Part shown: positions 1 to 64,000 of the stretch, piece after piece
Layout: each line of letters begins with the position of its first letter
How positions within the stretch are numbered: the stretch's first letter is position 1
NCBI RefSeq assembly: GCF_044647545.1
Contig: NZ_CP172818.1
Reading direction: 5' to 3' (one strand)
DNA length: 64,000 bases
Source of the DNA: Escherichia coli
GTDB taxonomy: Bacteria > Pseudomonadota > Gammaproteobacteria > Enterobacterales > Enterobacteriaceae
Translations under genes and position numbers: made by a program
Notes under the pieces: generated by a model
What the model saw: the letters and a program-made list of their open reading frames with translations, nothing else
Databases searched by the model: none
What the model was told of the DNA's origin: nothing

Positions 1-338
1 GCACTCACGAGCATACGGGAACAGAATGTTCGGGCAGTATGCACCCAGGCAATGTGCCATCTGGGTGCCTTCGATACCCGCGATGGAGAAAATACCGCCC
101 TGCTGAACTTCACACAGGAACGCGGTTTCTTCGCCCAGGGAGGCCGTTACGGTAACACGCAGTACCACTTCGTAAACGTCATCTGCCAGTTGAGAAGATG
201 CCGTATCCAGATCAAGTTTAACTTCTGGCTGCCAATCTTTCTGGAAAACGTGCGGCGCGTTCGGCGCTTCGAAAGAAATATCCTTGGTATAAATACGTTG
301 GATCTGGAAAGTCATTTCGGTGTTGTTTTGTTCTGACA
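1..338 (-). CDS. secB: Protein-export chaperone SecB, N-terminal part; 3' end lies beyond the window start
   Basis: Minus-strand frame begins [18 protein letters not shown] at 338 and runs off the window edge; synteny upstream of grxC. Confidence 0.9.
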
Positions 339-401
339 TGTGTAGAAAACCCTTAAGTGTTGTCCTTAAATACTGCGCAATGTAATGCCAACGTTCACAC
401 G

Positions 402-653
402 TTATTTCAGCAGGGGATCCAGTCCACCACGTGCATCCAATGCATACAAGTCATCACAGCCGCCAATGTGCTGTGCGTCAATAAAAATCTGGGGAACCGT
501 GGTGCGACCGCTGCGTTTGATCATCTCTTCACGCTTAGCGGCGTTGCCATCGATCGGCAACTCCTGAAAACTCACGCCCTTGCTGCTCAGCAGTGCTTTC
601 GCACGATGGCAATACGGGCAGGTTTCTTTGGTATAGATTTCAACATTGGCCAT
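402..653 (-). CDS. grxC: Glutaredoxin 3
   Basis: 83 aa ORF with CPYC active-site motif, full-length match to remembered Grx3; synteny secB-grxC-yibN. Confidence 0.95.
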
Positions 654-794
654 AACTTAGCTCCTGTTTTTTTACCCTGAAATTTCATGTTGCAGGGCGG
701 CTGCAAAATGGAGTGTCCCCAGAAGCTTATAACAATAAGTCGCTGGGGGCCTAATTGCAGCTAACGGCCTGCATCATGAAAGACGACAGGTAAA

Positions 795-1226
795 TTATTT
801 GCCGCGCACCAGAGGTAAGTTTTCGCCAGCCCAGCCAGCAACGCCCTCTTTCAGCACGAATACTTGCGCAAAACCAGCTTTCGTCAGCGCGTTTGCAGGC
901 TCCTGGCACTGCATGCCAGAACCGTCTACCACGATAACCGGTTTGTCTTTGTGCTTCTCAAGCTCACCAACATTGTTGGCTTTGATTTCGCTCGGCAACA
1001 GGTTGATAGAACCTGCGATATGGCCTTTACGGAAGTCATCACGCTGACGTAAATCCACAACCACAGCATCTTCTTTGTTGATCAGACGCGTAGCTTCACC
1101 ACGAGTAATCACCTTCACTTTCGAGGTCAGGCTCTTAAACGTAGTCACAATAACCGCCACCAGTAACGCGATCCAGGCGATACTCAGTATGGGATGACGG
1201 CCAACAAATTGCATAATTTCTTGCAT
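795..1226 (-). CDS. yibN: Rhodanese-domain inner membrane protein YibN
   Basis: ORF trimmed to internal ATG ([12 protein letters not shown]...) giving 143 aa; TM segment then rhodanese-like domain; synteny. Confidence 0.85.
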
Positions 1227-1470
1227 GGGGGGTAACAACTCCCGACGTAGTGATTAAAAAAACCAGGAAAGGAGTATACCTGCGCGTTGCGGCAAATACA
1301 GCCAGCGCGTTAACTGGAATGCAATTTTGCGGGGCGCTACGAAAAAAAAGCGTAAATCTGGCATCTGCTTGCCGCGAGCGGTCGTATATTTTGATCTTCA
1401 GAGGCTATTTTATCGATTCAGCTGTAGTAAAATTACGCAAATTTTGACTCTTGAGTATGAGGTTGTCGCA

Positions 1471-3015
1471 ATGTCGGTTTCTAAAAAACCTATGGTACTG
1501 GTGATTCTGGATGGCTATGGCTATCGCGAAGAACAGCAGGATAACGCCATTTTTAGTGCTAAAACCCCGGTAATGGATGCACTGTGGGCCAATCGTCCGC
1601 ATACCCTGATCGACGCTTCCGGTCTGGAAGTCGGTCTGCCTGACCGTCAGATGGGCAACTCCGAAGTAGGCCACGTTAACCTGGGTGCCGGCCGCATCGT
1701 GTATCAGGACCTGACTCGTCTGGACGTTGAAATCAAAGATCGCGCTTTCTTTGCTAATCCGGTGTTGACTGGTGCAGTAGATAAAGCGAAAAACGCAGGC
1801 AAAGCAGTACACATTATGGGTCTGCTCTCCGCAGGTGGTGTACACAGCCACGAAGATCACATCATGGCGATGGTAGAACTGGCAGCTGAACGCGGCGCAG
1901 AAAAAATCTACCTACACGCATTCCTTGACGGTCGCGACACTCCGCCGCGCAGTGCTGAATCCTCGCTGAAAAAATTCGAAGAGAAATTTGCCGCGCTGGG
2001 TAAAGGCCGCGTAGCGTCCATCATTGGTCGTTACTACGCGATGGACCGCGATAACCGTTGGGATCGCGTTGAAAAAGCTTATGACCTGCTGACTCTGGCG
2101 CAAGGTGAGTTCCAGGCCGATACCGCCGTTGCCGGTTTGCAGGCTGCTTATGCTCGCGACGAAAACGACGAGTTCGTGAAAGCGACCGTTATTCGTGCAG
2201 AAGGTCAGCCAGATGTGGCAATGGAAGACGGCGATGCACTGATTTTCATGAACTTCCGTGCTGACCGCGCGCGTGAAATCACTCGAGCATTCGTAAATGC
2301 CGATTTTGACGGCTTCGCGCGTAAGAAAGTGGTTAACGTCGATTTCGTGATGCTGACCGAATACGCTGCCGACATCAAAACCGCAGTGGCTTACCCACCC
2401 GCTTCCCTGGTTAACACCTTCGGCGAATGGATGGCGAAAAACGACAAAACTCAGCTGCGTATTTCCGAAACCGAAAAATATGCCCACGTCACTTTCTTCT
2501 TTAACGGTGGCGTAGAAGAGTCGTTCAAAGGCGAAGATCGCATTCTGATCAACTCACCGAAAGTGGCTACCTACGATCTGCAACCGGAAATGAGCTCCGC
2601 AGAGCTGACCGAAAAACTGGTTGCGGCAATCAAGAGCGGCAAATACGACACCATTATCTGTAACTATCCGAACGGCGACATGGTAGGTCACACCGGGGTG
2701 ATGGAAGCGGCGGTTAAAGCGGTTGAAGCGCTGGATCACTGCGTGGAAGAAGTCGCGAAAGCGGTTGAGTCCGTGGGTGGACAACTGCTGATCACCGCTG
2801 ACCACGGTAACGCTGAACAGATGCGCGATCCGGCAACGGGTCAGGCGCACACAGCACACACCAACCTGCCAGTTCCGCTGATTTACGTTGGTGATAAGAA
2901 CGTGAAAGCGGTTGAAGGCGGCAAACTTTCTGACATCGCGCCGACCATGTTGTCGCTGATGGGTATGGAAATCCCGCAAGAGATGACTGGTAAGCCGCTG
3001 TTCATCGTGGAATAA
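1471..3015 (+). CDS. gpmI: 2,3-bisphosphoglycerate-independent phosphoglycerate mutase
   Basis: ORF 1327..3015 trimmed to ATG at 1471 ([18 protein letters not shown]) giving 514 aa; conserved iPGM motifs. Confidence 0.95.
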
Positions 3016-3048
3016 TCCCTCCCCATGAGGGGAAAGGCGATTAATACC

Positions 3049-4308
3049 ATGACACGGGCCGTGAAACCGCGCAGGTTTGCAATCAGGCCCATCATCTACG
3101 CCAGCGTTCTGAGCGCTGGCGTATTGTTGTGCGCCTTTTCCGCCCACGCGGATGAGCGTGACCAACTCAAATCCATTCAGGCTGACATCGCCGCGAAAGA
3201 GCGCGCGGTACGCCAAAAGCAACAACAACGCGCAAGCCTGCTCGCACAATTGAAAAAGCAGGAAGAGGCGATATCTGAAGCCACTCGCAAACTGCGCGAA
3301 ACGCAAAATACGCTCAATCAACTCAATAAACAGATTGATGAGATGAACGCGTCGATTGCCAAACTGGAGCAGCAAAAAGCCGCCCAGGAGCGCAGCCTCG
3401 CCGCGCAACTGGATGCCGCGTTTCGTCAGGGTGAACATACCGGTATTCAGCTGATTCTCAGCGGTGAAGAAAGCCAGCGTGGGCAGCGCTTACAGGCTTA
3501 TTTCGGCTATCTCAACCAGGCGCGACAAGAAACCATTGCTCAGTTGAAACAAACGCGTGAAGAAGTCGCTATGCAGCGTGCCGAACTGGAAGAGAAACAG
3601 AGCGAGCAACAAACGCTTTTATATGAGCAGCGCGCCCAACAGGCGAAGCTGACCCAGGCGTTGAGCGAGCGTAAAAAGACGCTGGCAGGGCTGGAGTCTT
3701 CCATCCAGCAAGGTCAGCAACAGTTGAGCGAGCTGCGCGCCAACGAATCCCGCCTGCGTAACAGCATTGCCCGTGCGGAAGCTGCGGCGAAAGCGCGTGC
3801 TGAACGAGAAGCGCGTGAGGCCCAGGCGGTTCGCGACCGCCAGAAAGAAGCGACGCGCAAAGGCACCACCTACAAGCCGACCGAAAGCGAAAAATCGCTG
3901 ATGTCCCGAACTGGTGGCCTGGGTGCGCCGCGTGGTCAGGCATTCTGGCCGGTTCGCGGGCCGACGCTGCATCGCTATGGTGAACAGCTACAGGGCGAAC
4001 TACGCTGGAAAGGAATGGTTATCGGTGCCTCTGAAGGTACTGAAGTTAAAGCGATTGCCGACGGCCGGGTGATTCTGGCTGACTGGCTGCAAGGCTACGG
4101 TCTGGTGGTGGTGGTTGAGCACGGTAAAGGCGACATGAGTCTTTACGGCTATAATCAGAGCGCACTGGTGAGCGTTGGTTCGCAGGTTCGCGCGGGCCAG
4201 CCAATTGCACTGGTGGGCAGCAGTGGCGGTCAGGGTCGGCCTTCACTCTATTTCGAAATTCGCCGCCAGGGTCAGGCGGTCAATCCACAGCCGTGGTTGG
4301 GAAGATAA
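3049..4308 (+). CDS. envC: Murein hydrolase activator EnvC (coiled-coil plus LytM/peptidase M23 domain)
   Basis: Trimmed to MTRAVKPRRF start giving 419 aa; signal peptide, long Q/A/E-rich coiled coil, C-terminal LytM-like domain. Confidence 0.92.
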   Translation: MTRAVKPRRFAIRPIIYASVLSAGVLLCAFSAHADERDQLKSIQADIAAKERAVRQKQQQRASLLAQLKKQEEAISEATRKLRETQNTLNQLNKQIDEMNASIAKLEQQKAAQERSLAAQLDAAFRQGEHTGIQLILSGEESQRGQRLQAYFGYLNQARQETIAQLKQTREEVAMQRAELEEKQSEQQTLLYEQRAQQAKLTQALSERKKTLAGLESSIQQGQQQLSELRANESRLRNSIARAEAAAKARAEREAREAQAVRDRQKEATRKGTTYKPTESEKSLMSRTGGLGAPRGQAFWPVRGPTLHRYGEQLQGELRWKGMVIGASEGTEVKAIADGRVILADWLQGYGLVVVVEHGKGDMSLYGYNQSALVSVGSQVRAGQPIALVGSSGGQGRPSLYFEIRRQGQAVNPQPWLGR

Positions 4309-4311
4309 GTT

Positions 4312-5271
4312 TTGTTTCCATTTCGTCGTAACGTTCTTGCATTTGCCGCTCTGTTGGCGCTCTCCTCCCCCGTAATTGCTGGCAAACTTGCCATCGTCAT
4401 TGATGATTTTGGGTATCGCCCGCACAACGAAAACCAGGTGCTGGCGATGCCTTCCGCTATCTCCGTCGCTGTATTACCCGATTCACCGCACGCCAGAGAG
4501 ATGGCGACCAAAGCGCATAACAGCGGTCACGAAGTGTTGATTCATCTCCCGATGGCACCGTTGAGTAAACAGCCGCTGGAGAAAAATACGCTGCGCCCGG
4601 AGATGAGCAGCGACGAAATTGAGCGCATTATTCGTAGTGCGGTCAATAACGTGCCCTATGCCGTGGGGATCAATAACCACATGGGCAGCAAGATGACCTC
4701 TAACCTGTTTGGTATGCAGAAAGTGATGCAGGCGCTGGAGCGTTACAATCTTTACTTCCTCGACAGCGTAACCATCGGTAATACCCAGGCGATGCGCGCC
4801 GCGCAAGGCACTGGCGTGAAGGTGATCAAACGGAAGGTGTTCCTCGACGATTCGCAGAACGAAGCGGACATCCGTGTACAGTTTAATCGCGCAATTGACC
4901 TGGCGCGTCGCAACGGATCAACCATTGCCATTGGGCATCCTCACCCTTCAACGGTACGCGTGCTACAACAGATGGTTTATAACCTGCCGCCAGACATTAC
5001 GCTGGTGAAAGCCAGCAGCTTGCTGAATGAACCGCAGGTTGATACGTCTACACCGCCGAAAAACACTGTGCCCGACGCACCGCGTAATCCGTTCCGTGGC
5101 GTGAAGCTCTGCAAACCGAAGAAACCGCTGGAACCTGTTTATGCTAATCGCTTCTTTGAAGTATTAAGCGAAAGCATCAGCCAGAGCACGCTGATCGTTT
5201 ACTTCCAGCATCAGTGGCAAGGCTGGGGCAAACAGCCTGAAGCGGCGAAGCTTAACGCTAGCGCAAATTAA
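4312..5271 (+). CDS. yibQ: Divergent polysaccharide deacetylase family protein YibQ
   Basis: 319 aa ORF with signal peptide; synteny after envC. Confidence 0.85.
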   Translation: MFPFRRNVLAFAALLALSSPVIAGKLAIVIDDFGYRPHNENQVLAMPSAISVAVLPDSPHAREMATKAHNSGHEVLIHLPMAPLSKQPLEKNTLRPEMSSDEIERIIRSAVNNVPYAVGINNHMGSKMTSNLFGMQKVMQALERYNLYFLDSVTIGNTQAMRAAQGTGVKVIKRKVFLDDSQNEADIRVQFNRAIDLARRNGSTIAIGHPHPSTVRVLQQMVYNLPPDITLVKASSLLNEPQVDTSTPPKNTVPDAPRNPFRGVKLCKPKKPLEPVYANRFFEVLSESISQSTLIVYFQHQWQGWGKQPEAAKLNASAN

Positions 5272-6292
5272 AGGCGCTACGCGTAATGCGATGGTGCGAC
5301 CGCGTTTTGTCGCGCCATTGCCATAAGCGGAAAGACCACAGTAACGCCTGATAACCCACCTTCACGCTGCGCACATTGGTAATCAGGCGCTTATACATAC
5401 CGGAAGTAAATATCTCGGCAATCATCCGTTGGCGGGTAATAATATCCGGCTCTTTGCGCACCGCATGGCAAACACGCAATGCTTCGTAGGTTATTTGCTG
5501 ATGAAATTCCGGATAAATCGTAATTTTGTCAGCATAATTTCGATTTAATTTCTCCAGCAGGCGGGTAATCTTAATATAGTGACGTTGATAATTAAGGTTT
5601 TTGTTCCCTTGTCTGTTCAACCGACTCACTGACGTATTATGCAGATAATATTTATATAATGATTGCTCGGTATATCGCGCACGCAGCGCGTTAAACATAA
5701 ATTCTGTTGTCCAGACAATATCCTGATGATGTAATCCGGCAATAAATTTAATGTTATTTTTAACAATAACATCGCGGCGATAAACCCCCATCCAGACCAC
5801 GTGTGTCCAACGGCGGGAAGAAAGTCCCATCCGCAGCCAGTCCGGACCAGTTAATACACCGGTTGAGCGAAGGCGATCGGTAGGGATGGATTGCCAGGTT
5901 TCACCCGTTTCACGAAAACACCAATCAGCGTTGCACTGCGCCACGTCGAGGTCGTCCTCTAACGCCATGGTCATCAGCGTTTCGTACATGGTGGGATAGA
6001 CCTCATCGTCAGCATCGACAAAAGCGACATATTTTCCCGTTGCCACCTCGATCCCACGATTACGCGCCACCGATGCGCCAGCATTCGCCTGATGCAACAA
6101 ACGAACGTGCGGATAGTTTTCTGCGTAATGCTTTGCTATTTCAACAGAATTATCCGTTGAACCATCGTTAATAATAATGATTTCCAGAGCAGTCCATGTT
6201 TGCGCAATTAAAGATTCCATACAAGTGCGGAAATCATTGCCCGCATTATATAACGGAATAATAACACTAAGTTTATTGGTGCTGTTCATCAT
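5258..6292 (-). CDS. waaH: Family 2 glycosyltransferase WaaH (YibD)
   Basis: 344 aa ORF; N-terminal GT-A motifs (SVIIPLYNAG, DGSTD, DADD); synteny. Confidence 0.85.
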   Translation of the reverse strand: MMNSTNKLSVIIPLYNAGNDFRTCMESLIAQTWTALEIIIINDGSTDNSVEIAKHYAENYPHVRLLHQANAGASVARNRGIEVATGKYVAFVDADDEVYPTMYETLMTMALEDDLDVAQCNADWCFRETGETWQSIPTDRLRSTGVLTGPDWLRMGLSSRRWTHVVWMGVYRRDVIVKNNIKFIAGLHHQDIVWTTEFMFNALRARYTEQSLYKYYLHNTSVSRLNRQGNKNLNYQRHYIKITRLLEKLNRNYADKITIYPEFHQQITYEALRVCHAVRKEPDIITRQRMIAEIFTSGMYKRLITNVRSVKVGYQALLWSFRLWQWRDKTRSHHRITRSAFNLR

Positions 6293-6496
6293 AAATTACC
6301 GACGACCTCTGAAGTTATCCTGACGTTTTACAGGCTTTGTATTAAGAAACTATTAAGCCTGTGAGATATTATTTTTACCGGTGAGAGAGTCACGTCAGGG
6401 TAGAGAGATAATGAGAGCAGCTATATAAGAGATCAGCGCAATTACGATATCTTGATTACACTGACAGGATTTTACATATTTAACGGATTATCCTCA

Positions 6497-6521
6497 GGAA
6501 AAAGGGCTGGAATACCAGCCC
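6497..6521 (-). terminator. Putative rho-independent terminator downstream of tdh (end of kbl-tdh operon)
   Basis: GC stem gggctgg/ccagccc (6504..6521) followed on the minus strand by a T-run, 10 bp after the tdh stop. Confidence 0.5.
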
Positions 6522-6530
6522 TTGTTTGTG

Positions 6531-7556
6531 TTAATCCCAGCTCAGGATAACTTTCCCGGACTGGCCCGAACGCATGGCGTCAAAGCCCTTCTGGAAATCA
6601 TCGATAGAGAAACGATGAGTAATGATCGGCGAAAGATCGAGGCCAGACTGAATCAGCGCCGCCATCTTGTACCAGGTTTCAAACATCTCACGACCGTAAA
6701 TACCTTTAATGAACAAGCCTTTAAAGATCACTTTGGTCCAGTCGATAGACATATCAGACGGTGGAATACCCAGCATCGCAATACGACCGCCGTGGTTCAT
6801 GGTGTCGAGCATGGTACGAAACGCTGGCGGCGCACCGGACATTTCCAGACCGACATCAAAGCCTTCGGTCATGCCCAGTTCTGTCATCACATCATTAAGG
6901 TTTTCTTTCGCGACGTTAACCGCACGGGTGATACCCATTTTACGCGCCAGCTCAAGGCGGTATTCGTTAACATCAGTAATCACCACGTTACGTGCACCAA
7001 CGTGTTTCGCCACCGCCGCAGCCATAATACCTATCGGACCTGCACCAGAAACCAGTACATCTTCGCCCACCAGATCGAACGACAGCGCAGTATGCACGGC
7101 GTTACCGAACGGATCAAAAATGGAAGCCAAATCGTCGGAGATATTGTCAGGGATTTTGAAGGCGTTGAACGCCGGAATCACCAGATATTCGGCGAAGCAG
7201 CCCGGACGGTTAACACCGACACCAGTGGTGTTGCGGCACAGATGGGTACGACCGCCACGACAGTTGCGACAGTGACCGCAAGTGATATGGCCTTCACCAG
7301 ATACGCGATCGCCAATCTTGAAGCCTTTCACTTCCTGACCAATACCTACCACTTCACCGACATATTCATGGCCCACGACCATCGGCACCGGGATGGTTTT
7401 TTGCGACCACTCATCCCAGTTATAGATGTGAACGTCAGTCCCGCAGATGGCTGTTTTACGGATTTTAATCAGCAGATCGTTATGCCCGAGTTCCGGTACA
7501 GGAACGTCGGTCATCCAGATGCCCTCTTCCGCTTTCAGTTTGGATAACGCTTTCAT
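6531..7556 (-). CDS. tdh: L-threonine 3-dehydrogenase
   Basis: 341 aa ORF, zinc-dependent MDR-family motifs ([15 protein letters not shown]); kbl-tdh operon arrangement. Confidence 0.95.
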
Positions 7557-7565
7557 CTCACATCC

Positions 7566-8762
7566 TCAGGCGATAACGCCCAGTTGTTTACCAATACGCG
7601 TGAATGCTTCTACTGCACGCGTAATTTGCTCAGGGGTATGCGCCGCAGACATCTGGGTACGAATACGCGCCTGACCTTTCGGAACGACCGGATAGAAGAA
7701 ACCGGTGACGTAAATCCCCTCTTTTTGCAGCTCACGAGCAAATTTCTGCGCTACTACCGCATCGCCAAGCATGACCGGAATAATGGCGTGATCGGCTCCC
7801 GCCAGGGTAAAGCCCGCCGCCGACATTTGCTCACGGAACTGACGCGCGTTCGCCCACAGACGGTCACGCAGCTCGCTACCCGCTTCAACCATCTCCAGCA
7901 CTTTGATGGAAGCGGCAACAATGGCCGGTGCCAGCGAGTTGGAGAACAGGTACGGACGAGAACGCTGGCGCAGCCACTCAACCACTTCTTTGCGCGCCGC
8001 GGTATAACCACCAGAAGCCCCGCCCAATGCTTTACCCAACGTACCGGTAATGATGTCTACACGCCCCATCACATCGCAGTATTCATGGGAACCACGACCG
8101 TTTTCACCGACAAAACCGACCGCGTGGGAGTCGTCTACCATCACCAGGGCATCGTATTTATCTGCCAGATCGCAAACGCCCTTCAGATTGGCAATCACGC
8201 CGTCCATCGAGAACACACCATCGGTGGCAATCAGCACATGACGCGCACCGGCTTCACGCGCTTCTTTCAGACGAGCTTCCAGCTCCTGCATATCGTTGTT
8301 GGCATAGCGATAGCGTTTAGCTTTACACAGACGCACACCATCAATAATAGACGCGTGGTTCAGTGCGTCGGAGATAATGGCGTCTTCCGCGCCCAACAGC
8401 GTTTCAAACAGGCCACCGTTAGCATCAAAGCAGGAAGAGTAGAGAATCGCATCTTCCATCCCCAGGAAGGCCGCCAGTTTTTGTTCAAGCTCTTTATGAC
8501 TGTCCTGAGTGCCGCAAATAAAACGCACCGAAGCCATGCCGAAACCGTGAGAATCCATTCCCGCCTTTGCCGCCGCAATCAGATCCGGATGATTCGCCAG
8601 TCCGAGATAGTTATTGGCACAAAAGTTAATGACGTGGCTTCCATCAGCCACAGTGATATCTGCTTGCTGCGCAGACGTAATAATGCGCTCTTCTTTAAAC
8701 AACCCTTCCGCCCGTGCGGTTTCCAGATCGTTGGTTAACTGCTGATAACATTCTCCACGCAT
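7566..8762 (-). CDS. kbl: 2-amino-3-ketobutyrate CoA ligase (glycine C-acetyltransferase)
   Basis: 398 aa ORF, PLP-dependent aminotransferase class II; immediately upstream of tdh. Confidence 0.95.
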
Positions 8763-8971
8763 TGCGATTCTCCAGACAGGGCAAATTCCAGCACATATTA
8801 CCCAAACTTATAGGTCGCGACGAGATGACGCGTTAACACTTCTGCAAAATTCAGGATAAATCCAGCCCCCTCACTTTTGGTGAATGGCTGAAGCCAACGT
8901 CATGTAGTGATATGATAAGAAGTATTCGTGTCTGAGATTGTCTCTGACTCCATAATTCGAAGGTTACAGCT

Positions 8972-9904
8972 ATGATCATCGTTACCGGCGGCGCGGGCTT
9001 TATCGGCAGCAACATCGTTAAAGCCCTGAATGATAAAGGCATCACCGATATTCTGGTGGTGGACAACCTGAAAGACGGCACCAAGTTTGTCAACCTGGTG
9101 GATCTGGATATCGCGGACTATATGGATAAGGAAGACTTCCTGATCCAGATTATGGCTGGCGAAGAGTTCGGCGATGTCGAAGCGATTTTCCACGAAGGCG
9201 CGTGCTCTTCCACCACCGAGTGGGACGGCAAGTATATGATGGATAACAACTATCAATACTCCAAAGAGCTGCTGCACTACTGTCTGGAGCGCGAAATCCC
9301 GTTCCTGTATGCCTCTTCCGCAGCCACTTACGGTGGACGCACCTCCGACTTTATTGAATCCCGCGAATATGAAAAACCGTTGAATGTCTACGGTTACTCA
9401 AAATTCCTGTTTGATGAATATGTTCGCCAAATCCTGCCTGAAGCGAACTCGCAGATTGTTGGCTTCCGTTATTTCAACGTTTATGGACCGCGTGAAGGCC
9501 ATAAAGGCAGCATGGCGAGCGTCGCTTTCCATCTCAACACCCAGCTTAATAACGGTGAATCACCGAAGCTGTTCGAAGGTAGCGAGAACTTTAAACGCGA
9601 CTTCGTCTATGTGGGCGACGTGGCAGATGTAAACCTGTGGTTCCTGGAAAATGGCGTTTCCGGCATCTTCAACCTCGGTACTGGTCGTGCGGAATCCTTC
9701 CAGGCTGTAGCAGATGCTACGCTTGCTTATCACAAGAAAGGCCAGATCGAATACATTCCGTTCCCGGATAAACTGAAAGGCCGCTATCAGGCGTTCACGC
9801 AGGCAGACCTGACGAATCTGCGCGCGGCGGGTTATGACAAACCGTTCAAAACCGTTGCCGAAGGCGTAACGGAATACATGGCCTGGCTGAATCGCGACGC
9901 ATAA
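8972..9904 (+). CDS. hldD: ADP-L-glycero-D-manno-heptose 6-epimerase
   Basis: 310 aa ORF starting [16 protein letters not shown] (Rossmann NAD(P) motif); first gene of hldD-waaFCL operon. Confidence 0.95.
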
Positions 9905-9913
9905 GAGCTCTGC

Positions 9914-10960
9914 ATGAAAATACTGGTGATCGGCCCGTCTTGGGTTGGCGACATGATGATGTCGCAAAGTCTCTATCGCACGCTCCAGGCGCGCTATCCC
10001 CAGGCGATAATCGACGTGATGGCACCGGCATGGTGCCGTCCATTATTATCGCGGATGCCGGAAGTTAACGAAGCTATTCCTATGCCTCTCGGTCACGGAG
10101 CGCTGGAAATCGGCGAACGCCGCAAACTGGGTCATAGTCTGCGTGAAAAGCGCTACGACCGCGCCTACGTCTTACCCAACTCCTTCAAGTCCGCATTAGT
10201 GCCTTTCTTCGCGGGTATTCCTCATCGCACCGGCTGGCGCGGCGAGATGCGCTACGGTTTACTTAACGATGTACGCGTGCTCAATAAAGAAGCCTGGCCG
10301 CTAATGGTGGAACGCTATGTCGCGCTGGCCTATGACAAAGGCATTATGCGTACAGCACAAGATCTGCCGCAGCCATTGTTATGGCCGCAGTTGCAGGTGA
10401 GCGAAGGTGAAAAATCATATACCTGTAATCAATTTTCGCTTTCATCAGAACGTCCGATGATTGGCTTTTGCCCGGGTGCGGAGTTTGGTCCGGCAAAACG
10501 CTGGCCACACTACCACTATGCGGAGCTGGCAAAGCAGCTGATTGATGAAGGTTATCAGGTGGTTCTGTTTGGCTCGGCGAAAGATCATGAAGCGGGCAAT
10601 GAGATTCTTGCCGCTTTGAATACTGAGCAGCAGGCATGGTGTCGTAACCTGGCGGGGGAAACACAGCTTGATCAAGCGGTTATCCTGATTGCAGCCTGTA
10701 AAGCCATTGTCACTAACGATTCTGGCCTGATGCACGTTGCGGCGGCGCTCAATCGTCCGCTGGTTGCCCTGTATGGTCCGAGTAGCCCAGACTTCACACC
10801 GCCGCTATCCCATAAAGCGCGCGTGATCCGCCTGATTACCGGCTATCACAAAGTGCGTAAAGGTGACGCTGCGGAGGGTTATCACCAGAGCTTGATCGAC
10901 ATTACTCCCCAGCGCGTACTGGAAGAACTCAACGCGCTATTGTTACAAGAGGAAGCCTGA
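9914..10960 (+). CDS. waaF: LPS heptosyltransferase II
   Basis: 348 aa ORF, GT9 heptosyltransferase; synteny. Confidence 0.93.
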   Translation: MKILVIGPSWVGDMMMSQSLYRTLQARYPQAIIDVMAPAWCRPLLSRMPEVNEAIPMPLGHGALEIGERRKLGHSLREKRYDRAYVLPNSFKSALVPFFAGIPHRTGWRGEMRYGLLNDVRVLNKEAWPLMVERYVALAYDKGIMRTAQDLPQPLLWPQLQVSEGEKSYTCNQFSLSSERPMIGFCPGAEFGPAKRWPHYHYAELAKQLIDEGYQVVLFGSAKDHEAGNEILAALNTEQQAWCRNLAGETQLDQAVILIAACKAIVTNDSGLMHVAAALNRPLVALYGPSSPDFTPPLSHKARVIRLITGYHKVRKGDAAEGYHQSLIDITPQRVLEELNALLLQEEA

Positions 10961-10963
10961 CGG

Positions 10964-11923
10964 ATGCGGGTTTTGATCGTTAAAACATCGTCGATGGGCG
11001 ATGTTCTCCATACGTTGCCCGCACTCACTGATGCCCAGCAGGCAATCCCAGGGATTAAGTTTGACTGGGTGGTGGAAGAAGGGTTCGCACAGATTCCTTC
11101 CTGGCACGCCGCCGTTGAGCGAGTTATTCCTGTGGCAATACGTCGCTGGCGTAAAGCCTGGTTCTCGGCCCCCATAAAAGCTGAACGCAAAGCGTTTCGT
11201 GAAGCGCTACAAGCAGAGAACTATGACGCAGTTATCGATGCTCAGGGGCTGGTAAAAAGCGCGGCGCTGGTGACGCGTCTGGCGCATGGCGTAAAGCATG
11301 GCATGGACTGGCAAACCGCTCGCGAACCTTTAGCCAGCCTGTTTTACAATCGTAAGCATCATATTGCGAAACAGCAGCACGCCGTAGAACGCACCCGCGA
11401 ACTGTTTGCCAAAAGTTTGGGCTATAGCAAACCGCAAACCCAGGGCGATTATGCTATCGCACAGCATTTCCTGACGAACCGGCCTACAGATGCTGGCGAA
11501 TATGCCGTATTTCTTCATGCGACGACCCGTGATGATAAACACTGGCCGGAAGAACACTGGCGAGAATTGATTGGTTTACTGGCTGATTCAGGAATACGGA
11601 TTAAACTTCCGTGGGGCGCGCCGCATGAGGAAGAACGGGCGAAACGACTGGCGGAAGGATTTGCTTATGTTGAAGTATTGCCGAAGATGAGTCTGGAAGG
11701 CGTTGCCCGCGTGCTGGCCGGGGCTAAATTTGTAGTGTCGGTGGATACGGGGTTAAGCCATTTAACGGCGGCACTGGATAGACCCAATATCACGGTTTAT
11801 GGACCAACCGATCCTGGATTAATTGGTGGGTATGGGAAGAATCAGATGGTTTGTAGGGCTCCAAGAGAAAATTTAAATAACCTCAACAGTCAAGCAGTTT
11901 TGGAAAAGTTATCATCATTATAA
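10964..11923 (+). CDS. waaC: LPS heptosyltransferase I
   Basis: 319 aa ORF, GT9; synteny. Confidence 0.93.
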   Translation: MRVLIVKTSSMGDVLHTLPALTDAQQAIPGIKFDWVVEEGFAQIPSWHAAVERVIPVAIRRWRKAWFSAPIKAERKAFREALQAENYDAVIDAQGLVKSAALVTRLAHGVKHGMDWQTAREPLASLFYNRKHHIAKQQHAVERTRELFAKSLGYSKPQTQGDYAIAQHFLTNRPTDAGEYAVFLHATTRDDKHWPEEHWRELIGLLADSGIRIKLPWGAPHEEERAKRLAEGFAYVEVLPKMSLEGVARVLAGAKFVVSVDTGLSHLTAALDRPNITVYGPTDPGLIGGYGKNQMVCRAPRENLNNLNSQAVLEKLSSL

Positions 11924-11932
11924 AGGTAAAAC

Positions 11933-13192
11933 ATGCTAACATCCTTTAAACTTCATTCATTGAAACCTTACACTCTGAAATCATCAATGATTTTAGAGAT
12001 AATAACTTATATATTATGTTTTTTTTCAATGATAATTGCATTCGTCGATAATACTTTCAGCATAAAAATATATAATATCACTGCTATAGTTTGCTTATTG
12101 TCACTAATTTTACGTGGCAGACAAGAAAATTATAATATAAAAAACCTTATTCTTCCCCTTTCTATATTTTTAATAGGCTTGCTTGATTTAATTTGGTATT
12201 CTGCGTTTAAAGTAGATAATTCGCCATTTCGTGCTACTTACCATAGTTATTTAAATACTGCCAAAATATTTATATTTGGTTCTTTTATTGTTTTCTTGAC
12301 ACTAACTAGCCAGCTAAAATCAAAAAAAGAGAGTGTATTATACACTTTGTATTCTCTGTCATTTCTAATTGCTGGATATGCAATGTATATTAATAGCATT
12401 CATGAAAATGACCGCATTTCTTTTGGTGTAGGAACGGCAACAGGAGCAGCATATTCAACAATGCTAATAGGGATAGTTAGTGGCGTTGCGATTCTTTATA
12501 CTAAGAAAAATCATCCTTTTTTATTTTTATTAAATAGTTGCGCGGTACTTTATGTTCTGGCGCTAACACAAACCAGAGCAACCCTACTCCTGTTCCCTAT
12601 AATTTGTGTTGCTGCATTAATAGCTTATTATAATAAATCACCCAAGAAATTCACTTCCTCTATTGTTCTACTAATTGCTATATTAGCTAGCATTGTTATT
12701 ATATTTAATAAACCAATACAGAATCGCTATAATGAAGCATTAAATGACTTAAACAGTTATACCAATGCTAATAGTGTTACTTCCCTAGGTGCAAGACTGG
12801 CAATGTACGAAATTGGTTTAAATATATTCATAAAGTCACCTTTTTCATTTAGATCAGCAGAGTCACGCGCTGAAAGTATGAATTTGTTAGTTGCAGAACA
12901 CAATAGGCTAAGAGGGGCATTGGAGTTTTCTAACGTACATCTACATAATGAGATAATTGAAGCAGGGTCACTGAAAGGTCTGATGGGAATTTTTTCCACA
13001 CTTTTCCTCTATTTTTCACTATTTTATATAGCATATAAAAAACGAGCTTTGGGTTTGTTGATATTAACGCTTGGCATTGTGGGGATTGGACTCAGTGATG
13101 TGATCATATGGGCACGCAGCATTCCAATTATCATTATATCCGCTATAGTCCTCTTACTCGTCATTAATAATCGTAACAATACAATTAATTAA
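11933..13192 (+). CDS. waaL: O-antigen ligase
   Basis: 419 aa polytopic membrane protein, AT-rich codon usage; position after waaC; length equals K-12 WaaL. Confidence 0.9.
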   Translation: MLTSFKLHSLKPYTLKSSMILEIITYILCFFSMIIAFVDNTFSIKIYNITAIVCLLSLILRGRQENYNIKNLILPLSIFLIGLLDLIWYSAFKVDNSPFRATYHSYLNTAKIFIFGSFIVFLTLTSQLKSKKESVLYTLYSLSFLIAGYAMYINSIHENDRISFGVGTATGAAYSTMLIGIVSGVAILYTKKNHPFLFLLNSCAVLYVLALTQTRATLLLFPIICVAALIAYYNKSPKKFTSSIVLLIAILASIVIIFNKPIQNRYNEALNDLNSYTNANSVTSLGARLAMYEIGLNIFIKSPFSFRSAESRAESMNLLVAEHNRLRGALEFSNVHLHNEIIEAGSLKGLMGIFSTLFLYFSLFYIAYKKRALGLLILTLGIVGIGLSDVIIWARSIPIIIISAIVLLLVINNRNNTIN

Positions 13193-13206
13193 GAATAAAC
13201 AAGTTT

Positions 13207-13232
13207 AAGAAGTGAGTTAAAACTCACTTCTT
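13207..13232. terminator. Perfect palindrome between convergent waaL and waaU (putative bidirectional terminator)
   Basis: aagaagtgagtt-aa-aactcacttctt inverted repeat overlapping the waaU stop codon. Confidence 0.4.
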
Positions 13233-14297
13233 ATCTATACAACTTAATCTCTTTACTGAATTAGTTAAAGTTTCAGTATCGATATCTTTTACCGTATATG
13301 TTGGGGATACTATTTGTATAGATTTATGATGATTCGGGGACCAAATTAAATGCGAGGGATATTCCGGAGTACGTGAATTAGGGTAAAATGCAAGCGTTGG
13401 TTTATGATAAGCCGCAGCGATATGAACAAGAGCTGTATCAACAGAAATGACAAAATCACTATACTTGGTCAACGCAACGGTATAAATAAACTCATCAAAT
13501 GGTAGTGTTTCGATTTCAAGTATTGGTATTGTCAATAAATCTTGCGGTAACCCGGTAAATATAATCCGATAATTTTCAAAGTGTGTTTTCACTTCTTGAT
13601 ATATAACTTTTATTTGCTCAAACGTAAGACGGCATATTTTTTTTGCACCTAATGGATTAATAATGACTATTCTTGTATCTCCAATAAATTCTTTTATTTT
13701 ATCTTCAACATCTACTGGTAAATGCAAGTCGTAGTTGGTGGAAAATTTACCCTCACCATAAATATGCTTCAGTATTTCTATTGCTCGTGTACTCATATGT
13801 TCTTTTAAACATTCATCGTGGGGATGGTAAAATGAATAGTAACGCTTATACCAATGATCAAAACCCAGAATGTAAGAATCTTTTAAACTTGATAATATTA
13901 AGCTATGCTTAAATGAGGGCATAGTTTCAAAGGGGTCTAATACAATATCGAACTGTAAATCCCGCAGATGCTTACATAGAGTAAGCATTTCAAGAAAACC
14001 GGTTGATTCTTTAATACAGAACTCAAATATATTTTTATTATTAGAGAGAAATTCCCCACCCTTTCTATTTGTGAGAAGAGTTATTTTAACCCCTTTACTA
14101 TAAAGTTCACGATAAATCGAACTTAATACAATTAGATCACCAAGTTTATTATTATCATGAATAATAAGGCATGATTTAACTTGTGCTGGATCTGTAATTT
14201 GATTATTTATTTTATTACGAAATAAAAAAGAAAGGAAATTAATCTTGATTTTGTTTATATAAAATCTTTTCTTTTTGTGAAAAGTTCCTAAGCGCAT
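13224..14297 (-). CDS. waaU: LPS core heptosyltransferase IV (RfaK/WaaU, K-12 type)
   Basis: 357 aa ORF, GT9-like; last gene of waaQ operon; length equals K-12 WaaU. Confidence 0.85.
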   Translation of the reverse strand: MRLGTFHKKKRFYINKIKINFLSFLFRNKINNQITDPAQVKSCLIIHDNNKLGDLIVLSSIYRELYSKGVKITLLTNRKGGEFLSNNKNIFEFCIKESTGFLEMLTLCKHLRDLQFDIVLDPFETMPSFKHSLILSSLKDSYILGFDHWYKRYYSFYHPHDECLKEHMSTRAIEILKHIYGEGKFSTNYDLHLPVDVEDKIKEFIGDTRIVIINPLGAKKICRLTFEQIKVIYQEVKTHFENYRIIFTGLPQDLLTIPILEIETLPFDEFIYTVALTKYSDFVISVDTALVHIAAAYHKPTLAFYPNSRTPEYPSHLIWSPNHHKSIQIVSPTYTVKDIDTETLTNSVKRLSCIDKK

Positions 14298-14329
14298 TTT
14301 TATACCATATTATTTTAGTTTCAGGATGA

Positions 14330-15181
14330 TTAATTAGCATAAGAATCGGTTGAAGTTCTATATTGCATTTTTTTTCTTGTCATATCTTTTGATTCTTCTG
14401 CACTGATGTCTTGAAGTTTAATAAATGGAATTACATCGTAAGAAATAGCTGTATCATCTGATAAATTATAAATATTAATATCTTTTACATTATCATGCAT
14501 AAAACGAAAAAATGGCAATATTTTGAATAAATCCCTACTTAATTCCGAGGGCATGGGATTTTTATTCTCATCATAGAAACGAGAACAGCTACCCGTTAAA
14601 TCAAGACCAGAACAAATAATCCGCGCATACTTAAGTGAATATGCGATTTGAATTGCAGCAAAGGCAATAGTATGGCATGAGCAATAACCAAGACTAATGT
14701 CCTTGCAAAATCCAACCAGACGACCTTTTTTAGACAACGGTACAGAGATCAGCAGTTCTTTGTGAATCTGTCTCAAAATATTAAATTTAATCTTCTTTAT
14801 AAAACCACCTTTTTCCCGACGGTAAAAGGACCGTAATACGAGGCAGTTCTGGAGGATATAAAGTTTATCTTCTTTGGAAGCGTGTTCATAAACGTCAACG
14901 TTTACTATGGTATAACGACTTCTCTGGCTAAATTTATAAAAATCATCACGACGCTGATGTAAAAATCGGACATCTGTAAGTACATATATAAAAGGAACGA
15001 TATTATTACTTAACAGATATTGCGCAGAACCATTGACAGCAATAATATCCTTTGTTCGTAATACTGACAAAGGTGTTTTTTGCGATGTAGGGCCCGAAAG
15101 AAAAATAATAACATCATCAGATATTTTATTTTCAATCAGGTTTTCAACATCTTTTTTGTCAATGTATCTAATATTCTTCAT
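14330..15181 (-). CDS. waaZ: LPS core biosynthesis protein WaaZ (KdoIII-associated)
   Basis: 283 aa ORF; position and length as in K-12 waa cluster. Confidence 0.8.
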   Translation of the reverse strand: MKNIRYIDKKDVENLIENKISDDVIIFLSGPTSQKTPLSVLRTKDIIAVNGSAQYLLSNNIVPFIYVLTDVRFLHQRRDDFYKFSQRSRYTIVNVDVYEHASKEDKLYILQNCLVLRSFYRREKGGFIKKIKFNILRQIHKELLISVPLSKKGRLVGFCKDISLGYCSCHTIAFAAIQIAYSLKYARIICSGLDLTGSCSRFYDENKNPMPSELSRDLFKILPFFRFMHDNVKDINIYNLSDDTAISYDVIPFIKLQDISAEESKDMTRKKMQYRTSTDSYAN

Positions 15182-15251
15182 GATAAACCTGTGAAATAAA
15201 TAACTCCGCTTAAAACTGTCCTGGTGAAGACATGTAATTGTGGGATTTTTT

Positions 15252-15950
15252 TTAGCGCGCTGGTTTCCCTTTCAAACGCCGCATAAAATTGCGCATTTTT
15301 TTACGATATACTAAAAGATAATAGCCTAGATCTCTAATCTCATTTTTAATACCGTAATGACGCTCTAAGTCAATACGATCTTTCGCTTTACGCTGCGCTG
15401 AAGCACGCTTTCCGGAGAGATCGATAATTCGAACCTCACCATTTTTTATAATGAAGTTACCACGATGGGGGTCGCCAGAAACCATGCCATGTTGATGTAA
15501 GGCATTAATTGATTGCTGAATTTTATTTTTTAGCGCATCATCAATATCGGGCATATCACACAACTCTATGCCATCAATATACTCGATGATCATGATATAA
15601 GTATGGACAAAACGTAAGGTTTTCCGTTCAGCCAATAAATAAAAGTCATTGAGTGTATTTAACCCTTCATTTCGTACTTTTTGGGTTTGCTCAAAAAGGC
15701 GTTCGTAATAATCACCTTTTAACAGAGACTTAAAGAAACGTTCGTTACGCTTAACTTTCGGAGAAAAAACCTTAAGAATCAATTTACCGTAATCGGTATC
15801 AATAAGCATAACTTTTGTATCATCAATAGAACGAAAAACCTTGATGATATTTATATTATAAGACAAGAAGTCATTTAATACATTGAGGTACTTTGAATTG
15901 TTTTCATCGGTAAAAACAACCAAGTCTTTGATCTTGCTCTTCTGAATCAT
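15252..15950 (-). CDS. waaY: LPS core heptose(II) kinase
   Basis: 232 aa ORF, kinase-like (HGDPHRGNF); position and length as K-12 WaaY. Confidence 0.85.
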   Translation of the reverse strand: MIQKSKIKDLVVFTDENNSKYLNVLNDFLSYNINIIKVFRSIDDTKVMLIDTDYGKLILKVFSPKVKRNERFFKSLLKGDYYERLFEQTQKVRNEGLNTLNDFYLLAERKTLRFVHTYIMIIEYIDGIELCDMPDIDDALKNKIQQSINALHQHGMVSGDPHRGNFIIKNGEVRIIDLSGKRASAQRKAKDRIDLERHYGIKNEIRDLGYYLLVYRKKMRNFMRRLKGKPAR

Positions 15951-15967
15951 AATAAACCAGTTAAATG

Positions 15968-16984
15968 TTATTTACGGTAATATTTTCGGCAAAGATAACA
16001 GACTCCTGCTATAATTCCTGAGATATAATGATGTTGCACTAAAAGATGTTTATATCTTTTTTTAAATTCAATAATTGATTTCGCATCTCGTGGAGAGTCA
16101 TCTTTCCAGGGGGAATTTTCTAAAGCTATTTTATAGTATTTTACCGATGGATAAATTGCCCATTTGTGCCACGGTTTAGTTGCACCTGTATAATGAATAA
16201 GAAGAGTACTTTCTGTAATCAGCTTTTTATAGTTTTGATGTGTTTTGTCTTTTAATTCACTTTTAATTGTATAAATTGTATTGTACTCACGAGGCAAAAA
16301 TAATGTCATCCCTTTCAGTAAGACATTCATAACATCCTGATCAGGGTATTTATAAACATTATCTTTACTCATAAGAATAGACAACGCTTTTTCTGTTAGT
16401 TTTGCGTCAGCCCATTTTTTTAAGTCTAAATAAACGACACCGGAATTAAAGTACTGCCCAAGTAATTCAGGATCAGACAACCTGGATACCGCCTTTTCTT
16501 GCATTGGCTCAACATCTTTAACAACAGCAGCAACCGCTCCATTTAAACCCAGATGTAATAGTTGGCTAATATCGCCTTTACAAACAACATCTGCATCAAG
16601 ATAAAGCAAACGATCAAGCGTTAAACCCAATAATTGAAATGCAAATAAACGGAAGTACATTGCTCTTGACCAGACCTGTGTACAAGGCAAGCACTGGAGC
16701 TTATCAGTGTTAATTCTATATAACGTGATTCTTAATTGGTTTTGCTCTGCAAGCTTTGCAATTTTTTGAAAAAAACCATCATTATAAACATCAGCAATAA
16801 TATAAAAATCAAGATTAATATGTCGATTATTTAGGACAATTGATGTGATGGAAACACCTACACCATCAAGATAATTAGCATCGACACCATAGGCAACATT
16901 TAAACATTCAGAAGTATTTATATTAGCTAGCCGAAAATCCCAGGCTTTAACTTTATCTATCTCTATGGCAGGAAATGAGTCCAC
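15968..16984 (-). CDS. waaJ: LPS alpha-1,2-glucosyltransferase (GT8; RfaJ, called WaaR in Heinrichs nomenclature)
   Basis: 338 aa ORF, GT8 family with DxD; position and length as K-12. Confidence 0.85.
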   Translation of the reverse strand: MDSFPAIEIDKVKAWDFRLANINTSECLNVAYGVDANYLDGVGVSITSIVLNNRHINLDFYIIADVYNDGFFQKIAKLAEQNQLRITLYRINTDKLQCLPCTQVWSRAMYFRLFAFQLLGLTLDRLLYLDADVVCKGDISQLLHLGLNGAVAAVVKDVEPMQEKAVSRLSDPELLGQYFNSGVVYLDLKKWADAKLTEKALSILMSKDNVYKYPDQDVMNVLLKGMTLFLPREYNTIYTIKSELKDKTHQNYKKLITESTLLIHYTGATKPWHKWAIYPSVKYYKIALENSPWKDDSPRDAKSIIEFKKRYKHLLVQHHYISGIIAGVCYLCRKYYRK

Positions 16985-17023
16985 AATGCTACCCTTATAT
17001 CATTACTTTATAGTTTCCCAGTT

Positions 17024-18043
17024 TTAATGCTTTATCTTTTCAATAAAATAAAAAAGATAGTTGCTAAATCCTTTTAGATATCTATGCTTTTTAAGCATAT
17101 GTTTTGCGCTATATCTTAATTGATTGCTATTGTTCGGTTTCAGCAACGCCGTATTCTTCCATGGCGAAGCATTTTTTGCCTCCATAAAGGCTTGTGATAC
17201 AGGATAATCCCAGGCCCAATCATGCCAGGGCTTGGTTGGCCCGATATAATGGATAAAAATAGTATCGTTGGTTACTGGGTTTATAAAGCTTTCTTTGAGT
17301 TGATAATTTAAGCTGAACTGGGTGTTATATTTAATATCAGCGAAAATAAGTTTATCCGCCAGCAACATATTTAACACATCCTGATCAGGATGTGTTATTT
17401 TTTTGATTATTTCTGGCTCATTTAGCATTGCAATAGCTCGTGCAGAAACCTGCTGAGCCGCCCATTGGGCAGTATTAATCAATAAAAAACCGGAGTTAAA
17501 GTAACCTTTAGCAATTCCCGCAACACCTAACGAATGGGCGCGTTTTTCCCACCAGTCAGCTTGCCCTTCTGTAACAACCATTGCGACTTTATCGTCAGGA
17601 AATGAGAAATTAATTAGTGGCTCAATAGTCCCCTGACAAATGATATCTGCATCCAGATAAAGGACTTTAGGCGCCTTATTAATAAAGTAATCTGCAATAA
17701 CAAAACGAAAATATATTGCATGAGTCCAATTCTTAGTGCTAGGCAATGAGCGCAGTCGATCACCATTAATCAGATATATTTTAATTCTGGTTTTATACTG
17801 CAACGCCAGGGCATCAAAATACTTACGATCATCATCACCAAAATAATCAGTAAAAATATGGAAACACAATCGACTTCCTTCATTATATTTTAATATTGAA
17901 GCAATCGAAATTCCGCAACCAAATAGAAAGTTTTTGTCAGTTCCATAAGCGATGTCCAGACAAAGATTTTCTGTTTCTACTTTATGATCATAATCAATAA
18001 CTGAATTAAGAAACTCAGTTTCCTGGAAAAACACCTGCTGCAT
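17024..18043 (-). CDS. waaO: LPS alpha-1,3-glycosyltransferase (GT8; RfaI/WaaO)
   Basis: 339 aa ORF, GT8 family, paralogous to waaJ; position and length as K-12. Confidence 0.85.
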   Translation of the reverse strand: MQQVFFQETEFLNSVIDYDHKVETENLCLDIAYGTDKNFLFGCGISIASILKYNEGSRLCFHIFTDYFGDDDRKYFDALALQYKTRIKIYLINGDRLRSLPSTKNWTHAIYFRFVIADYFINKAPKVLYLDADIICQGTIEPLINFSFPDDKVAMVVTEGQADWWEKRAHSLGVAGIAKGYFNSGFLLINTAQWAAQQVSARAIAMLNEPEIIKKITHPDQDVLNMLLADKLIFADIKYNTQFSLNYQLKESFINPVTNDTIFIHYIGPTKPWHDWAWDYPVSQAFMEAKNASPWKNTALLKPNNSNQLRYSAKHMLKKHRYLKGFSNYLFYFIEKIKH

Positions 18044-19122
18044 TATTTCCTCCGGGAAATAGCAGAAATAATTACCTTATGTAATCTATCGTAATACTTC
18101 GATTGGTAAAATTCATCGATCGACGCAGGAATTTTTTCATGTTCGATATGAATTTCACCTGCTATATATTTATTTAGAAGAGTTACAAAACCAGCAATAT
18201 CTCCCGGTTGATACAGATGGCCATTGACATCAGGTTGAATAATGTCAGCAGGCCCGGAGACACAATCGGCACTGATACAAGGAATCCCCCACGACAAGGC
18301 TTCAAGTAGGGTCATTGGGAAACCTTCAAAAGATGACGTGAGCAATAACGCACTCACTTTTTCAATATCTTGCTGGACCAATTCCCAGGGATATTGTTGC
18401 CAACCATACCAGACAATTCGATCATCAATATTTAATTCTCTACCATAAGCCTGGCATTTTTCGAAATCGGAGCCATCACCCAATACATGGAGTTTCCAGT
18501 TACCTTTCGCTTGTGATAAGCCATCAAGCAGGTCTTTAACTCTTTTCTGGCCTTCAAATTTCATACGCCCAACATAAATAAACGTTGCCGTTTCACCTTC
18601 CTCGGGCGCGGGAATGACTGAGTCTTTAGTTTCGACGGGATTAAAAATAACATTTATCGTCGATTCTGCTACACCTCGATTAATCATTTGCTGTTTAATG
18701 CCAGAGCTGATTGCTAAATGATAGTCGGCACAGGTGATATATTCAGCATGTTTTTTGTGATCTAAAGAAAAATGTGGCCATGAAAATACTGGCATATCAA
18801 TTCCTGATTTTTTACGTGCTTTTGCGGCAAACAGGCAGGAGATCACATCAATACAAATAACGATATCTGGTTGGTACTCCTGAAGCCATTTACTTAGAGC
18901 ATGAATATGTTTCGCCCGACGCAAAAAACCTAAACGAATATTGGAAAATGAACATGAGTATTTAATACCTTCCAGCCATCCCTTATCCATTTTGTCATTA
19001 CGACAAAAGAAAAACATTTCACTTTGGATATGTTGTTGCCTGAAGGTAGTAATAACATCACGGATGACAGTTTCCATGCCGCCAAATCCAGAAACAGCTT
19101 CGCCGATAAACGCTATTTTCAT
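18043..19122 (-). CDS. waaB: LPS alpha-1,6-galactosyltransferase (GT4)
   Basis: ORF 18043..19152 trimmed to MKIAFIG start giving 359 aa; GT4 family; position as K-12. Confidence 0.85.
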   Translation of the reverse strand: MKIAFIGEAVSGFGGMETVIRDVITTFRQQHIQSEMFFFCRNDKMDKGWLEGIKYSCSFSNIRLGFLRRAKHIHALSKWLQEYQPDIVICIDVISCLFAAKARKKSGIDMPVFSWPHFSLDHKKHAEYITCADYHLAISSGIKQQMINRGVAESTINVIFNPVETKDSVIPAPEEGETATFIYVGRMKFEGQKRVKDLLDGLSQAKGNWKLHVLGDGSDFEKCQAYGRELNIDDRIVWYGWQQYPWELVQQDIEKVSALLLTSSFEGFPMTLLEALSWGIPCISADCVSGPADIIQPDVNGHLYQPGDIAGFVTLLNKYIAGEIHIEHEKIPASIDEFYQSKYYDRLHKVIISAISRRK

Positions 19123-19165
19123 AGAAACTCTCATTAATTGAGTAAAACTCACTGTTTTAACGGTT

Positions 19166-20101
19166 TTATTTGTCTATAAAATCAGAAACAATCGTTGACA
19201 TCATTTTATCTGGACTGAATTTATATAAACTATCATAATCCATTGGTTTAACAGATGAGTTAATAAAATACTCTAACTTATCCCAATCATCATGACCTAT
19301 TATAAAAAAGCGAGATTCACTATAGATTTCTGAACCAAATACATTTATATTATTAGTAATTAATTTTTTATTGAAAAATAGTGCCTCAAGTATACGAAGA
19401 GTCCAGCCAGATTGGTTTTCTTTGGTTATATCAACAATTATATTAGCATTTAATGTTCTTCTAATATTCTCTTCATAAGATATTTGTTTTTCAATCAAAT
19501 ACTTTGAAGTCGTAGATGATGTCTTATCTTTGACAACATTAAAATCTAGCTTACATCCTAGTGTTGTTAATCTCTCGGCTAACTCATTAATTATTTGAAG
19601 ACGCCCTTTATCACGACCAAGGAAAAAACATATTGGCTGGCTGTTATTTTTGTCAGATAAACTATAATTTCTAATTTCATCCATTCCTATAGGAAAAAAT
19701 TGTTCTATTGCCTTGATCTTTTCATTCCCTATAAATCTATGCTCAAAATCATATATAATATCGAAATAATTCGCGTTATCAAGAATAAAATCTTCGCCAA
19801 CAGTATTTCTTAGAAGCAAAACTTTATGACAGTTAATATTTTTTAATATTTGTTTATTGATACCTTTATTAACAACACTGTCATTAATGATAATTATGTC
19901 ATCTTTTTTAATATCATTGAGGTAATGCTTGATGAATAATCGCCCCAGCCATGCATTATCCATCCCTATTTTTGATATTTTTTTATTAATCCAGTTATAT
20001 TTTTTTGGTGTTGTTATATTTTTTATCTTGTACTTTTTTTTCAGGTACTGAATCATTTTTAATTCATAATCTGCAACCCAATTTATAAAATAAATAGTCA
20101 T
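19166..20101 (-). CDS. waaS: LPS core biosynthesis protein WaaS
   Basis: 311 aa ORF, very AT-rich; position and length as K-12 WaaS. Confidence 0.8.
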
Positions 20102-20137
20102 AATAAAGTTAGTTCCAGTACATACTAATAAATATTT

Positions 20138-20935
20138 TTATAATCCTTTGCGTTGTGTTCGCTCTTTAATACGCTCGGCCTTAACGCTTGCCATGTTCAA
20201 TAAATTCTGTTCAAGAGACAATATTTTGCGTAAAGGCATCCCAAAATACACTTTCATAAACCGCCAGATATCCCGCTGAGTCAGGCCGATATTCATCGAA
20301 GAAAAATAAAGCCCAATAAGATCTTTATCGCGCCAACGACGTGGAACGCGCGTGCGAAGCTGCGCCCGGTGCAGGTCAATTACTGAAATTTTTAACTCCT
20401 CTTCCTTACCGGAAAAAGGCAAGTGCAGCAGGAAATGACAGATATAACAGTCACGGTGGTTAATGCCCGCAGCATGCATATCGCGCACCATCGTCGCGAC
20501 ACGCTTAATAAGCATACGCTTTACGCGAACATCTGGTGGGTTGGTCGCCCAGTCAGCACAGTAATCTTCCAGACTGATGGTTGGTGTCAGATCTTCGGTA
20601 ATAATAAACGAGGTTCTGGTCAGCGGATTAATGCCTTTTTCGCCGAATGCCACCCCATACATAGTATCAACGCCGACATCCCGCAGTCGATGAATCGCAT
20701 TCCATTCGCGGTCTGCGCCTAATACTGGCATCCGCAATGAGAGTAAATTTTTGATTATCTCTTTCAGGGTCGTGCCGCGATGCCATTTGAGAAAATAGCT
20801 TTTGCCCGCCATTTCAAAGCGCAGAGTGCGGCGAGTTTCCAGTTCACGAAATACCTCACCCTGCAAGGTTTTAACTTCCTCAAAAGGATCTTTACCGCGC
20901 CATAACGTGGCAAACGGCTCTTTAAGTTCAACCAT
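20138..20935 (-). CDS. waaP: LPS core heptose(I) kinase
   Basis: Trimmed to [14 protein letters not shown] start giving 265 aa; kinase motifs ([11 protein letters not shown]). Confidence 0.9.
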
Positions 20936-22052
20936 CCAGACCACCCGTTATGATGTCCGCTGCTTTCTCTGGCAGACTGTATAAATCTTGTGTATCAGCA
21001 TAATGTCGCGCATTTTCTGCCCAGGCCTGGCGCAATGAAGATTGCGTTAACGCTTTGCGTAAAATCTCATTCAATGTTTCCTGGCGGAATGGCTCAGCAA
21101 TAGCCTCGCCGCAATTGGCGTCAACAATATAATGCGCATAGCCACAAACGGCTGTTGTTAGTACCGGTAATCCTGCAGTAATCGCTTCCAGCAGCACAAT
21201 TCCCGCCGCTTCCTGGTAGGCAGGATGAAGTAATAAATCCGCCGCCGCCATTAATTCCGAGACATCGTTGCGCCCCGAGAAGAAGTGAACATTACTGCGC
21301 ACGCCGCGTTTTTCTGCCAGCGCCTCAAATTTTCGCGGTTTATCCTGCCCAACAACATATAGTAATGTGTTGTGGCGCAGCGAATCCGGTAACGAAGCAA
21401 GTGCTTCAATGGAACGATCGACACCTTTACGCGTGAAGTCTGAACCGACCTGCAACAATAAATATTGTTGTTCGGTTATTCCATTCTTCTTACGGAAGAT
21501 TTCACGGCTATTCGCTGGTTGCTGGCTATATTTACGATCAGGATAAATCCCCGGTGGCAGAATATGAAAACGCTCCGCTTCAGTCTGATAATGTTTCTGG
21601 AAATCGGCGATTTGCTTATCTGTCAGCATCAGCAGCTGTGTCGGCTTGCCCTGTTCGAAGGTTGCCCGCTCAAAGGCGGCATAATGGCGATAACGTGACG
21701 TCAGGCGATAGAAAAAGCCTTTCTCCTGCGCTACTTTCTCGGCATAACAAACATCAGCGGCATAATAAACGTCCAGCCCCGGCATTTTATTAAATCCAAC
21801 GACTCTATCGACGGGGTATTCACGTAAATGTTTTTGCACCCAGGCAAAATATTCCGCATTGCGCCCGTGATTGGTATGCGATTTAACCGGCACTTTGATC
21901 AGTTCAAATACATCAGGGCATTCGCCTTCCCACGACTGGGTATAAACCCGAACATGATGACCTCGGGCGGCAACTGTCTGAGCAATACGCATAAAATCGC
22001 GCTGCAAACCGCCAAAGGGAAAATATTTATATAAACAAAAAGCAACGATCAT
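20928..22052 (-). CDS. waaG: LPS glucosyltransferase I (GT4)
   Basis: 374 aa ORF; overlaps waaP start and waaQ stop (translational coupling). Confidence 0.92.
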
Positions 22053-23107
22053 AACGACGTACCTGTCGTGGAGGAGGGAAGTAATTTATCGACAGCTGCA
22101 ATGACATCTGCCGCCGGAATAACCGAAAGATACATCTCATTTCGGTCACGCTGATCGCGCGTTGGCATTTCCCGGTAATCTCCCGCCCAGAATTGAATCA
22201 TGTTATTTGACCAGGGACGCCAGAAAATATGGTCTGTCGCACCAAACAGCGATATCAGTGGCGTATTAACTGCAGCGGCAATATGCGCCGGTGCGGAATC
22301 AACGCCAATAAACAGCTGCGCATGATCGATTAACGCACCAAGTTCCGGGAAGGTCACCTTTCCGGCCAGTGCCGTTACTGGTGGCGTCTGGCATCCCTGC
22401 GCAATTTCATTGACGCAGGCCAGATCGTCTTTATCTGGGCCGGACGTCAGAACGACTTCATAACCACGAGCATGTAAGGCATCAATCACAGCGGAAAACT
22501 TGGCGTTGTCCCAGCATTTGAAGATTTGCCGCGCCGTAGGTTGGATAACCACATAATTTTGTCCAACACCAGCGTGATCAAGTTCGCGACGCATACGTTT
22601 CCAGCTTGCAGGCGGGTAACTCATGGTTGTCTGCTTCACCAACGATTCAAGTCCCAATGGCGTCAGCACGGATAAGTTACTTTCCACCACATTTCCACCC
22701 TGCAACGGCACCAAATGAGTGAAACTATTACGCCAAAAAGCAGACTGCCGATGATGATAATCCTGGGAAATTTTCACACGGGCATTTAATAAGCGAACCA
22801 GTATAGCAACCATCCATTGATCGGTAAGATTAACGATAAGGTCATACTTATTGGCACGTAATATCTTGATGAGATGGAAAAAGTTGGCAATTTTTTCTGA
22901 GGCTTTTGCTTTTTTATTTTTTATGCCGTAGAGCGCGTTAATCTCTGGATTTTCAGACAGGATCGGGATGGTGTCCTGATAAAGCAGCACATCGATTTTT
23001 GCGTCAGGGTAATTTTTTTTCAGCGAACTAATGACGGGAGTAGTTAATAACATATCCCCATGAAAACGCATCTTAATGAGCAAAATTCTTCGAAATGGCT
23101 TATCCAC
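22049..23107 (-). CDS. waaQ: LPS heptosyltransferase III
   Basis: GT9 family; first gene of long operon; ORF starts with GTG at 23107 (352 codons); true start may be the in-frame TTG 24 nt downstream (344 aa). Confidence 0.88.
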   Translation of the reverse strand: MDKPFRRILLIKMRFHGDMLLTTPVISSLKKNYPDAKIDVLLYQDTIPILSENPEINALYGIKNKKAKASEKIANFFHLIKILRANKYDLIVNLTDQWMVAILVRLLNARVKISQDYHHRQSAFWRNSFTHLVPLQGGNVVESNLSVLTPLGLESLVKQTTMSYPPASWKRMRRELDHAGVGQNYVVIQPTARQIFKCWDNAKFSAVIDALHARGYEVVLTSGPDKDDLACVNEIAQGCQTPPVTALAGKVTFPELGALIDHAQLFIGVDSAPAHIAAAVNTPLISLFGATDHIFWRPWSNNMIQFWAGDYREMPTRDQRDRNEMYLSVIPAADVIAAVDKLLPSSTTGTSL

Positions 23108-23156
23108 AAGTAACTCTTTTTGTTGAGATTATCCGATTAAGGTGAAGCAGAAAAAG

Positions 23157-23168
23157 CACGCTACCGCC
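23157..23168 (-). promoter_or_regulatory. ops element (RfaH recruitment site) within the JUMPstart leader of the waaQ operon
   Basis: Minus-strand sequence GGCGGTAGCGTG matches the ops consensus GGCGGTAGnnTG, located ~50 nt upstream of the waaQ start inside a ~410 bp untranslated leader. Confidence 0.75.
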
Positions 23169-23519
23169 CCAGGCTCAACAGCTACCTGAATACTGATACC
23201 GCACTGATATTGACGCGCTAGTGTATCACTTCTTTCGCGGCAATCCGACCCGAATGATTTTTAAGCACATTGTTGATTTTCAATAAAGAAATCAATCAAA
23301 TAAAATCATTAGCAACCATATTCTTTTACTGTTGCTCTGCGATTCCTTCCTGCACGTACTGCAGAAATCAATGAATCGCATAAAAATACAAAAAAAGTAT
23401 AGATGTTCAGCAAGAATTGGCGGGTAAATTGCTATTTAAGTCAAAAACGGGAAAAGTAATGGTAAAGCCACAGCTAAATACATAGAATCCCCAGCACATC
23501 CATAAGTCAGCTATTTACT

Positions 23520-25284
<1,765 letters not shown>

Positions 25285-25322
25285 CGTTTATGCCGGATGG
25301 TATGCCATCCGGCTCGCATCAA

Positions 25323-26132
25323 TTACTTCTGGCACTGCCGACAATAAAACGTTGCCCGCTGCGCATGTTTAGTCGCCACAATTGGCGTACCGCACACCCG
25401 ACACGGCTCGCCTTTTCGCCCGTAAACCTGCAATTCCTGCGCGAAATAGCCCGGTTTACCATCACTTTGCAGAAAATCTTTCAGCGTTGTACCACCCTGC
25501 TCAATCGAACGCAGCAACACCGCTTTAATCACCCGAGCTAACAATTCACACTCTGCCAGCGACAGTGATGACGCCAGCCGATCCGGATGGATCCCCGCAG
25601 CAAACAGAGATTCGCTGGCATAGATATTCCCTACGCCTACCACCAGCTTGTTATCCATCAGCCATGGTTTAATCGCCGTTTTTTTCTTCGCGCACTTCTG
25701 ATGCAGGTACTCACCGTTGAAATCGTCGCTAAGCGGCTCCGGTCCAAGATGGGCCAGCACGTTGTGCCCTTCCAGCTCTTTGGTCCACAGCCAGGCACCA
25801 AAGCGGCGCGGATCGGTGTAGCGCAGCACTTTACCGTTGCTCATCACCAAATCAACATGGTCATGCTTTTCAGGGGGAAGTTCTTCTGGAAGGATGCGCA
25901 GGCTGCCAGACATCCCCAAATGAATGATAATCCAGCCCTCAGGCAGCTCCAGCAGCAGATATTTAGCCCGCCGCTGCACGCTAAGCACTGGTTGGTCGCT
26001 TAAACGGTAGATCTCTTCTGAAACCGGCCAGCGCAAGCGTCCGTTGCGCACCACCGCATGAAGAATGGTTGCACCAACGAGATGCGGTTCTATGCCGCGA
26101 CGGCTGGTTTCAACTTCGGGTAATTCAGGCAT
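25323..26132 (-). CDS. mutM: Formamidopyrimidine-DNA glycosylase
   Basis: 269 aa ORF starting MPELPEVE with C-terminal zinc finger (CRVCGTPI...CRQCQ). Confidence 0.95.
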
Positions 26133-26183
26133 AGCATCTCCAGGAATGAACAGATGCAGTCAATATGGGGGCAAGCAGATAAC

Positions 26184-26210
26184 AAAAAACCCCGCCGGAG
26201 CGAGGTTTTT
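26184..26210 (-). terminator. Putative rho-independent terminator after rpmG
   Basis: GC-rich hairpin flanked by A-run and T-run between the rpmG stop and mutM start. Confidence 0.5.
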
Positions 26211-26229
26211 CGTTACATCAAAGCGAGAA

Positions 26230-26400
<171 letters not shown>

Positions 26401-26417
26401 TTATTTCCTCTAAGTAC

Positions 26418-26675
<258 letters not shown>

Positions 26676-26870
26676 TTAGCTCGAGCTTCGTATGGGGTAT
26701 TGGCGCCTCGTCAGGCTTTACAGCCCGGTCATCGCAGTTCTATGTGAACTCTCGATTGCCAGGCCCAAATGCCAAACCCGAGATTCTCAAAGGTGGCGTA
26801 GTATACGCTGACTCAGCGATGTGCTCAAGTCCCGAACAGACAAAGATCCCGAAGGATCGCGCATAGCGGG

Positions 26871-27539
26871 TTAAATCCAGCCGCGTTCGGCAAAAGAAAC
26901 ATACTCTCCACGCCCAATTACGATATGGTCGAGCACGCGTAAATCCATGAACTGACAACTCTTTATTATCCGTTCAGTAATGAGTTTATCCGCTTTACTG
27001 GGTTCAGCACAACCCGAAGGGTGATTATGTGCAAGGATCAGCGCCGAGGCATTTATTTTTATCGCTTCGCGGATAATTTCCCGAGGATGGACTTCAACAT
27101 GGTTTAGCGTGCCGGAAAAAAGACGGCTATGCGTTATAACCCGGTGTTGTGAGTCGAGAAAGATCACCATAAAGATCTCCCGCTCCTCGCCCGTAAGCTG
27201 GCTTTGTAAAAATTCCCTCGTCATCTCCGGGCTGAGTAAAGGGCTTTCTTCACGCATCCGCACGTTGTAGTAACGCCGCGCCAGTTCGGCAATCCCCTTT
27301 AACTGGGCGAATTTCGCCACGCCAATTCCATGAACGCCACTAAACTGTTCATATTCAGAGGTTAACAAGCCATAAAGAGAGCCGAAATTCTCCAGCATCT
27401 CTTTTGCCAGGGTTAATACATCTTTACCGCGCGTTCCGGTACGCAGAAATAGCGCCAGCAGCTCGACATCCGTTAAGGCGCTAATACCAAACTTCAGCAT
27501 TTTTTCGCGCGGCATCAACAGCTGTGCATTGTTTTTCAC
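26871..27539 (-). CDS. yicR: UPF0758 family protein YicR (RadC-like JAB domain)
   Basis: ORF starts with GTG at 27545; likely start is the in-frame GTG two codons downstream ([13 protein letters not shown]..., 222 aa); JAMM-like HNHPSG motif. Confidence 0.88.
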
Positions 27540-27710
27540 CTTCACCTCCTTTGTGGTGCTCGCATCCTGTCATAGCCGTTCCGTTAAATCGACGGCCAGT
27601 TTTCAATCCTGGAAAGCGCCTCGCAAAGTGATTCTCAGGTGAAGGCACGACAACAAAAGTATTGTGATAAAATCGCCAACTTCTGGTGTCACCCAACAGG
27701 AAAAATCATC

Positions 27711-28931
27711 ATGAGCCTGGCCGGTAAAAAAATCGTTCTCGGCGTCAGCGGCGGTATTGCTGCCTATAAAACCCCTGAACTGGTGCGTCGTTTGCGCGAT
27801 CGCGGGGCCGACGTCCGCGTAGCCATGACCGAAGCGGCAAAAGCCTTTATCACCCCACTTAGCTTGCAGGCGGTTTCTGGTTATCCCGTTTCCGACAGTC
27901 TGCTGGACCCGGCAGCCGAAGCCGCTATGGGCCATATTGAGCTGGGTAAATGGGCTGATTTAGTGATTCTCGCCCCTGCCACGGCAGATTTGATTGCCCG
28001 TGTTGCTGCCGGAATGGCGAATGACCTGGTATCGACGATTTGTCTGGCTACACCTGCGCCTGTAGCCGTGCTCCCCGCCATGAACCAGCAGATGTACCGT
28101 GCCGCTGCCACGCAGCATAATTTAGAGGTGCTTGCTTCCCGTGGTTTGCTCATCTGGGGGCCAGACAGCGGCAGTCAGGCTTGTGGTGATATCGGCCCAG
28201 GGCGAATGCTCGATCCGTTAACCATTGTGGATATGGCGGTGGCGCATTTTTCGCCCGTCAACGACCTGAAACATCTGAACATTATGATTACCGCCGGTCC
28301 GACGCGTGAACCGCTCGATCCCGTGCGTTATATCTCTAATCACAGCTCCGGCAAGATGGGTTTTGCTATCGCCGCCGCCGCAGCCCGTCGTGGCGCGAAC
28401 GTCACGCTGGTATCAGGTCCGGTTTCACTACCGACGCCACCGTTTGTTAACCGTGTTGATGTGATGACCGCGCTGGAAATGGAAGCCGCCGTGAATGCAT
28501 CTGTACAGCAGCAAAATATTTTTATCGGTTGCGCCGCCGTGGCGGATTATCGCGCAGCTACCGTGGCCCCAGAGAAAATCAAAAAGCAGGCCACGCAGGG
28601 TGATGAATTAACAATAAAAATGGTTAAAAACCCCGATATCGTCGCAGGCGTTGCCGCACTAAAAGACCATCGACCCTACGTCGTTGGATTTGCCGCCGAA
28701 ACAAATAATGTGGAAGAATACGCTCGGCAAAAACGTATCCGTAAAAACCTTGATCTGATCTGCGCGAACGATGTTTCCCAGCCAACTCAAGGATTTAACA
28801 GCGACAACAACGCATTACACCTTTTCTGGCAGGACGGAGATAAAGTCTTACCGCTTGAGCGCAAAGAGCTCCTTGGCCAATTATTACTCGACGAGATCGT
28901 GACCCGTTATGATGAAAAAAATCGACGTTAA
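27711..28931 (+). CDS. coaBC: Bifunctional phosphopantothenoylcysteine decarboxylase / synthetase
   Basis: Trimmed to [20 protein letters not shown] start giving 406 aa; flavoprotein N-domain plus CoaB C-domain. Confidence 0.95.
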
Positions 28932-29367
28932 GATTCTGGACCCGCGCGTTGGGAAGGAATTTCCGCTCCCGACTTATGCCACCTCTGGCTCTGCCGGACT
29001 TGACCTGCGTGCCTGTCTCGACGACGCCGTAGAACTGGCTCCGGGTGACACTACGCTGGTTCCGACCGGGCTGGCGATTCATATTGCCGATCCTTCACTG
29101 GCGGCAATGATGCTGCCGCGCTCCGGATTGGGACATAAGCACGGTATCGTGCTTGGTAACCTGGTAGGATTGATCGATTCTGACTATCAGGGCCAGTTGA
29201 TGATTTCCGTGTGGAACCGTGGTCAGGACAGCTTCACCATTCAACCAGGCGAACGCATCGCCCAGATGATTTTTGTTCCGGTAGTACAGGCTGAATTTAA
29301 TCTGGTGGAAGATTTCGACGCCACCGACCGCGGTGAAGGCGGCTTTGGTCACTCTGGTCGTCAGTAA
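28909..29367 (+). CDS. dut: dUTP diphosphatase
   Basis: 152-codon [18 protein letters not shown]...; overlaps the 3' end of coaBC by 23 nt. Confidence 0.95.
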
Positions 29368-29473
29368 CACATACGCATCCGAATAACGTCATAACATAGC
29401 CGCAAACATTTCGTTTGCGGTCATAGCGTGGGTGCCGCCTGGCAAGTGCTTATTTTCAGGGGTATTTTGTAAC

Positions 29474-30070
29474 ATGGCAGAAAAACAAACTGCGAAAAGG
29501 AACCGTCGCGAGGAAATACTTCAGTCTCTGGCGCTGATGCTGGAATCCAGCGATGGAAGCCAACGTATCACGACGGCAAAACTGGCCGCCTCTGTCGGCG
29601 TTTCCGAAGCGGCACTGTATCGCCACTTCCCCAGTAAGACCCGCATGTTCGATAGCCTGATTGAGTTTATCGAAGATAGCCTGATTACTCGCATCAATCT
29701 GATTCTGAAAGATGAGAAGGACACCACAGCGCGCCTGCGTCTGATTGTGTTGCTGCTTCTCGGTTTTGGTGAGCGTAATCCTGGCCTGACCCGCATCCTC
29801 ACTGGTCATGCGCTAATGTTTGAACAGGATCGCCTGCAAGGGCGCATCAACCAGCTGTTCGAGCGTATTGAGGCGCAGTTGCGTCAGGTATTGCGTGAAA
29901 AGAGAATGCGTGAGGGTGAAGGTTACACCACCGATGAAACGCTGCTGGCAAGCCAGTTGCTGGCATTTTGTGAAGGTATGCTGTCACGCTTTGTCCGCAG
30001 CGAATTTAAATACCGCCCGACGGATGATTTTGACGCCCGCTGGCCGCTAATTGCCGCGCAGTTGCAGTAA
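29474..30070 (+). CDS. slmA: Nucleoid occlusion factor SlmA (TetR family)
   Basis: Trimmed to [16 protein letters not shown] start giving 198 aa; TetR-type HTH. Confidence 0.93.
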
Positions 30071-30108
30071 TATGACGTCCGGCATGATTATTCATCCAGC
30101 GAATATTT

Positions 30109-30750
30109 TTAAACGCCAAACTCTTCGCGATAGGCCTTAACCGCCGCCAGATGTTCCGCCATTTCCGGCTTCTCTTCCAGGTAAGCAATCAGGTCTTTCA
30201 GGGTGATGATAGAGATCACTTTGCAGTTGTAATCACGCTCAACTTCCTGAATTGCCGAAATCTCGCCGCGCCCCCGTTCCTGACGATCGAGCGAAATCAA
30301 TACGCCAGCAAGCGTCGCGCCATTGGCCTGAATAATTTCCATCGACTCGCGGATCGCCGTTCCGGCGGTGATCACATCATCCACCAGCATTACGCGTCCT
30401 TGTAACGCGCTACCGACCAGATTGCCACCTTCACCATGGTCTTTTGCTTCTTTGCGGTTAAAGCAGTACGGCAGGTCCAGGTCATGATGCTCCGCCAGCG
30501 CCACGGCAGTTGTGGTGGCAATCGGGATCCCTTTGTAAGCAGGGCCAAACAGCAGATCGAACTCAATGCCGGAATCCACCAATGCTTCAGCGTAAAAACG
30601 GCCTAACAGTGCCAGATCGCGCCCGGTATTAAACAGCCCGGCGTTGAAGAAATAGGGGCTTTTGCGCCCGGACTTCAACGTAAACTCGCCAAACTTTAAC
30701 ACCTGCTTGCTAAGCGCAAATTCAATAAACTGGCGCTGATATGGTTTCAT
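30109..30750 (-). CDS. pyrE: Orotate phosphoribosyltransferase
   Basis: Trimmed to [11 protein letters not shown] start giving 213 aa; PRPP-binding motif [13 protein letters not shown]. Confidence 0.95.
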
Positions 30751-30781
30751 GCCTTCGCTCCTCATCTTACTTTTCTACAGA

Positions 30782-30812
30782 CAAAAAAAAGGCGACTCAT
30801 CAGTCGCCTTAA
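30782..30812 (-). promoter_or_regulatory. pyrE attenuator (intrinsic terminator hairpin in the rph-pyrE intercistronic leader)
   Basis: Minus-strand aaggcgactgatgagtcgcctt hairpin followed by a T8 run, between rph stop (30816) and pyrE start (30750). Confidence 0.65.
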
Positions 30813-30815
30813 AAA

Positions 30816-31532
30816 TCAGTTTGCCAGCGCCGCCTTCTGCGTCGCTACAATGGATTCGATTCCCCCTCGGGCCAGCGCCAACAAGGTGAGTAATTCTTCG
30901 TGGGTGAACGGTTCGCCTTCTGCCGTCCCCTGCACTTCAATGATGCGCCCGTCTTCGGTCATCACTACGTTCATGTCGGTCTCTGCGGCTGAGTCTTCAA
31001 CGTATTCCAGATCGCAAACCGCTTCGCCGTTGACAATGCCGACAGAAACTGCGGCTACCATCCCTTTCATCGGGTTGGTTTTCAGCTTGCCGTTTTCCAC
31101 CAGCTTCTGTAGCGCATCTGCCAGCGCCACGCAGGCACCCGTAATCGACGCGGTACGCGTGCCACCATCAGCCTGAAGCACGTCGCAGTCCAGCGTAATG
31201 GTGAACTCACCCAGCGCTTTCAAATCTACTGCCGCACGAAGAGCACGGGCGATCAGACGCTGGATTTCCATGGTGCGTCCACCCTGCTTACCTTTCGCCG
31301 CTTCACGCGCGTTACGGGTGTGGGTAGAACGTGGCAGCATGCCGTACTCTGCGGTGATCCAGCCCTGGCCCTGACCTTTCAGGAAGCGCGGCACGCCTTC
31401 TTCAATAGAGGCGGTACACAATACTATGGTATCGCCAAATTCGACCAGCACCGAGCCTTCTGCATGTTTTGTATAGTTACGAGTCAGGGTAACGGGACGC
31501 ACCTGATTATTGCTACGGCCTGCTGGACGCAT
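30816..31532 (-). CDS. rph: Ribonuclease PH, apparently full length (238 aa, rph+)
   Basis: Trimmed to [14 protein letters not shown] start; reading frame open through 238 codons to a stop 65 nt upstream of pyrE. Confidence 0.93.
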
Positions 31533-31658
31533 ATTGAAATCTCCGGCTTGAAACAAATGTGGCTGCGCATTATACGGACTTCCGGCGGTTATTCCTATCC
31601 TGACAAGGCATCGATGGCTATAATCCTTCCACCTCTCCTTTTATAAACAGGAACGTCT

Positions 31659-32522
31659 ATGATCCGCAGTATGACCGCCTACGCCCGGCGTGAAATCAAG
31701 GGTGAATGGGGGAGCGCAACCTGGGAAATGCGCTCGGTAAACCAGCGTTATCTGGAAACTTACTTTCGTCTGCCGGAGCAGTTCCGTAGCCTTGAACCTG
31801 TCGTTCGTGAGCGTATTCGTTCTCGCCTGACGCGCGGTAAAGTGGAATGTACCCTGCGCTATGAGCCAGATGTTAGCGCGCAAGGTGAGCTGATCCTCAA
31901 CGAAAAACTGGCTAAACAGCTGGTAACTGCCGCGAACTGGGTAAAAATGCAGAGCGACGAAGGAGAAATCAACCCGGTTGATATTCTACGCTGGCCGGGC
32001 GTGATGGCAGCCCAGGAGCAGGATCTCGACGCGATTGCCGCTGAAATTCTCGCGGCGTTGGATGGTACGCTGGACGACTTTATCATCGCACGTGAAACCG
32101 AAGGTCAGGCGCTGAAAGCATTGATCGAGCAGCGTCTGGAAGTCGTCAGCGCCGAAGTGGTCAAAGTCCGCGCCCATATGCCGGAAATCCTGCAATGGCA
32201 GCGTGAGCGTCTGGTCGCGAAGCTGGAAGATGCTCAGGTGCAACTGGAAAACAACCGTCTGGAGCAGGAGTTGGTTCTGCTGGCACAACGAATTGACGTT
32301 GCCGAAGAACTTGACCGCCTCGAAGCGCATGTCAAAGAGACCTACAACATTCTGAAGAAAAAAGAAGCGGTTGGCCGTCGTCTGGACTTTATGATGCAGG
32401 AGTTCAACCGCGAGTCGAACACTCTTGCTTCGAAGTCTATCAATGCCGAAGTGACAAACTCCGCGATTGAGCTGAAAGTGTTGATTGAGCAGATGCGCGA
32501 GCAGATTCAGAACATTGAATAA
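31659..32522 (+). CDS. yicC: YicC family stress-induced protein
   Basis: 287 aa ORF; synteny after rph. Confidence 0.9.
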   Translation: MIRSMTAYARREIKGEWGSATWEMRSVNQRYLETYFRLPEQFRSLEPVVRERIRSRLTRGKVECTLRYEPDVSAQGELILNEKLAKQLVTAANWVKMQSDEGEINPVDILRWPGVMAAQEQDLDAIAAEILAALDGTLDDFIIARETEGQALKALIEQRLEVVSAEVVKVRAHMPEILQWQRERLVAKLEDAQVQLENNRLEQELVLLAQRIDVAEELDRLEAHVKETYNILKKKEAVGRRLDFMMQEFNRESNTLASKSINAEVTNSAIELKVLIEQMREQIQNIE

Positions 32523-32557
32523 CTCGTAACGCCAATTCTTACTTTTCAGCCTTCACA

Positions 32558-32592
32558 AATGCCGCCCACTCAAACAGAGCGGCATTTTTCTT
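32558..32592 (+). terminator. Rho-independent terminator after yicC
   Basis: aaatgccgc...gcggcattt stem followed by a T-run, 36 nt after the yicC stop. Confidence 0.6.
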
Positions 32593-32742
32593 CCCCGCAA
32601 CTTCAATTCTGTTTTGCGTGCCTGCTCCAGATTTTGCGATGTTTTTTTGCCCAGCACACTGAGAACGTGAGATACTCACAACTGTATATAAACACAGTTA
32701 CAGATTTACTTTCTTTGCAATCGATATCACATGGAGTGGGCA

Positions 32743-33567
32743 ATGAACGAACATCATCAACCTTTTGAAGAGATACGGCATTATGGCACTGAAGGGCAAG
32801 AATTTTGGTCAGCGAGAGAATTGGCACCGTTACTGGATTATCGGGACTGGCGCAATTTTCAAAAGGTACTGGCCCGCGCGACTCAAGCGTGCGAAGCCAG
32901 CAATCAAGCTGCATCTGACCATTTCGTTGAAACCACCAAAATGGTTGTATTAGGTTCAGGGGCTCAACGAGAACTTGAAGATGTTCATCTCTCCCGCTAT
33001 GCCTGTTACCTGGTAGTACAAAACGGCGACCCTGCGAAACCGGTTATTGCAGTAGGGCAAACTTATTTTGCTATCCAGACCCGACGGCAGGAGCTGGCTG
33101 ACGATGAAGCTTTCAGGCAACTTCGTGAAGACGAAAAGCGTCTTTTTCTGAGAAATGAGTTGAAAGAACATAACAAACAATTAGTTGAGGCAGCGCAGCA
33201 AGCTGGGGTAGCGACAGCTATCGATTTCGCCATATTTCAGAATCATGGTTACCGGGGACTGTATGGTGGATTAGATCAGAAAGCCATCCATCAGCGGAAG
33301 GGGCTGAAAAAGAGTCAGAAGATCCTGGATCATATGGGTTCAACAGAACTGGCGGCTAATCTCTTTCGAGCTACCCAAACAGAAGAAAAACTCAAGCGGG
33401 ATGGCGTGAATTCAAAACAGCAAGCTAACACCACACACTTTGACGTGGGTCGCAAGGTGAGGCAAACCATTCAGGAACTTGGCGGAACCATGCCTGAGGA
33501 GTTGCCGACCCCGCAGGTCAGCATCAAGCAGTTGGAAAACAGTGTAAAAATTACAGAGAAAAAATAG
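32743..33567 (+). CDS. dinD: DNA damage-inducible protein D
   Basis: Trimmed to MNEHHQPFEEIRHYG start giving 274 aa; synteny. Confidence 0.88.
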   Translation: MNEHHQPFEEIRHYGTEGQEFWSARELAPLLDYRDWRNFQKVLARATQACEASNQAASDHFVETTKMVVLGSGAQRELEDVHLSRYACYLVVQNGDPAKPVIAVGQTYFAIQTRRQELADDEAFRQLREDEKRLFLRNELKEHNKQLVEAAQQAGVATAIDFAIFQNHGYRGLYGGLDQKAIHQRKGLKKSQKILDHMGSTELAANLFRATQTEEKLKRDGVNSKQQANTTHFDVGRKVRQTIQELGGTMPEELPTPQVSIKQLENSVKITEKK

Positions 33568-33857
33568 CAGAAACTAAAAACTCTTTTTGATGATTGAGAC
33601 ACCCGATGCGTAAGCCAAGGTCCAGGTGCAGTGAACACAATGGCTAACATTGCACCTTTCTTTTCCACCCCTCAGTTTTAACCTACTTTTTCTTATGCAT
33701 TTTCTCAGACAAGAAGTCAGAAGAATGCATCTACGCTACAGAAAACAACGATTTCACATAACTAAAAATTATCAATTTCCTCTCACCTTAAAAAATCTCA
33801 ATCGTGACAATGCGCACAAATCGCTACCCTGCCAGACAGATTTTTAGGGAGAGAGCC

Positions 33858-36246
<2,389 letters not shown>

Positions 36247-36270
36247 GAATCGTCTTTATTGCAGTGAATC

Positions 36271-37035
<765 letters not shown>

Positions 37036-37089
37036 ACCTGATTTCAGTATCATGCCCAGTCATTTCTTCACCTGTGGAGCTTTTTAAGT

Positions 37090-37365
37090 ATGGCACGCGT
37101 AACTGTTCAGGACGCTGTAGAGAAAATTGGTAACCGTTTTGACCTGGTACTGGTCGCCGCGCGTCGCGCTCGTCAGATGCAGGTAGGCGGAAAGGATCCG
37201 CTGGTACCGGAAGAAAACGATAAAACCACTGTAATCGCGCTGCGCGAAATCGAAGAAGGTCTGATCAACAACCAGATCCTCGACGTTCGCGAACGCCAGG
37301 AACAGCAAGAGCAGGAAGCCGCTGAATTACAAGCCGTTACCGCTATTGCTGAAGGTCGTCGTTAA
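37090..37365 (+). CDS. rpoZ: RNA polymerase omega subunit
   Basis: 91 aa [32 protein letters not shown]. Confidence 0.95.
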
Positions 37366-37383
37366 TCACAAAGCGGGTCGCCC

Positions 37384-39492
37384 TTGTATCTGTTTGAAAG
37401 CCTGAATCAGCTGATTCAAAACTACCTGCCGGAAGACCAAATCAAGCGTCTGCGGCAGGCGTATCTCGTTGCACGTGATGCTCACGAGGGGCAAACACGT
37501 TCAAGCGGTGAACCCTATATCACGCACCCGGTGGCGGTTGCCTGCATTCTGGCCGAGATGAAACTCGACTATGAAACGCTGATGGCGGCGCTGCTGCATG
37601 ATGTGATTGAAGATACACCCGCCACCTACCAGGACATGGAACAGCTTTTTGGTAAAAGCGTCGCCGAGCTGGTAGAGGGGGTGTCGAAACTTGATAAGCT
37701 CAAGTTCCGCGATAAGAAAGAGGCGCAGGCCGAAAACTTTCGCAAGATGATTATGGCGATGGTGCAGGATATCCGCGTCATTCTCATCAAACTTGCCGAC
37801 CGTACCCACAACATGCGCACGCTGGGCTCACTTCGCCCGGACAAACGTCGCCGCATCGCCCGTGAAACCCTCGAAATTTACAGCCCGCTGGCACACCGTT
37901 TAGGTATCCACCACATTAAAACCGAACTCGAAGAGCTGGGTTTTGAGGCGCTGTATCCCAACCGTTATCGCGTAATCAAAGAAGTGGTGAAAGCCGCGCG
38001 CGGCAACCGTAAAGAGATGATCCAGAAGATTCTTTCTGAAATCGAAGGGCGTTTGCAGGAAGCGGGAATACCGTGCCGCGTCAGTGGTCGCGAGAAGCAT
38101 CTTTATTCGATTTACTGCAAAATGGTGCTCAAAGAGCAGCGTTTTCACTCAATCATGGACATCTACGCCTTCCGCGTGATCGTCAATGATTCCGACACCT
38201 GTTATCGCGTGCTCGGGCAAATGCATAGCCTGTACAAGCCGCGTCCGGGTCGCGTAAAAGATTACATCGCCATTCCAAAAGCGAACGGCTATCAGTCTTT
38301 GCACACCTCGATGATTGGCCCGCACGGCGTGCCGGTTGAGGTCCAGATCCGTACCGAAGATATGGATCAGATGGCAGAGATGGGTGTTGCCGCGCACTGG
38401 GCTTATAAAGAGCACGGCGAAACCAGTACTACCGCACAAATCCGCGCCCAGCGCTGGATGCAAAGCCTGCTGGAGCTGCAACAGAGCGCCGGTAGTTCGT
38501 TTGAATTTATCGAGAGCGTTAAATCCGATCTCTTCCCCGATGAGATTTACGTTTTCACACCGGAAGGGCGCATTGTAGAGCTGCCTGCCGGTGCAACGCC
38601 CGTCGACTTCGCTTATGCGGTGCATACCGATATCGGCCATGCCTGCGTGGGCGCGCGTGTCGACCGTCAGCCTTACCCGCTGTCGCAGCCGCTGACCAGC
38701 GGTCAAACCGTTGAAATCATTACCGCACCGGGCGCTCGCCCGAATGCCGCGTGGCTGAACTTTGTCGTCAGCTCGAAAGCGCGCGCCAAAATTCGTCAGT
38801 TGCTGAAAAACCTCAAGCGTGATGATTCTGTTAGTCTGGGCCGTCGTCTGCTCAACCATGCGTTGGGTGGCAGCCGCAAGCTCAATGAAATCCCGCAGGA
38901 AAATATTCAGCGCGAGCTGGACCGCATGAAGCTGGCAACGCTTGACGATCTGCTGGCTGAAATCGGCCTTGGTAACGCTATGAGCGTGGTGGTCGCGAAA
39001 AATCTGCAACATGGGGACGCCTCCATTCCACCGGCAACCCAAAGTCACGGACATCTGCCCATTAAAGGTGCCGATGGCGTGCTGATCACCTTTGCGAAAT
39101 GCTGCCGCCCTATTCCTGGCGACCCGATTATCGCCCACGTCAGCCCCGGTAAAGGTCTGGTGATCCACCATGAATCCTGCCGTAACATCCGTGGCTACCA
39201 GAAAGAGCCAGAGAAGTTTATGGCTGTGGAATGGGATAAAGAGACGGCGCAGGAGTTCATCACCGAAATCAAGGTGGAGATGTTCAATCATCAGGGCGCG
39301 CTGGCAAACCTGACAGCGGCAATTAACACCACCACCTCGAATATTCAAAGTTTGAATACGGAAGAGAAAGATGGTCGCGTCTACAGCGCCTTTATTCGTC
39401 TGACCGCCCGTGACCGTGTGCATCTGGCGAATATCATGCGCAAAATCCGCGTGATGCCAGACGTGATTAAAGTCACCCGAAACCGAAATTAA
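37384..39492 (+). CDS. spoT: Bifunctional (p)ppGpp synthetase II / pyrophosphohydrolase
   Basis: 702 aa ORF with HD hydrolase domain (HD motif), synthetase domain, TGS and ACT regions; rpoZ-spoT-trmH-recG operon order. Confidence 0.95.
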   Translation: MYLFESLNQLIQNYLPEDQIKRLRQAYLVARDAHEGQTRSSGEPYITHPVAVACILAEMKLDYETLMAALLHDVIEDTPATYQDMEQLFGKSVAELVEGVSKLDKLKFRDKKEAQAENFRKMIMAMVQDIRVILIKLADRTHNMRTLGSLRPDKRRRIARETLEIYSPLAHRLGIHHIKTELEELGFEALYPNRYRVIKEVVKAARGNRKEMIQKILSEIEGRLQEAGIPCRVSGREKHLYSIYCKMVLKEQRFHSIMDIYAFRVIVNDSDTCYRVLGQMHSLYKPRPGRVKDYIAIPKANGYQSLHTSMIGPHGVPVEVQIRTEDMDQMAEMGVAAHWAYKEHGETSTTAQIRAQRWMQSLLELQQSAGSSFEFIESVKSDLFPDEIYVFTPEGRIVELPAGATPVDFAYAVHTDIGHACVGARVDRQPYPLSQPLTSGQTVEIITAPGARPNAAWLNFVVSSKARAKIRQLLKNLKRDDSVSLGRRLLNHALGGSRKLNEIPQENIQRELDRMKLATLDDLLAEIGLGNAMSVVVAKNLQHGDASIPPATQSHGHLPIKGADGVLITFAKCCRPIPGDPIIAHVSPGKGLVIHHESCRNIRGYQKEPEKFMAVEWDKETAQEFITEIKVEMFNHQGALANLTAAINTTTSNIQSLNTEEKDGRVYSAFIRLTARDRVHLANIMRKIRVMPDVIKVTRNRN

Positions 39493-39498
39493 TGTTTT

Positions 39499-40188
39499 AT
39501 GAACCCAACACGTTATGCACGTATCTGCGAAATGCTCGCCAGGCGGCAGCCTGATCTGACCGTCTGCATGGAGCAGGTCCACAAACCTCATAACGTTTCT
39601 GCGATTATTCGTACCGCAGATGCCGTTGGTGTACATGAAGTTCATGCTGTCTGGCCTGGCAGTCGGATGCGCACCATGGCTTCGGCAGCTGCGGGTAGTA
39701 ACAGCTGGGTACAGGTGAAAACGCACCGCACCATTGGCGATGCCGTCGCTCATCTGAAAGGCCAGGGCATGCAGATTCTGGCAACCCATCTTTCTGATAA
39801 CGCTGTCGATTTCCGCGAAATTGATTACACTCGCCCGACCTGTATTTTGATGGGACAGGAGAAAACAGGCATCACGCAGGAAGCGTTGGCCCTGGCGGAT
39901 CGGGACATCATCATTCCGATGATTGGCATGGTGCAATCGCTGAATGTTTCCGTTGCCTCAGCCCTCATTCTTTACGAAGCCCAGCGCCAGCGGCAAAATG
40001 CGGGCATGTACCTGCGTGAAAACAGCATGTTGCCGGAAGCAGAGCAACAACGCCTGTTGTTTGAAGGCGGCTATCCGGTGCTGGCGAAAGTCGCAAAACG
40101 CAAAGGCCTGCCTTACCCCCACGTCAATCAGCAGGGCGAAATTGAAGCTGATGCCGACTGGTGGGCTACCATGCAGGCTGCAGGATAA
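39499..40188 (+). CDS. trmH: tRNA (Gm18) 2'-O-methyltransferase
   Basis: 229 aa SpoU-family ORF; synteny. Confidence 0.93.
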   Translation: MNPTRYARICEMLARRQPDLTVCMEQVHKPHNVSAIIRTADAVGVHEVHAVWPGSRMRTMASAAAGSNSWVQVKTHRTIGDAVAHLKGQGMQILATHLSDNAVDFREIDYTRPTCILMGQEKTGITQEALALADRDIIIPMIGMVQSLNVSVASALILYEAQRQRQNAGMYLRENSMLPEAEQQRLLFEGGYPVLAKVAKRKGLPYPHVNQQGEIEADADWWATMQAAG

Positions 40189-40193
40189 GTGCC

Positions 40194-42275
40194 ATGAAAG
40201 GTCGCCTGTTAGATGCTGTCCCGCTCAGTTCCCTAACGGGCGTTGGCGCAGCGCTTAGTAACAAGCTGGCGAAAATCAACCTGCATACCGTGCAGGATCT
40301 ACTCTTACACCTTCCCCTGCGCTACGAAGATCGCACCCATCTCTACCCCATCGGAGAACTACTACCGGGCGTTTATGCCACGGTGGAAGGCGAAGTGCTG
40401 AACTGCAATATCTCCTTCGGCGGTCGGCGGATGATGACCTGCCAGATCAGCGACGGTTCCGGCATTCTCACCATGCGCTTTTTCAACTTCAACGCGGCAA
40501 TGAAAAATAGCCTGGCGACGGGCCGCCGCGTGCTGGCCTATGGAGAAGCAAAGCGCGGTAAATATGGCGCGGAGATGATCCACCCGGAATACCGCGTGCA
40601 GGGCGATCTCAGTACGCCAGAGTTGCAGGAAACGCTTACGCCGGTTTATCCAACAACCGAAGGCGTAAAGCAGGCCACGCTGCGTAAATTAACCGACCAG
40701 GCGCTTGATCTGCTCGACACCTGCGCCATTGAAGAACTCCTGCCGCCGGAACTGTCACAAGGAATGATGACGCTACCGGAAGCGTTGCGCACTTTGCACC
40801 GCCCGCCGCCGACGCTACAGCTTAGCGATCTGGACACCGGCCAGCATCCGGCACAACGCCGTCTGATTCTGGAAGAACTGCTGGCGCACAACCTCAGCAT
40901 GTTAGCCTTACGTGCCGGAGCACAGCGTTTTCATGCCCAGCCACTGAGCGCCAATGACGCGCTGAAAAATAAACTCCTCGCCGCCTTACCGTTCAAGCCA
41001 ACGGGCGCACAGGCACGCGTAGCGGCGGAGATCGAGCGCGATATGGCGCTGGATGTGCCGATGATGCGCCTGGTACAGGGCGATGTAGGTTCCGGTAAAA
41101 CGCTGGTCGCCGCCCTCGCCGCGCTGCGTGCGATTGCCCACGGCAAACAGGTGGCATTGATGGCACCAACCGAATTACTCGCCGAACAGCACGCCAATAA
41201 CTTCCGTAACTGGTTTGCACCGCTCGGTATCGAAGTGGGCTGGCTCGCCGGTAGGCAGAAAGGTAAAGCGCGGCTGGCACAGCAGGAAGCCATCGCCAGC
41301 GGTCAGGTGCAGATGATTGTCGGAACACACGCCATCTTCCAGGAACAGGTGCAGTTTAACGGTCTGGCGCTGGTGATTATCGACGAACAGCATCGTTTTG
41401 GCGTGCATCAGCGTCTGGCGTTATGGGAGAAAGGCCAGCAGCAGGGCTTCCATCCGCATCAGTTGATCATGACCGCCACGCCCATCCCCCGCACGCTGGC
41501 GATGACTGCGTATGCTGATCTCGATACCTCGGTGATAGATGAGCTGCCGCCAGGCCGCACGCCAGTGACTACGGTCGCTATTCCTGATACCCGCCGTACC
41601 GACATTATTGACCGCGTGCGCCACGCCTGCATAACTGAAGGTCGTCAGGCATACTGGGTTTGTACGTTGATTGAAGAGTCGGAATTGCTGGAAGCGCAGG
41701 CGGCGGAAGCAACCTGGGAAGAGTTGAAACTGGCGTTGCCGGAACTGAACGTCGGCCTGGTACACGGGCGGATGAAACCTGCCGATAAACAGGCGGTGAT
41801 GGCGTCGTTTAAACAAGGTGAACTACACCTGCTGGTTGCCACTACCGTTATTGAAGTCGGTGTTGATGTGCCTAACGCCAGTCTGATGATTATCGAAAAC
41901 CCTGAGCGTCTGGGTCTGGCGCAGTTACACCAGCTTCGCGGGCGTGTAGGTCGTGGTGCGGTGGCTTCTCACTGCGTGCTGCTCTACAAAACGCCGCTCT
42001 CCAAAACCGCGCAAATTCGGCTGCAAGTGCTGCGCGACAGCAACGACGGTTTTGTGATTGCACAGAAAGACTTAGAGATTCGCGGCCCTGGCGAATTGTT
42101 AGGTACGCGTCAGACGGGTAATGCTGAATTTAAAGTGGCGGATTTACTGCGCGATCAGGCGATGATCCCGGAAGTTCAGCGCCTGGCGCGACATATTCAC
42201 GAACGTTACCCACAACAGGCAAAAGCCCTGATAGAACGCTGGATGCCGGAGACGGAACGTTACTCGAATGCGTAA
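40194..42275 (+). CDS. recG: ATP-dependent DNA helicase RecG
   Basis: Trimmed to MKGRLLDAVPLSSLTGVG start giving 693 aa; Walker A GDVGSGKT, DEQH box. Confidence 0.95.
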   Translation: MKGRLLDAVPLSSLTGVGAALSNKLAKINLHTVQDLLLHLPLRYEDRTHLYPIGELLPGVYATVEGEVLNCNISFGGRRMMTCQISDGSGILTMRFFNFNAAMKNSLATGRRVLAYGEAKRGKYGAEMIHPEYRVQGDLSTPELQETLTPVYPTTEGVKQATLRKLTDQALDLLDTCAIEELLPPELSQGMMTLPEALRTLHRPPPTLQLSDLDTGQHPAQRRLILEELLAHNLSMLALRAGAQRFHAQPLSANDALKNKLLAALPFKPTGAQARVAAEIERDMALDVPMMRLVQGDVGSGKTLVAALAALRAIAHGKQVALMAPTELLAEQHANNFRNWFAPLGIEVGWLAGRQKGKARLAQQEAIASGQVQMIVGTHAIFQEQVQFNGLALVIIDEQHRFGVHQRLALWEKGQQQGFHPHQLIMTATPIPRTLAMTAYADLDTSVIDELPPGRTPVTTVAIPDTRRTDIIDRVRHACITEGRQAYWVCTLIEESELLEAQAAEATWEELKLALPELNVGLVHGRMKPADKQAVMASFKQGELHLLVATTVIEVGVDVPNASLMIIENPERLGLAQLHQLRGRVGRGAVASHCVLLYKTPLSKTAQIRLQVLRDSNDGFVIAQKDLEIRGPGELLGTRQTGNAEFKVADLLRDQAMIPEVQRLARHIHERYPQQAKALIERWMPETERYSNA

Positions 42276-42304
42276 AAGGCGGCGGTGAGAAGACCGCCGC
42301 TTCA
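42274..42304. terminator. Hairpin between convergent recG and gltS (putative bidirectional terminator)
   Basis: ggcggcggt...accgccgc stem flanked by A4 on one side and T-rich sequence on the other. Confidence 0.4.
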
Positions 42305-42308
42305 TCGG

Positions 42309-43514
42309 TTAACCGGCAAAAATCGGCAACATCAAATACAGCTTAATCACCAGCGCATTGACGATATCGATAAAGAACGCACCGACCATCGGCACGACCA
42401 GGAACGCCATGTGCGACGGGCCAAAGCGTTCAGTGATCGCCTGCATGTTAGCGATTGCCGTTGGTGTCGCGCCAAGGCCAAAGCCACAGTGACCCGCAGC
42501 CAGCACTGCCGCATCGTAGTTTTTGCCCATCATGCGCCAGGTAACGAAGATGGCATACAACGCCATGAAGATGGTCTGTACCACCAGAATCGCCAGCATC
42601 GGCAGCGCCAGCGAAGCCAGCTCCCACAGTTTCAGCCCCATCAGCGCCATCGCCAGGAACAACGACAGGCTTACGTTACCCAGCACGGATACCGCTCGCT
42701 CAAAGACGCGGTAAAAGCCCATCATTGACAGACCGTTGCTCAGAATCACGCCAACAAATAGTACACAGACGAAGGTCGGTAGTTCAAAAGCAGTACCAGC
42801 CAAAAGTTGCGCAACAATTTTCCCCACCGTCAGGCAGATAGCAATCAGCGCGATAGTTTCAATCAGCACCAGCGAGGTGATCATGCGGCCCACATCCGGC
42901 TTTTCGAACGCAGTCGGAACTTCCTGGTCATCCGGAATACCGTTCGGTGTGGTGGAGTGTTTCACCAGATAGCGCGCCACCGGACCGCCAATCAAGCCGC
43001 CCAGCACCAAACCGAACGTTGCACAGGCCATCGCCACTTCTGTCGCATTGGTGAAGCCATAACGTTCAATGAACAATTTACTCCATGCAGCTCCCGTACC
43101 GTGACCGCCGGAAAGCGTAATAGAACCGGCCAACAGCCCCATCAGCGGATCAAGCCCTAACAGGCTAGCCATACCAATGCCAATGGCATTTTGCATCACC
43201 AACAGGCCAACAACCACAATCAAGAAGATGCCAACCACACGCCCACCGGCACGCAAACTGGCAATGTTGGCGTTCAGGCCAATGGTGGCGAAGAAAGCCA
43301 GCATCAACGGATCGCGCAGGGACATATCAAAGTTGACTTCCCAGCCCATGCTTTTTTTCAGTATCAGCAGCGCCAGCGCCACTAATAAACCACCCGCAAC
43401 AGGTTCCGGTATGGTGTATTTCTTCAAAAAGGAGACGGAATGGACCAACTTGCGCCCGAGCAGCAACGTCAGCGTTGCGGCAACAAGCGTTGCTAAAGTA
43501 TCGAGATGAAACAT
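42309..43514 (-). CDS. gltS: Sodium/glutamate symporter
   Basis: 401 aa polytopic membrane ORF; synteny. Confidence 0.93.
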   Translation of the reverse strand: MFHLDTLATLVAATLTLLLGRKLVHSVSFLKKYTIPEPVAGGLLVALALLILKKSMGWEVNFDMSLRDPLMLAFFATIGLNANIASLRAGGRVVGIFLIVVVGLLVMQNAIGIGMASLLGLDPLMGLLAGSITLSGGHGTGAAWSKLFIERYGFTNATEVAMACATFGLVLGGLIGGPVARYLVKHSTTPNGIPDDQEVPTAFEKPDVGRMITSLVLIETIALIAICLTVGKIVAQLLAGTAFELPTFVCVLFVGVILSNGLSMMGFYRVFERAVSVLGNVSLSLFLAMALMGLKLWELASLALPMLAILVVQTIFMALYAIFVTWRMMGKNYDAAVLAAGHCGFGLGATPTAIANMQAITERFGPSHMAFLVVPMVGAFFIDIVNALVIKLYLMLPIFAG

Positions 43515-43793
43515 AGTTACTCCTTTGTGTCCGCATCACTCTTTCATACTCGTCATACTTCATCGCGCATTTGCAGTAAGGCGAAATATGACGAGTATCG
43601 AGTCATGCTTTCCTGGTTCGAATTCTTCGCTGAAAATAGAAAAATGGCATGGATTTTAAGCAGAAAACAACTAAAAGTTATATAAAAAAGTACATTTATC
43701 TCATTTAAATATTTAGATGAGGATGTGGCAAACGTTTGCTTTTCTCTTTCGGTCAGCTAAAATGCCCGCTTTGCTACCACGGGATTGTTTTCG

Positions 43794-45185
43794 ATGTCTG
43801 TTTCCACCCTCGAGTCAGAAAATGCGCAACCGGTTGCGCAGACTCAAAACAGCGAACTGATTTACCGTCTTGAAGATCGTCCGCCGCTTCCTCAAACCCT
43901 GTTTGCCGCCTGTCAGCATTTGCTGGCGATGTTCGTTGCGGTGATCACGCCAGCGCTATTAATCTGCCAGGCGCTGGGTTTACCGGCACAAGACACGCAA
44001 CACATTATTAGTATGTCGCTGTTTGCCTCCGGTGTGGCATCGATTATTCAAATTAAGGCCTGGGGTCCGGTTGGCTCCGGGTTGTTGTCTATTCAGGGCA
44101 CCAGCTTCAACTTTGTTGCTCCGCTGATTATGGGCGGCACAGCGCTGAAGACCGGTGGTGCTGATGTTCCTACCATGATGGCAGCTTTGTTCGGCACGTT
44201 GATGCTGGCAAGTTGTACCGAGATGGTGATCTCCCGCGTTCTGCATCTGGCGCGCCGCATTATTACGCCGCTGGTTTCTGGCGTTGTGGTGATGATTATC
44301 GGCCTGTCGCTAATTCAGGTTGGGCTGACCTCCATTGGCGGCGGTTACGCAGCCATGAGCGATAACACCTTCGGCGCACCGAAAAATCTGCTGCTGGCAG
44401 GCGTGGTCTTAGCCTTAATTATCCTGCTTAACCGTCAACGTAACCCTTACTTACGCGTGGCCTCACTGGTGATTGCGATGGCGGCCGGATATGCGCTGGC
44501 GTGGTTTATGGGCATGTTGCCAGAAAGCAACGAACCGATGACACAAGAACTGATTATGGTGCCAACGCCGCTCTATTACGGTCTTGGCATTGAATGGAGT
44601 CTGCTGCTGCCGCTGATGCTGGTCTTTATGATCACTTCGCTGGAAACCATTGGCGATATCACGGCGACCTCTGACGTTTCCGAACAGCCAGTGTCCGGTC
44701 CGCTGTACATGAAACGCCTGAAAGGCGGCGTACTGGCAAACGGCCTGAACTCGTTTGTCTCGGCGGTATTTAATACCTTCCCGAACTCCTGCTTCGGGCA
44801 GAACAACGGGGTGATCCAGTTAACCGGTGTTGCCAGCCGCTATGTCGGTTTTGTCGTCGCGCTGATGTTGATCGTGCTGGGTCTGTTCCCGGCAGTGAGC
44901 GGTTTTGTACAACACATTCCAGAACCGGTTCTGGGCGGCGCAACGCTTGTAATGTTTGGCACCATCGCCGCCTCCGGTGTGCGTATCGTTTCTCGTGAGC
45001 CGCTGAACCGCCGGGCGATTCTGATTATCGCGCTGTCGCTGGCGGTCGGTCTGGGCGTGTCTCAGCAGCCGCTGATTTTGCAGTTTGCCCCTGAATGGCT
45101 GAAAAACCTACTCTCCTCCGGGATTGCCGCGGGCGGTATTACTGCCATCGTGCTGAATCTGATTTTCCCACCAGAAAAACAGTAA
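43794..45185 (+). CDS. xanP: Xanthine permease (NCS2 family)
   Basis: Trimmed to [12 protein letters not shown] start giving 463 aa; NCS2 transporter. Confidence 0.9.
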
Positions 45186-45305
45186 TTCACTGGCGGCGGT
45201 AAGATAATTACCGCCGCAGTCTCACCTCTTTCACCATTCCCGCCTTGAGGATTGCGCGTAAATCGTGCATAACTCCCTTATGTGCATTTCACGGGATGGA
45301 AGACC

Positions 45306-47006
45306 ATGAAATTTATTGGGAAGCTGCTTCTCTACATTTTCATCGCTCTGTTAGTGGTGATCGCTAGCCTCTATTTTCTTCTGCAAACCCGCTGGGGAGC
45401 AGAACATATCAGCGCATGGGTTTCCGAGAATAGCGACTATCATCTGGCCTTCGGTGCGATGGATCACCGTTTTTCCGCGCCATCTCATATCGTGCTGGAG
45501 AACGTCACGTTTGGCCGTGATGGCCAGCCCGCGACCCTGGTAGCAAAAAGTGTCGACATTGCGCTAAGCAGTCGGCAACTGACCGAACCACGCCATGTCG
45601 ATACCATCCTGCTGGAAAACGGGACGCTGAATCTCACCGACCAGACCGCGCCGCTACCGTTCAAAGCCGATCGTCTGCAACTGCGTGATATGGCGTTTAA
45701 TAGCCCGAATAGCGAATGGAAACTGAGCGCGCAGCGGGTAAATGGCGGCGTGGTTCCGTGGTCACCAGAAGCCGGTAAAGTGCTGGGTACGAAGGCGCAG
45801 ATTCAGTTTAGTGCCGGATCGCTTTCGCTCAATGATGTTCCTGCCACCAATGTACTGATTGAAGGCAGTATTGATAACGATCGCGTTACGCTGACTAACC
45901 TGGGTGCCGACATCGCCCGCGGGACATTAACCGGAAACGCGCAGCGTAACGCCGACGGCAGCTGGCAAGTGGAAAATCTGCGGCTGGCGGATATCCGTCT
46001 ACAAAGCGAAAAATCGCTAACCGACTTCTTTGCGCCATTACGCTCTGTCCCGTCGTTGCAGATTGGTCGCCTGGAAGTCATCGACGCTCGTTTGCAAGGT
46101 CCGGACTGGGCGGTGACCGACCTCGATCTCAGCTTGCGCAACATGACCTTCAGTAAAGATGACTGGCAGACACAGGAAGGTAAACTGTCGATGAACGCCA
46201 GCGAGTTTATTTATGGCTCGCTGCATTTATTTGATCCGATTATAAACGCGGAATTTTCCCCGCAGGGCGTAGCACTGCGCCAGTTCACCAGCCGCTGGGA
46301 AGGGGGCATGGTCAGAACGTCAGGGAACTGGTTGCGTGACGGGAAAATGTTGATCCTTGATGATGCGGCAATTGCCGGACTGGAATATACCTTGCCAAAA
46401 AACTGGCAACAGTTGTGGATGGAAACGACACCCGGTTGGTTAAACAACCTGCAACTGAAGAGATTTAGCGCCAGCCGCAATCTGATCATTGATATCGACC
46501 CTGACTTCCCGTGGCAGCTCACCGCGCTCGATGGTTACGGTGCCAACCTGACGCTGGTTACCGATCATAAATGGGGCGTCTGGAGTGGTTCGGCGAATCT
46601 GAATGCCGCCGCCGCAACGTTTAATCGTGTTGATGTCCGTCGTCCGTCGCTGGCGCTGACCGCCAACAGCAGCACGGTGAATATCAGCGAACTGAGTGCA
46701 TTTACTGAAAAAGGCATTCTGGAAGCCACCGCCAGTGTTTCACAAACGCCACAACGTCAGACCCATATCAGCCTGAATGGACGCGGTGTGCCGGTGAATA
46801 TTTTGCAACAGTGGGGATGGCCTGAATTACCGTTGACTGGCGACGGCAATATTCAGCTTACTGCCAGTGGCGATATTCAGGCCAATGTCCCGCTGAAACC
46901 TACGGTTAGCGGGCAATTGCATGCCGTGAACGCCGCAAAGCAGCAAGTGACTCAAACCATGAATGCGGGCGTAGTTTCCAGTGGTGAAGTTACGTCGACG
47001 GAGTAG
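45306..47006 (+). CDS. yicH: AsmA-family protein YicH
   Basis: ORF 45282..47006 begins with GTG; first ATG is at 45306 (MKFIGKLLLYIFIALLVV, N-terminal TM anchor); start is uncertain. Confidence 0.8.
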   Translation: MKFIGKLLLYIFIALLVVIASLYFLLQTRWGAEHISAWVSENSDYHLAFGAMDHRFSAPSHIVLENVTFGRDGQPATLVAKSVDIALSSRQLTEPRHVDTILLENGTLNLTDQTAPLPFKADRLQLRDMAFNSPNSEWKLSAQRVNGGVVPWSPEAGKVLGTKAQIQFSAGSLSLNDVPATNVLIEGSIDNDRVTLTNLGADIARGTLTGNAQRNADGSWQVENLRLADIRLQSEKSLTDFFAPLRSVPSLQIGRLEVIDARLQGPDWAVTDLDLSLRNMTFSKDDWQTQEGKLSMNASEFIYGSLHLFDPIINAEFSPQGVALRQFTSRWEGGMVRTSGNWLRDGKMLILDDAAIAGLEYTLPKNWQQLWMETTPGWLNNLQLKRFSASRNLIIDIDPDFPWQLTALDGYGANLTLVTDHKWGVWSGSANLNAAAATFNRVDVRRPSLALTANSSTVNISELSAFTEKGILEATASVSQTPQRQTHISLNGRGVPVNILQQWGWPELPLTGDGNIQLTASGDIQANVPLKPTVSGQLHAVNAAKQQVTQTMNAGVVSSGEVTSTE

Positions 47007-47315
47007 GTGCAGTAAACATCAATCTCTTCACATTCTGCTCCCAGCAAATGATCAAGATGCAGCAAATCAGCAATATTCTCCGCGCTTAACATCACACCCG
47101 CGCCAGCACGCTTCTCAACATTTATTCTCCATTGCCCCAGCCATTGCTCAAGTAAACGTAAATCACGTTGAATGGTTTTTTCCGAAACATTTAAATAGCC
47201 GCAATCGTAACAATAGTCGTATATTCCCTTCGAGGTAAAAGGAATCGTAATAATCTGTTTTGTCGCGAGGTAATCATTTGCATTTTTACCCTTATCACAG
47301 ATTAAGAAGCCCTAT
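46953..47315 (-). other. Possible gene remnant: open frame without an ATG start containing a DeoR-like helix-turn-helix motif
   Basis: Minus-strand frame reads ...CGYLNVSEKTIQRDLRLLEQWLG... (47141..47197), resembling the VSxxTIRRDLxxLE motif of DeoR-family regulators; frame overlaps the antisense 3' end of yicH and has no in-frame start that would give an ORF of 60 aa or more. Confidence 0.2.
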
Positions 47316-47577
47316 GAGGAAGAGCTTCAGTTGCCATCTCTGAGGGTAAATATAAAGCAGAATAATTTCACAACAATACTCAAAATATGTCCGTAACCCG
47401 GACAGTGATAAAACAAAGCAAGGCGGTTAAGGGATATTTTTCAGCACAGATCACATTTTCGTGATGAATAATCGTGATCATGCTCGCAAATACGATGGAA
47501 GAAATATTTATTACCAGATGTGAGATTATTTACCGGACACGACACAAAACCATTCGTATCCGGCATTCTTCAATAGA

Positions 47578-49896
47578 TTACAACGTAATTGTCAGCGCAT
47601 TCCCTTGAGGCGTCACCACCAGCCCCAGCTCACTTTCAGCCTGCGAACCGCCTTGCAGACCATTTACTTTCACAACATTGCGCAAGCACAGCGTCCAGTT
47701 CTTCGCCACGCCCGCACCATTCACAGTAATTGTGTTGCCAGTACGCGCCGCTTTCAGGGTGAAAAGAACGGAACCATCGGCAGCGGGCACTTCACAGATG
47801 GCTTCATGCCCGTCTTGCAGATTAAAGAGCTGGAATGCCGTGCCTTCGTGCCACGCGTAATCGGGACGTTGCTCGTTGTTGCCCAGCGCCAGTAGGGTGT
47901 TATCACGCACATAAACGGGTAGACTCAGGAAGCCGTGCTGCTGTTTATGCCAGCGACTACCATCGAGTTCATCGTTGTGCCACAGGTGTGTCCAGCGACC
48001 TTCCGGCAAGTAGAACTGCACATCGCCCGCTTCAGTGAACACCGGAGCAACCATCACGTTATCGCCTAACATGTATTGACGGTCAAGGTAATCACAAGCC
48101 GGATCGTCCGGGAACTCCATCATCATGGCCCGCATCATCGGCGTACCCCGGGCGTTTGCACGTGCAGCTTCACGATACAGATACGGCATCATGCGGCATT
48201 TCAGTTGCGTGAAGAAGCGCACCACATCACAGGACTCATCATCATAGGCCCACGGCACACGATAAGATTTGCTGCCGTGTAAACGGCTATGGCTGGAGAG
48301 CAAACCAAACGCGCACCAGCGTTTGTAAACGTGCGCCGGAGCGGTATTCTCAAAGCCGCCGATATCGTGGCTCCAGAAGCCAAAACCAGAAAGGCCAATA
48401 GACAAACCACCGCGCAGGCTTTCCGCCATTGATTCGTAGTTAGCGTAACAGTCGCCACCCCAATGTACCGGGAATTTCTGCGCACCGACGGAGGCCGAGC
48501 GGGCAAACAAGACGGCTTCTTCCTCGCCAACGGTTTCCTTGAGCACGTTCCACACCAGTTCGTTGTAGATGTACGCATAATGGTTATGCATTTTCTGCGG
48601 ATCGGAACCATCAAACCATTGAACATCGGTTGGAATACGTTCGCCAAAGTCGGTCTTAAAGCAATCAACGCCCATCGCGACCAGACCTTTCAGTTTGTCG
48701 GCGTACCATTTGCAGGCATCCGGATTGGTAAAGTCATAAATCGCCAGACCTGGCTGCCATTTATCCCACTGCCACAGCGAACCGTCCGGGCGTTTGAGTA
48801 AATAACCTTTCTCTTGTAACTCTTTAAAGACAGGGGATTTTTGCCCGATATAGGGGTTAATCCAGACGCAGATTTTTAGCCCTTTCGCTTTCAGGCGGCG
48901 GATCATCCCTTCCGGGTCCGGGAAAGTCAGCGGGTCCCACTCAAAATCGCACCACTGGAAGGCTTTCATCCAGAAACAGTCAAAGTGGAAAACATGCAGC
49001 GGCAGATTGCGTTCCGCCATACCATCGATAAAGCTGTTTACCGTCGCTTCGTCGTAGTTGGTGGTAAATGAAGTGGTTAGCCACAGGCCGAAGGACCACG
49101 CGGGCGGCAGCGCCGGACGACCAGTAAAACGGGTATAACTATCAAGTACCGCTTTCGGCGTCGGGCCGTCGATAACAAAGTATTCGAGATATTCACTCTC
49201 AACGCTGAACTGCACTTTGGAGACTTTCTCCGATCCCACTTCAAAAGAGACGCATTGAGGATGATTGACCAGTACCCCATAACCACGGTTAGTCATATAG
49301 AACGGAATATTTTTATACGCCTGTTCAGTACTTGTGCCGCCGTCCCGGTTCCAGGTCTCTACCGTCTGGCCATTGCGCACCAGGGCAGTAAAGCGCTCTC
49401 CCAGACCGTAAACTGTTTCGCCAACGCCAAGATCCAGCCGCTCAAACATATAATTTCGTTGATTATTCGTGTCCTGCACGTAGCCATTATTTTTCACCTG
49501 ACTACCGGTAATACGTTCGCCGTTGCGCAGAAAATCCAGTGACCAGAACTCACCTTTGCTGACACGCGCGCTTAAGTTGCCACTTTTAAACTCAGCGTAA
49601 CGTTCTGTGTTTTCGATTGTGACCTTCACGTCCTGCAAAATATTGAGCGGATAATGAGGACCGTTATTCAGCGCCCCCTGAAAATGCTCAATCCGTACAC
49701 CGACAATACCTTCCTGTGGGGAGAAAAAGCGCAGCGTAAATAAAGGCGTATCAAGCTGCCAGGTACGTTCACGCACATCACGAGGGGCAGCATAGACCAC
49801 CATTTCATTACCCTGCTCTTCAACCTCGAACACCTGAAGCGGGTGAATCAAATTGAGGCCAGGTTGAATCAACCAGTTTCCGTCGCTAATTTTCAT
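47578..49896 (-). CDS. yicI: Alpha-xylosidase (GH31)
   Basis: 772 aa ORF, GH31 catalytic region (WIDMNE-like KTDFGE); downstream of yicJ. Confidence 0.93.
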
Positions 49897-49905
49897 TGCC
49901 GTTCC

Positions 49906-51288
49906 TTAGTTCTGCACTTCTTGAGAGGTGAATTGTTGCTGGCAACGGCGTTTGCCCTGGGCCAGCTGTTCCATAACGGTTTTCAGATTGTGCGTCGTGA
50001 GCGAGTAGTAGCGTTTAGCGATAATCGCGCTCAGCAAGTAACAGATCGCCGGAACAATCGTGAATAGCGCAATAATGATGCTAATCGTGGCGCTGTTCTG
50101 CGCTTTTTCTGCCGCATCATATCCGCCATAAGCCAGCATCCAGCCGATAAGAGCGCCGCCGAAGGCCAACCCCAGTTTGAGCACAAACAGCGTGCCAGCA
50201 AAACTGATCCCGGTCAGGCGTTTACCATTGCACCACTCGCCGTAATCGACGGTATCGGACATCATTACCCACTGGATAGGTGTCACCAGTTGATGCAACA
50301 CACCAATCACGAAGATGAAGACAAACATGGTGATGCTGGCCTGCATAGGAACAAAGAACATCGCGAGGCTAATCACTGCCAGCAGGGCGTTCGTCCACCA
50401 GAAGATAGTGACTTTACATTTCCAGTCGGTCAGCGGTTTCGCCAGTGCGGAACCAATCAGGTTACCCACGCAATAAGTGGTAAGAAAAGCGACAAACACT
50501 TCCGGCGTACCCAAAATCCATGTGACGTAATACATCATCGCCCCGCCGCGTACGCATACCGCCAGAATATTGAAAATGGTTAGTAAACCGACAATACGCC
50601 ACTGGTCGTTTTGCCAGATATCACGTAAATCTTCCCTCATAGACGTCGTTGTAGGTGGTGCTTCAACGCGTTCTTTAGTGGTGAAGAAACAAAATGCCAG
50701 CATCATGAATGCCACCACGGAAAGGACCGCGATACCGCCCTGGAAACCGAGTGGTTTATTATCACCACCAATTAAATTAACCAGCGGCATCATCAGAACA
50801 GTAGAGAGCATGCCTCCCGCGGTCGCCAGCACAAAACGCCAGGATTGCAGCGAGATACGCTGAGTCGGGTCATTGGTGATTACACCACCCAATGCGCAGT
50901 AAGGGATATTGACGATGGTATAAAGTAAGGTAAGTAGGGTGTAAGTAATTGCTGCATAGATCATTTTGCCGTTCATACTGAGATCTGGCGTGCTATAGGC
51001 CAGTACACAGACGATCCCGAATGGCAGTGCGCCAAACAGTACCCACGGACGAAATTTACCCCAGCGAGAGCGCGTTCGATCGGCCAACAACCCCATGCAA
51101 GGATCGGAAATCGCATCCAGTGCACGAGCGACCAAAAACATGGTTCCGACAAATCCGGCAGGAATGCCAAAAATATCGGTATAAAAGAACATCATATATA
51201 ACATTACGTTATCGAAAATAATGTGGCTGGCGGCGTCTCCCATGCCATAACCAATTTTCTCTTTAACGGACAACACTTCACTCTTCAT
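49906..51288 (-). CDS. yicJ: Glycoside-pentoside-hexuronide family transporter YicJ
   Basis: ORF 49906..51345 trimmed to MKSEVLSVKEKIGYGMGD start giving 460 aa; GPH/MFS transporter. Confidence 0.9.
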   Translation of the reverse strand: MKSEVLSVKEKIGYGMGDAASHIIFDNVMLYMMFFYTDIFGIPAGFVGTMFLVARALDAISDPCMGLLADRTRSRWGKFRPWVLFGALPFGIVCVLAYSTPDLSMNGKMIYAAITYTLLTLLYTIVNIPYCALGGVITNDPTQRISLQSWRFVLATAGGMLSTVLMMPLVNLIGGDNKPLGFQGGIAVLSVVAFMMLAFCFFTTKERVEAPPTTTSMREDLRDIWQNDQWRIVGLLTIFNILAVCVRGGAMMYYVTWILGTPEVFVAFLTTYCVGNLIGSALAKPLTDWKCKVTIFWWTNALLAVISLAMFFVPMQASITMFVFIFVIGVLHQLVTPIQWVMMSDTVDYGEWCNGKRLTGISFAGTLFVLKLGLAFGGALIGWMLAYGGYDAAEKAQNSATISIIIALFTIVPAICYLLSAIIAKRYYSLTTHNLKTVMEQLAQGKRRCQQQFTSQEVQN

Positions 51289-51580
51289 CTGCTTTTCCTT
51301 GATGCTATAGGGGTGCTGAGACCGATAACGCATTTTGTAAACCATCCCTGCGAGAGCGAATATTCCGATATCTGGTTATTAATTTATGATTCTTGTTTTA
51401 TGTGATCGTGGTAGCGTAAATTACGCTCATATATCATTGTAAAATATGGGTTTTATATGAATTATAATGCTTTCGTGATAATACGCTGCGTGTATTAGGC
51501 GGAAAAAACTGATCTGGGGGATGTAGAAACTCAAGGAAGTAGCTATAATGCGCCCCGCCTCCATGTAGCAATCGAGGCGC

Positions 51581-51675
51581 GGAAGATCGTCGTCTCCGGT
51601 GAGGCGGCTGGACTTCAAATCCAGTTGGGGCCGCCAGCGGTCCCGGGCAGGTTCGACTCCTGTGATCTTCCGCCA
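51581..51675 (+). tRNA. selC: tRNA-Sec (selenocysteine, anticodon UCA)
   Basis: 95 nt GGAAGATCGTCGTCTCCGGTGAGGCGGCTGGACTTCAAATCCAGTTGGGGCCGCCAGCGGTCCCGGGCAGGTTCGACTCCTGTGATCTTCCGCCA; 8-bp acceptor stem, long variable arm, UCA anticodon. Confidence 0.97.
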
Positions 51676-52313
51676 ATTTGCCTCTTCTGACGTTCTCCAA
51701 CCCCTTGTAATACTGTCAATCCAGATATTTTCTACTGCTCAATATTCAATCGGCTTCAGGAATACCTGATCAAAAGTTTTGTGATGGACGATGAGCGACT
51801 GAAGAATCCGCCTGTCGGTTCTTCTGTCCTCGAACGCATCCGCGATATTCGCGCCAGCATGCGCCGTGTTTATTTGCAGGTGATTTGCCCCCCTGCTGAC
51901 TCTCAGCCAACTGTATCGCCATTAAGGTGAAGATGTTGTTTTACACGCCCCAGAACACCCTTTTTTTATACGACGATTCTATTCCTTTAACCGCTGGCGA
52001 AAAAAACTGACCTGTAAACTTCACCAATAATCAGACTGCCATCAAGATTAATTTGTTCATTTAATATATCAAATAAATTTGTTTTATTTTTACTATCAAA
52101 AATAGCTCATTGTCTTACTATAATTAATATATAAATTCGGTGATTAACTCTTAACATGCTTTTGCTAATAATCTCAATTGCTGGCCCTATAATATTGCGC
52201 TAGCATTGCTTTCTGGTTGTATCAGCGATACTCAAAAAATCTTAATACAATACTCATTCGACTGGTACTTATTTGTAACTCAGTTATATTTTGTCGCCCG
52301 GTGATTCAGAAGA

Positions 52314-53498
52314 ATGCAAAAAACGGCTACCACTCCATCAAAAATACTTGATCTCACTGCCGCGGCATTTTTACTTGTCGCCTTTCTGACGGGTATTGCG
52401 GGCGCTCTCCAGACTCCCACCCTAAGTATATTCCTCGCAGATGAACTGAAAGCCCGTCCTATAATGGTAGGTTTTTTCTTCACCGGTAGCGCTATTATGG
52501 GAATTCTGGTCAGTCAATTTCTGGCAAGGCACTCCGATAAACAAGGCGACCGTAAATTACTGATCCTGCTATGTTGCTTATTTGGAGTGTTGGCCTGCAC
52601 TCTTTTTGCGTGGAATCGCAACTACTTCATTCTCCTCTCTACGGGCGTACTTCTGAGTAGTTTTGCTTCCACTGCAAACCCGCAAATGTTCGCCCTCGCC
52701 CGTGAACACGCCGACAGAACAGGCCGTGAGACGGTCATGTTCAGTACATTTTTACGTGCTCAGATCTCGCTTGCCTGGGTTATCGGGCCACCGCTCGCTT
52801 ATGAGCTGGCAATGGGATTTAGTTTTAAAGTGATGTATCTCACCGCAGCCATCGCATTTGTTGTTTGCGGGCTGATAGTCTGGTTGTTTTTGCCATCAAT
52901 ACAAAGAAATATTCCTGTCGTTACCCAACCCGTAGAAATTTTACCCTCCATCCATAGAAAGCGGGATACACGGCTACTTTTTGTGGTCTGTTCAATGATG
53001 TGGGCGGCGAATAATCTCTACATGATAAATATGCCGCTATTTATTATTGATGAACTGCATCTAACCGATAAACTGGCTGGAGAAATGATTGGTATTGCTG
53101 CCGGTCTGGAAATTCCGATGATGTTAATCGCAGGCTATTACATGAAACGTATTGGCAAGCGACTATTAATGCTCATTGCTATCGTGAGTGGTATGTGTTT
53201 TTACGCCAGCGTACTCATGGCGACGACTCCGGCAATTGAGCTGGAATTGCAAATTCTAAATGCCATTTTCCTTGGTATTCTCTGTGGTATCGGCATGCTT
53301 TATTTTCAGGATCTGATGCCTGAAAAAATAGGCTCTGCGACAACGTTATATGCAAATACCTCACGCGTCGGCTGGATTATCGCCGGCTCTGTTGACGGAA
53401 TTATGGTTGAAATCTGGAGCTACCACGCGTTGTTCTGGCTGGCGATAGGGATGTTGGGTATTGCGATGATTTGCCTGCTGTTTATTAAAGATATTTAG
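52314..53498 (+). CDS. setC: Sugar efflux transporter C (MFS)
   Basis: 394 aa MFS ORF; first gene after selC as in the K-12 arrangement. Confidence 0.9.
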   Translation: MQKTATTPSKILDLTAAAFLLVAFLTGIAGALQTPTLSIFLADELKARPIMVGFFFTGSAIMGILVSQFLARHSDKQGDRKLLILLCCLFGVLACTLFAWNRNYFILLSTGVLLSSFASTANPQMFALAREHADRTGRETVMFSTFLRAQISLAWVIGPPLAYELAMGFSFKVMYLTAAIAFVVCGLIVWLFLPSIQRNIPVVTQPVEILPSIHRKRDTRLLFVVCSMMWAANNLYMINMPLFIIDELHLTDKLAGEMIGIAAGLEIPMMLIAGYYMKRIGKRLLMLIAIVSGMCFYASVLMATTPAIELELQILNAIFLGILCGIGMLYFQDLMPEKIGSATTLYANTSRVGWIIAGSVDGIMVEIWSYHALFWLAIGMLGIAMICLLFIKDI

Positions 53499-53608
53499 CT
53501 CACCAGTCTGGGCTAAGAAAAATCGGCGTGGCGCAAACAGAGCCATCCTCGCCATTTTTGCTATCATGCCTGCATACATAAACGACAAAACAGTATGCAG
53601 AGGGAAAA

Positions 53609-54532
53609 ATGGGTTCCACCAGAAAGGGGATGCTGAACGTTCTGATTGCCGCCGTGTTGTGGGGAAGTTCAGGGGTCTGCGCGCAATACATCATGGAGCA
53701 AAGCCAGATGTCGTCGCAGTTTTTGACTATGACGCGTTTGATATTCGCCGGTTTGATTCTGCTGACGCTGTCATTTGTTCATGGCGATAAAATCTTTTCT
53801 ATTATTAACAATCACAAAGATGCCATTAGTCTGCTGATTTTTTCCGTGGTTGGCGCGCTAACCGTACAGCTCACTTTTTTGCTAACCATCGAAAAATCGA
53901 ACGCAGCCACGGCAACGGTGCTGCAATTCCTCTCACCGACGATTATCGTCGCCTGGTTCTCACTGGTGCGTAAATCCCGCCCGGGCATTCTGGTTTTTTG
54001 CGCTATTTTGACATCGCTGGTCGGGACTTTTTTATTGGTGACACACGGTAATCCGACGTCATTATCGATCTCTCCTGCCGCGTTATTCTGGGGAATTGCC
54101 TCGGCATTTGCTGCGGCATTCTATACCACCTATCCCTCAACGCTGATTGCCCGCTATGGCACGTTACCGGTCGTCGGCTGGAGTATGCTCATTGGTGGTC
54201 TGATCCTGCTGCCATTTTATGCCAGACAAGGGACAAATTTTGTGGTTAATGGCAGTTTGATTCTGGCGTTTTTTTATTTGGTGGTCATTGGTACGTCCCT
54301 GACATTTAGTCTGTACCTGAAAGGAGCACAATTAATTGGCGGTCCAAAAGCCAGCATTTTAAGCTGTGCAGAACCATTAAGTAGCGCGCTGCTCTCTTTG
54401 CTGTTACTGGGGATCACATTCACATTACCGGACTGGCTGGGAACGCTGCTGATTCTGTCATCAGTGATTTTGATTTCAGTGGATTCCCGTCGCCGCGCCA
54501 GAAAAATAAATCGTCCGGCGCGGGATGAGTGA
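53609..54532 (+). CDS. yicL: EamA/DMT family inner membrane transporter YicL
   Basis: 307 aa ORF with two EamA-like repeats. Confidence 0.88.
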
Positions 54533-54535
54533 GAA

Positions 54536-55354
54536 TTACCAGCCAGGCACCGCGCCACCGTTAAAGATGGTTTCTGCCGCTTTAGCGACTTCGGATGATT
54601 GATAAGATTGCAGAAATTCCTTCACGTTTTCTGCATTCTTATTATCTTCCCGTGCTACCAGAATGTTCACATACGGCGAATTTTTATCTTCAATAAATAC
54701 GCTGTCGTGCACCGGAGAAAGTCCGGTCTGCTGAATGTAAGTGGTGCTGATAATCGCCACATCAACTTTGGGATCATCCAGTACGCGCGGGAGCTGCGCC
54801 CCCTCGAGTTCCATAATCTGCAAATGACGAGGATTATCGGTTATATCCAGCGCGGTAGGTAATAACCCTTTTCCCTCTTTCAGAATAATTAGCTTCTCTT
54901 TTTGCAACAGTAAAAGCGCGCGACCAAGGTTGGTCGGGTCGTTGGGGATCGCCACTGTCGCGCCTTCTTTTATTTGCGCCACGGTTTTGATTTTTTTGGA
55001 ATAACCCGCCATAGGGAAGACAAACGTATTTCCCACCGCTACCAGTTTATAACCATGCGCCTGATTATCTTGTTCAAGAAAGGGCCGATGCTGGAAGACA
55101 TTCGCATCAAGCTCGCCATGATTTGTCGCATCGTTCGGTAGCAACGAACCGCTAAATCCTACCAGTTCAACATCGAGGCCATATTTCTCTTTTGCCACCT
55201 TTTTAGCGACTTCCGCGACATCTTGTTCTGCGCCATTTATAACGCCAACTTTAATGTGTTTTGCATCGCTGCTACTCTGGTCGCAACCTGCCAGCAGAAT
55301 TCCTGCCAGCAATAATGCGGCCCCCGCCCGTAGATGATGTGTTGTCAGTTTCAT
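54536..55354 (-). CDS. nlpA: Lipoprotein 28 (methionine-binding NlpA/MetQ family)
   Basis: 272 aa ORF with lipobox LLAGC in the signal peptide. Confidence 0.92.
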   Translation of the reverse strand: MKLTTHHLRAGAALLLAGILLAGCDQSSSDAKHIKVGVINGAEQDVAEVAKKVAKEKYGLDVELVGFSGSLLPNDATNHGELDANVFQHRPFLEQDNQAHGYKLVAVGNTFVFPMAGYSKKIKTVAQIKEGATVAIPNDPTNLGRALLLLQKEKLIILKEGKGLLPTALDITDNPRHLQIMELEGAQLPRVLDDPKVDVAIISTTYIQQTGLSPVHDSVFIEDKNSPYVNILVAREDNKNAENVKEFLQSYQSSEVAKAAETIFNGGAVPGW

Positions 55355-55562
55355 TTTTTATCCTTTTTTTAATCATTAACTGACTATAATGGCAAGAACA
55401 CTACGATTTAAAAAACGAAAAGCTATCGAATAGAAGAAAAAGGTATAAAAAACTGGCACTTCTTACTGACCACGCAAACACCTTTCGTACAGCATGATGA
55501 GAGCGGTAAAAGCAAACTACACTTATGCTTCATTCGATGCACATTTGCAGAAGGTTGCCGCT

Positions 55563-55856
55563 ATGAAGCCAACGATGCTACTCATGATTACCGTATTCCT
55601 GACTTTTCCAGCCATTTCTCAGGCCGAGTCGCCATTCAGCTCGCTACAGTCGGCAAAAGAGAAAACCACGGTATTGCAAGATTTACGTAAAATTTGCACG
55701 CCACAGGCGTCATTATCAGACGAAGCGTGGGAAAAATTAATGTTGTCTGATGAGAGTAACAAACAACATATCCGCGAAGCTATTGTGGCGATGGAGCGTA
55801 ATAATCAGAATAACTACTGGGAAGCGCTGGGTAAGGTGGAATGCCCGGATATGTGA
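55563..55856 (+). CDS. yicS: Small secreted protein YicS
   Basis: ORF trimmed to MKPTMLLMITVFLTFPAISQA (signal peptide) giving 97 aa. Confidence 0.8.
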   Translation: MKPTMLLMITVFLTFPAISQAESPFSSLQSAKEKTTVLQDLRKICTPQASLSDEAWEKLMLSDESNKQHIREAIVAMERNNQNNYWEALGKVECPDM

Positions 55857-55894
55857 ACCGCTACAACTACTGACCAACGCTTCTTTACCTGATA

Positions 55895-57085
55895 TCAGGA
55901 TTTCTTCATTTTCACCTTTGCGGTGACCAATAACGCCGTCAGCAACATCAATGTGCCGGACAACATCAACGGCGAAGTCAGACCAATATTATCCAGCGCA
56001 TAACCGCCGATTGCCGCGCCACAGGTATTAGCAAGCTGAATAACCGCCACCTGAATAGACCCGGCTTTTTCTGCCTGATCGGCCAGTGAGCGGGTGATCC
56101 ACGTTGACCAGCCGACAGGAACCAATGCAAAAGTTAGCCCCCAGATAATCGCCACGCCGGTAGCAACGATTTTATCGCTTCCCCACAACGTCAGCACCAA
56201 CGCACTCACAGCCAGTATTAACGGCGCGCCTGCTAAGGCCAGTTTTACCGAACGTTTAAGAATGAACGACGAAAGCGACGTACCAATAAAGCTGGCGATA
56301 CCAAAACTCAACAGCACCAGCGTTAAGCCATCCACGCCGAATCCCGCCAGGTTCATATACACCGGGCGAATATACGTGAAGAAAGCAAACTGCCCGGCGA
56401 AAGACATGAAGATGGCGATCATCCCTGCCATCACACCCGGACGTTGTAATAAGCGGAAAGTATTTTGTTTCTGATGCGAGGGTTCGCCTGGCAGCGAAGG
56501 CAATGATTTGATAATCCAGAAAATACACAGCACGCCCATCACCGCCGCCGCATTAAAGACATTGCGCCAACCGATAAGCTCGCCTAAAAAACTGCCCAAC
56601 GGTGCGGCAATCACCAGCGCAATAGAAACCGCGCCGAAGATCACCGACAGCGCCTTCGGCACCGTACGCGGCGGTACCAGACGCATGGTCAGCGACGCCG
56701 ACATCGCCCAGAACCCACCCAGCGCCAGCCCCAGACAGGCACGACCGATTAAAAGCAAACTGAATGAGTTAGCAAAGGAAACCAGCAAGCAGGAGAGCGT
56801 CAGCAAAACGGCAAACAAAATAACAACATAGCGGCGGTCAGTGGCCTGAATGGTCTGGGTAATAAACAAACTGGCAAACATTGCCACAAAGGCGGTCACG
56901 GTCACCGATTGCCCGGCAACCCCTTCCGAAATGCCTAAATCCTGGGCCATTGGCGTCAACAAACTGACGGGCAAAAACTCAACGATAATCAGACAGGCGA
57001 CGCAAAACGCCACCGAGAAAACGGCTGACCAGTTCGGTCGGGTGATGGCATCCGCGCCGCGGTTTTCGGCAATAAATTCACTCAT
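55895..57085 (-). CDS. nepI: Purine ribonucleoside efflux pump NepI (MFS)
   Basis: ORF 55895..57133 trimmed to [19 protein letters not shown] start giving 396 aa. Confidence 0.9.
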
Positions 57086-57349
57086 GGTGTTACCCGTGGC
57101 ATGTTTCAGGGGAAAAGCCGACCACTTTAACATTGAAATGTGTGACGCATTTAACGTTTTTGCAACTTTTACGGTGTTGTGGGAAAAGTTCGAGGCTGCT
57201 CGAAGAAATAAAAATCATAGGGCAAGGTGATATGCATTTTCGCAATGGGGTTGGGAATAAGGGATAAAGTATTCATTGTGATATACTTTAATAACAGGAT
57301 CTCAACGATATACGCGTGTTTAAAACCAAATATTTTGCAAGGGAAGCCA

Positions 57350-57990
57350 GGTCTCAGCAAAAAAGAAAAAAAGTTGCCGGTTTAGAAACGGAACAAGGTA
57401 AAGCTGATGTACTTGGTGGTGGCGTTTTTAAAAAGCGCCTTCACCGAAATCGTGAGCGTGCAATTATTCTGCAAAAGGGGAAAAAAATTGTTTTTACACT
57501 TTTTTATATAAAAAAAAGGATATGTCAAAAATAAATAGCAAGAAACGGCTTGGTTTCCGTAAACTCCAAAACATTTTCCCCTCCCTACCAAAACCCAAAC
57601 AAAAAAAAAGATTAAAACAAAAAAACAAACAGAAATCCCCTAGACCCGAAAAAAAAAAATAAAAAACCCCCGCTTTTGGGCATTCCCAACCCCGCGGCCC
57701 GGGTTTCCCCCCCCCATGCTTTTTCTCCCCAAAAAAAACGTACTTTTACAAAACCCCCCCCACCAGCACGCAAAAACTACAACCCGGTGAAAAAAAAAAA
57801 ACACGGGAAAAAAAAAAAAGGAAGCCACCCCCCTTCGCCCCCATCCCAAAACCAGCGTTTCAACAGCACAAAAAAAGGAAAAGGGGCGCAAACCCCCCAG
57901 GGGTTCTTTAAAAATCCCCAGCATGGTGGAAAAAAAAGGGGGGGGGGGGGGGGAGTAAAAAAAAAAGAAAAAAGTCATACCAGCCCCAAT
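57350..57990. repeat. Low-complexity homopolymer-rich tract (A8-A12, C5-C8 and a G19 run); probably sequencing or assembly artifact
   Basis: Direct inspection: successive long poly-A, poly-C and poly-G runs, strand-asymmetric composition, no coherent coding frame; unlike any other intergenic region in the window. Confidence 0.6.
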
Positions 57991-58062
57991 ACCGGATGCG
58001 GCGTGAACGCCTAATCCACCCTACAGGTCAGGCGCGGTCTGTAGGCTGATAAGACGAAGCGG
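57991..58062. repeat. Degenerate REP-like (BIME) palindromic element
   Basis: accggatgcggcgtgaacgcctaatccaccctacaggtcaggcgcggtctgtaggctgataagacg resembles the canonical REP gccggatgcggcgtgaacgccttatccggcctaca but with several mismatches. Confidence 0.45.
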
Positions 58063-58064
58063 TT

Positions 58065-58517
58065 TTAATGCAGCCAGTGAACGCCCTCGGCAGGCTGAAA
58101 GAACGCGTTATAGCGCATCTGAAAAGCATTAATATCCTGCATTTCAGGTTCGGTTTCGCGCAGAAAACCCAGCGCCAGCCTGACCTGAGCATCAGTAATC
58201 GGCGCGGCAAGGCGGGCTTTTTGTAAAATCCGATGCCATTGCAGCATGTTCTGTTCGCTACCATCGACAATGACAATTTGCCAGATGAGCAACACCTGCG
58301 CGGCGTTTTGCAGGTGCGACTCATCCGGGCGATGCAAATAACGTAAAAATTCGTCACCGGCTGACTTTCCCATTTGATCGACCATCGACTCCACGGGTAC
58401 GACATCGATGTTCAGCCGATCGCTGAGACGGCGAATCGCTTTTCTGGCCCCGGATGTCAGCACCCGAAAACCAATCACAAACACTACCGCCAGCGTGGCG
58501 AGCATTATCCAGATCAT
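58065..58517 (-). CDS. yicN: DUF1198 family protein YicN
   Basis: ORF 58065..58544 trimmed to MIWIMLATLAVVFVIG start giving 150 aa. Confidence 0.85.
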   Translation of the reverse strand: MIWIMLATLAVVFVIGFRVLTSGARKAIRRLSDRLNIDVVPVESMVDQMGKSAGDEFLRYLHRPDESHLQNAAQVLLIWQIVIVDGSEQNMLQWHRILQKARLAAPITDAQVRLALGFLRETEPEMQDINAFQMRYNAFFQPAEGVHWLH

Positions 58518-58569
58518 GAGTTCTCCTGCGTAATCAGAACTCATAATATCTGGAAACCCTCGCCAGTTA

Positions 58570-59904
58570 CTAATCCACCAGAATAATCTTCAGTGCAAAC
58601 AGAGCTGCGACCACCACCACACACAGGTTCAGATCGCGCCAGCGCCCGGTGCACACTTTCATGATGCAGTACGACATAAAGCCGAGTGCAATCCCTTCGG
58701 TGATCGAGAAAGTAAAGGGCATCATCACCGTGGTAATAAATGCGGGCACCGATTCGGTAAAATCATCCCAGTTAACGCGCGCCAGGCTCGAAGTCATCAG
58801 CACGCCAACAAAGATTAACGCTCCGGCGGTTGCGTAAGGAGGAACCATCGCCACCAGCGGTGAGAAGAACATAACCAACAGGAACATAACGCCGACCACA
58901 ACCGCAGTCAGCCCCGTGCGACCACCGACAGCCACACCTGAAGTACTTTCAATATAGGCGGTAACAGACGAGGTACCGATAAACGCACCCGCCACCGAAC
59001 TGACGCTATCAACATACAGCGCCTTATTCATATTGGGGAATTTACCGTTACTATCTATTAAGCCAGCTTTATCAGTTACACCAATTAATGTTCCTGATGA
59101 ATCAAATAAGTTGATCAGCATAAAGGAGAAAATGATACCGGCGAGTTCAAGTGATAACGCGCCGCTCAAATCCACTTCACCAATGACGCCGCTAATATCA
59201 GGCGGAATGGAATAGACGCCGCTAAAATGAACATCACCGAAAAATAATCCACAGCAAGACGTCACCACAATAGAAACAAGCACCGCGGCATGAAAATGAC
59301 GTGATGACAACACGGTTATAATAAAAAACCCTAAAATACCTAACAACACGCCGTGAGAACTTAAATCGCCAATCATCACCAGGGTGTCTTTATTGGCGAC
59401 AATAACGCCAGTATTTTTTAATCCCATTAAGGCGATAAATAATCCGATTCCGCTGGTGATACCAATACGTAAACTTAATGGAATGTTGGAGATCATCCAG
59501 TACCGGATACGAAACAGCGTGAGCAAAAATAGCCCAACTGCGCCCCAGAATATCGCGCCCATCCCGGTCTGCCAGGAGATACCCATCGCCCCCACGACCA
59601 CGAACGCAAAGAAGGCGTTCAGCCCCATTGCCGGAGCCAGCGCCACGGGTAAGTTAGCAAATATCCCCATCGCAATACTGCCGATACCGGCAATCAAACA
59701 GGTGGTAACAAACACCACTTTCGGGTCCATTTGTGCCGCGCCGAGGATTTGCGGGTTCACAAAAACGATGTACACCATGGTTAAAAAAGTGGTCATCCCC
59801 GCAATCAATTCTGTGCGGACGGTGGTCCCATGCTGAGGTAGTTTAAATAATCGCGAAAGCGTCCCTGATTCATTACTCACGTAATCGGTATTGTCATTAT
59901 TCAT
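58570..59904 (-). CDS. adeQ: Adenine permease (NCS2/AzgA family)
   Basis: ORF trimmed to MNNDNTDYVSNESGTL start giving 444 aa. Confidence 0.9.
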   Translation of the reverse strand: MNNDNTDYVSNESGTLSRLFKLPQHGTTVRTELIAGMTTFLTMVYIVFVNPQILGAAQMDPKVVFVTTCLIAGIGSIAMGIFANLPVALAPAMGLNAFFAFVVVGAMGISWQTGMGAIFWGAVGLFLLTLFRIRYWMISNIPLSLRIGITSGIGLFIALMGLKNTGVIVANKDTLVMIGDLSSHGVLLGILGFFIITVLSSRHFHAAVLVSIVVTSCCGLFFGDVHFSGVYSIPPDISGVIGEVDLSGALSLELAGIIFSFMLINLFDSSGTLIGVTDKAGLIDSNGKFPNMNKALYVDSVSSVAGAFIGTSSVTAYIESTSGVAVGGRTGLTAVVVGVMFLLVMFFSPLVAMVPPYATAGALIFVGVLMTSSLARVNWDDFTESVPAFITTVMMPFTFSITEGIALGFMSYCIMKVCTGRWRDLNLCVVVVAALFALKIILVD

Positions 59905-60078
59905 TTTTTTGTCCATTGGAGGAGATTTAATCCCTTGCTTTTGTAAAACAAATGACAACAACGGTTCAGTGATAATTATCACATTTCAATTGCACATTAA
60001 TGGATATTCTTTAATAATCTCGCGACGTTTCTTTATGATAAATAATAATCAAATTGATAAAATCAAAATGAGAAAAAT

Positions 60079-61845
60079 ATGAATAATTCTATTAACCATA
60101 AATTTCATCACATTAGCCGGGCTGAATACCAGGAATTGTTAGCCGTTTCCCGTGGAGACGCTGTTGCCGATTATATTATTGATAATGTCTCTATTCTCGA
60201 CCTGATCAATGGCGGAGAAATTTCCGGCCCAATTGTGATTAAAGGACGTTACATTGCCGGTGTTGGCGCAGAATACGCTGATGCTCCGGCGTTGCAGCGG
60301 ATTGATGCCCGCGGCGCAACGGCGGTGCCAGGGTTTATTGATGCTCACCTGCATATTGAATCCAGCATGATGACGCCGGTCACTTTTGAAACCGCGACCC
60401 TGCCGCGCGGCCTGACGACCGTTATTTGCGACCCTCATGAAATCGTCAACGTGATGGGCGAAGCCGGATTCGCCTGGTTTGCCCGCTGTGCCGAACAGGC
60501 AAGGCAAAACCAGTACTTACAGGTCAGCTCTTGCGTACCCGCTCTGGAAGGCTGCGATGTTAACGGTGCCAGTTTTACCCTTGAACAGATGCTCGCCTGG
60601 CGGGACCATCCGCAGGTTACCGGCCTTGCAGAAATGATGGACTACCCTGGCGTAATTAGCGGGCAGAATGCGCTGCTCGATAAACTGGATGCATTTCGCC
60701 ACCTGACGCTGGACGGTCACTGCCCGGGTTTGGGTGGTAAAGAACTTAACGCCTATATTGCTGCGGGTATTGAAAACTGCCACGAAAGTTATCAGCTGGA
60801 AGAAGGACGCCGGAAATTGCAACTCGGCATGTCGTTGATGATCCGTGAAGGGTCCGCAGCCCGCAATCTCAACGCGCTGGCACCGTTGATCAACGAATTT
60901 AACAGCCCGCAATGCATGCTCTGTACCGATGACCGTAACCCGTGGGAGATCGCCCATGAAGGACACATCGATGCCTTAATTCGCCGCCTGATCGAACAAC
61001 ACAATGTACCGCTGCATGTGGCATATCGCGTAGCCAGCTGGTCGACGGCGCGCCATTTTGGTCTGAATCACCTCGGCTTACTGGCACCCGGCAAGCAGGC
61101 CGATATCGTCCTGTTGAGCGATGCGCGTAAGGTCACGGTGCAGCAGGTACTGGTGAAAGGCGAGCCGATCGATGCGCAAACCTTACAGGCGAAAGAGTCG
61201 GCGAGACTGGCACAATCCGCTCCGCCGTATGGCAATACCATTGCCCGCCAGCCTGTTTCCGCCAGCGACTTTGCCCTGCAATTCACGCCCGGAAAACGCT
61301 ATCGGGTCATTGACGTCATCCATAACGAATTGATTACCCACTCCCGCTCCAGCGTCTACAGCGAAAACGGTTTTGATCGCGATGATGTGTGCTTTATTGC
61401 CGTTCTTGAGCGTTACGGACAACGACTGGCTCCGGCCTGTGGTTTACTCGGCGGCTTTGGCCTGAATGAAGGTGCGCTGGCGGCGACGGTCAGCCATGAC
61501 AGCCATAATATTGTGGTGATAGGTCGTAGCGCAGAAGAGATGGCGCTGGCGGTCAATCAGGTGATTCAGGATGGCGGCGGGCTGTGCGTGGTCCGTAACG
61601 GTCAGGTACAAAGTCATCTACCGTTGCCCATTGCCGGGCTAATGAGCACCGACACGGCGCAGTCACTGGCGGAGCAAATTGACGCCTTGAAAGCCGCCGC
61701 CCGTGAATGCGGTCCGTTACCCGATGAGCCGTTTATTCAGATGGCGTTTCTTTCCCTGCCAGTGATCCCCGCGCTGAAACTAACCAGTCAGGGGCTGTTT
61801 GATGGCGAGAAGTTTGCCTTCACTACGCTGGAATTCACGGAATAA
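60079..61845 (+). CDS. ade: Adenine deaminase
   Basis: 588 aa ORF, amidohydrolase metal-binding motifs ([10 protein letters not shown]); divergent from adeQ. Confidence 0.93.
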
Positions 61846-61846
61846 T

Positions 61847-61873
61847 AAAAAAAAGCCCGGCGTCATGCCGGGC
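61847..61873 (-). terminator. Rho-independent terminator of uhpT
   Basis: Minus-strand gcccggcatgacgccgggc hairpin followed by T8, 19 nt after the uhpT stop. Confidence 0.7.
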
Positions 61874-61891
61874 AAAAGTCACCAGTTACGT

Positions 61892-63283
61892 TTATGCCAC
61901 TGTCAACTGCTGAATTTTTTTCTCGCGGCGGATTTTGCGTTCTTCCATCACCGCCACTATCGCCATCAGGCAGATACAACCAATCGCGGCGATATCCAGC
62001 GCGGCGAAGGTGCCTGCCCAGCCGGTAAGGCCAAATACCGGCGTCCCATCGGCAATCATTCCCAGACCTAACTTGGCAAAGCTGTCACCAATCAGGTAAG
62101 CGAAGGTGCCTTTAATACCATCGGCAGCGCCAATCGCTTTTTTAGGTACAAAGCCAACAGCAGCTACACCAATCAACAATTGCGGGCCAAAGACCAGGAA
62201 ACCCAACGCAAAGAGAGAAGCAAGGTAGATATATTCGTTGCTGGCGTGTTGATACACACCGAGCGTGGCGATAATCAGCGCCAGCGCGATACAGGCCACC
62301 AGGCCACGGCGACCGTTCGCCAGGTCAGAGAGCCAGCCCCACAGCAGCGTACCGACCAGCGCACCAGCTTCAAACAGCGTAAAGCCCTGAATCGCCACCG
62401 CTTTAGAGAGTTTCAGTTCCTGGAACGCATACACGGTTGACCACTGGTCGATACCAATACGCACCACATAGAGGAAAATGTTGGCAAAGCACAGCAGCCA
62501 GATCACTTTGTTTTTCAGCACATACTCAACAAAGATCTGCCACTTGGTCATATCGGTAGATTCTGTCTCTTTATCCTCTTCACTGATCTCCTCGCCAAAC
62601 AGCTCTTCAGCTTTGCCGAGGCCATAAGATTCCGGGGAGTCGCTGCCGTAACGCAGACCGATAAAACCAACAATCAGCGCGATAATCGACGGGAAAATAA
62701 ACATGCCGATGACATGACCATCGAACAGGTAATTTGCGCCGAACAGCGCCACACCTGCTGCGCCTGCACCACCAAGGTTGTGAGAAATGTTCCAGAAACC
62801 GAGGAATGTCCCGCGTTTACGACGCGGCGTCCATTTGGTGATGGTGGAGTAACTGCACGAACCGCCGGTACTCTGGAAAAAGCCGCTTAAGGCGTAGAAG
62901 GCAATCATCAGGAACAGGCTAACCGAGCCGCTGCCCATACTGGCGCTGAAGCCCAGCATACAAATGGCAGACAGGATCAGCATGAACGGCAGGAATTGTT
63001 TGGTGTTTTTGCCGTCGGCGTAGTAAGAAACCAGCGTTTTACCCACGCCATAAGTGATGGAGAAGCCCAGGCCGATCATCCCCAGCTGCGTCATGCTCAA
63101 CCCGTAGGTCGAGATCATGTCGTTCTGCGCGATGTTAAAGTTCTTGCGAATCAGGTACATCGTAAGGTAGCCGATAAAGACCACCAGGTAGGATTGCATG
63201 AACGGTTTGAACCACATTTTGCGCCGCACTTCGAGCGGAAGGTCCAGGGTCGGCTTGCGAACCTGGTTTAAGAAAGCCAGCAT
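61892..63283 (-). CDS. uhpT: Hexose-6-phosphate:phosphate antiporter
   Basis: 463 aa MFS organophosphate:Pi antiporter ORF starting [24 protein letters not shown]. Confidence 0.95.
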
Positions 63284-63420
63284 GGGTTACTCCTGAAATG
63301 AATACCTGCGTGAGGCATGCATTGTAAAAATCAGCAGCAAATCAGGCCTGAGATAGCGTCCAGGCAAAACCTGGAAAATTTCTTAGTTTTGCCGGATATG
63401 AAGTGAAAAGGTGAGATGCA
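63284..63420 (-). promoter_or_regulatory. uhpT promoter region (expected UhpA and CRP sites; exact sites not mapped here)
   Basis: 137 bp intergenic segment between the uhpC stop and uhpT start; assignment from known uhp locus organisation, not from motif mapping. Confidence 0.45.
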
Positions 63421-64000
63421 TCACGCTTCTCGCGGTGTCTGGGCGTTCAAAAAGGGCAGTAATAGCAGTGCGGAAATCCCGGCGGCGATGGCGATAACCA
63501 CAAAAAATCCGCTCCAGTGCCAGGTATCGAGTACTTTCGCCAGCGGCCAACCAGCAAGCGACGCACCAAGATAAGCAAACAAGCCGACAAATCCCGTCGC
63601 CGCCCCTGCTGCCTCTTTGTGGGAACACTCTGCCGCCGCCATGCCGATTAACATCTGCGGGCCAAAGACAAAAAAACCAATGGTGAAGAAGCAGGTTGCC
63701 TGCATCACGTAGCTGGCAAATGGCATCAGCCACAGCGAGCCGACTGAAAGCAAAATTCCGGCAGCGAAAATCAAATTCATCGGCCCGCGGTTGCCGTTAA
63801 AGAGTTTGTCCGAGCCCCAACCCGCTACCAGCGCACCGATAAATCCGCCCAGTTCAAACATCGTCACAGCCGTATTCGCCGTGACCAGATCGACGCCCAG
63901 CGTCTCGGACATATACAAATTGCCCCAGTCGTTGATCGCCGCCCGAACCACATAGACCAGCACATAGCAAAACGAAAGTAGCCAGATATACGGATTCAGC
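63421..64000 (-). CDS. uhpC: Glucose-6-phosphate sensor membrane protein UhpC, C-terminal part; 5' end lies beyond the window end
   Basis: Minus-strand frame open from the window end to a stop at 63421; MFS protein paralogous to UhpT; synteny. Confidence 0.9.
   Translation of the reverse strand, partial: LNPYIWLLSFCYVLVYVVRAAINDWGNLYMSETLGVDLVTANTAVTMFELGGFIGALVAGWGSDKLFNGNRGPMNLIFAAGILLSVGSLWLMPFASYVMQATCFFTIGFFVFGPQMLIGMAAAECSHKEAAGAATGFVGLFAYLGASLAGWPLAKVLDTWHWSGFFVVIAIAAGISALLLLPFLNAQTPREA

Follow-up and report, generated by a model that had tools for sequence, protein, structure and literature searches.

The rph-pyrE region of the Escherichia coli DNA analysed here, a stretch of 64,000 nucleotides that we refer to as the window, very probably represents the rph-pyrE operon in its ordinary wild-type form, from a natural strain that is not K-12 and has an ST648-like backbone. 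The window has a functional rph-pyrE arrangement, as judged by the open reading frame, the family membership of the encoded protein, the distance between the rph stop codon and the attenuator hairpin and an attenuator sequence that is identical to the K-12 one (Table 1). The presence of an intact rph gene in this place is in itself already known biology, and the rph-1 allele, with which it was compared, is well documented as an oddity of a single laboratory lineage of K-12.

Table 1 Features of the rph-pyrE region of the window
Feature	Position	Strand	Evidence
rph, RNase PH, 238 codons followed by TGA (30816..30818)	30816..31532	-	Open reading frame, translation, TIGR01966
pyrE, orotate phosphoribosyltransferase, 213 amino acids	30109..30750	-	TIGR00336, 240.6 bits
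pyrE attenuator hairpin, AAGGCGACU-GAUG-AGUCGCCUU, 9-bp stem, 4-nt loop	30789..30810	-	Terminator scan, RNA fold
U-run after the hairpin	30783..30788	-	Terminator scan; T8 at 30783..30790 if the last two bases of the stem are included
Five-G run (CCCCC on the plus strand), rph nt 667-671, codons 223-224; wild-type state at the rph-1 deletion site	30862..30866	-	Alignment to MG1655
Codon 36 of rph, ATA (Ile) in place of AAA (Lys), K36I, SNP at 31426	31425..31427	-	Alignment to ST648

The rph reading frame and the pyrE attenuator

RNase PH, a 3'-5' exoribonuclease, acts by phosphorolysis and trims the precursors of tRNAs. In the window, translation of the minus-strand open reading frame that is opened by the ATG at 31532 revealed no internal stop codon over 238 residues. 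The protein was recognised by the NCBIfam RNase PH equivalog profile TIGR01966 with 377.2 bits, the curated cut-off being 141.5 bits, and residues 2-236 correspond to positions 1-235 of the 236 positions of the profile. The claim of the first-pass annotation that rph is intact and consists of 238 codons was thus confirmed by the position of the TGA stop codon and by the full-length match to the family. The interval 30750..31532, which had been given for this claim, is correct in reaching from the initial base of pyrE to the start codon of rph, but the strand is the minus strand. Moreover, residues 1-237 of Rph align with the solved RNase PH structures 1r6l, 1oyp and 3b4t (E values from 5e-103 to 1e-79), and the solved homologues that were aligned are those of Pseudomonas aeruginosa, Bacillus subtilis and Mycobacterium tuberculosis. 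The domains PF01138 and PF03725 are annotated on a protein that is identical to the Rph of the window. The motif at residues 84-94 and the sequence DGGTRTAS (residues 122-129) are both present and aligned with their counterparts in the homologues from the PDB. Following structural work on the enzymes from B. subtilis and P. aeruginosa, we take R86, T125 and R126, of which the latter two belong to DGGTRTA, to be the phosphate-binding residues, and all three are present in the window. The RNase PH of the window should be active.

The G·C base pair that is missing in rph-1 had been predicted to be retained in the window. In the alignment to MG1655 that the first-pass annotation had proposed, to which the wild strain 06-00048 was added, MG1655 reads CCCGA-GGGG, whereas CCCGAGGGGG is present in both the window and strain 06-00048. 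Thus, the prediction was correct, with GGGGG in the window and GGGG in MG1655. The rph-1 allele of the K-12 strains MG1655, W3110 and EMG2 belongs to the same gene at the same locus, and its attenuator and pyrE leader are identical to those of the window. However, one G·C pair of the G-run is deleted in rph-1 and the frame is shifted from codon 224, whereas the window contains the full run and encodes 238 amino acids. The truncation of Rph in MG1655, which the annotation had mentioned, was also found, as the rph-1 product comprises 228 amino acids and ends at a premature TAG.

The occurrence of rph-1 was assessed in 5,426 complete E. coli genomes using a 43-mer across the deletion junction, for which a megablast seed is possible only with the deletion. 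The junction was detected in 169 genomes, and all 60 matches that were listed are K-12 laboratory derivatives (e.g. MG1655, W3110, BW25113, J53, HMS174 and MFDpir). The rph locus itself was found in 5,424 of the 5,426 genomes. Because the junction is limited to so few genomes, with K-12 derivatives making up all the matches listed, intact rph is the default of the species. It follows that an intact rph gene has almost no diagnostic value as a strain marker, since almost every E. coli other than the laboratory strains of K-12 has it. The K-12 line WG1 is also rph+ (PMC9997739), and so is the K-12 line C600, which served as an rph+ donor (PMC3378859). Passages in the literature that refer to Jensen (1993) state that rph-1 abolishes RNase PH activity and lowers the expression of pyrE (PMC3378859, PMC9997739, PMC5933015). 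Furthermore, when MG1655 adapts to minimal glucose medium, the change that arises most often was described as a reversion or bypass of rph-1 (PMC5933015).

The spacer between rph and pyrE (30751..30815) comprises exactly 65 nt, which is the distance that had been annotated between the rph stop codon and pyrE. A GAGGAG Shine-Dalgarno sequence is located 7 nt upstream of the pyrE ATG, and PyrE and its MG1655 counterpart show 100% protein identity (tblastn). The stem of the attenuator is present in both the MFE and the centroid RNA folds, and the three-way alignment revealed that the window and MG1655 are the same, base for base, from the rph stop codon to the pyrE start. The earlier claim that the hairpin and the T-run between the two genes are intact is therefore supported by the terminator scan, the RNA folds and the identity to MG1655. 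Likewise, the UTP-sensitive rph-pyrE attenuator of K-12 and that of the window share the hairpin, the U-run and the distances to the rph stop codon and the pyrE start without any sequence difference. By contrast, the place at which translation ends differs, because the hairpin begins 6 nt after the TGA in the window and 35 nt after the premature TAG of rph-1 in MG1655. An Rfam scan of positions 29000..33000 (E<=1) yielded no family for the pyrE attenuator, the sole match being a meaningless eukaryotic lncRNA, and a simple promoter scan upstream of rph did not find a consensus sigma-70 site.

The UTP-sensitive transcription attenuation of pyrE was reportedly worked out in the K-12 sequence by Bonekamp and co-workers in 1984 (cited in PMC5933015), and Jensen is said to have described in 1993 that the rph-1 allele causes the loss of RNase PH activity and a low expression of pyrE (cited in PMC9997739 and PMC3378859). 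According to this established mechanism, the last codons of rph double as the pyrE leader. At low UTP levels, RNA polymerase is slow and a ribosome close behind it reaches the rph stop codon and blocks the hairpin, which allows read-through into pyrE. At high UTP levels, the polymerase outruns the ribosome, and the formation of the hairpin and the U-run causes termination. With a distance of 6 nt, the 5' arm of the hairpin is inside the footprint of the terminating ribosome, whereas it is beyond its reach at 35 nt. In K-12 strains with rph-1, the ribosomes halt 35 nt short of the hairpin, and efficient termination whatever the UTP level leaves pyrE under-expressed. For the window, we infer the UTP-sensitive coupling as well as the enzymatic activity from published work and from the identity with the characterised K-12 element. 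Given the position of the hairpin 6 nt after the rph stop codon, the expression of pyrE should be normal and responsive to UTP. Pyrimidine regulation should be that of the wild type, and the partial pyrimidine starvation of MG1655 would not be expected.

The K36I substitution in RNase PH

The closest known counterpart is the wild-type RNase PH of E. coli, for instance WP_001247093.1, as in the strains ST648 and 06-00048. The length of 238 amino acids, the stop codon, the site upstream of pyrE and the 65-nt spacer are all alike, and the two proteins are one residue apart, which is the exchange K36I. At the DNA level, the rph gene of the window shows one difference to that of ST648 and seven to that of 06-00048. 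A 41-mer of the K36I allele was absent from the 5,426 complete E. coli genomes. The exact protein is recorded as WP_400165090.1 on an E. coli contig of 4.50 Mb, and it is also encoded on three contigs from metagenomes or read sets (L008, L009 and L010). These contigs represent three synonymous backgrounds, namely that shared by the window and L009, that of L008 and that of L010, which are 0, 13 and 17 sites away from the window. They could reflect recurrence or an old rare allele. A sequencing error was rejected as the source of K36I, as the allele occurs in independent assemblies.

The exchange removes a basic residue from the conserved G-x-T-K-V-L-C strand, and it could be argued that it reduces or abolishes the RNase PH activity, while the regulation of pyrE would stay normal with the usual stop codon being reached. 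Several observations point in this direction. The K36I SNP is one of only two mismatches between the window and ST648 over 17 kb (30097..47016), none of the complete genomes carries the allele, and the four closest solved RNase PH homologues have a lysine at position 36. Moreover, the three synonymous backgrounds could mean that the change was selected recurrently. Among 87 diverse full-length representatives of RNase PH, position 36 is occupied by R (28), K (20), H (15), Q (9), I (3) and E (3), and a basic or polar residue of the kind R, K, H or Q is thus present in 72 of them. However, the same alignment contains three enzymes with isoleucine at this position, whereas the neighbouring residues G33 and T35 show no variation or almost none. 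The idea that K36 is an invariant residue was therefore discarded. In addition, the phosphate-binding residues R86, T125 and R126 of the structural work on the B. subtilis enzyme are all present and do not lie close to position 36 in the sequence, and three sightings among about 15 billion proteins are compatible with neutral rare variation. Taken together, an impaired enzyme is unlikely, and K36I is probably tolerated because position 36 varies across the RNase PH family. Still somewhat less likely is the possibility that K36I is a recurrent, non-neutral change by which the activity of RNase PH is altered or lowered in some natural strains of E. coli. If this were true, K36I would be a natural counterpart of the rph-1 loss in the laboratory, with the attenuation of pyrE left untouched.

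Strain background and flanking loci

Over the 64 kb, the window is 95.8-97.7% identical to MG1655 per segment (blastn), and outside the waa block the identity ranges from 95 to 99% per kb. By contrast, the identity to strain ST648 (NZ_CP008697.1) amounts to 99.9-100% in the segments 1..11862, 20242..55857 and about 58000..64000, and the closest complete genomes are those of ST648-type strains. Because of this difference in the identity of the backbone, the source is, on sequence grounds, not a K-12 strain of any lineage. The first-pass annotation had argued that the DNA does not come from a K-12 strain of the MG1655 lineage, which is true but understated, and the K-12 frame of reference turned out to be misleading. 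The absence of htrL, which had been used for this argument, was also found, as 1.29 kb of MG1655 (3792651-3793938) are replaced by about 62 bp at 8862..8923 of the window. This gap is located between kbl and rfaD, and ST648 is arranged alike. Since ST648 also lacks htrL, its absence is a trait of the lineage rather than a strain-specific deletion. An origin outside the sampled E. coli or from Shigella (98.9% for the best match) was considered and rejected, because the retron insertion splits the query in the closest genomes and lowers their rank.

It is very unlikely that the DNA comes from a derivative of K-12 or from a hybrid with K-12, for instance an rph+ line or the product of a laboratory cross. 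An argument for such an origin is the waa locus, because positions 11878..20248 match MG1655 without a single nucleotide mismatch over 8.4 kb. WaaL, WaaU, WaaZ, WaaY, WaaJ, WaaO, WaaB and WaaS are 100% identical to those of MG1655 at the protein and DNA levels, and the assignment of the core to the K-12 type was correct, as it holds for all eight outer-core proteins. ST648 has a different core type at this position, and the backbone around the block, which is about 100% ST648-like, differs from K-12 by 2-4%. Moreover, rph+ lines of K-12 such as WG1 (PMC9997739) and C600 (PMC3378859) are known. However, the K-12 origin is contradicted by the sequence outside the waa block, for which the identity is 99.9-100% to ST648 but 95-99% to MG1655. 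The K-12-specific SNPs to the left of the block (11815, 11851 and 11877) are absent, although a laboratory cross would normally import part of the K-12 flank, and K-12 has another allele of the slmA-pyrE spacer. Furthermore, a waa block with at least 99% identity is present in 458 of the 5,426 genomes, which include isolates from dog, pork, pig faeces and cattle, whereas the rph-1 junction occurs in 169. The K-12-type outer core is thus not specific to K-12. Because the block is common in natural isolates and the adjoining K-12-specific SNPs are missing, it looks like a natural cassette allele or exchange and not like K-12 ancestry. For strain typing, the window can be described as an ST648-like segment with a K-12-type outer-core cassette.

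The inner-core genes waaP, waaG and waaQ (20141..23071), which adjoin the K-12-identical block, are very divergent from K-12 and encode proteins that are 90% (WaaP), 90% (WaaG) and 73% (WaaQ) identical to those of K-12, and they are identical to the genes of ST648. The waaQ gene is annotated as frameshifted in ST648 and can be read through in the window, and 1-bp indels in T-runs at 22910 and 23013 distinguish the window from ST648.

On the other side of pyrE, the slmA-pyrE spacer (30071..30108) is a 38-nt allele, which is present in none of the 5,426 complete E. coli genomes. Retron Ec107 is said to have been located between pyrE and ttk/slmA by Herzer and co-workers in 1992; here, this siting is supported by a PADLOC match and by the annotated position in ST648 only. 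In ST648 and in contig L009, a 1.3-kb element with a retron Ec107-type reverse transcriptase occupies the slmA-pyrE site, and the reverse transcriptase of ST648 matched PADLOC with an E value of 3e-132. None of the 82 closest genomes (at least 99% identity) showed an unsplit, near-identical match across slmA-pyrE. As a full-length match of this kind was missing, an insertion seems to be present at the slmA-pyrE site in all of the 82 genomes. The right edge of the spacer, ATATTT, is common to the allele of the window and the retron-bearing allele, which suggests that the spacer of the window is the pre-insertion, unoccupied retron site of this lineage. The rph allele of contig L009 is likewise K36I, yet this contig contains the retron.

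Two islands of ST648 are absent from the window. One of 6.7 kb, with PTS-fructose-like, aldolase, ROK and lyxose-isomerase genes, is located between yicH and yicI in ST648 and is missing at 47016|47017. At 55857..55901, between yicS and nepI, a 16.6-kb island is missing, which in ST648 contains genes for a T3SS chaperone and a translocon, eilA and an iatC gene that is disrupted by IS1.

A degraded stretch in the assembly and the five-G run

The relE/parE-HTH toxin-antitoxin locus, which in ST648 is located between nepI and yicN, is present in the window in a degraded form (57360..57985). The sequence gradually collapses into homopolymers of A, C and G (G16 at 57938; A12 at 57790 and 57808), and the perfect match to ST648 resumes abruptly at about 57986. 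It is the sole degraded stretch in the window, and the composition of the rph region is normal. Most likely, the degraded stretch is an artefact of base calling or gap closure in the source assembly. For the curation of the record, this stretch, the private K36I allele and the empty retron Ec107 site are more useful than the finding that rph is intact.

Because the degraded stretch calls for caution with single bases in this record, the five-G run and K36I were both cross-checked against independent sequences. That the run is a homopolymer miscall and that the rph gene of the real strain is frameshifted is extremely improbable in spite of the homopolymer-rich stretch in the record and several 1-bp homopolymer differences to ST648 elsewhere, since five G residues are also present in ST648, 06-00048 and contigs L008 to L010, which all encode 238 amino acids, the four-G junction is confined to 169 genomes with only K-12 laboratory derivatives among the matches listed, the density of homopolymers around rph is normal, and a correct call is by far more probable than a miscall that happens to reinstate precisely the frame of the wild type.

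Follow-up and report, generated by a model that had tools for sequence, protein, structure and literature searches.

The 64-kb stretch of DNA analysed here (the window) carries yicH (AsmA family) on the plus strand at 45306-47006, as a 566-aa allele whose TAG stop lies three codons before the K-12 stop. Convergent with it on the minus strand, at 47578-49896, is the alpha-xylosidase gene yicI. The yicH-yicI gap therefore spans 571 bp (47007-47577; yicH ends at 47006 and yicI at 47578), and it is overlapped by a minus-strand open frame of 119 codons (47311-46955, stop codon 46954-46952) that includes YLNVSEKTIQRDLRLLEQWLG. The first codon of the ATG/GTG/TTG type in this frame is the GTG of '...GVMLSAEN', with none earlier. 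The first-pass annotation had drawn attention to a frame of about 120 codons lacking an ATG start on the yicJ-yicI strand at 46953-47315; such a frame is present, and these coordinates are correct within one codon. Scans of the gap for known RNAs (Rfam, E up to 1) and for promoters gave no match, and an NCBIfam scan of the 119-codon frame returned one weak match without meaning. A single terminator-like hairpin with a T-tail was found by scanning, at 47404-47388, downstream of yicI. A further hairpin/terminator region lies beside the yicI stop (47531-47577); it forms the right edge of the DNA specific to the frz operon (see below) and is present in a diverged form in frz-negative alleles (K-12, HS-01 and other empty sites).

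Alignment with other genomes indicates that the open frame very probably carries the 5' end of frzR, codons 1-89 (267 nt), the regulator gene of the frz PTS sugar operon. The fragment occupies 47017-47283 on the minus strand, encodes the first winged helix-turn-helix (HTH_11) domain and is cut off at 47017. Positions 47017-47600 share 99.5% DNA identity with genes that are annotated 'BglG family transcription antiterminator' and adjoin yicI in other E. coli. Against the near-identical genome FDAARGOS_497, positions 47017-50000 are 99.9% identical from frzR codon 89 onward, while 45000-47016 are 100% identical to the yicH side of the same locus. The fragment also lies where frzR lies, directly downstream of yicI and facing yicH, an arrangement shared by FDAARGOS_497, S88, Seattle 1946, Citrobacter spp., Phytobacter and Superficieibacter, and it agrees with frzR in start codon, ribosome-binding site and upstream region.

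In the open frame, regulator sequence in its proper frame is limited to 61 codons in the middle (47200-47017, corresponding to FrzR residues 29-89). Ahead of them, 37 codons represent the frzR leader plus codons 1-28 read out of frame, and the last 21 codons plus stop (46952-47016, minus strand) are antisense to the yicH 3' end and the next 10 nt. What had been taken for an overlap of the fragment with antisense yicH is mere read-through past the deletion junction at 47016/47017, and these 21 codons are not regulator sequence. The native frzR ATG is intact at 47283-47281, in a frame other than the open one, and coincides with the annotated CDS start (position L001 12268). Pairwise comparison with FDAARGOS_497 located a 1-base deletion at 47201 (GCCGGC to GCGGC, 47200-47202, codons 28/29), at a base that is kept in all four of the other frz+ alleles compared. 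It is because this deletion shifts the frame, and not through any wearing away at the 5' end, that the 119-codon frame has no ATG; the native frame now terminates after 30 aa (MQMITSRQNRLLRFLLPRREYTTIVTIAAI followed by a stop).

Upstream of the ATG, an alignment of five frz+ alleles defined the frzR leader and upstream (promoter) region at 47284-47530 (minus strand), which is specific to the frz island and absent from K-12-type genomes. It contains an AAGGG ribosome-binding site at 47293-47289, a spacer that is one base short (T-run at 47284-47287) and an extra C at 47381. Within 365 nt the remnant differs from FDAARGOS_497 by three 1-base indels and no substitutions, and we estimate the probability of such clustering, relative to other non-coding DNA, at p ~0.009.

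Repair of the frameshift gives a translation that matches FrzR residues 1-89 without a single difference. On the unrepaired frame HTH_11 scored 23.4 bits (E=5.7e-5), slightly below its 25-bit cut-off, and HTH_DeoR 14.6 bits (E=0.029; cut-off 21); on the repaired 89-residue N-terminus HTH_11 reached 39.6 bits (E=4.8e-10). Judged by these profile scores, the helix-turn-helix likeness reported for the open frame is not a product of chance. The family assignment that accompanied it did not hold. HTH_DeoR (PF08220) reaches 21.6 bits (cut-off 21) both on the repaired N-terminus and on intact FrzR, and is outscored by HTH_11 on each (39.6 and 53.4 bits, respectively); moreover, the intact 517-aa orthologue has no match to DeoRC (PF00455) even at E up to 1.

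The operon begins with frzR, followed by genes for EIIA, EIIB, EIIC, two aldolases, a ROK kinase and a cupin isomerase, and this annotated context is present in FDAARGOS_497, S88 and Seattle 1946. In the literature the operon bears the name frz and is placed in the genomic region 'yicH..yicI'; it is known from extraintestinal pathogenic strains of E. coli (cited as Rouquet et al. 2009, J Bacteriol 191:4427). In the window, no frz structural genes follow the frzR fragment. Since only codons 1-89 are present, the reading frame is shifted and the remainder of the operon is absent, the fragment cannot make a regulator and could yield at most a 30-aa peptide. The first-pass annotation was thus right to see a non-functional fragment of a sugar-related helix-turn-helix transcription regulator, here at 99.5-99.9% DNA identity to frzR; its association with the yicJ-yicI operon is replaced by membership of the frz PTS operon, of which the gene is the first and the rest is missing here.

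An intact gene at the same position in relatives, for which a comparison had been proposed, does exist. Between yicH and yicI, the frz operon is present in ∼1,600 of 5,426 complete E. coli genomes (∼30%; the left end of the island in 1,606 and the frzR 5' region in 1,602), and full-length frzR is found there in Citrobacter, Phytobacter and Superficieibacter as well. Partial frz alleles exist at low frequency. Among the 83 complete genomes closest to the window, 82 contain the frzR 5' region. The exact YicH protein of the window occurs in 7,286 collection blocks, and in all 27 contigs that were read frz adjoins yicH. Usually frz is described as an accessory region associated with ExPEC. The order yicJ-yicI-frz-yicH-xanP is nevertheless kept in Citrobacter, Phytobacter ursingii, Superficieibacter and Escherichia sp. 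MOD1-EC7003, and because of this synteny across several genera frz-negative E. coli are probably deletion derivatives. Presence and absence of frz are intermixed among flank haplotypes; the locus therefore recombines in nature.

Relative to FDAARGOS_497, the window lacks 6,718 bp at 47016/47017, comprising the remainder of frzR, EIIA/B/C, the two aldolases, the ROK kinase, the cupin isomerase and a hairpin after yicH. BLAST breakpoints and the junction sequences place the join within 47012-47026, where GTAAA is followed by CATCAATCTC (read further to the right, GTAAA followed by CATCAATCTCTTCACA; the junction 31-mer is GGTGCAGTAAACATCAATCTCTTCACATTCT). The 10-mer CATCAATCTC occurs once in the 7.2-kb frz island, precisely at the right endpoint, and GTAAA plus this same 10-mer follows yicH in 8/8 frz-negative alleles read. 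We infer that two independent endpoints would coincide in this way by chance with a probability <1e-6. No direct or inverted repeat capable of mediating a deletion was found at the endpoints, merely short weak matches, and a stem joining both endpoints, suggested by eye, was dropped as a weak AT-rich 7/9 match only.

Both flanks of the junction are of the FDAARGOS_497 type, and the rare TAG of that type is kept 12 nt from the join. This rules out ordinary homologous import or allelic replacement from a frz-negative strain. The yicH allele of the window was found in no frz-negative genome, the best frz-negative yicH end being 98.2% identical. The junction itself was absent from all 5,426 complete genomes, from species-representative genomes and from JGI metagenome contigs, and none of the products of junction-spanning or junction-specific ORFs (85, 47 and 30 aa, and 110 aa without the frameshift) is on record.

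Taken together, the comparisons make it probable that the frzR truncation is a by-product of how the 64-kb sequence was built rather than of natural decay; the earlier word 'decayed' may thus be wrong. A lineage that normally carries frz would have been fitted to a K-12-like structure devoid of islands, with loss of the large lineage-specific insertions, and the join may have fallen on the sole 10-mer common to the island-free allele and the frz island. The remainder of the window is consistent with such a process. It equals FDAARGOS_497 save for two isolated SNPs and for differences at four further accessory loci (kbl-rfaD, the waa cassette, the retron site and the eilA island), where the junctions either are noisy or lie close against the borders of homology. 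Three joins were checked directly (waa-left, slmA-pyrE and yicS onward), and no complete genome matches across them. In addition, a toxin-antitoxin locus at 57180-57989 decays progressively into runs (G16, A12) and then returns abruptly to 100% identity; within it the frequency of a base being the same as the previous one rises and T is lost. Mutagenesis of the DGR type was ruled out for this stretch, which shows indels and homopolymers instead of adenine-specific changes. A pile-up smoothing model was also considered for it; the linear interpolation used was too crude to register both sequences. A reference-guided or constructed sequence would explain together the junction at the 10-mer, an allele seen nowhere else, the four noisy junctions and the garbled stretch. 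The sizes of the insertions form a pattern that also favours it: 504 nt were kept, 810 nt were kept and garbled, and 1,289, 6,718 and ∼23,000 nt were dropped.

Several observations count against a construction artefact. The join itself is clean, and the 504-nt remnant, with no more than three 1-base indels, is ungarbled, unlike the 810-nt toxin-antitoxin stretch. The micro-sequences at the empty sites fit no single reference compared, HS-01 matching at the waa cassette and not at the retron or eilA sites. No specific pipeline can be named that reproduces every feature, partial frz alleles occur naturally at low frequency, and indels limited to non-coding or pseudogene DNA are also expected from natural relaxed selection. 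Alternatively, a living FDAARGOS_497-like strain may have undergone a genuine recent 6.7-kb deletion, leaving a real frzR pseudogene that later gained its three 1-base indels under relaxed selection. Here the 10-mer match would come from short-homology recombination with frz-negative DNA, anchored in yicH and joined at the 10-bp identity (homology-facilitated illegitimate recombination). We regard this as possible and rather unlikely. It would account well for the clean junction between intact neighbours, and each of the three indels is a derived state within DNA that the deletion would have freed from selection; the window's other small indels are likewise intergenic, and a locus that recombines in nature and has a few partial alleles also speaks in its favour. 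Yet donor-type SNPs are absent from yicH as close as 12 nt to the junction, the clustering of three indels with zero substitutions within 365 nt (p ~0.009) counts against it, the allele is in none of the collections searched, and the garbled 57180-57989 stretch and the four other noisy junctions are left unexplained.

Two further readings look to the structure of the frz-negative alleles, which is that of a frz+ allele minus two gaps, of 6,718 bp and ∼504 bp, with the 10-mer left between them. A combined proposal would hold that frz is ancestral at the yicI-yicH locus in Escherichia/Citrobacter, that K-12-type strains keep a 10-bp relic of frzR (codons 87-90, CATCAATCTC) from a two-gap deletion, and that the window allele is real and has the first gap only, as a surviving intermediate or a recombinant at the relic; taken as a whole, we find it improbable. 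Still less credible is an old intermediate proper, in which a frz+ ancestor gave rise to the K-12-type state by two successive gaps (6,718 bp, then ∼504 bp) and the window preserves the first by descent. The two-gap structure fits such a history, as does the synteny across genera, from which absence would be derived; the 10-mer agrees with frzR of E. coli and not with that of Escherichia sp. MOD1-EC7003 or of other genera, and frz+ and frz-negative alleles alike show an A/C variant at its first base. An old allele should, however, have diverged, and the remnant and its flanks have no substitutions relative to a modern frz+ genome (frz-negative alleles differ by 2-9% from the frz+ allele in the adjacent 230-400 nt), nor is it carried by any other genome searched.

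The original proposal, understood as decay of a DeoR-family repressor that formerly governed the yicJ-yicI alpha-xyloside operon, can draw on an HTH_DeoR score just above cut-off, on the same-strand position of frzR immediately after yicI and on a functional link that reportedly exists between yicJI and frz, but we consider it very unlikely, and refuted as to family by the domain architecture, given the far better HTH_11 score, an intact 517-aa protein with Mga, two PRD and PTS_IIB domains and no DeoRC, the place of the gene at the head of the frz PTS operon in every genus examined, and the K-12-type strains that retain yicJI without frzR.

The biological weight of the remnant itself is small, as it is a truncated copy without plausible function, and frzR, the frz operon and its patchy distribution in E. 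coli are already known. For annotation, it should be labelled as a fragment of frzR (a PRD/Mga-type regulator) and not as a DeoR pseudogene or a yicJI regulator. The window appears to be hybrid or badly reconstructed, with missing accessory islands, noisy junctions and one garbled stretch, and other findings within it that rest on junctions, indels or low-complexity stretches warrant suspicion. A small evolutionary point concerns the synteny of frz across genera, by which the frz-negative state of E. coli, rather than the presence of the operon, would probably be the derived one.

The closest known system is FrzR itself (PGAP 'BglG family transcription antiterminator', for example WP_022646284.1), with which the fragment shares its locus, 99.5-99.9% DNA identity and, once repaired, identical residues 1-89; it differs in having 89 of 517 codons, frameshifted, without the Mga-HTH, the PRDs, the EIIB-like domain or the downstream operon. 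Intact FrzR consists of HTH_11 (residues 7-63), Mga-HTH (100-169), two PRDs (matched in two stretches, 105 bits) and a PTS_IIB-like domain (24.4 bits; cut-off 23.6), and among solved structures its closest relatives are AtxA, AcpB and, as the best match, the LicT PRDs (E=2e-6). From this domain content FrzR is classed as a PRD-containing transcription activator of the Mga/MtlR/LicR type. Its layout of two HTH domains, two PRDs and a C-terminal EIIB-like domain is that of the MtlR/LicR/ManR class and of the Mga/AtxA/AcpB 'PRD-containing virulence regulators', and the intact gene adjoins PTS genes presumably under its own control. In intact FrzR the two N-terminal HTH domains would bind DNA and, by analogy with MtlR, LicR and ManR, PTS-dependent phosphorylation of the PRD and EIIB-like domains would switch the protein; in the family, such control acts through phosphorylation of PRD histidines by HPr/EIIB. 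As a difference from these regulators, intact FrzR has no detected EIIA-like C-terminal domain, and the window fragment keeps the first HTH only, with no Mga-HTH, PRD or EIIB-like domain.

With the RNA-binding antiterminators BglG, LicT and SacY, intact FrzR has the duplicated PRD module in common, but it gives no match to the CAT RNA-binding domain and carries a DNA-binding HTH at its N-terminus instead; the PGAP name 'antiterminator' is owed to the PRDs rather than to the mechanism. DeoR-family repressors (DeoR, GlpR, SrlR, FucR) possess a similar winged-HTH recognition helix, the SrlR match being weak (E=0.003), whereas intact FrzR is without the DeoRC sugar-phosphate-binding domain, is twice as long and follows another architecture and control logic.

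The gap between yicH (plus strand, ending at 47006) and yicI (minus strand, ending at 47578) measures 571 bp and holds, as the first-pass annotation had recognised, a start-less open frame of about 120 codons on the minus strand. The frame spans 47311-46955 (119 codons), closes with a stop at 46954-46952, contains the YLNVSEKTIQRDLRLLEQWLG originally quoted, and offers no ATG, GTG or TTG until deep within. When 46900-47600 was compared by megablast with 5,426 complete E. coli genomes, 47017-47600 matched, at up to 99.5% identity, a 'BglG family transcription antiterminator' gene adjoining yicI in ∼1,600 genomes; K-12-type genomes lack this DNA altogether and have a yicH-yicI spacing of only ∼50 bp. 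In strains FDAARGOS_497, S88 and Seattle 1946 this 517-aa regulator gene is the first of eight clustered minus-strand genes that separate yicI from yicH (followed by PTS EIIA, EIIB and EIIC, two class-II aldolases, a ROK kinase and a cupin-type lyxose/mannose isomerase), and not a member of the yicJ-yicI operon as had been proposed. The cluster corresponds to the frz operon described by Rouquet et al. (2009), and a 2026 ExPEC genome comparison enters frz as the genomic region 'yicH..yicI'. By sequence comparison, the fragment is securely identified as the 5′ end of frzR, encoding the HTH_11 domain, frameshifted and truncated.

Against FDAARGOS_497, a near-identical frz+ genome, the window is 100% identical over 45000-47016 and 99.9% identical over 47017-50000, with zero substitutions and three 1-base gaps; between these blocks FDAARGOS_497 has 6,718 bp more. 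The frame lacking an ATG had been suggested to be a decayed gene, yet the native frzR ATG is intact at 47283-47281 (minus strand) in another frame, and the start-less frame exists because a 1-base loss at 47201 (GCCGGC to GCGGC on the minus strand, codons 28/29) fuses the native frame with a second one. Translation from the native ATG yields MQMITSRQNRLLRFLLPRREYTTIVTIAAI followed by a stop, while restoring the missing base yields FrzR residues 1-89 exactly and then antisense yicH past the junction between 47016 and 47017. Two further small changes exist: the T-run in the spacer that separates the ribosome-binding site from the ATG (47284-47287) lacks one base, and an additional C sits upstream of frzR at 47381. 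All three changes are derived, since the four other frz+ alleles compared share one state at each position and the window alone departs from it. Genuine FrzR sequence makes up only 61 of the 119 codons, and in a Pfam scan of the unrepaired frame HTH_11 (E=5.7e-5, 23.4 bits), HTH_DeoR (E=0.029) and Mga (E=0.13) all fell below the cut-off.

The position of the junction is odd when set against genomes without the operon. Every frz-negative allele read (K-12 BW2952, Z1322HEC0002, YD786, A30, strain 123, MARGA_4, HS-01 and others) has the structure yicH-GTAAA-[C/A]ATCAATCTC-G-CCGGG(hairpin)-yicI. The 10-mer CATCAATCTC occurs once in the 7.2-kb frz island, at frzR codons 87-90, and this site is the exact right endpoint of the gap in the window; the left endpoint is the exact left edge of the island. 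Because both endpoints match, the window holds the left half of a two-gap structure separating frz-negative from frz+ genomes. A chance match was rejected, as several thousand positions were available to each of the two endpoints. Allelic replacement of the ordinary kind was rejected too: yicH keeps the FDAARGOS-type TAG at a distance of 12 nt from the junction, and among frz-negative genomes no yicH end exceeds 98.2% identity.

Between the yicH gene and the terminator of yicI, all frz-negative alleles examined retain the 10 nt CATCAATCTC or AATCAATCTC (e.g. 1617-1627 of locus L005), for which the counterpart in the window is 47017-47026. These 10 nt are identical to frzR codons 87-90, with the same C/A variant found among frz+ alleles, and they may be a relic of frz loss by deletion in K-12; the chance of such a match within the 7.2-kb island is ∼1%. 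The yicH allele ends at 47002-47006 with a TAG three codons earlier than in K-12 and S88 (566 aa versus 569 aa), a variant shared with FDAARGOS_497 and very frequent in public assemblies (7,286 collection blocks). At the 3′ end of yicI (47578-47900), compared with frz-negative alleles, divergence in the final 230-320 nt reaches 9% from one allele to another. Flank haplotypes do not sort by presence or absence of frz but are intermixed, indicating that the yicH-yicI locus has recombined repeatedly.

Similar irregularities mark the other accessory sites of the window, which elsewhere matches FDAARGOS_497 with only two isolated SNPs in ∼55 kb. Between kbl and rfaD, relative to FDAARGOS_497, 5 bp are deleted at 8861 and 1 bp is inserted at 8917, at the exact point where K-12-type homology breaks owing to the yibB insertion. 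The waa (LPS core) cassette at 11863-20241 is of the K-12 core type, identical to that of strain HS-01 but for one base (11877), and its flanks are 100% FDAARGOS_497-type, with switch points within 48 nt and 20 nt of the homology edges; no complete genome carries this combination. Between slmA and pyrE (30072-30102), the 1,289-bp retron-type reverse-transcriptase insertion of FDAARGOS_497 is absent, and a noisy, degraded version of the usual empty-site bidirectional terminator hairpin is mixed with the FDAARGOS right flank. Between yicS and nepI (55857-55903), the ∼23-kb eilA/iatC island of FDAARGOS_497 (type III secretion translocon genes, eilA, inverse autotransporter iatC) is absent; the first bases after the yicS join are noisy and unlike the common empty-site allele, with a mismatch at 55903. 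A direct search found no complete genome matching the window across the waa-left, slmA-pyrE or yicS-onward joins. Between nepI and yicN lies a toxin-antitoxin locus of RelE/ParE plus HTH type (57180-57989). Intact in FDAARGOS_497, it decays here from left to right into homopolymers with T lost (C9 at 57707, A12 at 57790 and 57808, G16 at 57938), before 100% identity returns abruptly at 57995. This stretch looks like a consensus or generation artefact rather than biology, and the two 112-aa ORFs listed in it are meaningless. Relative to the island-free structure, the insertions sort by size: those of 504 nt and 810 nt are kept (the latter garbled), and those of 1,289, 6,718 and ∼23,000 nt are dropped. 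Elsewhere in the window, a short internal piece of a rhuM-family gene (∼51754-51915, converted coordinates) comes after tRNA-Sec (selC, 51581-51675); PGAP annotates it as a pseudogene in FDAARGOS_497 and HS-01, and it was probably left behind by an island that integrated at selC long ago.

It is doubtful that the truncation exists in any cell, and we favour, with some reserve, an artefact of sequence construction. Data from this lineage fitted onto an island-free, K-12-like structure would account for all the odd sites together; the route could have been a consensus (reference-guided or pile-up) or model-based reconstruction of some kind. The 10-mer would be explained as well: the 10 nt left orphaned in the reference would presumably be aligned to their sole exact match inside the island, dividing the insertion into pieces of 6,718 nt and 504 nt. 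That a real deletion or recombination took place recently is distinctly less probable. The junction allele was not found among the 5,426 complete E. coli genomes (1,602 with the frzR 5′ region, 1,606 with the island left end), in species-representative genomes or in JGI metagenome contigs; four ORF products spanning or specific to the junction were not found in the gene index, and 82 of the 83 closest complete genomes carry the frzR 5′ region. That the junction is an old intermediate allele is highly improbable. A natural clone-mate of FDAARGOS_497 with all accessory DNA here lost or swapped, zero flanking SNPs and also a homopolymer-smeared locus is very unlikely. Whether artefact or natural, what remains here is part of a known gene in a known operon.

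Intact regulators at this position are common in relatives, contrary to the refuting condition set for the proposal, under which no relative would have a full-length gene there. Scanning one genome per species identified full-length FrzR orthologues of 70-79% identity in Citrobacter (many species), Phytobacter, Kosakonia, Superficieibacter and Buttiauxella, and one of 96% in Escherichia sp. MOD1-EC7003. By tblastn with neighbouring proteins, the order yicJ-yicI-frzR...cupin-yicH-xanP was found in Citrobacter, Phytobacter ursingii, Superficieibacter and MOD1-EC7003, with the yicH-xanP side also kept in some Kosakonia and Phytobacter genomes. This synteny across genera suggests that frz is old at the yicI-yicH locus and was lost from frz-negative E. 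coli. The proposal of a decayed sugar regulator survives in part, as a dead fragment with intact homologues at the same site, and fails as to family, operon and the reason for the missing ATG. The entire operon is kept in several of these Enterobacteriaceae genera (loci L009-L029), in most of them beside yicH at the same chromosomal position, with yicI opposite where the locus extends that far. Across genera, PTS EIIC retains 94-97% protein identity versus only 70-79% for FrzR. The regulator evolves much faster than the transporter.

Intact FrzR comprises HTH_11 (residues 7-63, 53 bits), a Mga-type HTH (100-169, 50 bits), two PRDs (105 bits) and a PTS_IIB-like domain (422-498, 24.4 bits); a domain search found neither a CAT RNA-binding domain nor the DeoRC domain. 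Its closest solved structures by sequence are the LicT PRDs, AtxA and AcpB, and NCBIfam places its N-terminus in the AcpB/EbpR/MafR subfamily. On these grounds FrzR is classified with the DNA-binding, PRD-containing activators such as Mga, MtlR and LicR. As known for the family, such activators are switched by PTS-dependent phosphorylation of their PRDs and EIIB-like domain. The DeoR family, to which the fragment had been likened, resembles FrzR in the winged HTH only, where HTH_DeoR (21.6 bits, cut-off 21) is well outscored by HTH_11.

Follow-up and report, generated by a model that had tools for sequence, protein, structure and literature searches.

An empty selC attachment site followed by a rhuM pseudogene fragment in Escherichia coli

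The selC hotspot and the islands that it hosts are textbook material (PMC7545054), and a selC locus raises the question of whether the site is occupied and, if it is not, what the DNA behind the tRNA gene represents. We analyzed this locus in a stretch of 64,000 nucleotides from E. coli (contig NZ_CP172818.1; hereafter, the window). An earlier note on this DNA had described the site as an unoccupied, K-12-like configuration in which selC is followed by AT-rich non-coding sequence and then directly by setC. Our results suggest that selC is very probably an intact, single-copy attB without an island, and that the spacer behind it is the eroded remainder of an older rhuM neighbour.

The selC gene (51581-51675, plus strand) encodes an intact tRNA-Sec with anticodon TCA (ARAGORN; Rfam RF01852), which scores 83.8 bits against a gathering score of 47 and matches the Rfam model over its positions 1-91 of 91. 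To its left lies yicJ (49906-51345, minus strand; Pfam MFS_2, 2.3e-90), the gene of a glycoside-pentoside-hexuronide transporter and a conserved flank that is found upstream of selC in many Enterobacterales loci. The next long plus-strand open reading frame after selC is setC (52314-53498, plus strand, 394 aa; MFS_1, 1.5e-40), an MFS transporter of the SetA/B/C subfamily of sugar efflux transporters (TIGR00899, 645 bits), followed by the conserved right flank composed of yicL (53609-54532, plus strand; EamA, 2.2e-42) and nlpA (54536-55354, minus strand; Lipoprotein_9, 1.1e-92). These four protein-coding genes were identified from their open reading frames, Pfam matches and syntenic RefSeq annotation. 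The position of selC and the order setC-yicL-nlpA are thus as previously described (ARAGORN, Rfam, open reading frames and Pfam), and the distance between selC and setC, estimated beforehand at about 640 bp, measures 638 bp.

P4-type tyrosine integrases use the last 24 nt of the tRNA-Sec gene as the insertion point for islands such as LEE, SHI-2 and PAI I536; such an island leaves selC intact, has its integrase gene about 150-300 nt after selC and is bounded distally by a 24-nt repeat, after which the spacer follows. Indeed, selC insertions have been reported to carry a 24-bp direct repeat (Saile et al., PMC6174562). In the window, the attB core, i.e., the 24-nt 3' end of selC (51652-51675, plus strand), of which selC islands carry a second copy at their distal border, is present as a single copy. 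The search for a direct repeat of this end, which the earlier note had proposed for the spacer, was run across the whole 64-kb window with a 24-mer and a 17-mer, each with up to three mismatches; both were found once, and no second selC 3' end exists there, as had been claimed. Integrases gave the same picture. No significant integrase match was obtained in the window, the best E value of tblastn with a P4-type integrase of a selC island (that of NZ_CP032892.1, described below) being 3.5; against 51400-52400 the best match (E = 0.083) overlapped selC itself, and inside the spacer all E values were at least 11. A Pfam search of the spacer, covering its ten longest remaining stop-to-stop segments in six frames, returned no integrase domain, so that the claimed absence of an integrase gene or remnant from the spacer is upheld. 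In this profile search, a weak DUF776 match antisense to the rhuM fragment described below fell under the cut-off (E = 0.006) and was dismissed.

The locus therefore presents the features of an empty attB (an intact tRNA gene, a lone 3' core, no adjacent integrase and contiguous, reference-like flanks), and the window lacks the two marks of a selC island, a P4-type integrase at selC and a distal 24-bp repeat. The site is free of any integrase-type island; at selC the source strain carries nothing of the kind of LEE, SHI-2 or a PAI I-type element. Since the 24-nt core is identical to the attR copies of occupied genomes, this attB would be expected to be still competent for integration.

The comparison with occupied genomes shows what an insertion at this site looks like. 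In NZ_CP032892.1, used as an occupied positive control, selC is followed about 300 nt later by the gene of a 394-aa tyrosine integrase, an island of about 38.7 kb, a 24-nt attR, a pseudo-rhuM and setC; the island terminus reads TTCGACTCCTGTGATCTTCCGCCA and continues into the spacer and setC as in the window. The right-hand match in occupied genomes begins at the equivalent of window positions 51652-51654, and in many genomes integrase-bearing selC islands terminate with the 24-nt selC copy before a spacer of the window type. The window shares its attachment site with the selC islands LEE, SHI-2, PAI I536, tia PAI and GIselC17584/1 (PMC7545054, PMC6174562), whereas it differs from integrase-bearing selC islands by the absence of the integrase, the direct repeat and the foreign block.

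The empty arrangement is common in this species. Among 5426 complete E. coli genomes, selC, the spacer and the start of setC are contiguous as in the window in 2467 (~45%), including genomes of the K-12 type; the same spacer stands behind an attR copy, with an island inserted, in about 1160 more (3631 minus 2467), and a different, B2-type junction was found in 842. The K-12-type locus has the same order yicJ-selC-pseudo-rhuM-setC-yicL-nlpA, with a spacer of 636-638 bp that is about 97.5% identical, and the window is collinear with a K-12-type locus from selC to nlpA. The two nevertheless differ: the K-12-type allele has an internal stop 7 codons into the rhuM fragment, whereas the fragment of the window has no stop codon, and the window belongs to a different lineage, its stretch being 100% identical to that of strains 142 and FDAARGOS_497. 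The description of the site as empty and K-12-like therefore stands with regard to the integrase, the repeat and the 2467 genomes that look alike, and has to be amended in that the spacer holds a rhuM pseudogene.

The composition of the spacer already reveals its heterogeneity. Its GC content is 17-29% at 52000-52150, where the label AT-rich non-coding is appropriate, in contrast to 49-56% at 51750-51950, where the label fails and where a RhuM-family fragment lies at 51754-51915 (plus strand; 162 nt, 54 codons; tblastn, PF13310 and PGAP). This fragment spans residues about 118-182 of a RhuM protein of 342-345 aa with in-frame deletions of 8 and 3 codons, and is devoid of the N-terminal ~117 and the C-terminal ~160 codons; the GC-normal part of the spacer translates as LQEYLIKSFVMDDERLKNPPVGSSVLERIRDIRASMRRVYLQVICPPADSQPTV. 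Protein searches with the fragment returned just short relic ORFs, and full-length RhuM queries were taken from a plasmid collection; using these, tblastn yielded E = 2e-20 (Enterobacter) and 5e-20 (Salmonella), while the rest of RhuM was not detectable by tblastn in any frame of the spacer. The open frame at 51691-51927 (79 codons) matches PF13310 with 45.7 bits against a cut-off of 33.7, covering profile positions 50-98 of 1-252. The fragment thus passes the family threshold without being a complete RhuM coding sequence (about 340 aa). In PGAP-annotated RefSeq genomes the same stretch is recorded as 'rhuM, RhuM family protein, pseudogene, missing N- and C-terminus'. We conclude that it is a real, dead and already annotated pseudogene, and that a persistence of RhuM function in a 54-codon internal fragment is impossible.

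The rhuM gene was named from the Salmonella island SPI-3, a selC-associated island that carries it (PMC3680342), and RhuM-like proteins have been proposed to be toxin domains that act with restriction-modification and PrrC-like systems (Anantharaman et al., PMC3710099). Full-length rhuM is a candidate phage-defence or toxin gene. SPI-3 and the window both have rhuM tied to the selC locus (PMC3680342), the two genes being at most possible orthologues; the sugR, misL, marT and mgtCB genes of SPI-3 would find no room in the 638-bp spacer of the window, where no other protein-family match was found in any frame. The Salmonella contig of our comparison has no selC, and in S. enterica subsp. diarizonae no rhuM was found within 4.3 kb of selC. 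At the protein level, the Salmonella RhuM and its B2 E. coli counterpart share 84.6% identity. Elsewhere, in Enterobacter hormaechei (NZ_CP077309.1, 1-4153), a full-length rhuM is surrounded by genes for a Drt3b reverse transcriptase, HicB, SymE and a GNAT protein, a defence-island context that is consistent with the PADLOC assignment of RhuM as PDC-S05.

How the fragment came to lie behind selC can be approached from the sequences on either side of it. The first 78 nt of the spacer (51676-51753, plus strand) correspond by homology to other Escherichia to the retained 5' part of an ancestral selC-rhuM intergenic region. This leader block is 88-90% identical in E. whittamii, in Escherichia sp. 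E1V33 and in a divergent 'E. coli' (L022), and it runs into a rhuM start codon (MSDKRLT...) 123 nt after selC in E. whittamii and 113 nt after selC in E1V33. The alignment of the window to the leader breaks at about 51753 and resumes at rhuM codon ~118. A plausible history is thus that rhuM once began about 115-125 nt after selC on the same strand, and that a single deletion of ~390 nt, which took the last part of the leader along with ~117 N-terminal rhuM codons, fused the first 78 leader nt to codon ~118. The small in-frame deletions within the fragment would have come later, and whatever lay beyond codon ~182 would have disappeared or given way to setC and its upstream region. The simplest reading of these alignments is that a resident rhuM probably decayed in place and did not come in already fragmented. 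The remaining part of the spacer (51916-52313, plus strand) is an E. coli-specific setC upstream sequence that becomes increasingly AT-rich (GC 17-37%); it has no protein-family match in any frame and no similarity to the segment that replaces it in ST131, and by its position it is presumably the setC promoter region. In E. whittamii (123-182 nt after selC) and in E1V33 (113-154 nt), the leader is kept together with just the first 14-20 rhuM codons, which is a different erosion pattern of the same rhuM slot; E1V33 also has a 404-aa gene on the opposite strand before yicL, and its selC-yicL distance is 1.5 kb.

The association of rhuM with selC extends beyond E. coli. Scanning one genome per species with a 37-mer of the selC 3' end recovered 94 loci, 70 of which had at least 1.5 kb of downstream sequence and were assessed. 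A P4-type integrase lies 147-300 nt after selC in 26 of these 70, and RhuM or its relics were found within 3.5 kb after selC in 13 of the 70 Enterobacterales species loci, always on the plus strand and in genera and species that include Morganella, Erwinia, Pantoea, Kosakonia, Franconibacter, Huaxiibacter, Citrobacter and E. albertii. In two loci, from E. albertii and M. morganii, a decayed integrase is followed by rhuM. The setC gene was not found beside selC in any other species locus scanned.

Within E. coli, the B2 strains display a different arrangement. In ST131 and UTI89, an intact rhuM (345 aa) lies 53 nt after selC in the same orientation and is followed by a rhuM relic, a gene for a 165-aa hypothetical protein and yicL, and setC is absent from the selC-yicL interval of B2-type genomes. 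The full-length RhuM of ST131 matches PF13310 (393 bits) and PADLOC PDC-S05 (E = 2.8e-173). The homology between the window and ST131 ends at 51690, 15 nt past selC (98.5% identity up to there), and restarts at 53580, 29 nt before yicL (97.2%), and between these points just the rhuM fragment aligns, at 76.6%. The block that varies between E. coli lineages, as defined by this alignment, is therefore 51691-53579, containing pseudo-rhuM and setC in the window. Both types have rhuM on the same strand directly behind selC and the outer flanks yicJ and yicL in common, whereas rhuM is intact and setC missing in B2, as opposed to 54 rhuM codons and setC in the window. Because the breakpoints are sharp and come without repeats or an integrase, we infer that the selC-yicL interval was probably swapped as a block between lineages, via homologous recombination in the conserved flanks. 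In ST131 (NZ_OX637964.1), the relic behind the intact rhuM (about 7592-7758) is a second, frameshifted RhuM covering residues ~167-234; the B2 strains thus have two rhuM generations in tandem behind selC.

The rhuM alleles themselves are not simply inherited with the flanks. At the DNA level the fragment is 76.6% identical to the rhuM of B2, 72% to one from Salmonella and 72-85% to rhuM genes of several genera, in contrast to 97-98.5% in the flanks. The fragment is therefore far more diverged than its surroundings, showing that the B2 rhuM is not its direct parent, and its divergence from B2 above that of the flanks points to a horizontal exchange of rhuM alleles at selC. Separate acquisitions of rhuM may have occurred in the window lineage and in B2.

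These observations also bear on the alternative that the site was anciently occupied, with the pseudo-rhuM and setC block (51691-53579) being a small, degraded island that has lost its integrase and distal repeat, in which case 'empty' would be a misnomer. Several results are in line with this possibility: the block is missing from B2, where other DNA is found between sharp breakpoints 15 nt past selC and 29 nt before yicL; no other species locus was found to have setC next to selC, and this holds for Escherichia sp. E1V33 as well; a decayed integrase precedes rhuM in the E. albertii and M. morganii loci; and ST131 presents two layers of rhuM remnants. However, no att-like repeat was detected near 53580 or elsewhere in the window, nor any integrase trace, and the 78-nt leader common to other Escherichia indicates that at least the left part of the block is ancestral rather than island-borne. 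Moreover, it may just as well be B2 that is derived. An ancient island is thus possible but rather doubtful, and we favour an empty attB followed by an older rhuM neighbour that eroded in place.

A broader and quite speculative idea, to which we attach little probability, is that the position behind the selC 3' end is a long-lived rhuM slot across Enterobacterales with an integrase-free turnover of alleles, and that the adjacency to tRNA-Sec may be functional, through co-transcription with selC or surveillance of mobile-element entry. If this were true, the window would represent one extinct state of the slot, and the selC-yicL interval would be a two-layer hotspot, with islands at the tRNA end and cassette exchange behind it.

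Returning to the eroded rhuM neighbour, one may ask whether the fragment or the spacer still has a function, as a small protein, a cis-regulatory element of setC or a terminator of selC. The frame at 51691-51927 is open for 79 codons in the window, the fragment is kept at 94.6-100% identity among the listed alleles in about 3600 genomes, and public annotations often call it as an ORF of 46-95 aa. Nevertheless, the early in-frame stop of the K-12-type allele shows that the fragment is under no coding constraint, and four alleles vary about as much in the fragment as in the remaining spacer. In addition, tRNA-Sec was the only RNA family found in the region (Rfam scans of 51300-52500 at E ≤ 1 and, with gathering thresholds, of the whole window); the folding of 51676-51760 and 51905-51975 was no better than that of shuffled sequences (z = -0.45 and +0.69), without a convincing selC terminator; and promoter and terminator matches were at chance level, with two weak promoter-like sites at 52126-52172, a yield that shuffled sequence also reaches. 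A retained function is therefore highly improbable. Concerning repeats in this region, we observed a 19-nt direct repeat at 51498-51516 and 51996-52014 (GGCGGAAAAAACTGATCTG and GGCGAAAAAAACTGACCTG; 17 of 19 matches, reached in 0 of 200 shuffles) that flanks the selC promoter, selC and the rhuM fragment. It had the look of an old duplication, but it does not extend, is weaker in K-12-type alleles and has no further copy in the window; it is probably an A-tract effect and possibly a product of chance.

Finally, the notion that the spacer is plain intergenic DNA resembling RhuM by chance, to which a first, shorter translation scoring 33.4 bits, just below the Pfam cut-off of 33.7, could have lent itself, has a negligible probability and is refuted by the tblastn match (E = 2e-20 over 65 aligned positions) and the 45.7 bits of the complete open frame, together with the 72-85% DNA identity to rhuM of several genera and the identical PGAP call.

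Among phages and plasmids, the relatives of the spacer were just mislabelled E. coli chromosomal DNA and one Salmonella rhuM. The E. coli selC-setC spacer is found at about 97% identity in the records of the Campylobacter phages A18a/A11a (MG065686.1, MG065691.1) and in the PLSDB 'plasmids' NZ_CP141089.1, NZ_OL790696.1 and CP061233.1 (1-4.9 Mb), which suggests that these 'phage' and 'plasmid' entries are contaminated or mislabelled.

An empty selC is what the K-12 reference shows, and RefSeq already lists the rhuM pseudogene, so that both are known, ordinary and of low importance. In a non-exhaustive literature search, we did not find stated the frequency of rhuM behind selC in Enterobacterales, nor the reading of leader and fragment as decay in place, which we regard as modest comparative observations. 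In practice, "empty" tRNA sites can still hold fossils of earlier occupants. In many Enterobacterales rhuM, listed by PADLOC as a phage-defence candidate, recurs right after selC, which might merit comparative study.

Regarding the wider neighbourhood, the window is closest here to E. coli FDAARGOS_497, a human isolate, which is 99.97-100% identical over 38345-55857 and has the same empty selC. Two segments of this strain are nevertheless missing in the window: a 6.7-kb cluster of PTS fructose, BglG and aldolase genes between yicH and yicI (window junction 47016/47017), and an island of SycD/YopB/IpaD-like type III secretion translocator genes, eilA and iatC, located between yicS and nepI (window 55857-55901) just 4 kb downstream of selC. 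To the right of 55901, the identity to FDAARGOS_497 is no longer ~100% but 97.8%, and the alignment has 36 gap openings; this points to a recombination boundary or to differences between the assemblies. Among the matches listed from 5426 complete RefSeq E. coli genomes, none covers at least 80% of window 46000-58000 with more than about 96% identity, and the combination of alleles and missing islands seen in the window is unrepresented among them. Farther to the left in the window, a JUMPstart RNA (RF01707, 55.2 bits) lies at 23157-23195 on the minus strand, an element that occurs upstream of polysaccharide gene operons.

Follow-up and report, generated by a model that had tools for sequence, protein, structure and literature searches.

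A homopolymer-rich tract between nepI and yicN in an Escherichia coli assembly, probably a technically corrupted RelE/HTH toxin-antitoxin cassette

Known counterparts of the nepI-yicN locus

The space between nepI and yicN occurs in E. coli in two forms. K-12 has an empty site of about 40 bases, compared with about 810 in strains that bear the cassette. An example of the cassette-bearing form is MS 21-1, whose cassette encodes the proteins WP_000128917.1 and WP_000125643.1. The stretch of E. coli DNA analysed here, 64 kb long and called the window throughout, has the flanking genes and the REP element in common with K-12 but is of the cassette-bearing type. With the MS 21-1 cassette it shares the position, the flanks, the length (within 4%), the register and the N-terminal half of the toxin. 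In contrast to cassettes of the MS 21-1 type, however, the copy in the window is only about 76% identical and keeps neither frame intact, whereas natural copies are 95-100% identical. A literature search for a nepI-yicN toxin-antitoxin system found nothing relevant.

Two other kinds of known system resemble the tract found at this position. Contingency loci of Haemophilus, Neisseria, Campylobacter and Helicobacter have long mononucleotide runs in common with the window, although in those loci a single run lies in or upstream of an otherwise intact gene and its length is polymorphic between strains. The window instead has 15 runs and no intact gene, and the homologous loci of 1716 other genomes are free of such homopolymer runs and carry mixed sequence; a contingency locus was rejected on these grounds. 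Untrimmed low-quality read tails, produced by peak broadening in capillary sequencing or by loss of phase in flow or cycle chemistries, show errors that are confined and one-directional, an abrupt end, copying of neighbouring bases and deletions without insertions, all of which are also seen in the window. They differ from it in that the accuracy in the window plateaus near 65% instead of collapsing, and in that a simple blur explains little extra.

The tract and the cassette underneath

Fifteen of the 48 homopolymer runs of at least 7 bases in the whole window sit in 57340-57995, a density far beyond chance. By base, these 15 runs comprise 12 of A, two of C and one of G. Between 57501 and 57999, 44-56% of the bases in each 200-base interval belong to runs of at least 4, compared with a window-wide mean of 7% (sd 6%). 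The strong strand asymmetry described in the initial annotation is borne out by the composition (A 261 vs T 107; C 156 vs G 112), as is its view of the two predicted ORFs as nonsense, since both of them (57640-57978 on the minus strand and 57676-58014 on the plus strand) encode 112 aa of low-complexity translation. The longest runs are G16 (57938-57953), C9 and A12. The A runs do reach the 12 bases first reported, whereas the longest C run had been given as C8 and the single G run as G19, both of which needed correction.

Alignment to three reference loci (L001, L002 and L003) places the limits of the abnormal interval at 57273-57988, a length of 716 bases. The right end is thus practically where it had first been set (57990), but the abnormality starts further left than 57350. 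The tract is indeed rich in runs but not uniformly so, as 57391-57470 is normal. The features of the locus, with the evidence for each in brackets, are the following.

55895..57085, minus strand: nepI, purine ribonucleoside efflux pump, intact, forming the left flank (ORF; annotation in relatives; 0 differences from FDAARGOS_497 over the 1369 bases of 55904-57272)
57180..57272, plus strand: undamaged left end of the DNA specific to the cassette, ahead of the toxin gene and missing in K-12 (three-way alignment; K-12 homology stops near 57179, identity to FDAARGOS_497 continues through 57272)
57273..57277, plus strand: first window-specific discrepancy, a 3-base deletion and 2 substitutions, with 1 more substitution at 57333 (the three reference loci mutually agree and the window differs)
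57316..57658, plus strand: remnant of the RelE-family toxin gene (mapped through the reference alignment; GTG start at 57316 or ATG at 57361, depending on the annotation; stop at 57656-57658)
57359..57390, plus strand: early burst of errors with a 9-base deletion, TGCAATGACAGATGAAGAGTTGTGCCGGGCCATT becoming GCAAAAAAGAAAAAAAG/TTGCCGGTT (alignments; identity 0.72 in bins)
57391..57470, plus strand: clean stretch within the reported tract, equal to the intact toxin gene (alignments; binned identity)
57471..57988, plus strand: main corrupted stretch (binned identity; neighbour-copy statistic; run-by-run comparison with the reference)
57642..57958, plus strand: remnant of the HTH antitoxin gene, with no open frame left in the window (mapped through the reference alignment)
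57938..57953, plus strand: G16 run, lying over the reference stretch GGGCTGGAGGTGCTGC, which is 56% G
57991..58062, strand not assigned: REP element, intact (identical to FDAARGOS_497 and MS 21-1)
58065..58517, minus strand: yicN (DUF1198), intact, forming the right flank (ORF; annotation in relatives; identical right flank)

With 56900-58400 as the query, full-length matches were found in 1715 of 5426 complete E. coli genomes. The matched genomes have two genes between nepI and yicN, annotated as "type II toxin-antitoxin system RelE/ParE family toxin" and "helix-turn-helix domain-containing protein". The tract alone recovered 1716 of the 5426 genomes at 76% identity, at one place each and always on the chromosome, and the intact MS 21-1 cassette recovered the same 1716 genomes at 95-100% identity. 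Judged by these identities, the copy in the window is a gross outlier in divergence. The tract and the cassette align end to end and in register, at the same position between nepI and yicN. Read from these alignments and annotations, the cassette underneath the tract is a known, annotated locus of predicted type II toxin-antitoxin function, and the idea that the tract has no known counterpart in E. coli does not hold, since 1716 of the 5426 complete genomes have a RelE/HTH cassette here. The initial annotation had proposed aligning the interval to the nepI-yicN region of finished genomes and expected ordinary intergenic sequence there; this alignment points to an artefact as anticipated, but the counterpart consists of two genes.

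In the relatives, the toxin gene comes first and the HTH antitoxin gene second, with an overlap of 17 bases. The intact toxin homologue matches the Pfam family RelE (PF06296) with E = 4.8e-40 over 111 of its 117 residues. The window has no intact RelE-domain toxin ORF: what remains is an ORF of 72 aa (57316-57534), 62% identical to the N-terminal 73 residues of the toxin (BLASTP E = 4e-27). The claim that the tract lacks any coherent frame is therefore correct for its right-hand three quarters, but not for this part. The intact antitoxin homologue has 107 aa and matches HTH_3 at 1.2e-7 and MqsA_antitoxin at 1e-5; its C-terminal region is MqsA/NadS-like, below the NCBIfam cut-offs. The window likewise lacks a whole HTH-domain antitoxin ORF that overlaps the toxin gene: no such frame exists at 57642-57958. 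We ascribe the loss of both intact ORFs to a fault of the data rather than of the strain.

Two further observations concern the cassette in the relatives. An inverted repeat, AAAGTAT-N13-ATACTTT, lies upstream of the toxin gene and is a candidate operator, the first lesion of the window (57273-57277) falling in its spacer. In FDAARGOS_497, the toxin gene of the cassette (6465-6772 of L002) is annotated as frameshifted, with GATTACAC in place of the GATTAACAC of MS 21-1.

The DNA on both sides of the tract is intact. On the right, all 6011 bases of 57990-64000 match at least 12 complete genomes at 100.0% identity, among them FDAARGOS_497, ST648, MS6198 and ECONIH1, and most genomes with this identical right flank are listed with an intact RelE/HTH cassette at the locus. 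The REP element lies within these 6011 bases, and the suggestion that base-call degradation extends into it (57991..58062) is contradicted by its identity. It does differ from the K-12 REP, but the differences are common to those same genomes, at least 12 in number, and so do not reflect degradation. An Rfam search gave no RNA family at its gathering score; over the REP element, 57974-58021 on the minus strand gave a sub-threshold match to naRNA4, a REP-derived nucleoid-associated RNA (25.9 bits vs a gathering score of 59.5). Overall, 57273-57988 contains 206 differing columns, compared with 0 in 7381 flanking bases (Fisher p = 8e-231). Because the flanks are identical to those of the relatives, ordinary divergence and pseudogene decay are excluded.

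Other differences from close relatives in the window

The window is about 100% identical to genomes of the ST648 type, in pieces split by islands that it lacks. A search with 47000-57340 had put its identity to any E. coli at no more than 97%; this was rejected, as the ranking favoured contiguous coverage. The 396-aa NepI of the window is very common, and the 10 places returned for it were all K-12-type empty sites, with about 95% DNA identity. The segment 31000-55858 is 100.0% identical to the same genomes in the search table, while base-level alignment leaves three single-base indels in 47200-47381.

These indels (47200, 47282 and 47381) fall within 365 bases after a junction at 47016/47017, at sites where at least 12 relatives mutually agree. 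Set against the closest relatives, the junction marks a 6.7-kb deletion, and none of the complete E. coli genomes shares it. The absent 6.7 kb form an island with lyxose isomerase, ROK, aldolase, PTS-fructose and BglG-antiterminator genes. The interval 47016-47400 could be a second poor assembly join, or could reflect decay of the truncated BglG gene.

At 55858-55903, the window is without an 18-kb eip/eilA/iatC island that its closest relatives carry between yicS and nepI, and has a K-12-like spacer of 43 bases instead. The island of the relatives contains type III secretion translocon and chaperone genes, eilA and the 10.5-kb inverse autotransporter gene iatC/air. The difference at 55903 gives the NepI of the window its 396-aa, K-12-like end in place of a 394-aa end. 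Further differences were seen against FDAARGOS_497. About 25 bases (30072-30096) are unmatched between slmA and pyrE, where a gene annotated there as "reverse transcriptase family protein" is absent from the window. In the kbl-rfaD spacer (8749-8917), three changes lie within 170 bases: 1 substitution, a deletion of 5 bases and an insertion of 1 base. The waa (LPS core) region, 11863-20241, is unmatched, with DNA of 99.9-100% identity on both sides; to judge from this arrangement, the window presumably has a different LPS core type acquired by recombination.

Pattern of errors, its explanation and its consequences

The differences from the cassette are distributed unevenly along the tract. From about 57471, the identity per 40 columns is 0.90, 0.88, 0.70, 0.68, 0.68, 0.62, 0.62, 0.70, 0.70, 0.65, 0.82, 0.62, 0.68 and 0.42, and it returns to 1.00 from 57989. 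By this binned identity, errors increase along the plus strand until accuracy stays poor throughout, peak in the last bin and stop abruptly. Within 57355-57990 there are 168 substitutions and 27 deletions, with 0 insertions. Transversions (98) outnumber transitions (70), and the true base is retained at 91% of A, 74% of C, 55% of G and 57% of T positions.

The wrong bases are mostly copies of true neighbours. The miscalled base matches a true base at +-1 in 84.5% of substitutions (shuffle null 54.7 +- 3.8%) and one within +-2 in 94.6% (shuffle null 74.5 +- 3.2%). Because slippage of the alignment could inflate this figure, we also generated artificial copies, garbled at matching position-specific rates with the observed substitution spectrum and deletions, and realigned them; copying at +-1 then reached 44.3 +- 3.6%, with a maximum of 53%, compared with the observed 84%. 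Neither side is clearly preferred as the source of the copied base (91 left vs 83 right). All 15 runs of at least 7 bases overlie reference sequence in which the base of the run is already the plurality (44-75%), as in GAAGCAA read as GAAAAAA or GGGCTGGAGGTGCTGC read as G16. A Gaussian blur of the reference, widening along the read and with base-specific weights, raised the identity to the window from 79.0% to 81.7%. The error process is not captured by such a simple blur, which is not used as evidence.

Taken together, the confinement of the differences between identical flanks, their one-directional rise to an abrupt end and the neighbour-copying miscalls argue that the nepI-yicN RelE/HTH toxin-antitoxin cassette is present at 57273-57988 in a technically corrupted form, a reading to which we give a probability of about 0.9 from the sequence comparison. 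The initial proposal of a technical artefact carried into the assembly is supported by these features and by the garbled cassette still lying in register. The tract is almost certainly a data-quality defect and not new biology, as far as comparison with the relatives can tell. Where the window differs, an isolated base has usually given way to the locally dominant one, with some bases dropped and none added, as a base caller would do on meeting neighbouring signals that are no longer resolved or in phase.

The route by which the corruption arose can be stated with less assurance, and we lean somewhat towards the tail of a single read. A single read, contributing about 716 called bases from around 57270 rightwards on the plus strand, may have begun poorly, failed locally at bases 85-115, recovered for about 80 bases and finally lost resolution over a long tail. 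The assembly would have kept it untrimmed, to span an interval that no other read covered, until good sequence resumes at 57989, immediately ahead of the REP element. A capillary or a flow-based read would fit about equally, and the sequence does not fix the platform. By analogy with capillary traces, the early lesions would correspond to the start of a read, where calls are unreliable, and the burst at bases 85-115 to a failure of the dye-blob kind; in flow chemistry, an overcall beside an undercall could mimic a neighbour-copying substitution. Counting against a read tail, the identity plateaus near 65% for about 400 bases with the register kept, which is cleaner than many tails, and a read whose good part spans no more than about 80 bases would be unusually poor.

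An artefact that came about otherwise, through failure of consensus or polishing at very low coverage of noisy long reads, or through gap-filling or other software, is a less likely but reasonable possibility. The comparative evidence shows corruption and not its route, and single-base indels (47200, 47282, 47381 and 8917) make up most of the other differences between the window and its closest relatives, a predominance that would suit an indel-prone platform. The smooth one-directional build-up over about 700 bases and its abrupt end resemble a single read instead, and PacBio errors are insertion-rich, whereas the tract has 0 insertions. Nanopore sequencing shortens homopolymers and is not known to create them, and we know of no raw long-read errors that make long runs from mixed sequence in register. 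The more specific suggestion in the initial annotation of no-signal poly-G calls carried into the assembly, taken here as those of a two-colour Illumina instrument, has a probability close to nil and was rejected. It could draw on the G16 close to the end of the tract, but this is the only G run among the 15 long ones, in which A (12) and C (2) dominate, and it overlies an originally G-rich stretch. Moreover, the 716 affected bases exceed any Illumina read, and the underlying sequence is readable throughout.

That the tract is genuine, the cassette having been destroyed by locally targeted hypermutation that turned mixed sequence into homopolymers and left a slippage-prone pseudogene, we consider very improbable. 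Toxin-antitoxin cassettes do decay, and the frameshift annotated in the toxin gene of FDAARGOS_497 is an instance, but otherwise nothing speaks positively for it. It would have to accommodate about 200 changes in 716 bases beside none in the 7381 flanking bases, a transversion-dominated spectrum that copies neighbouring bases, a one-directional build-up with an abrupt end for which there is no biological rationale, and the fact that nothing similar occurs in any of the 1716 natural copies. That real DNA was rewritten into 15 slippage-prone runs with the register kept, in the cassette only and with untouched flanks, is more improbable still. Replication slippage was rejected as the agent, as it lengthens existing runs by adding bases, whereas the tract has 0 insertions and is 27 bases shorter than the original. 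The pattern is also the opposite of retroelement-driven adenine mutagenesis: a target of a diversity-generating retroelement was rejected, since A is the best-retained base (91%) and the window holds a single copy of the cassette, with no template copy.

Searches for the tract itself gave no second instance. The GTDB representative genomes lack an exact 79-base piece of it and the JGI metagenomes an exact 59-base piece, none of the complete RefSeq E. coli genomes contains the exact tract, and three ORFs of the tract were absent, by exact look-up, from about 15 billion predicted proteins. These absences are weak evidence, as the strain has perhaps never been sequenced again.

Reading the tract as a corrupted copy of the cassette, 57273-57988 is unreliable and should not be annotated, the two ORFs of 112 aa and the ORF of 72 aa being spurious or truncated products of bad calls. 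The approach also offers a test that needs no reads for homopolymer tracts without a frame, namely to align them to relatives and check whether the wrong bases copy true neighbours. The tract itself is of little biological significance. The strain most likely carries an intact cassette of about 743 bases instead of 716, which would be 99-100% identical to that of, for example, FDAARGOS_497, where the locus lies at about 1380360-1381210 of NZ_CP033850.1. Its toxin gene would measure about 309-354 bases and its antitoxin gene 324. It should be scored as cassette-positive at nepI-yicN; surveys would otherwise miss the cassette or log a bogus pseudogene.
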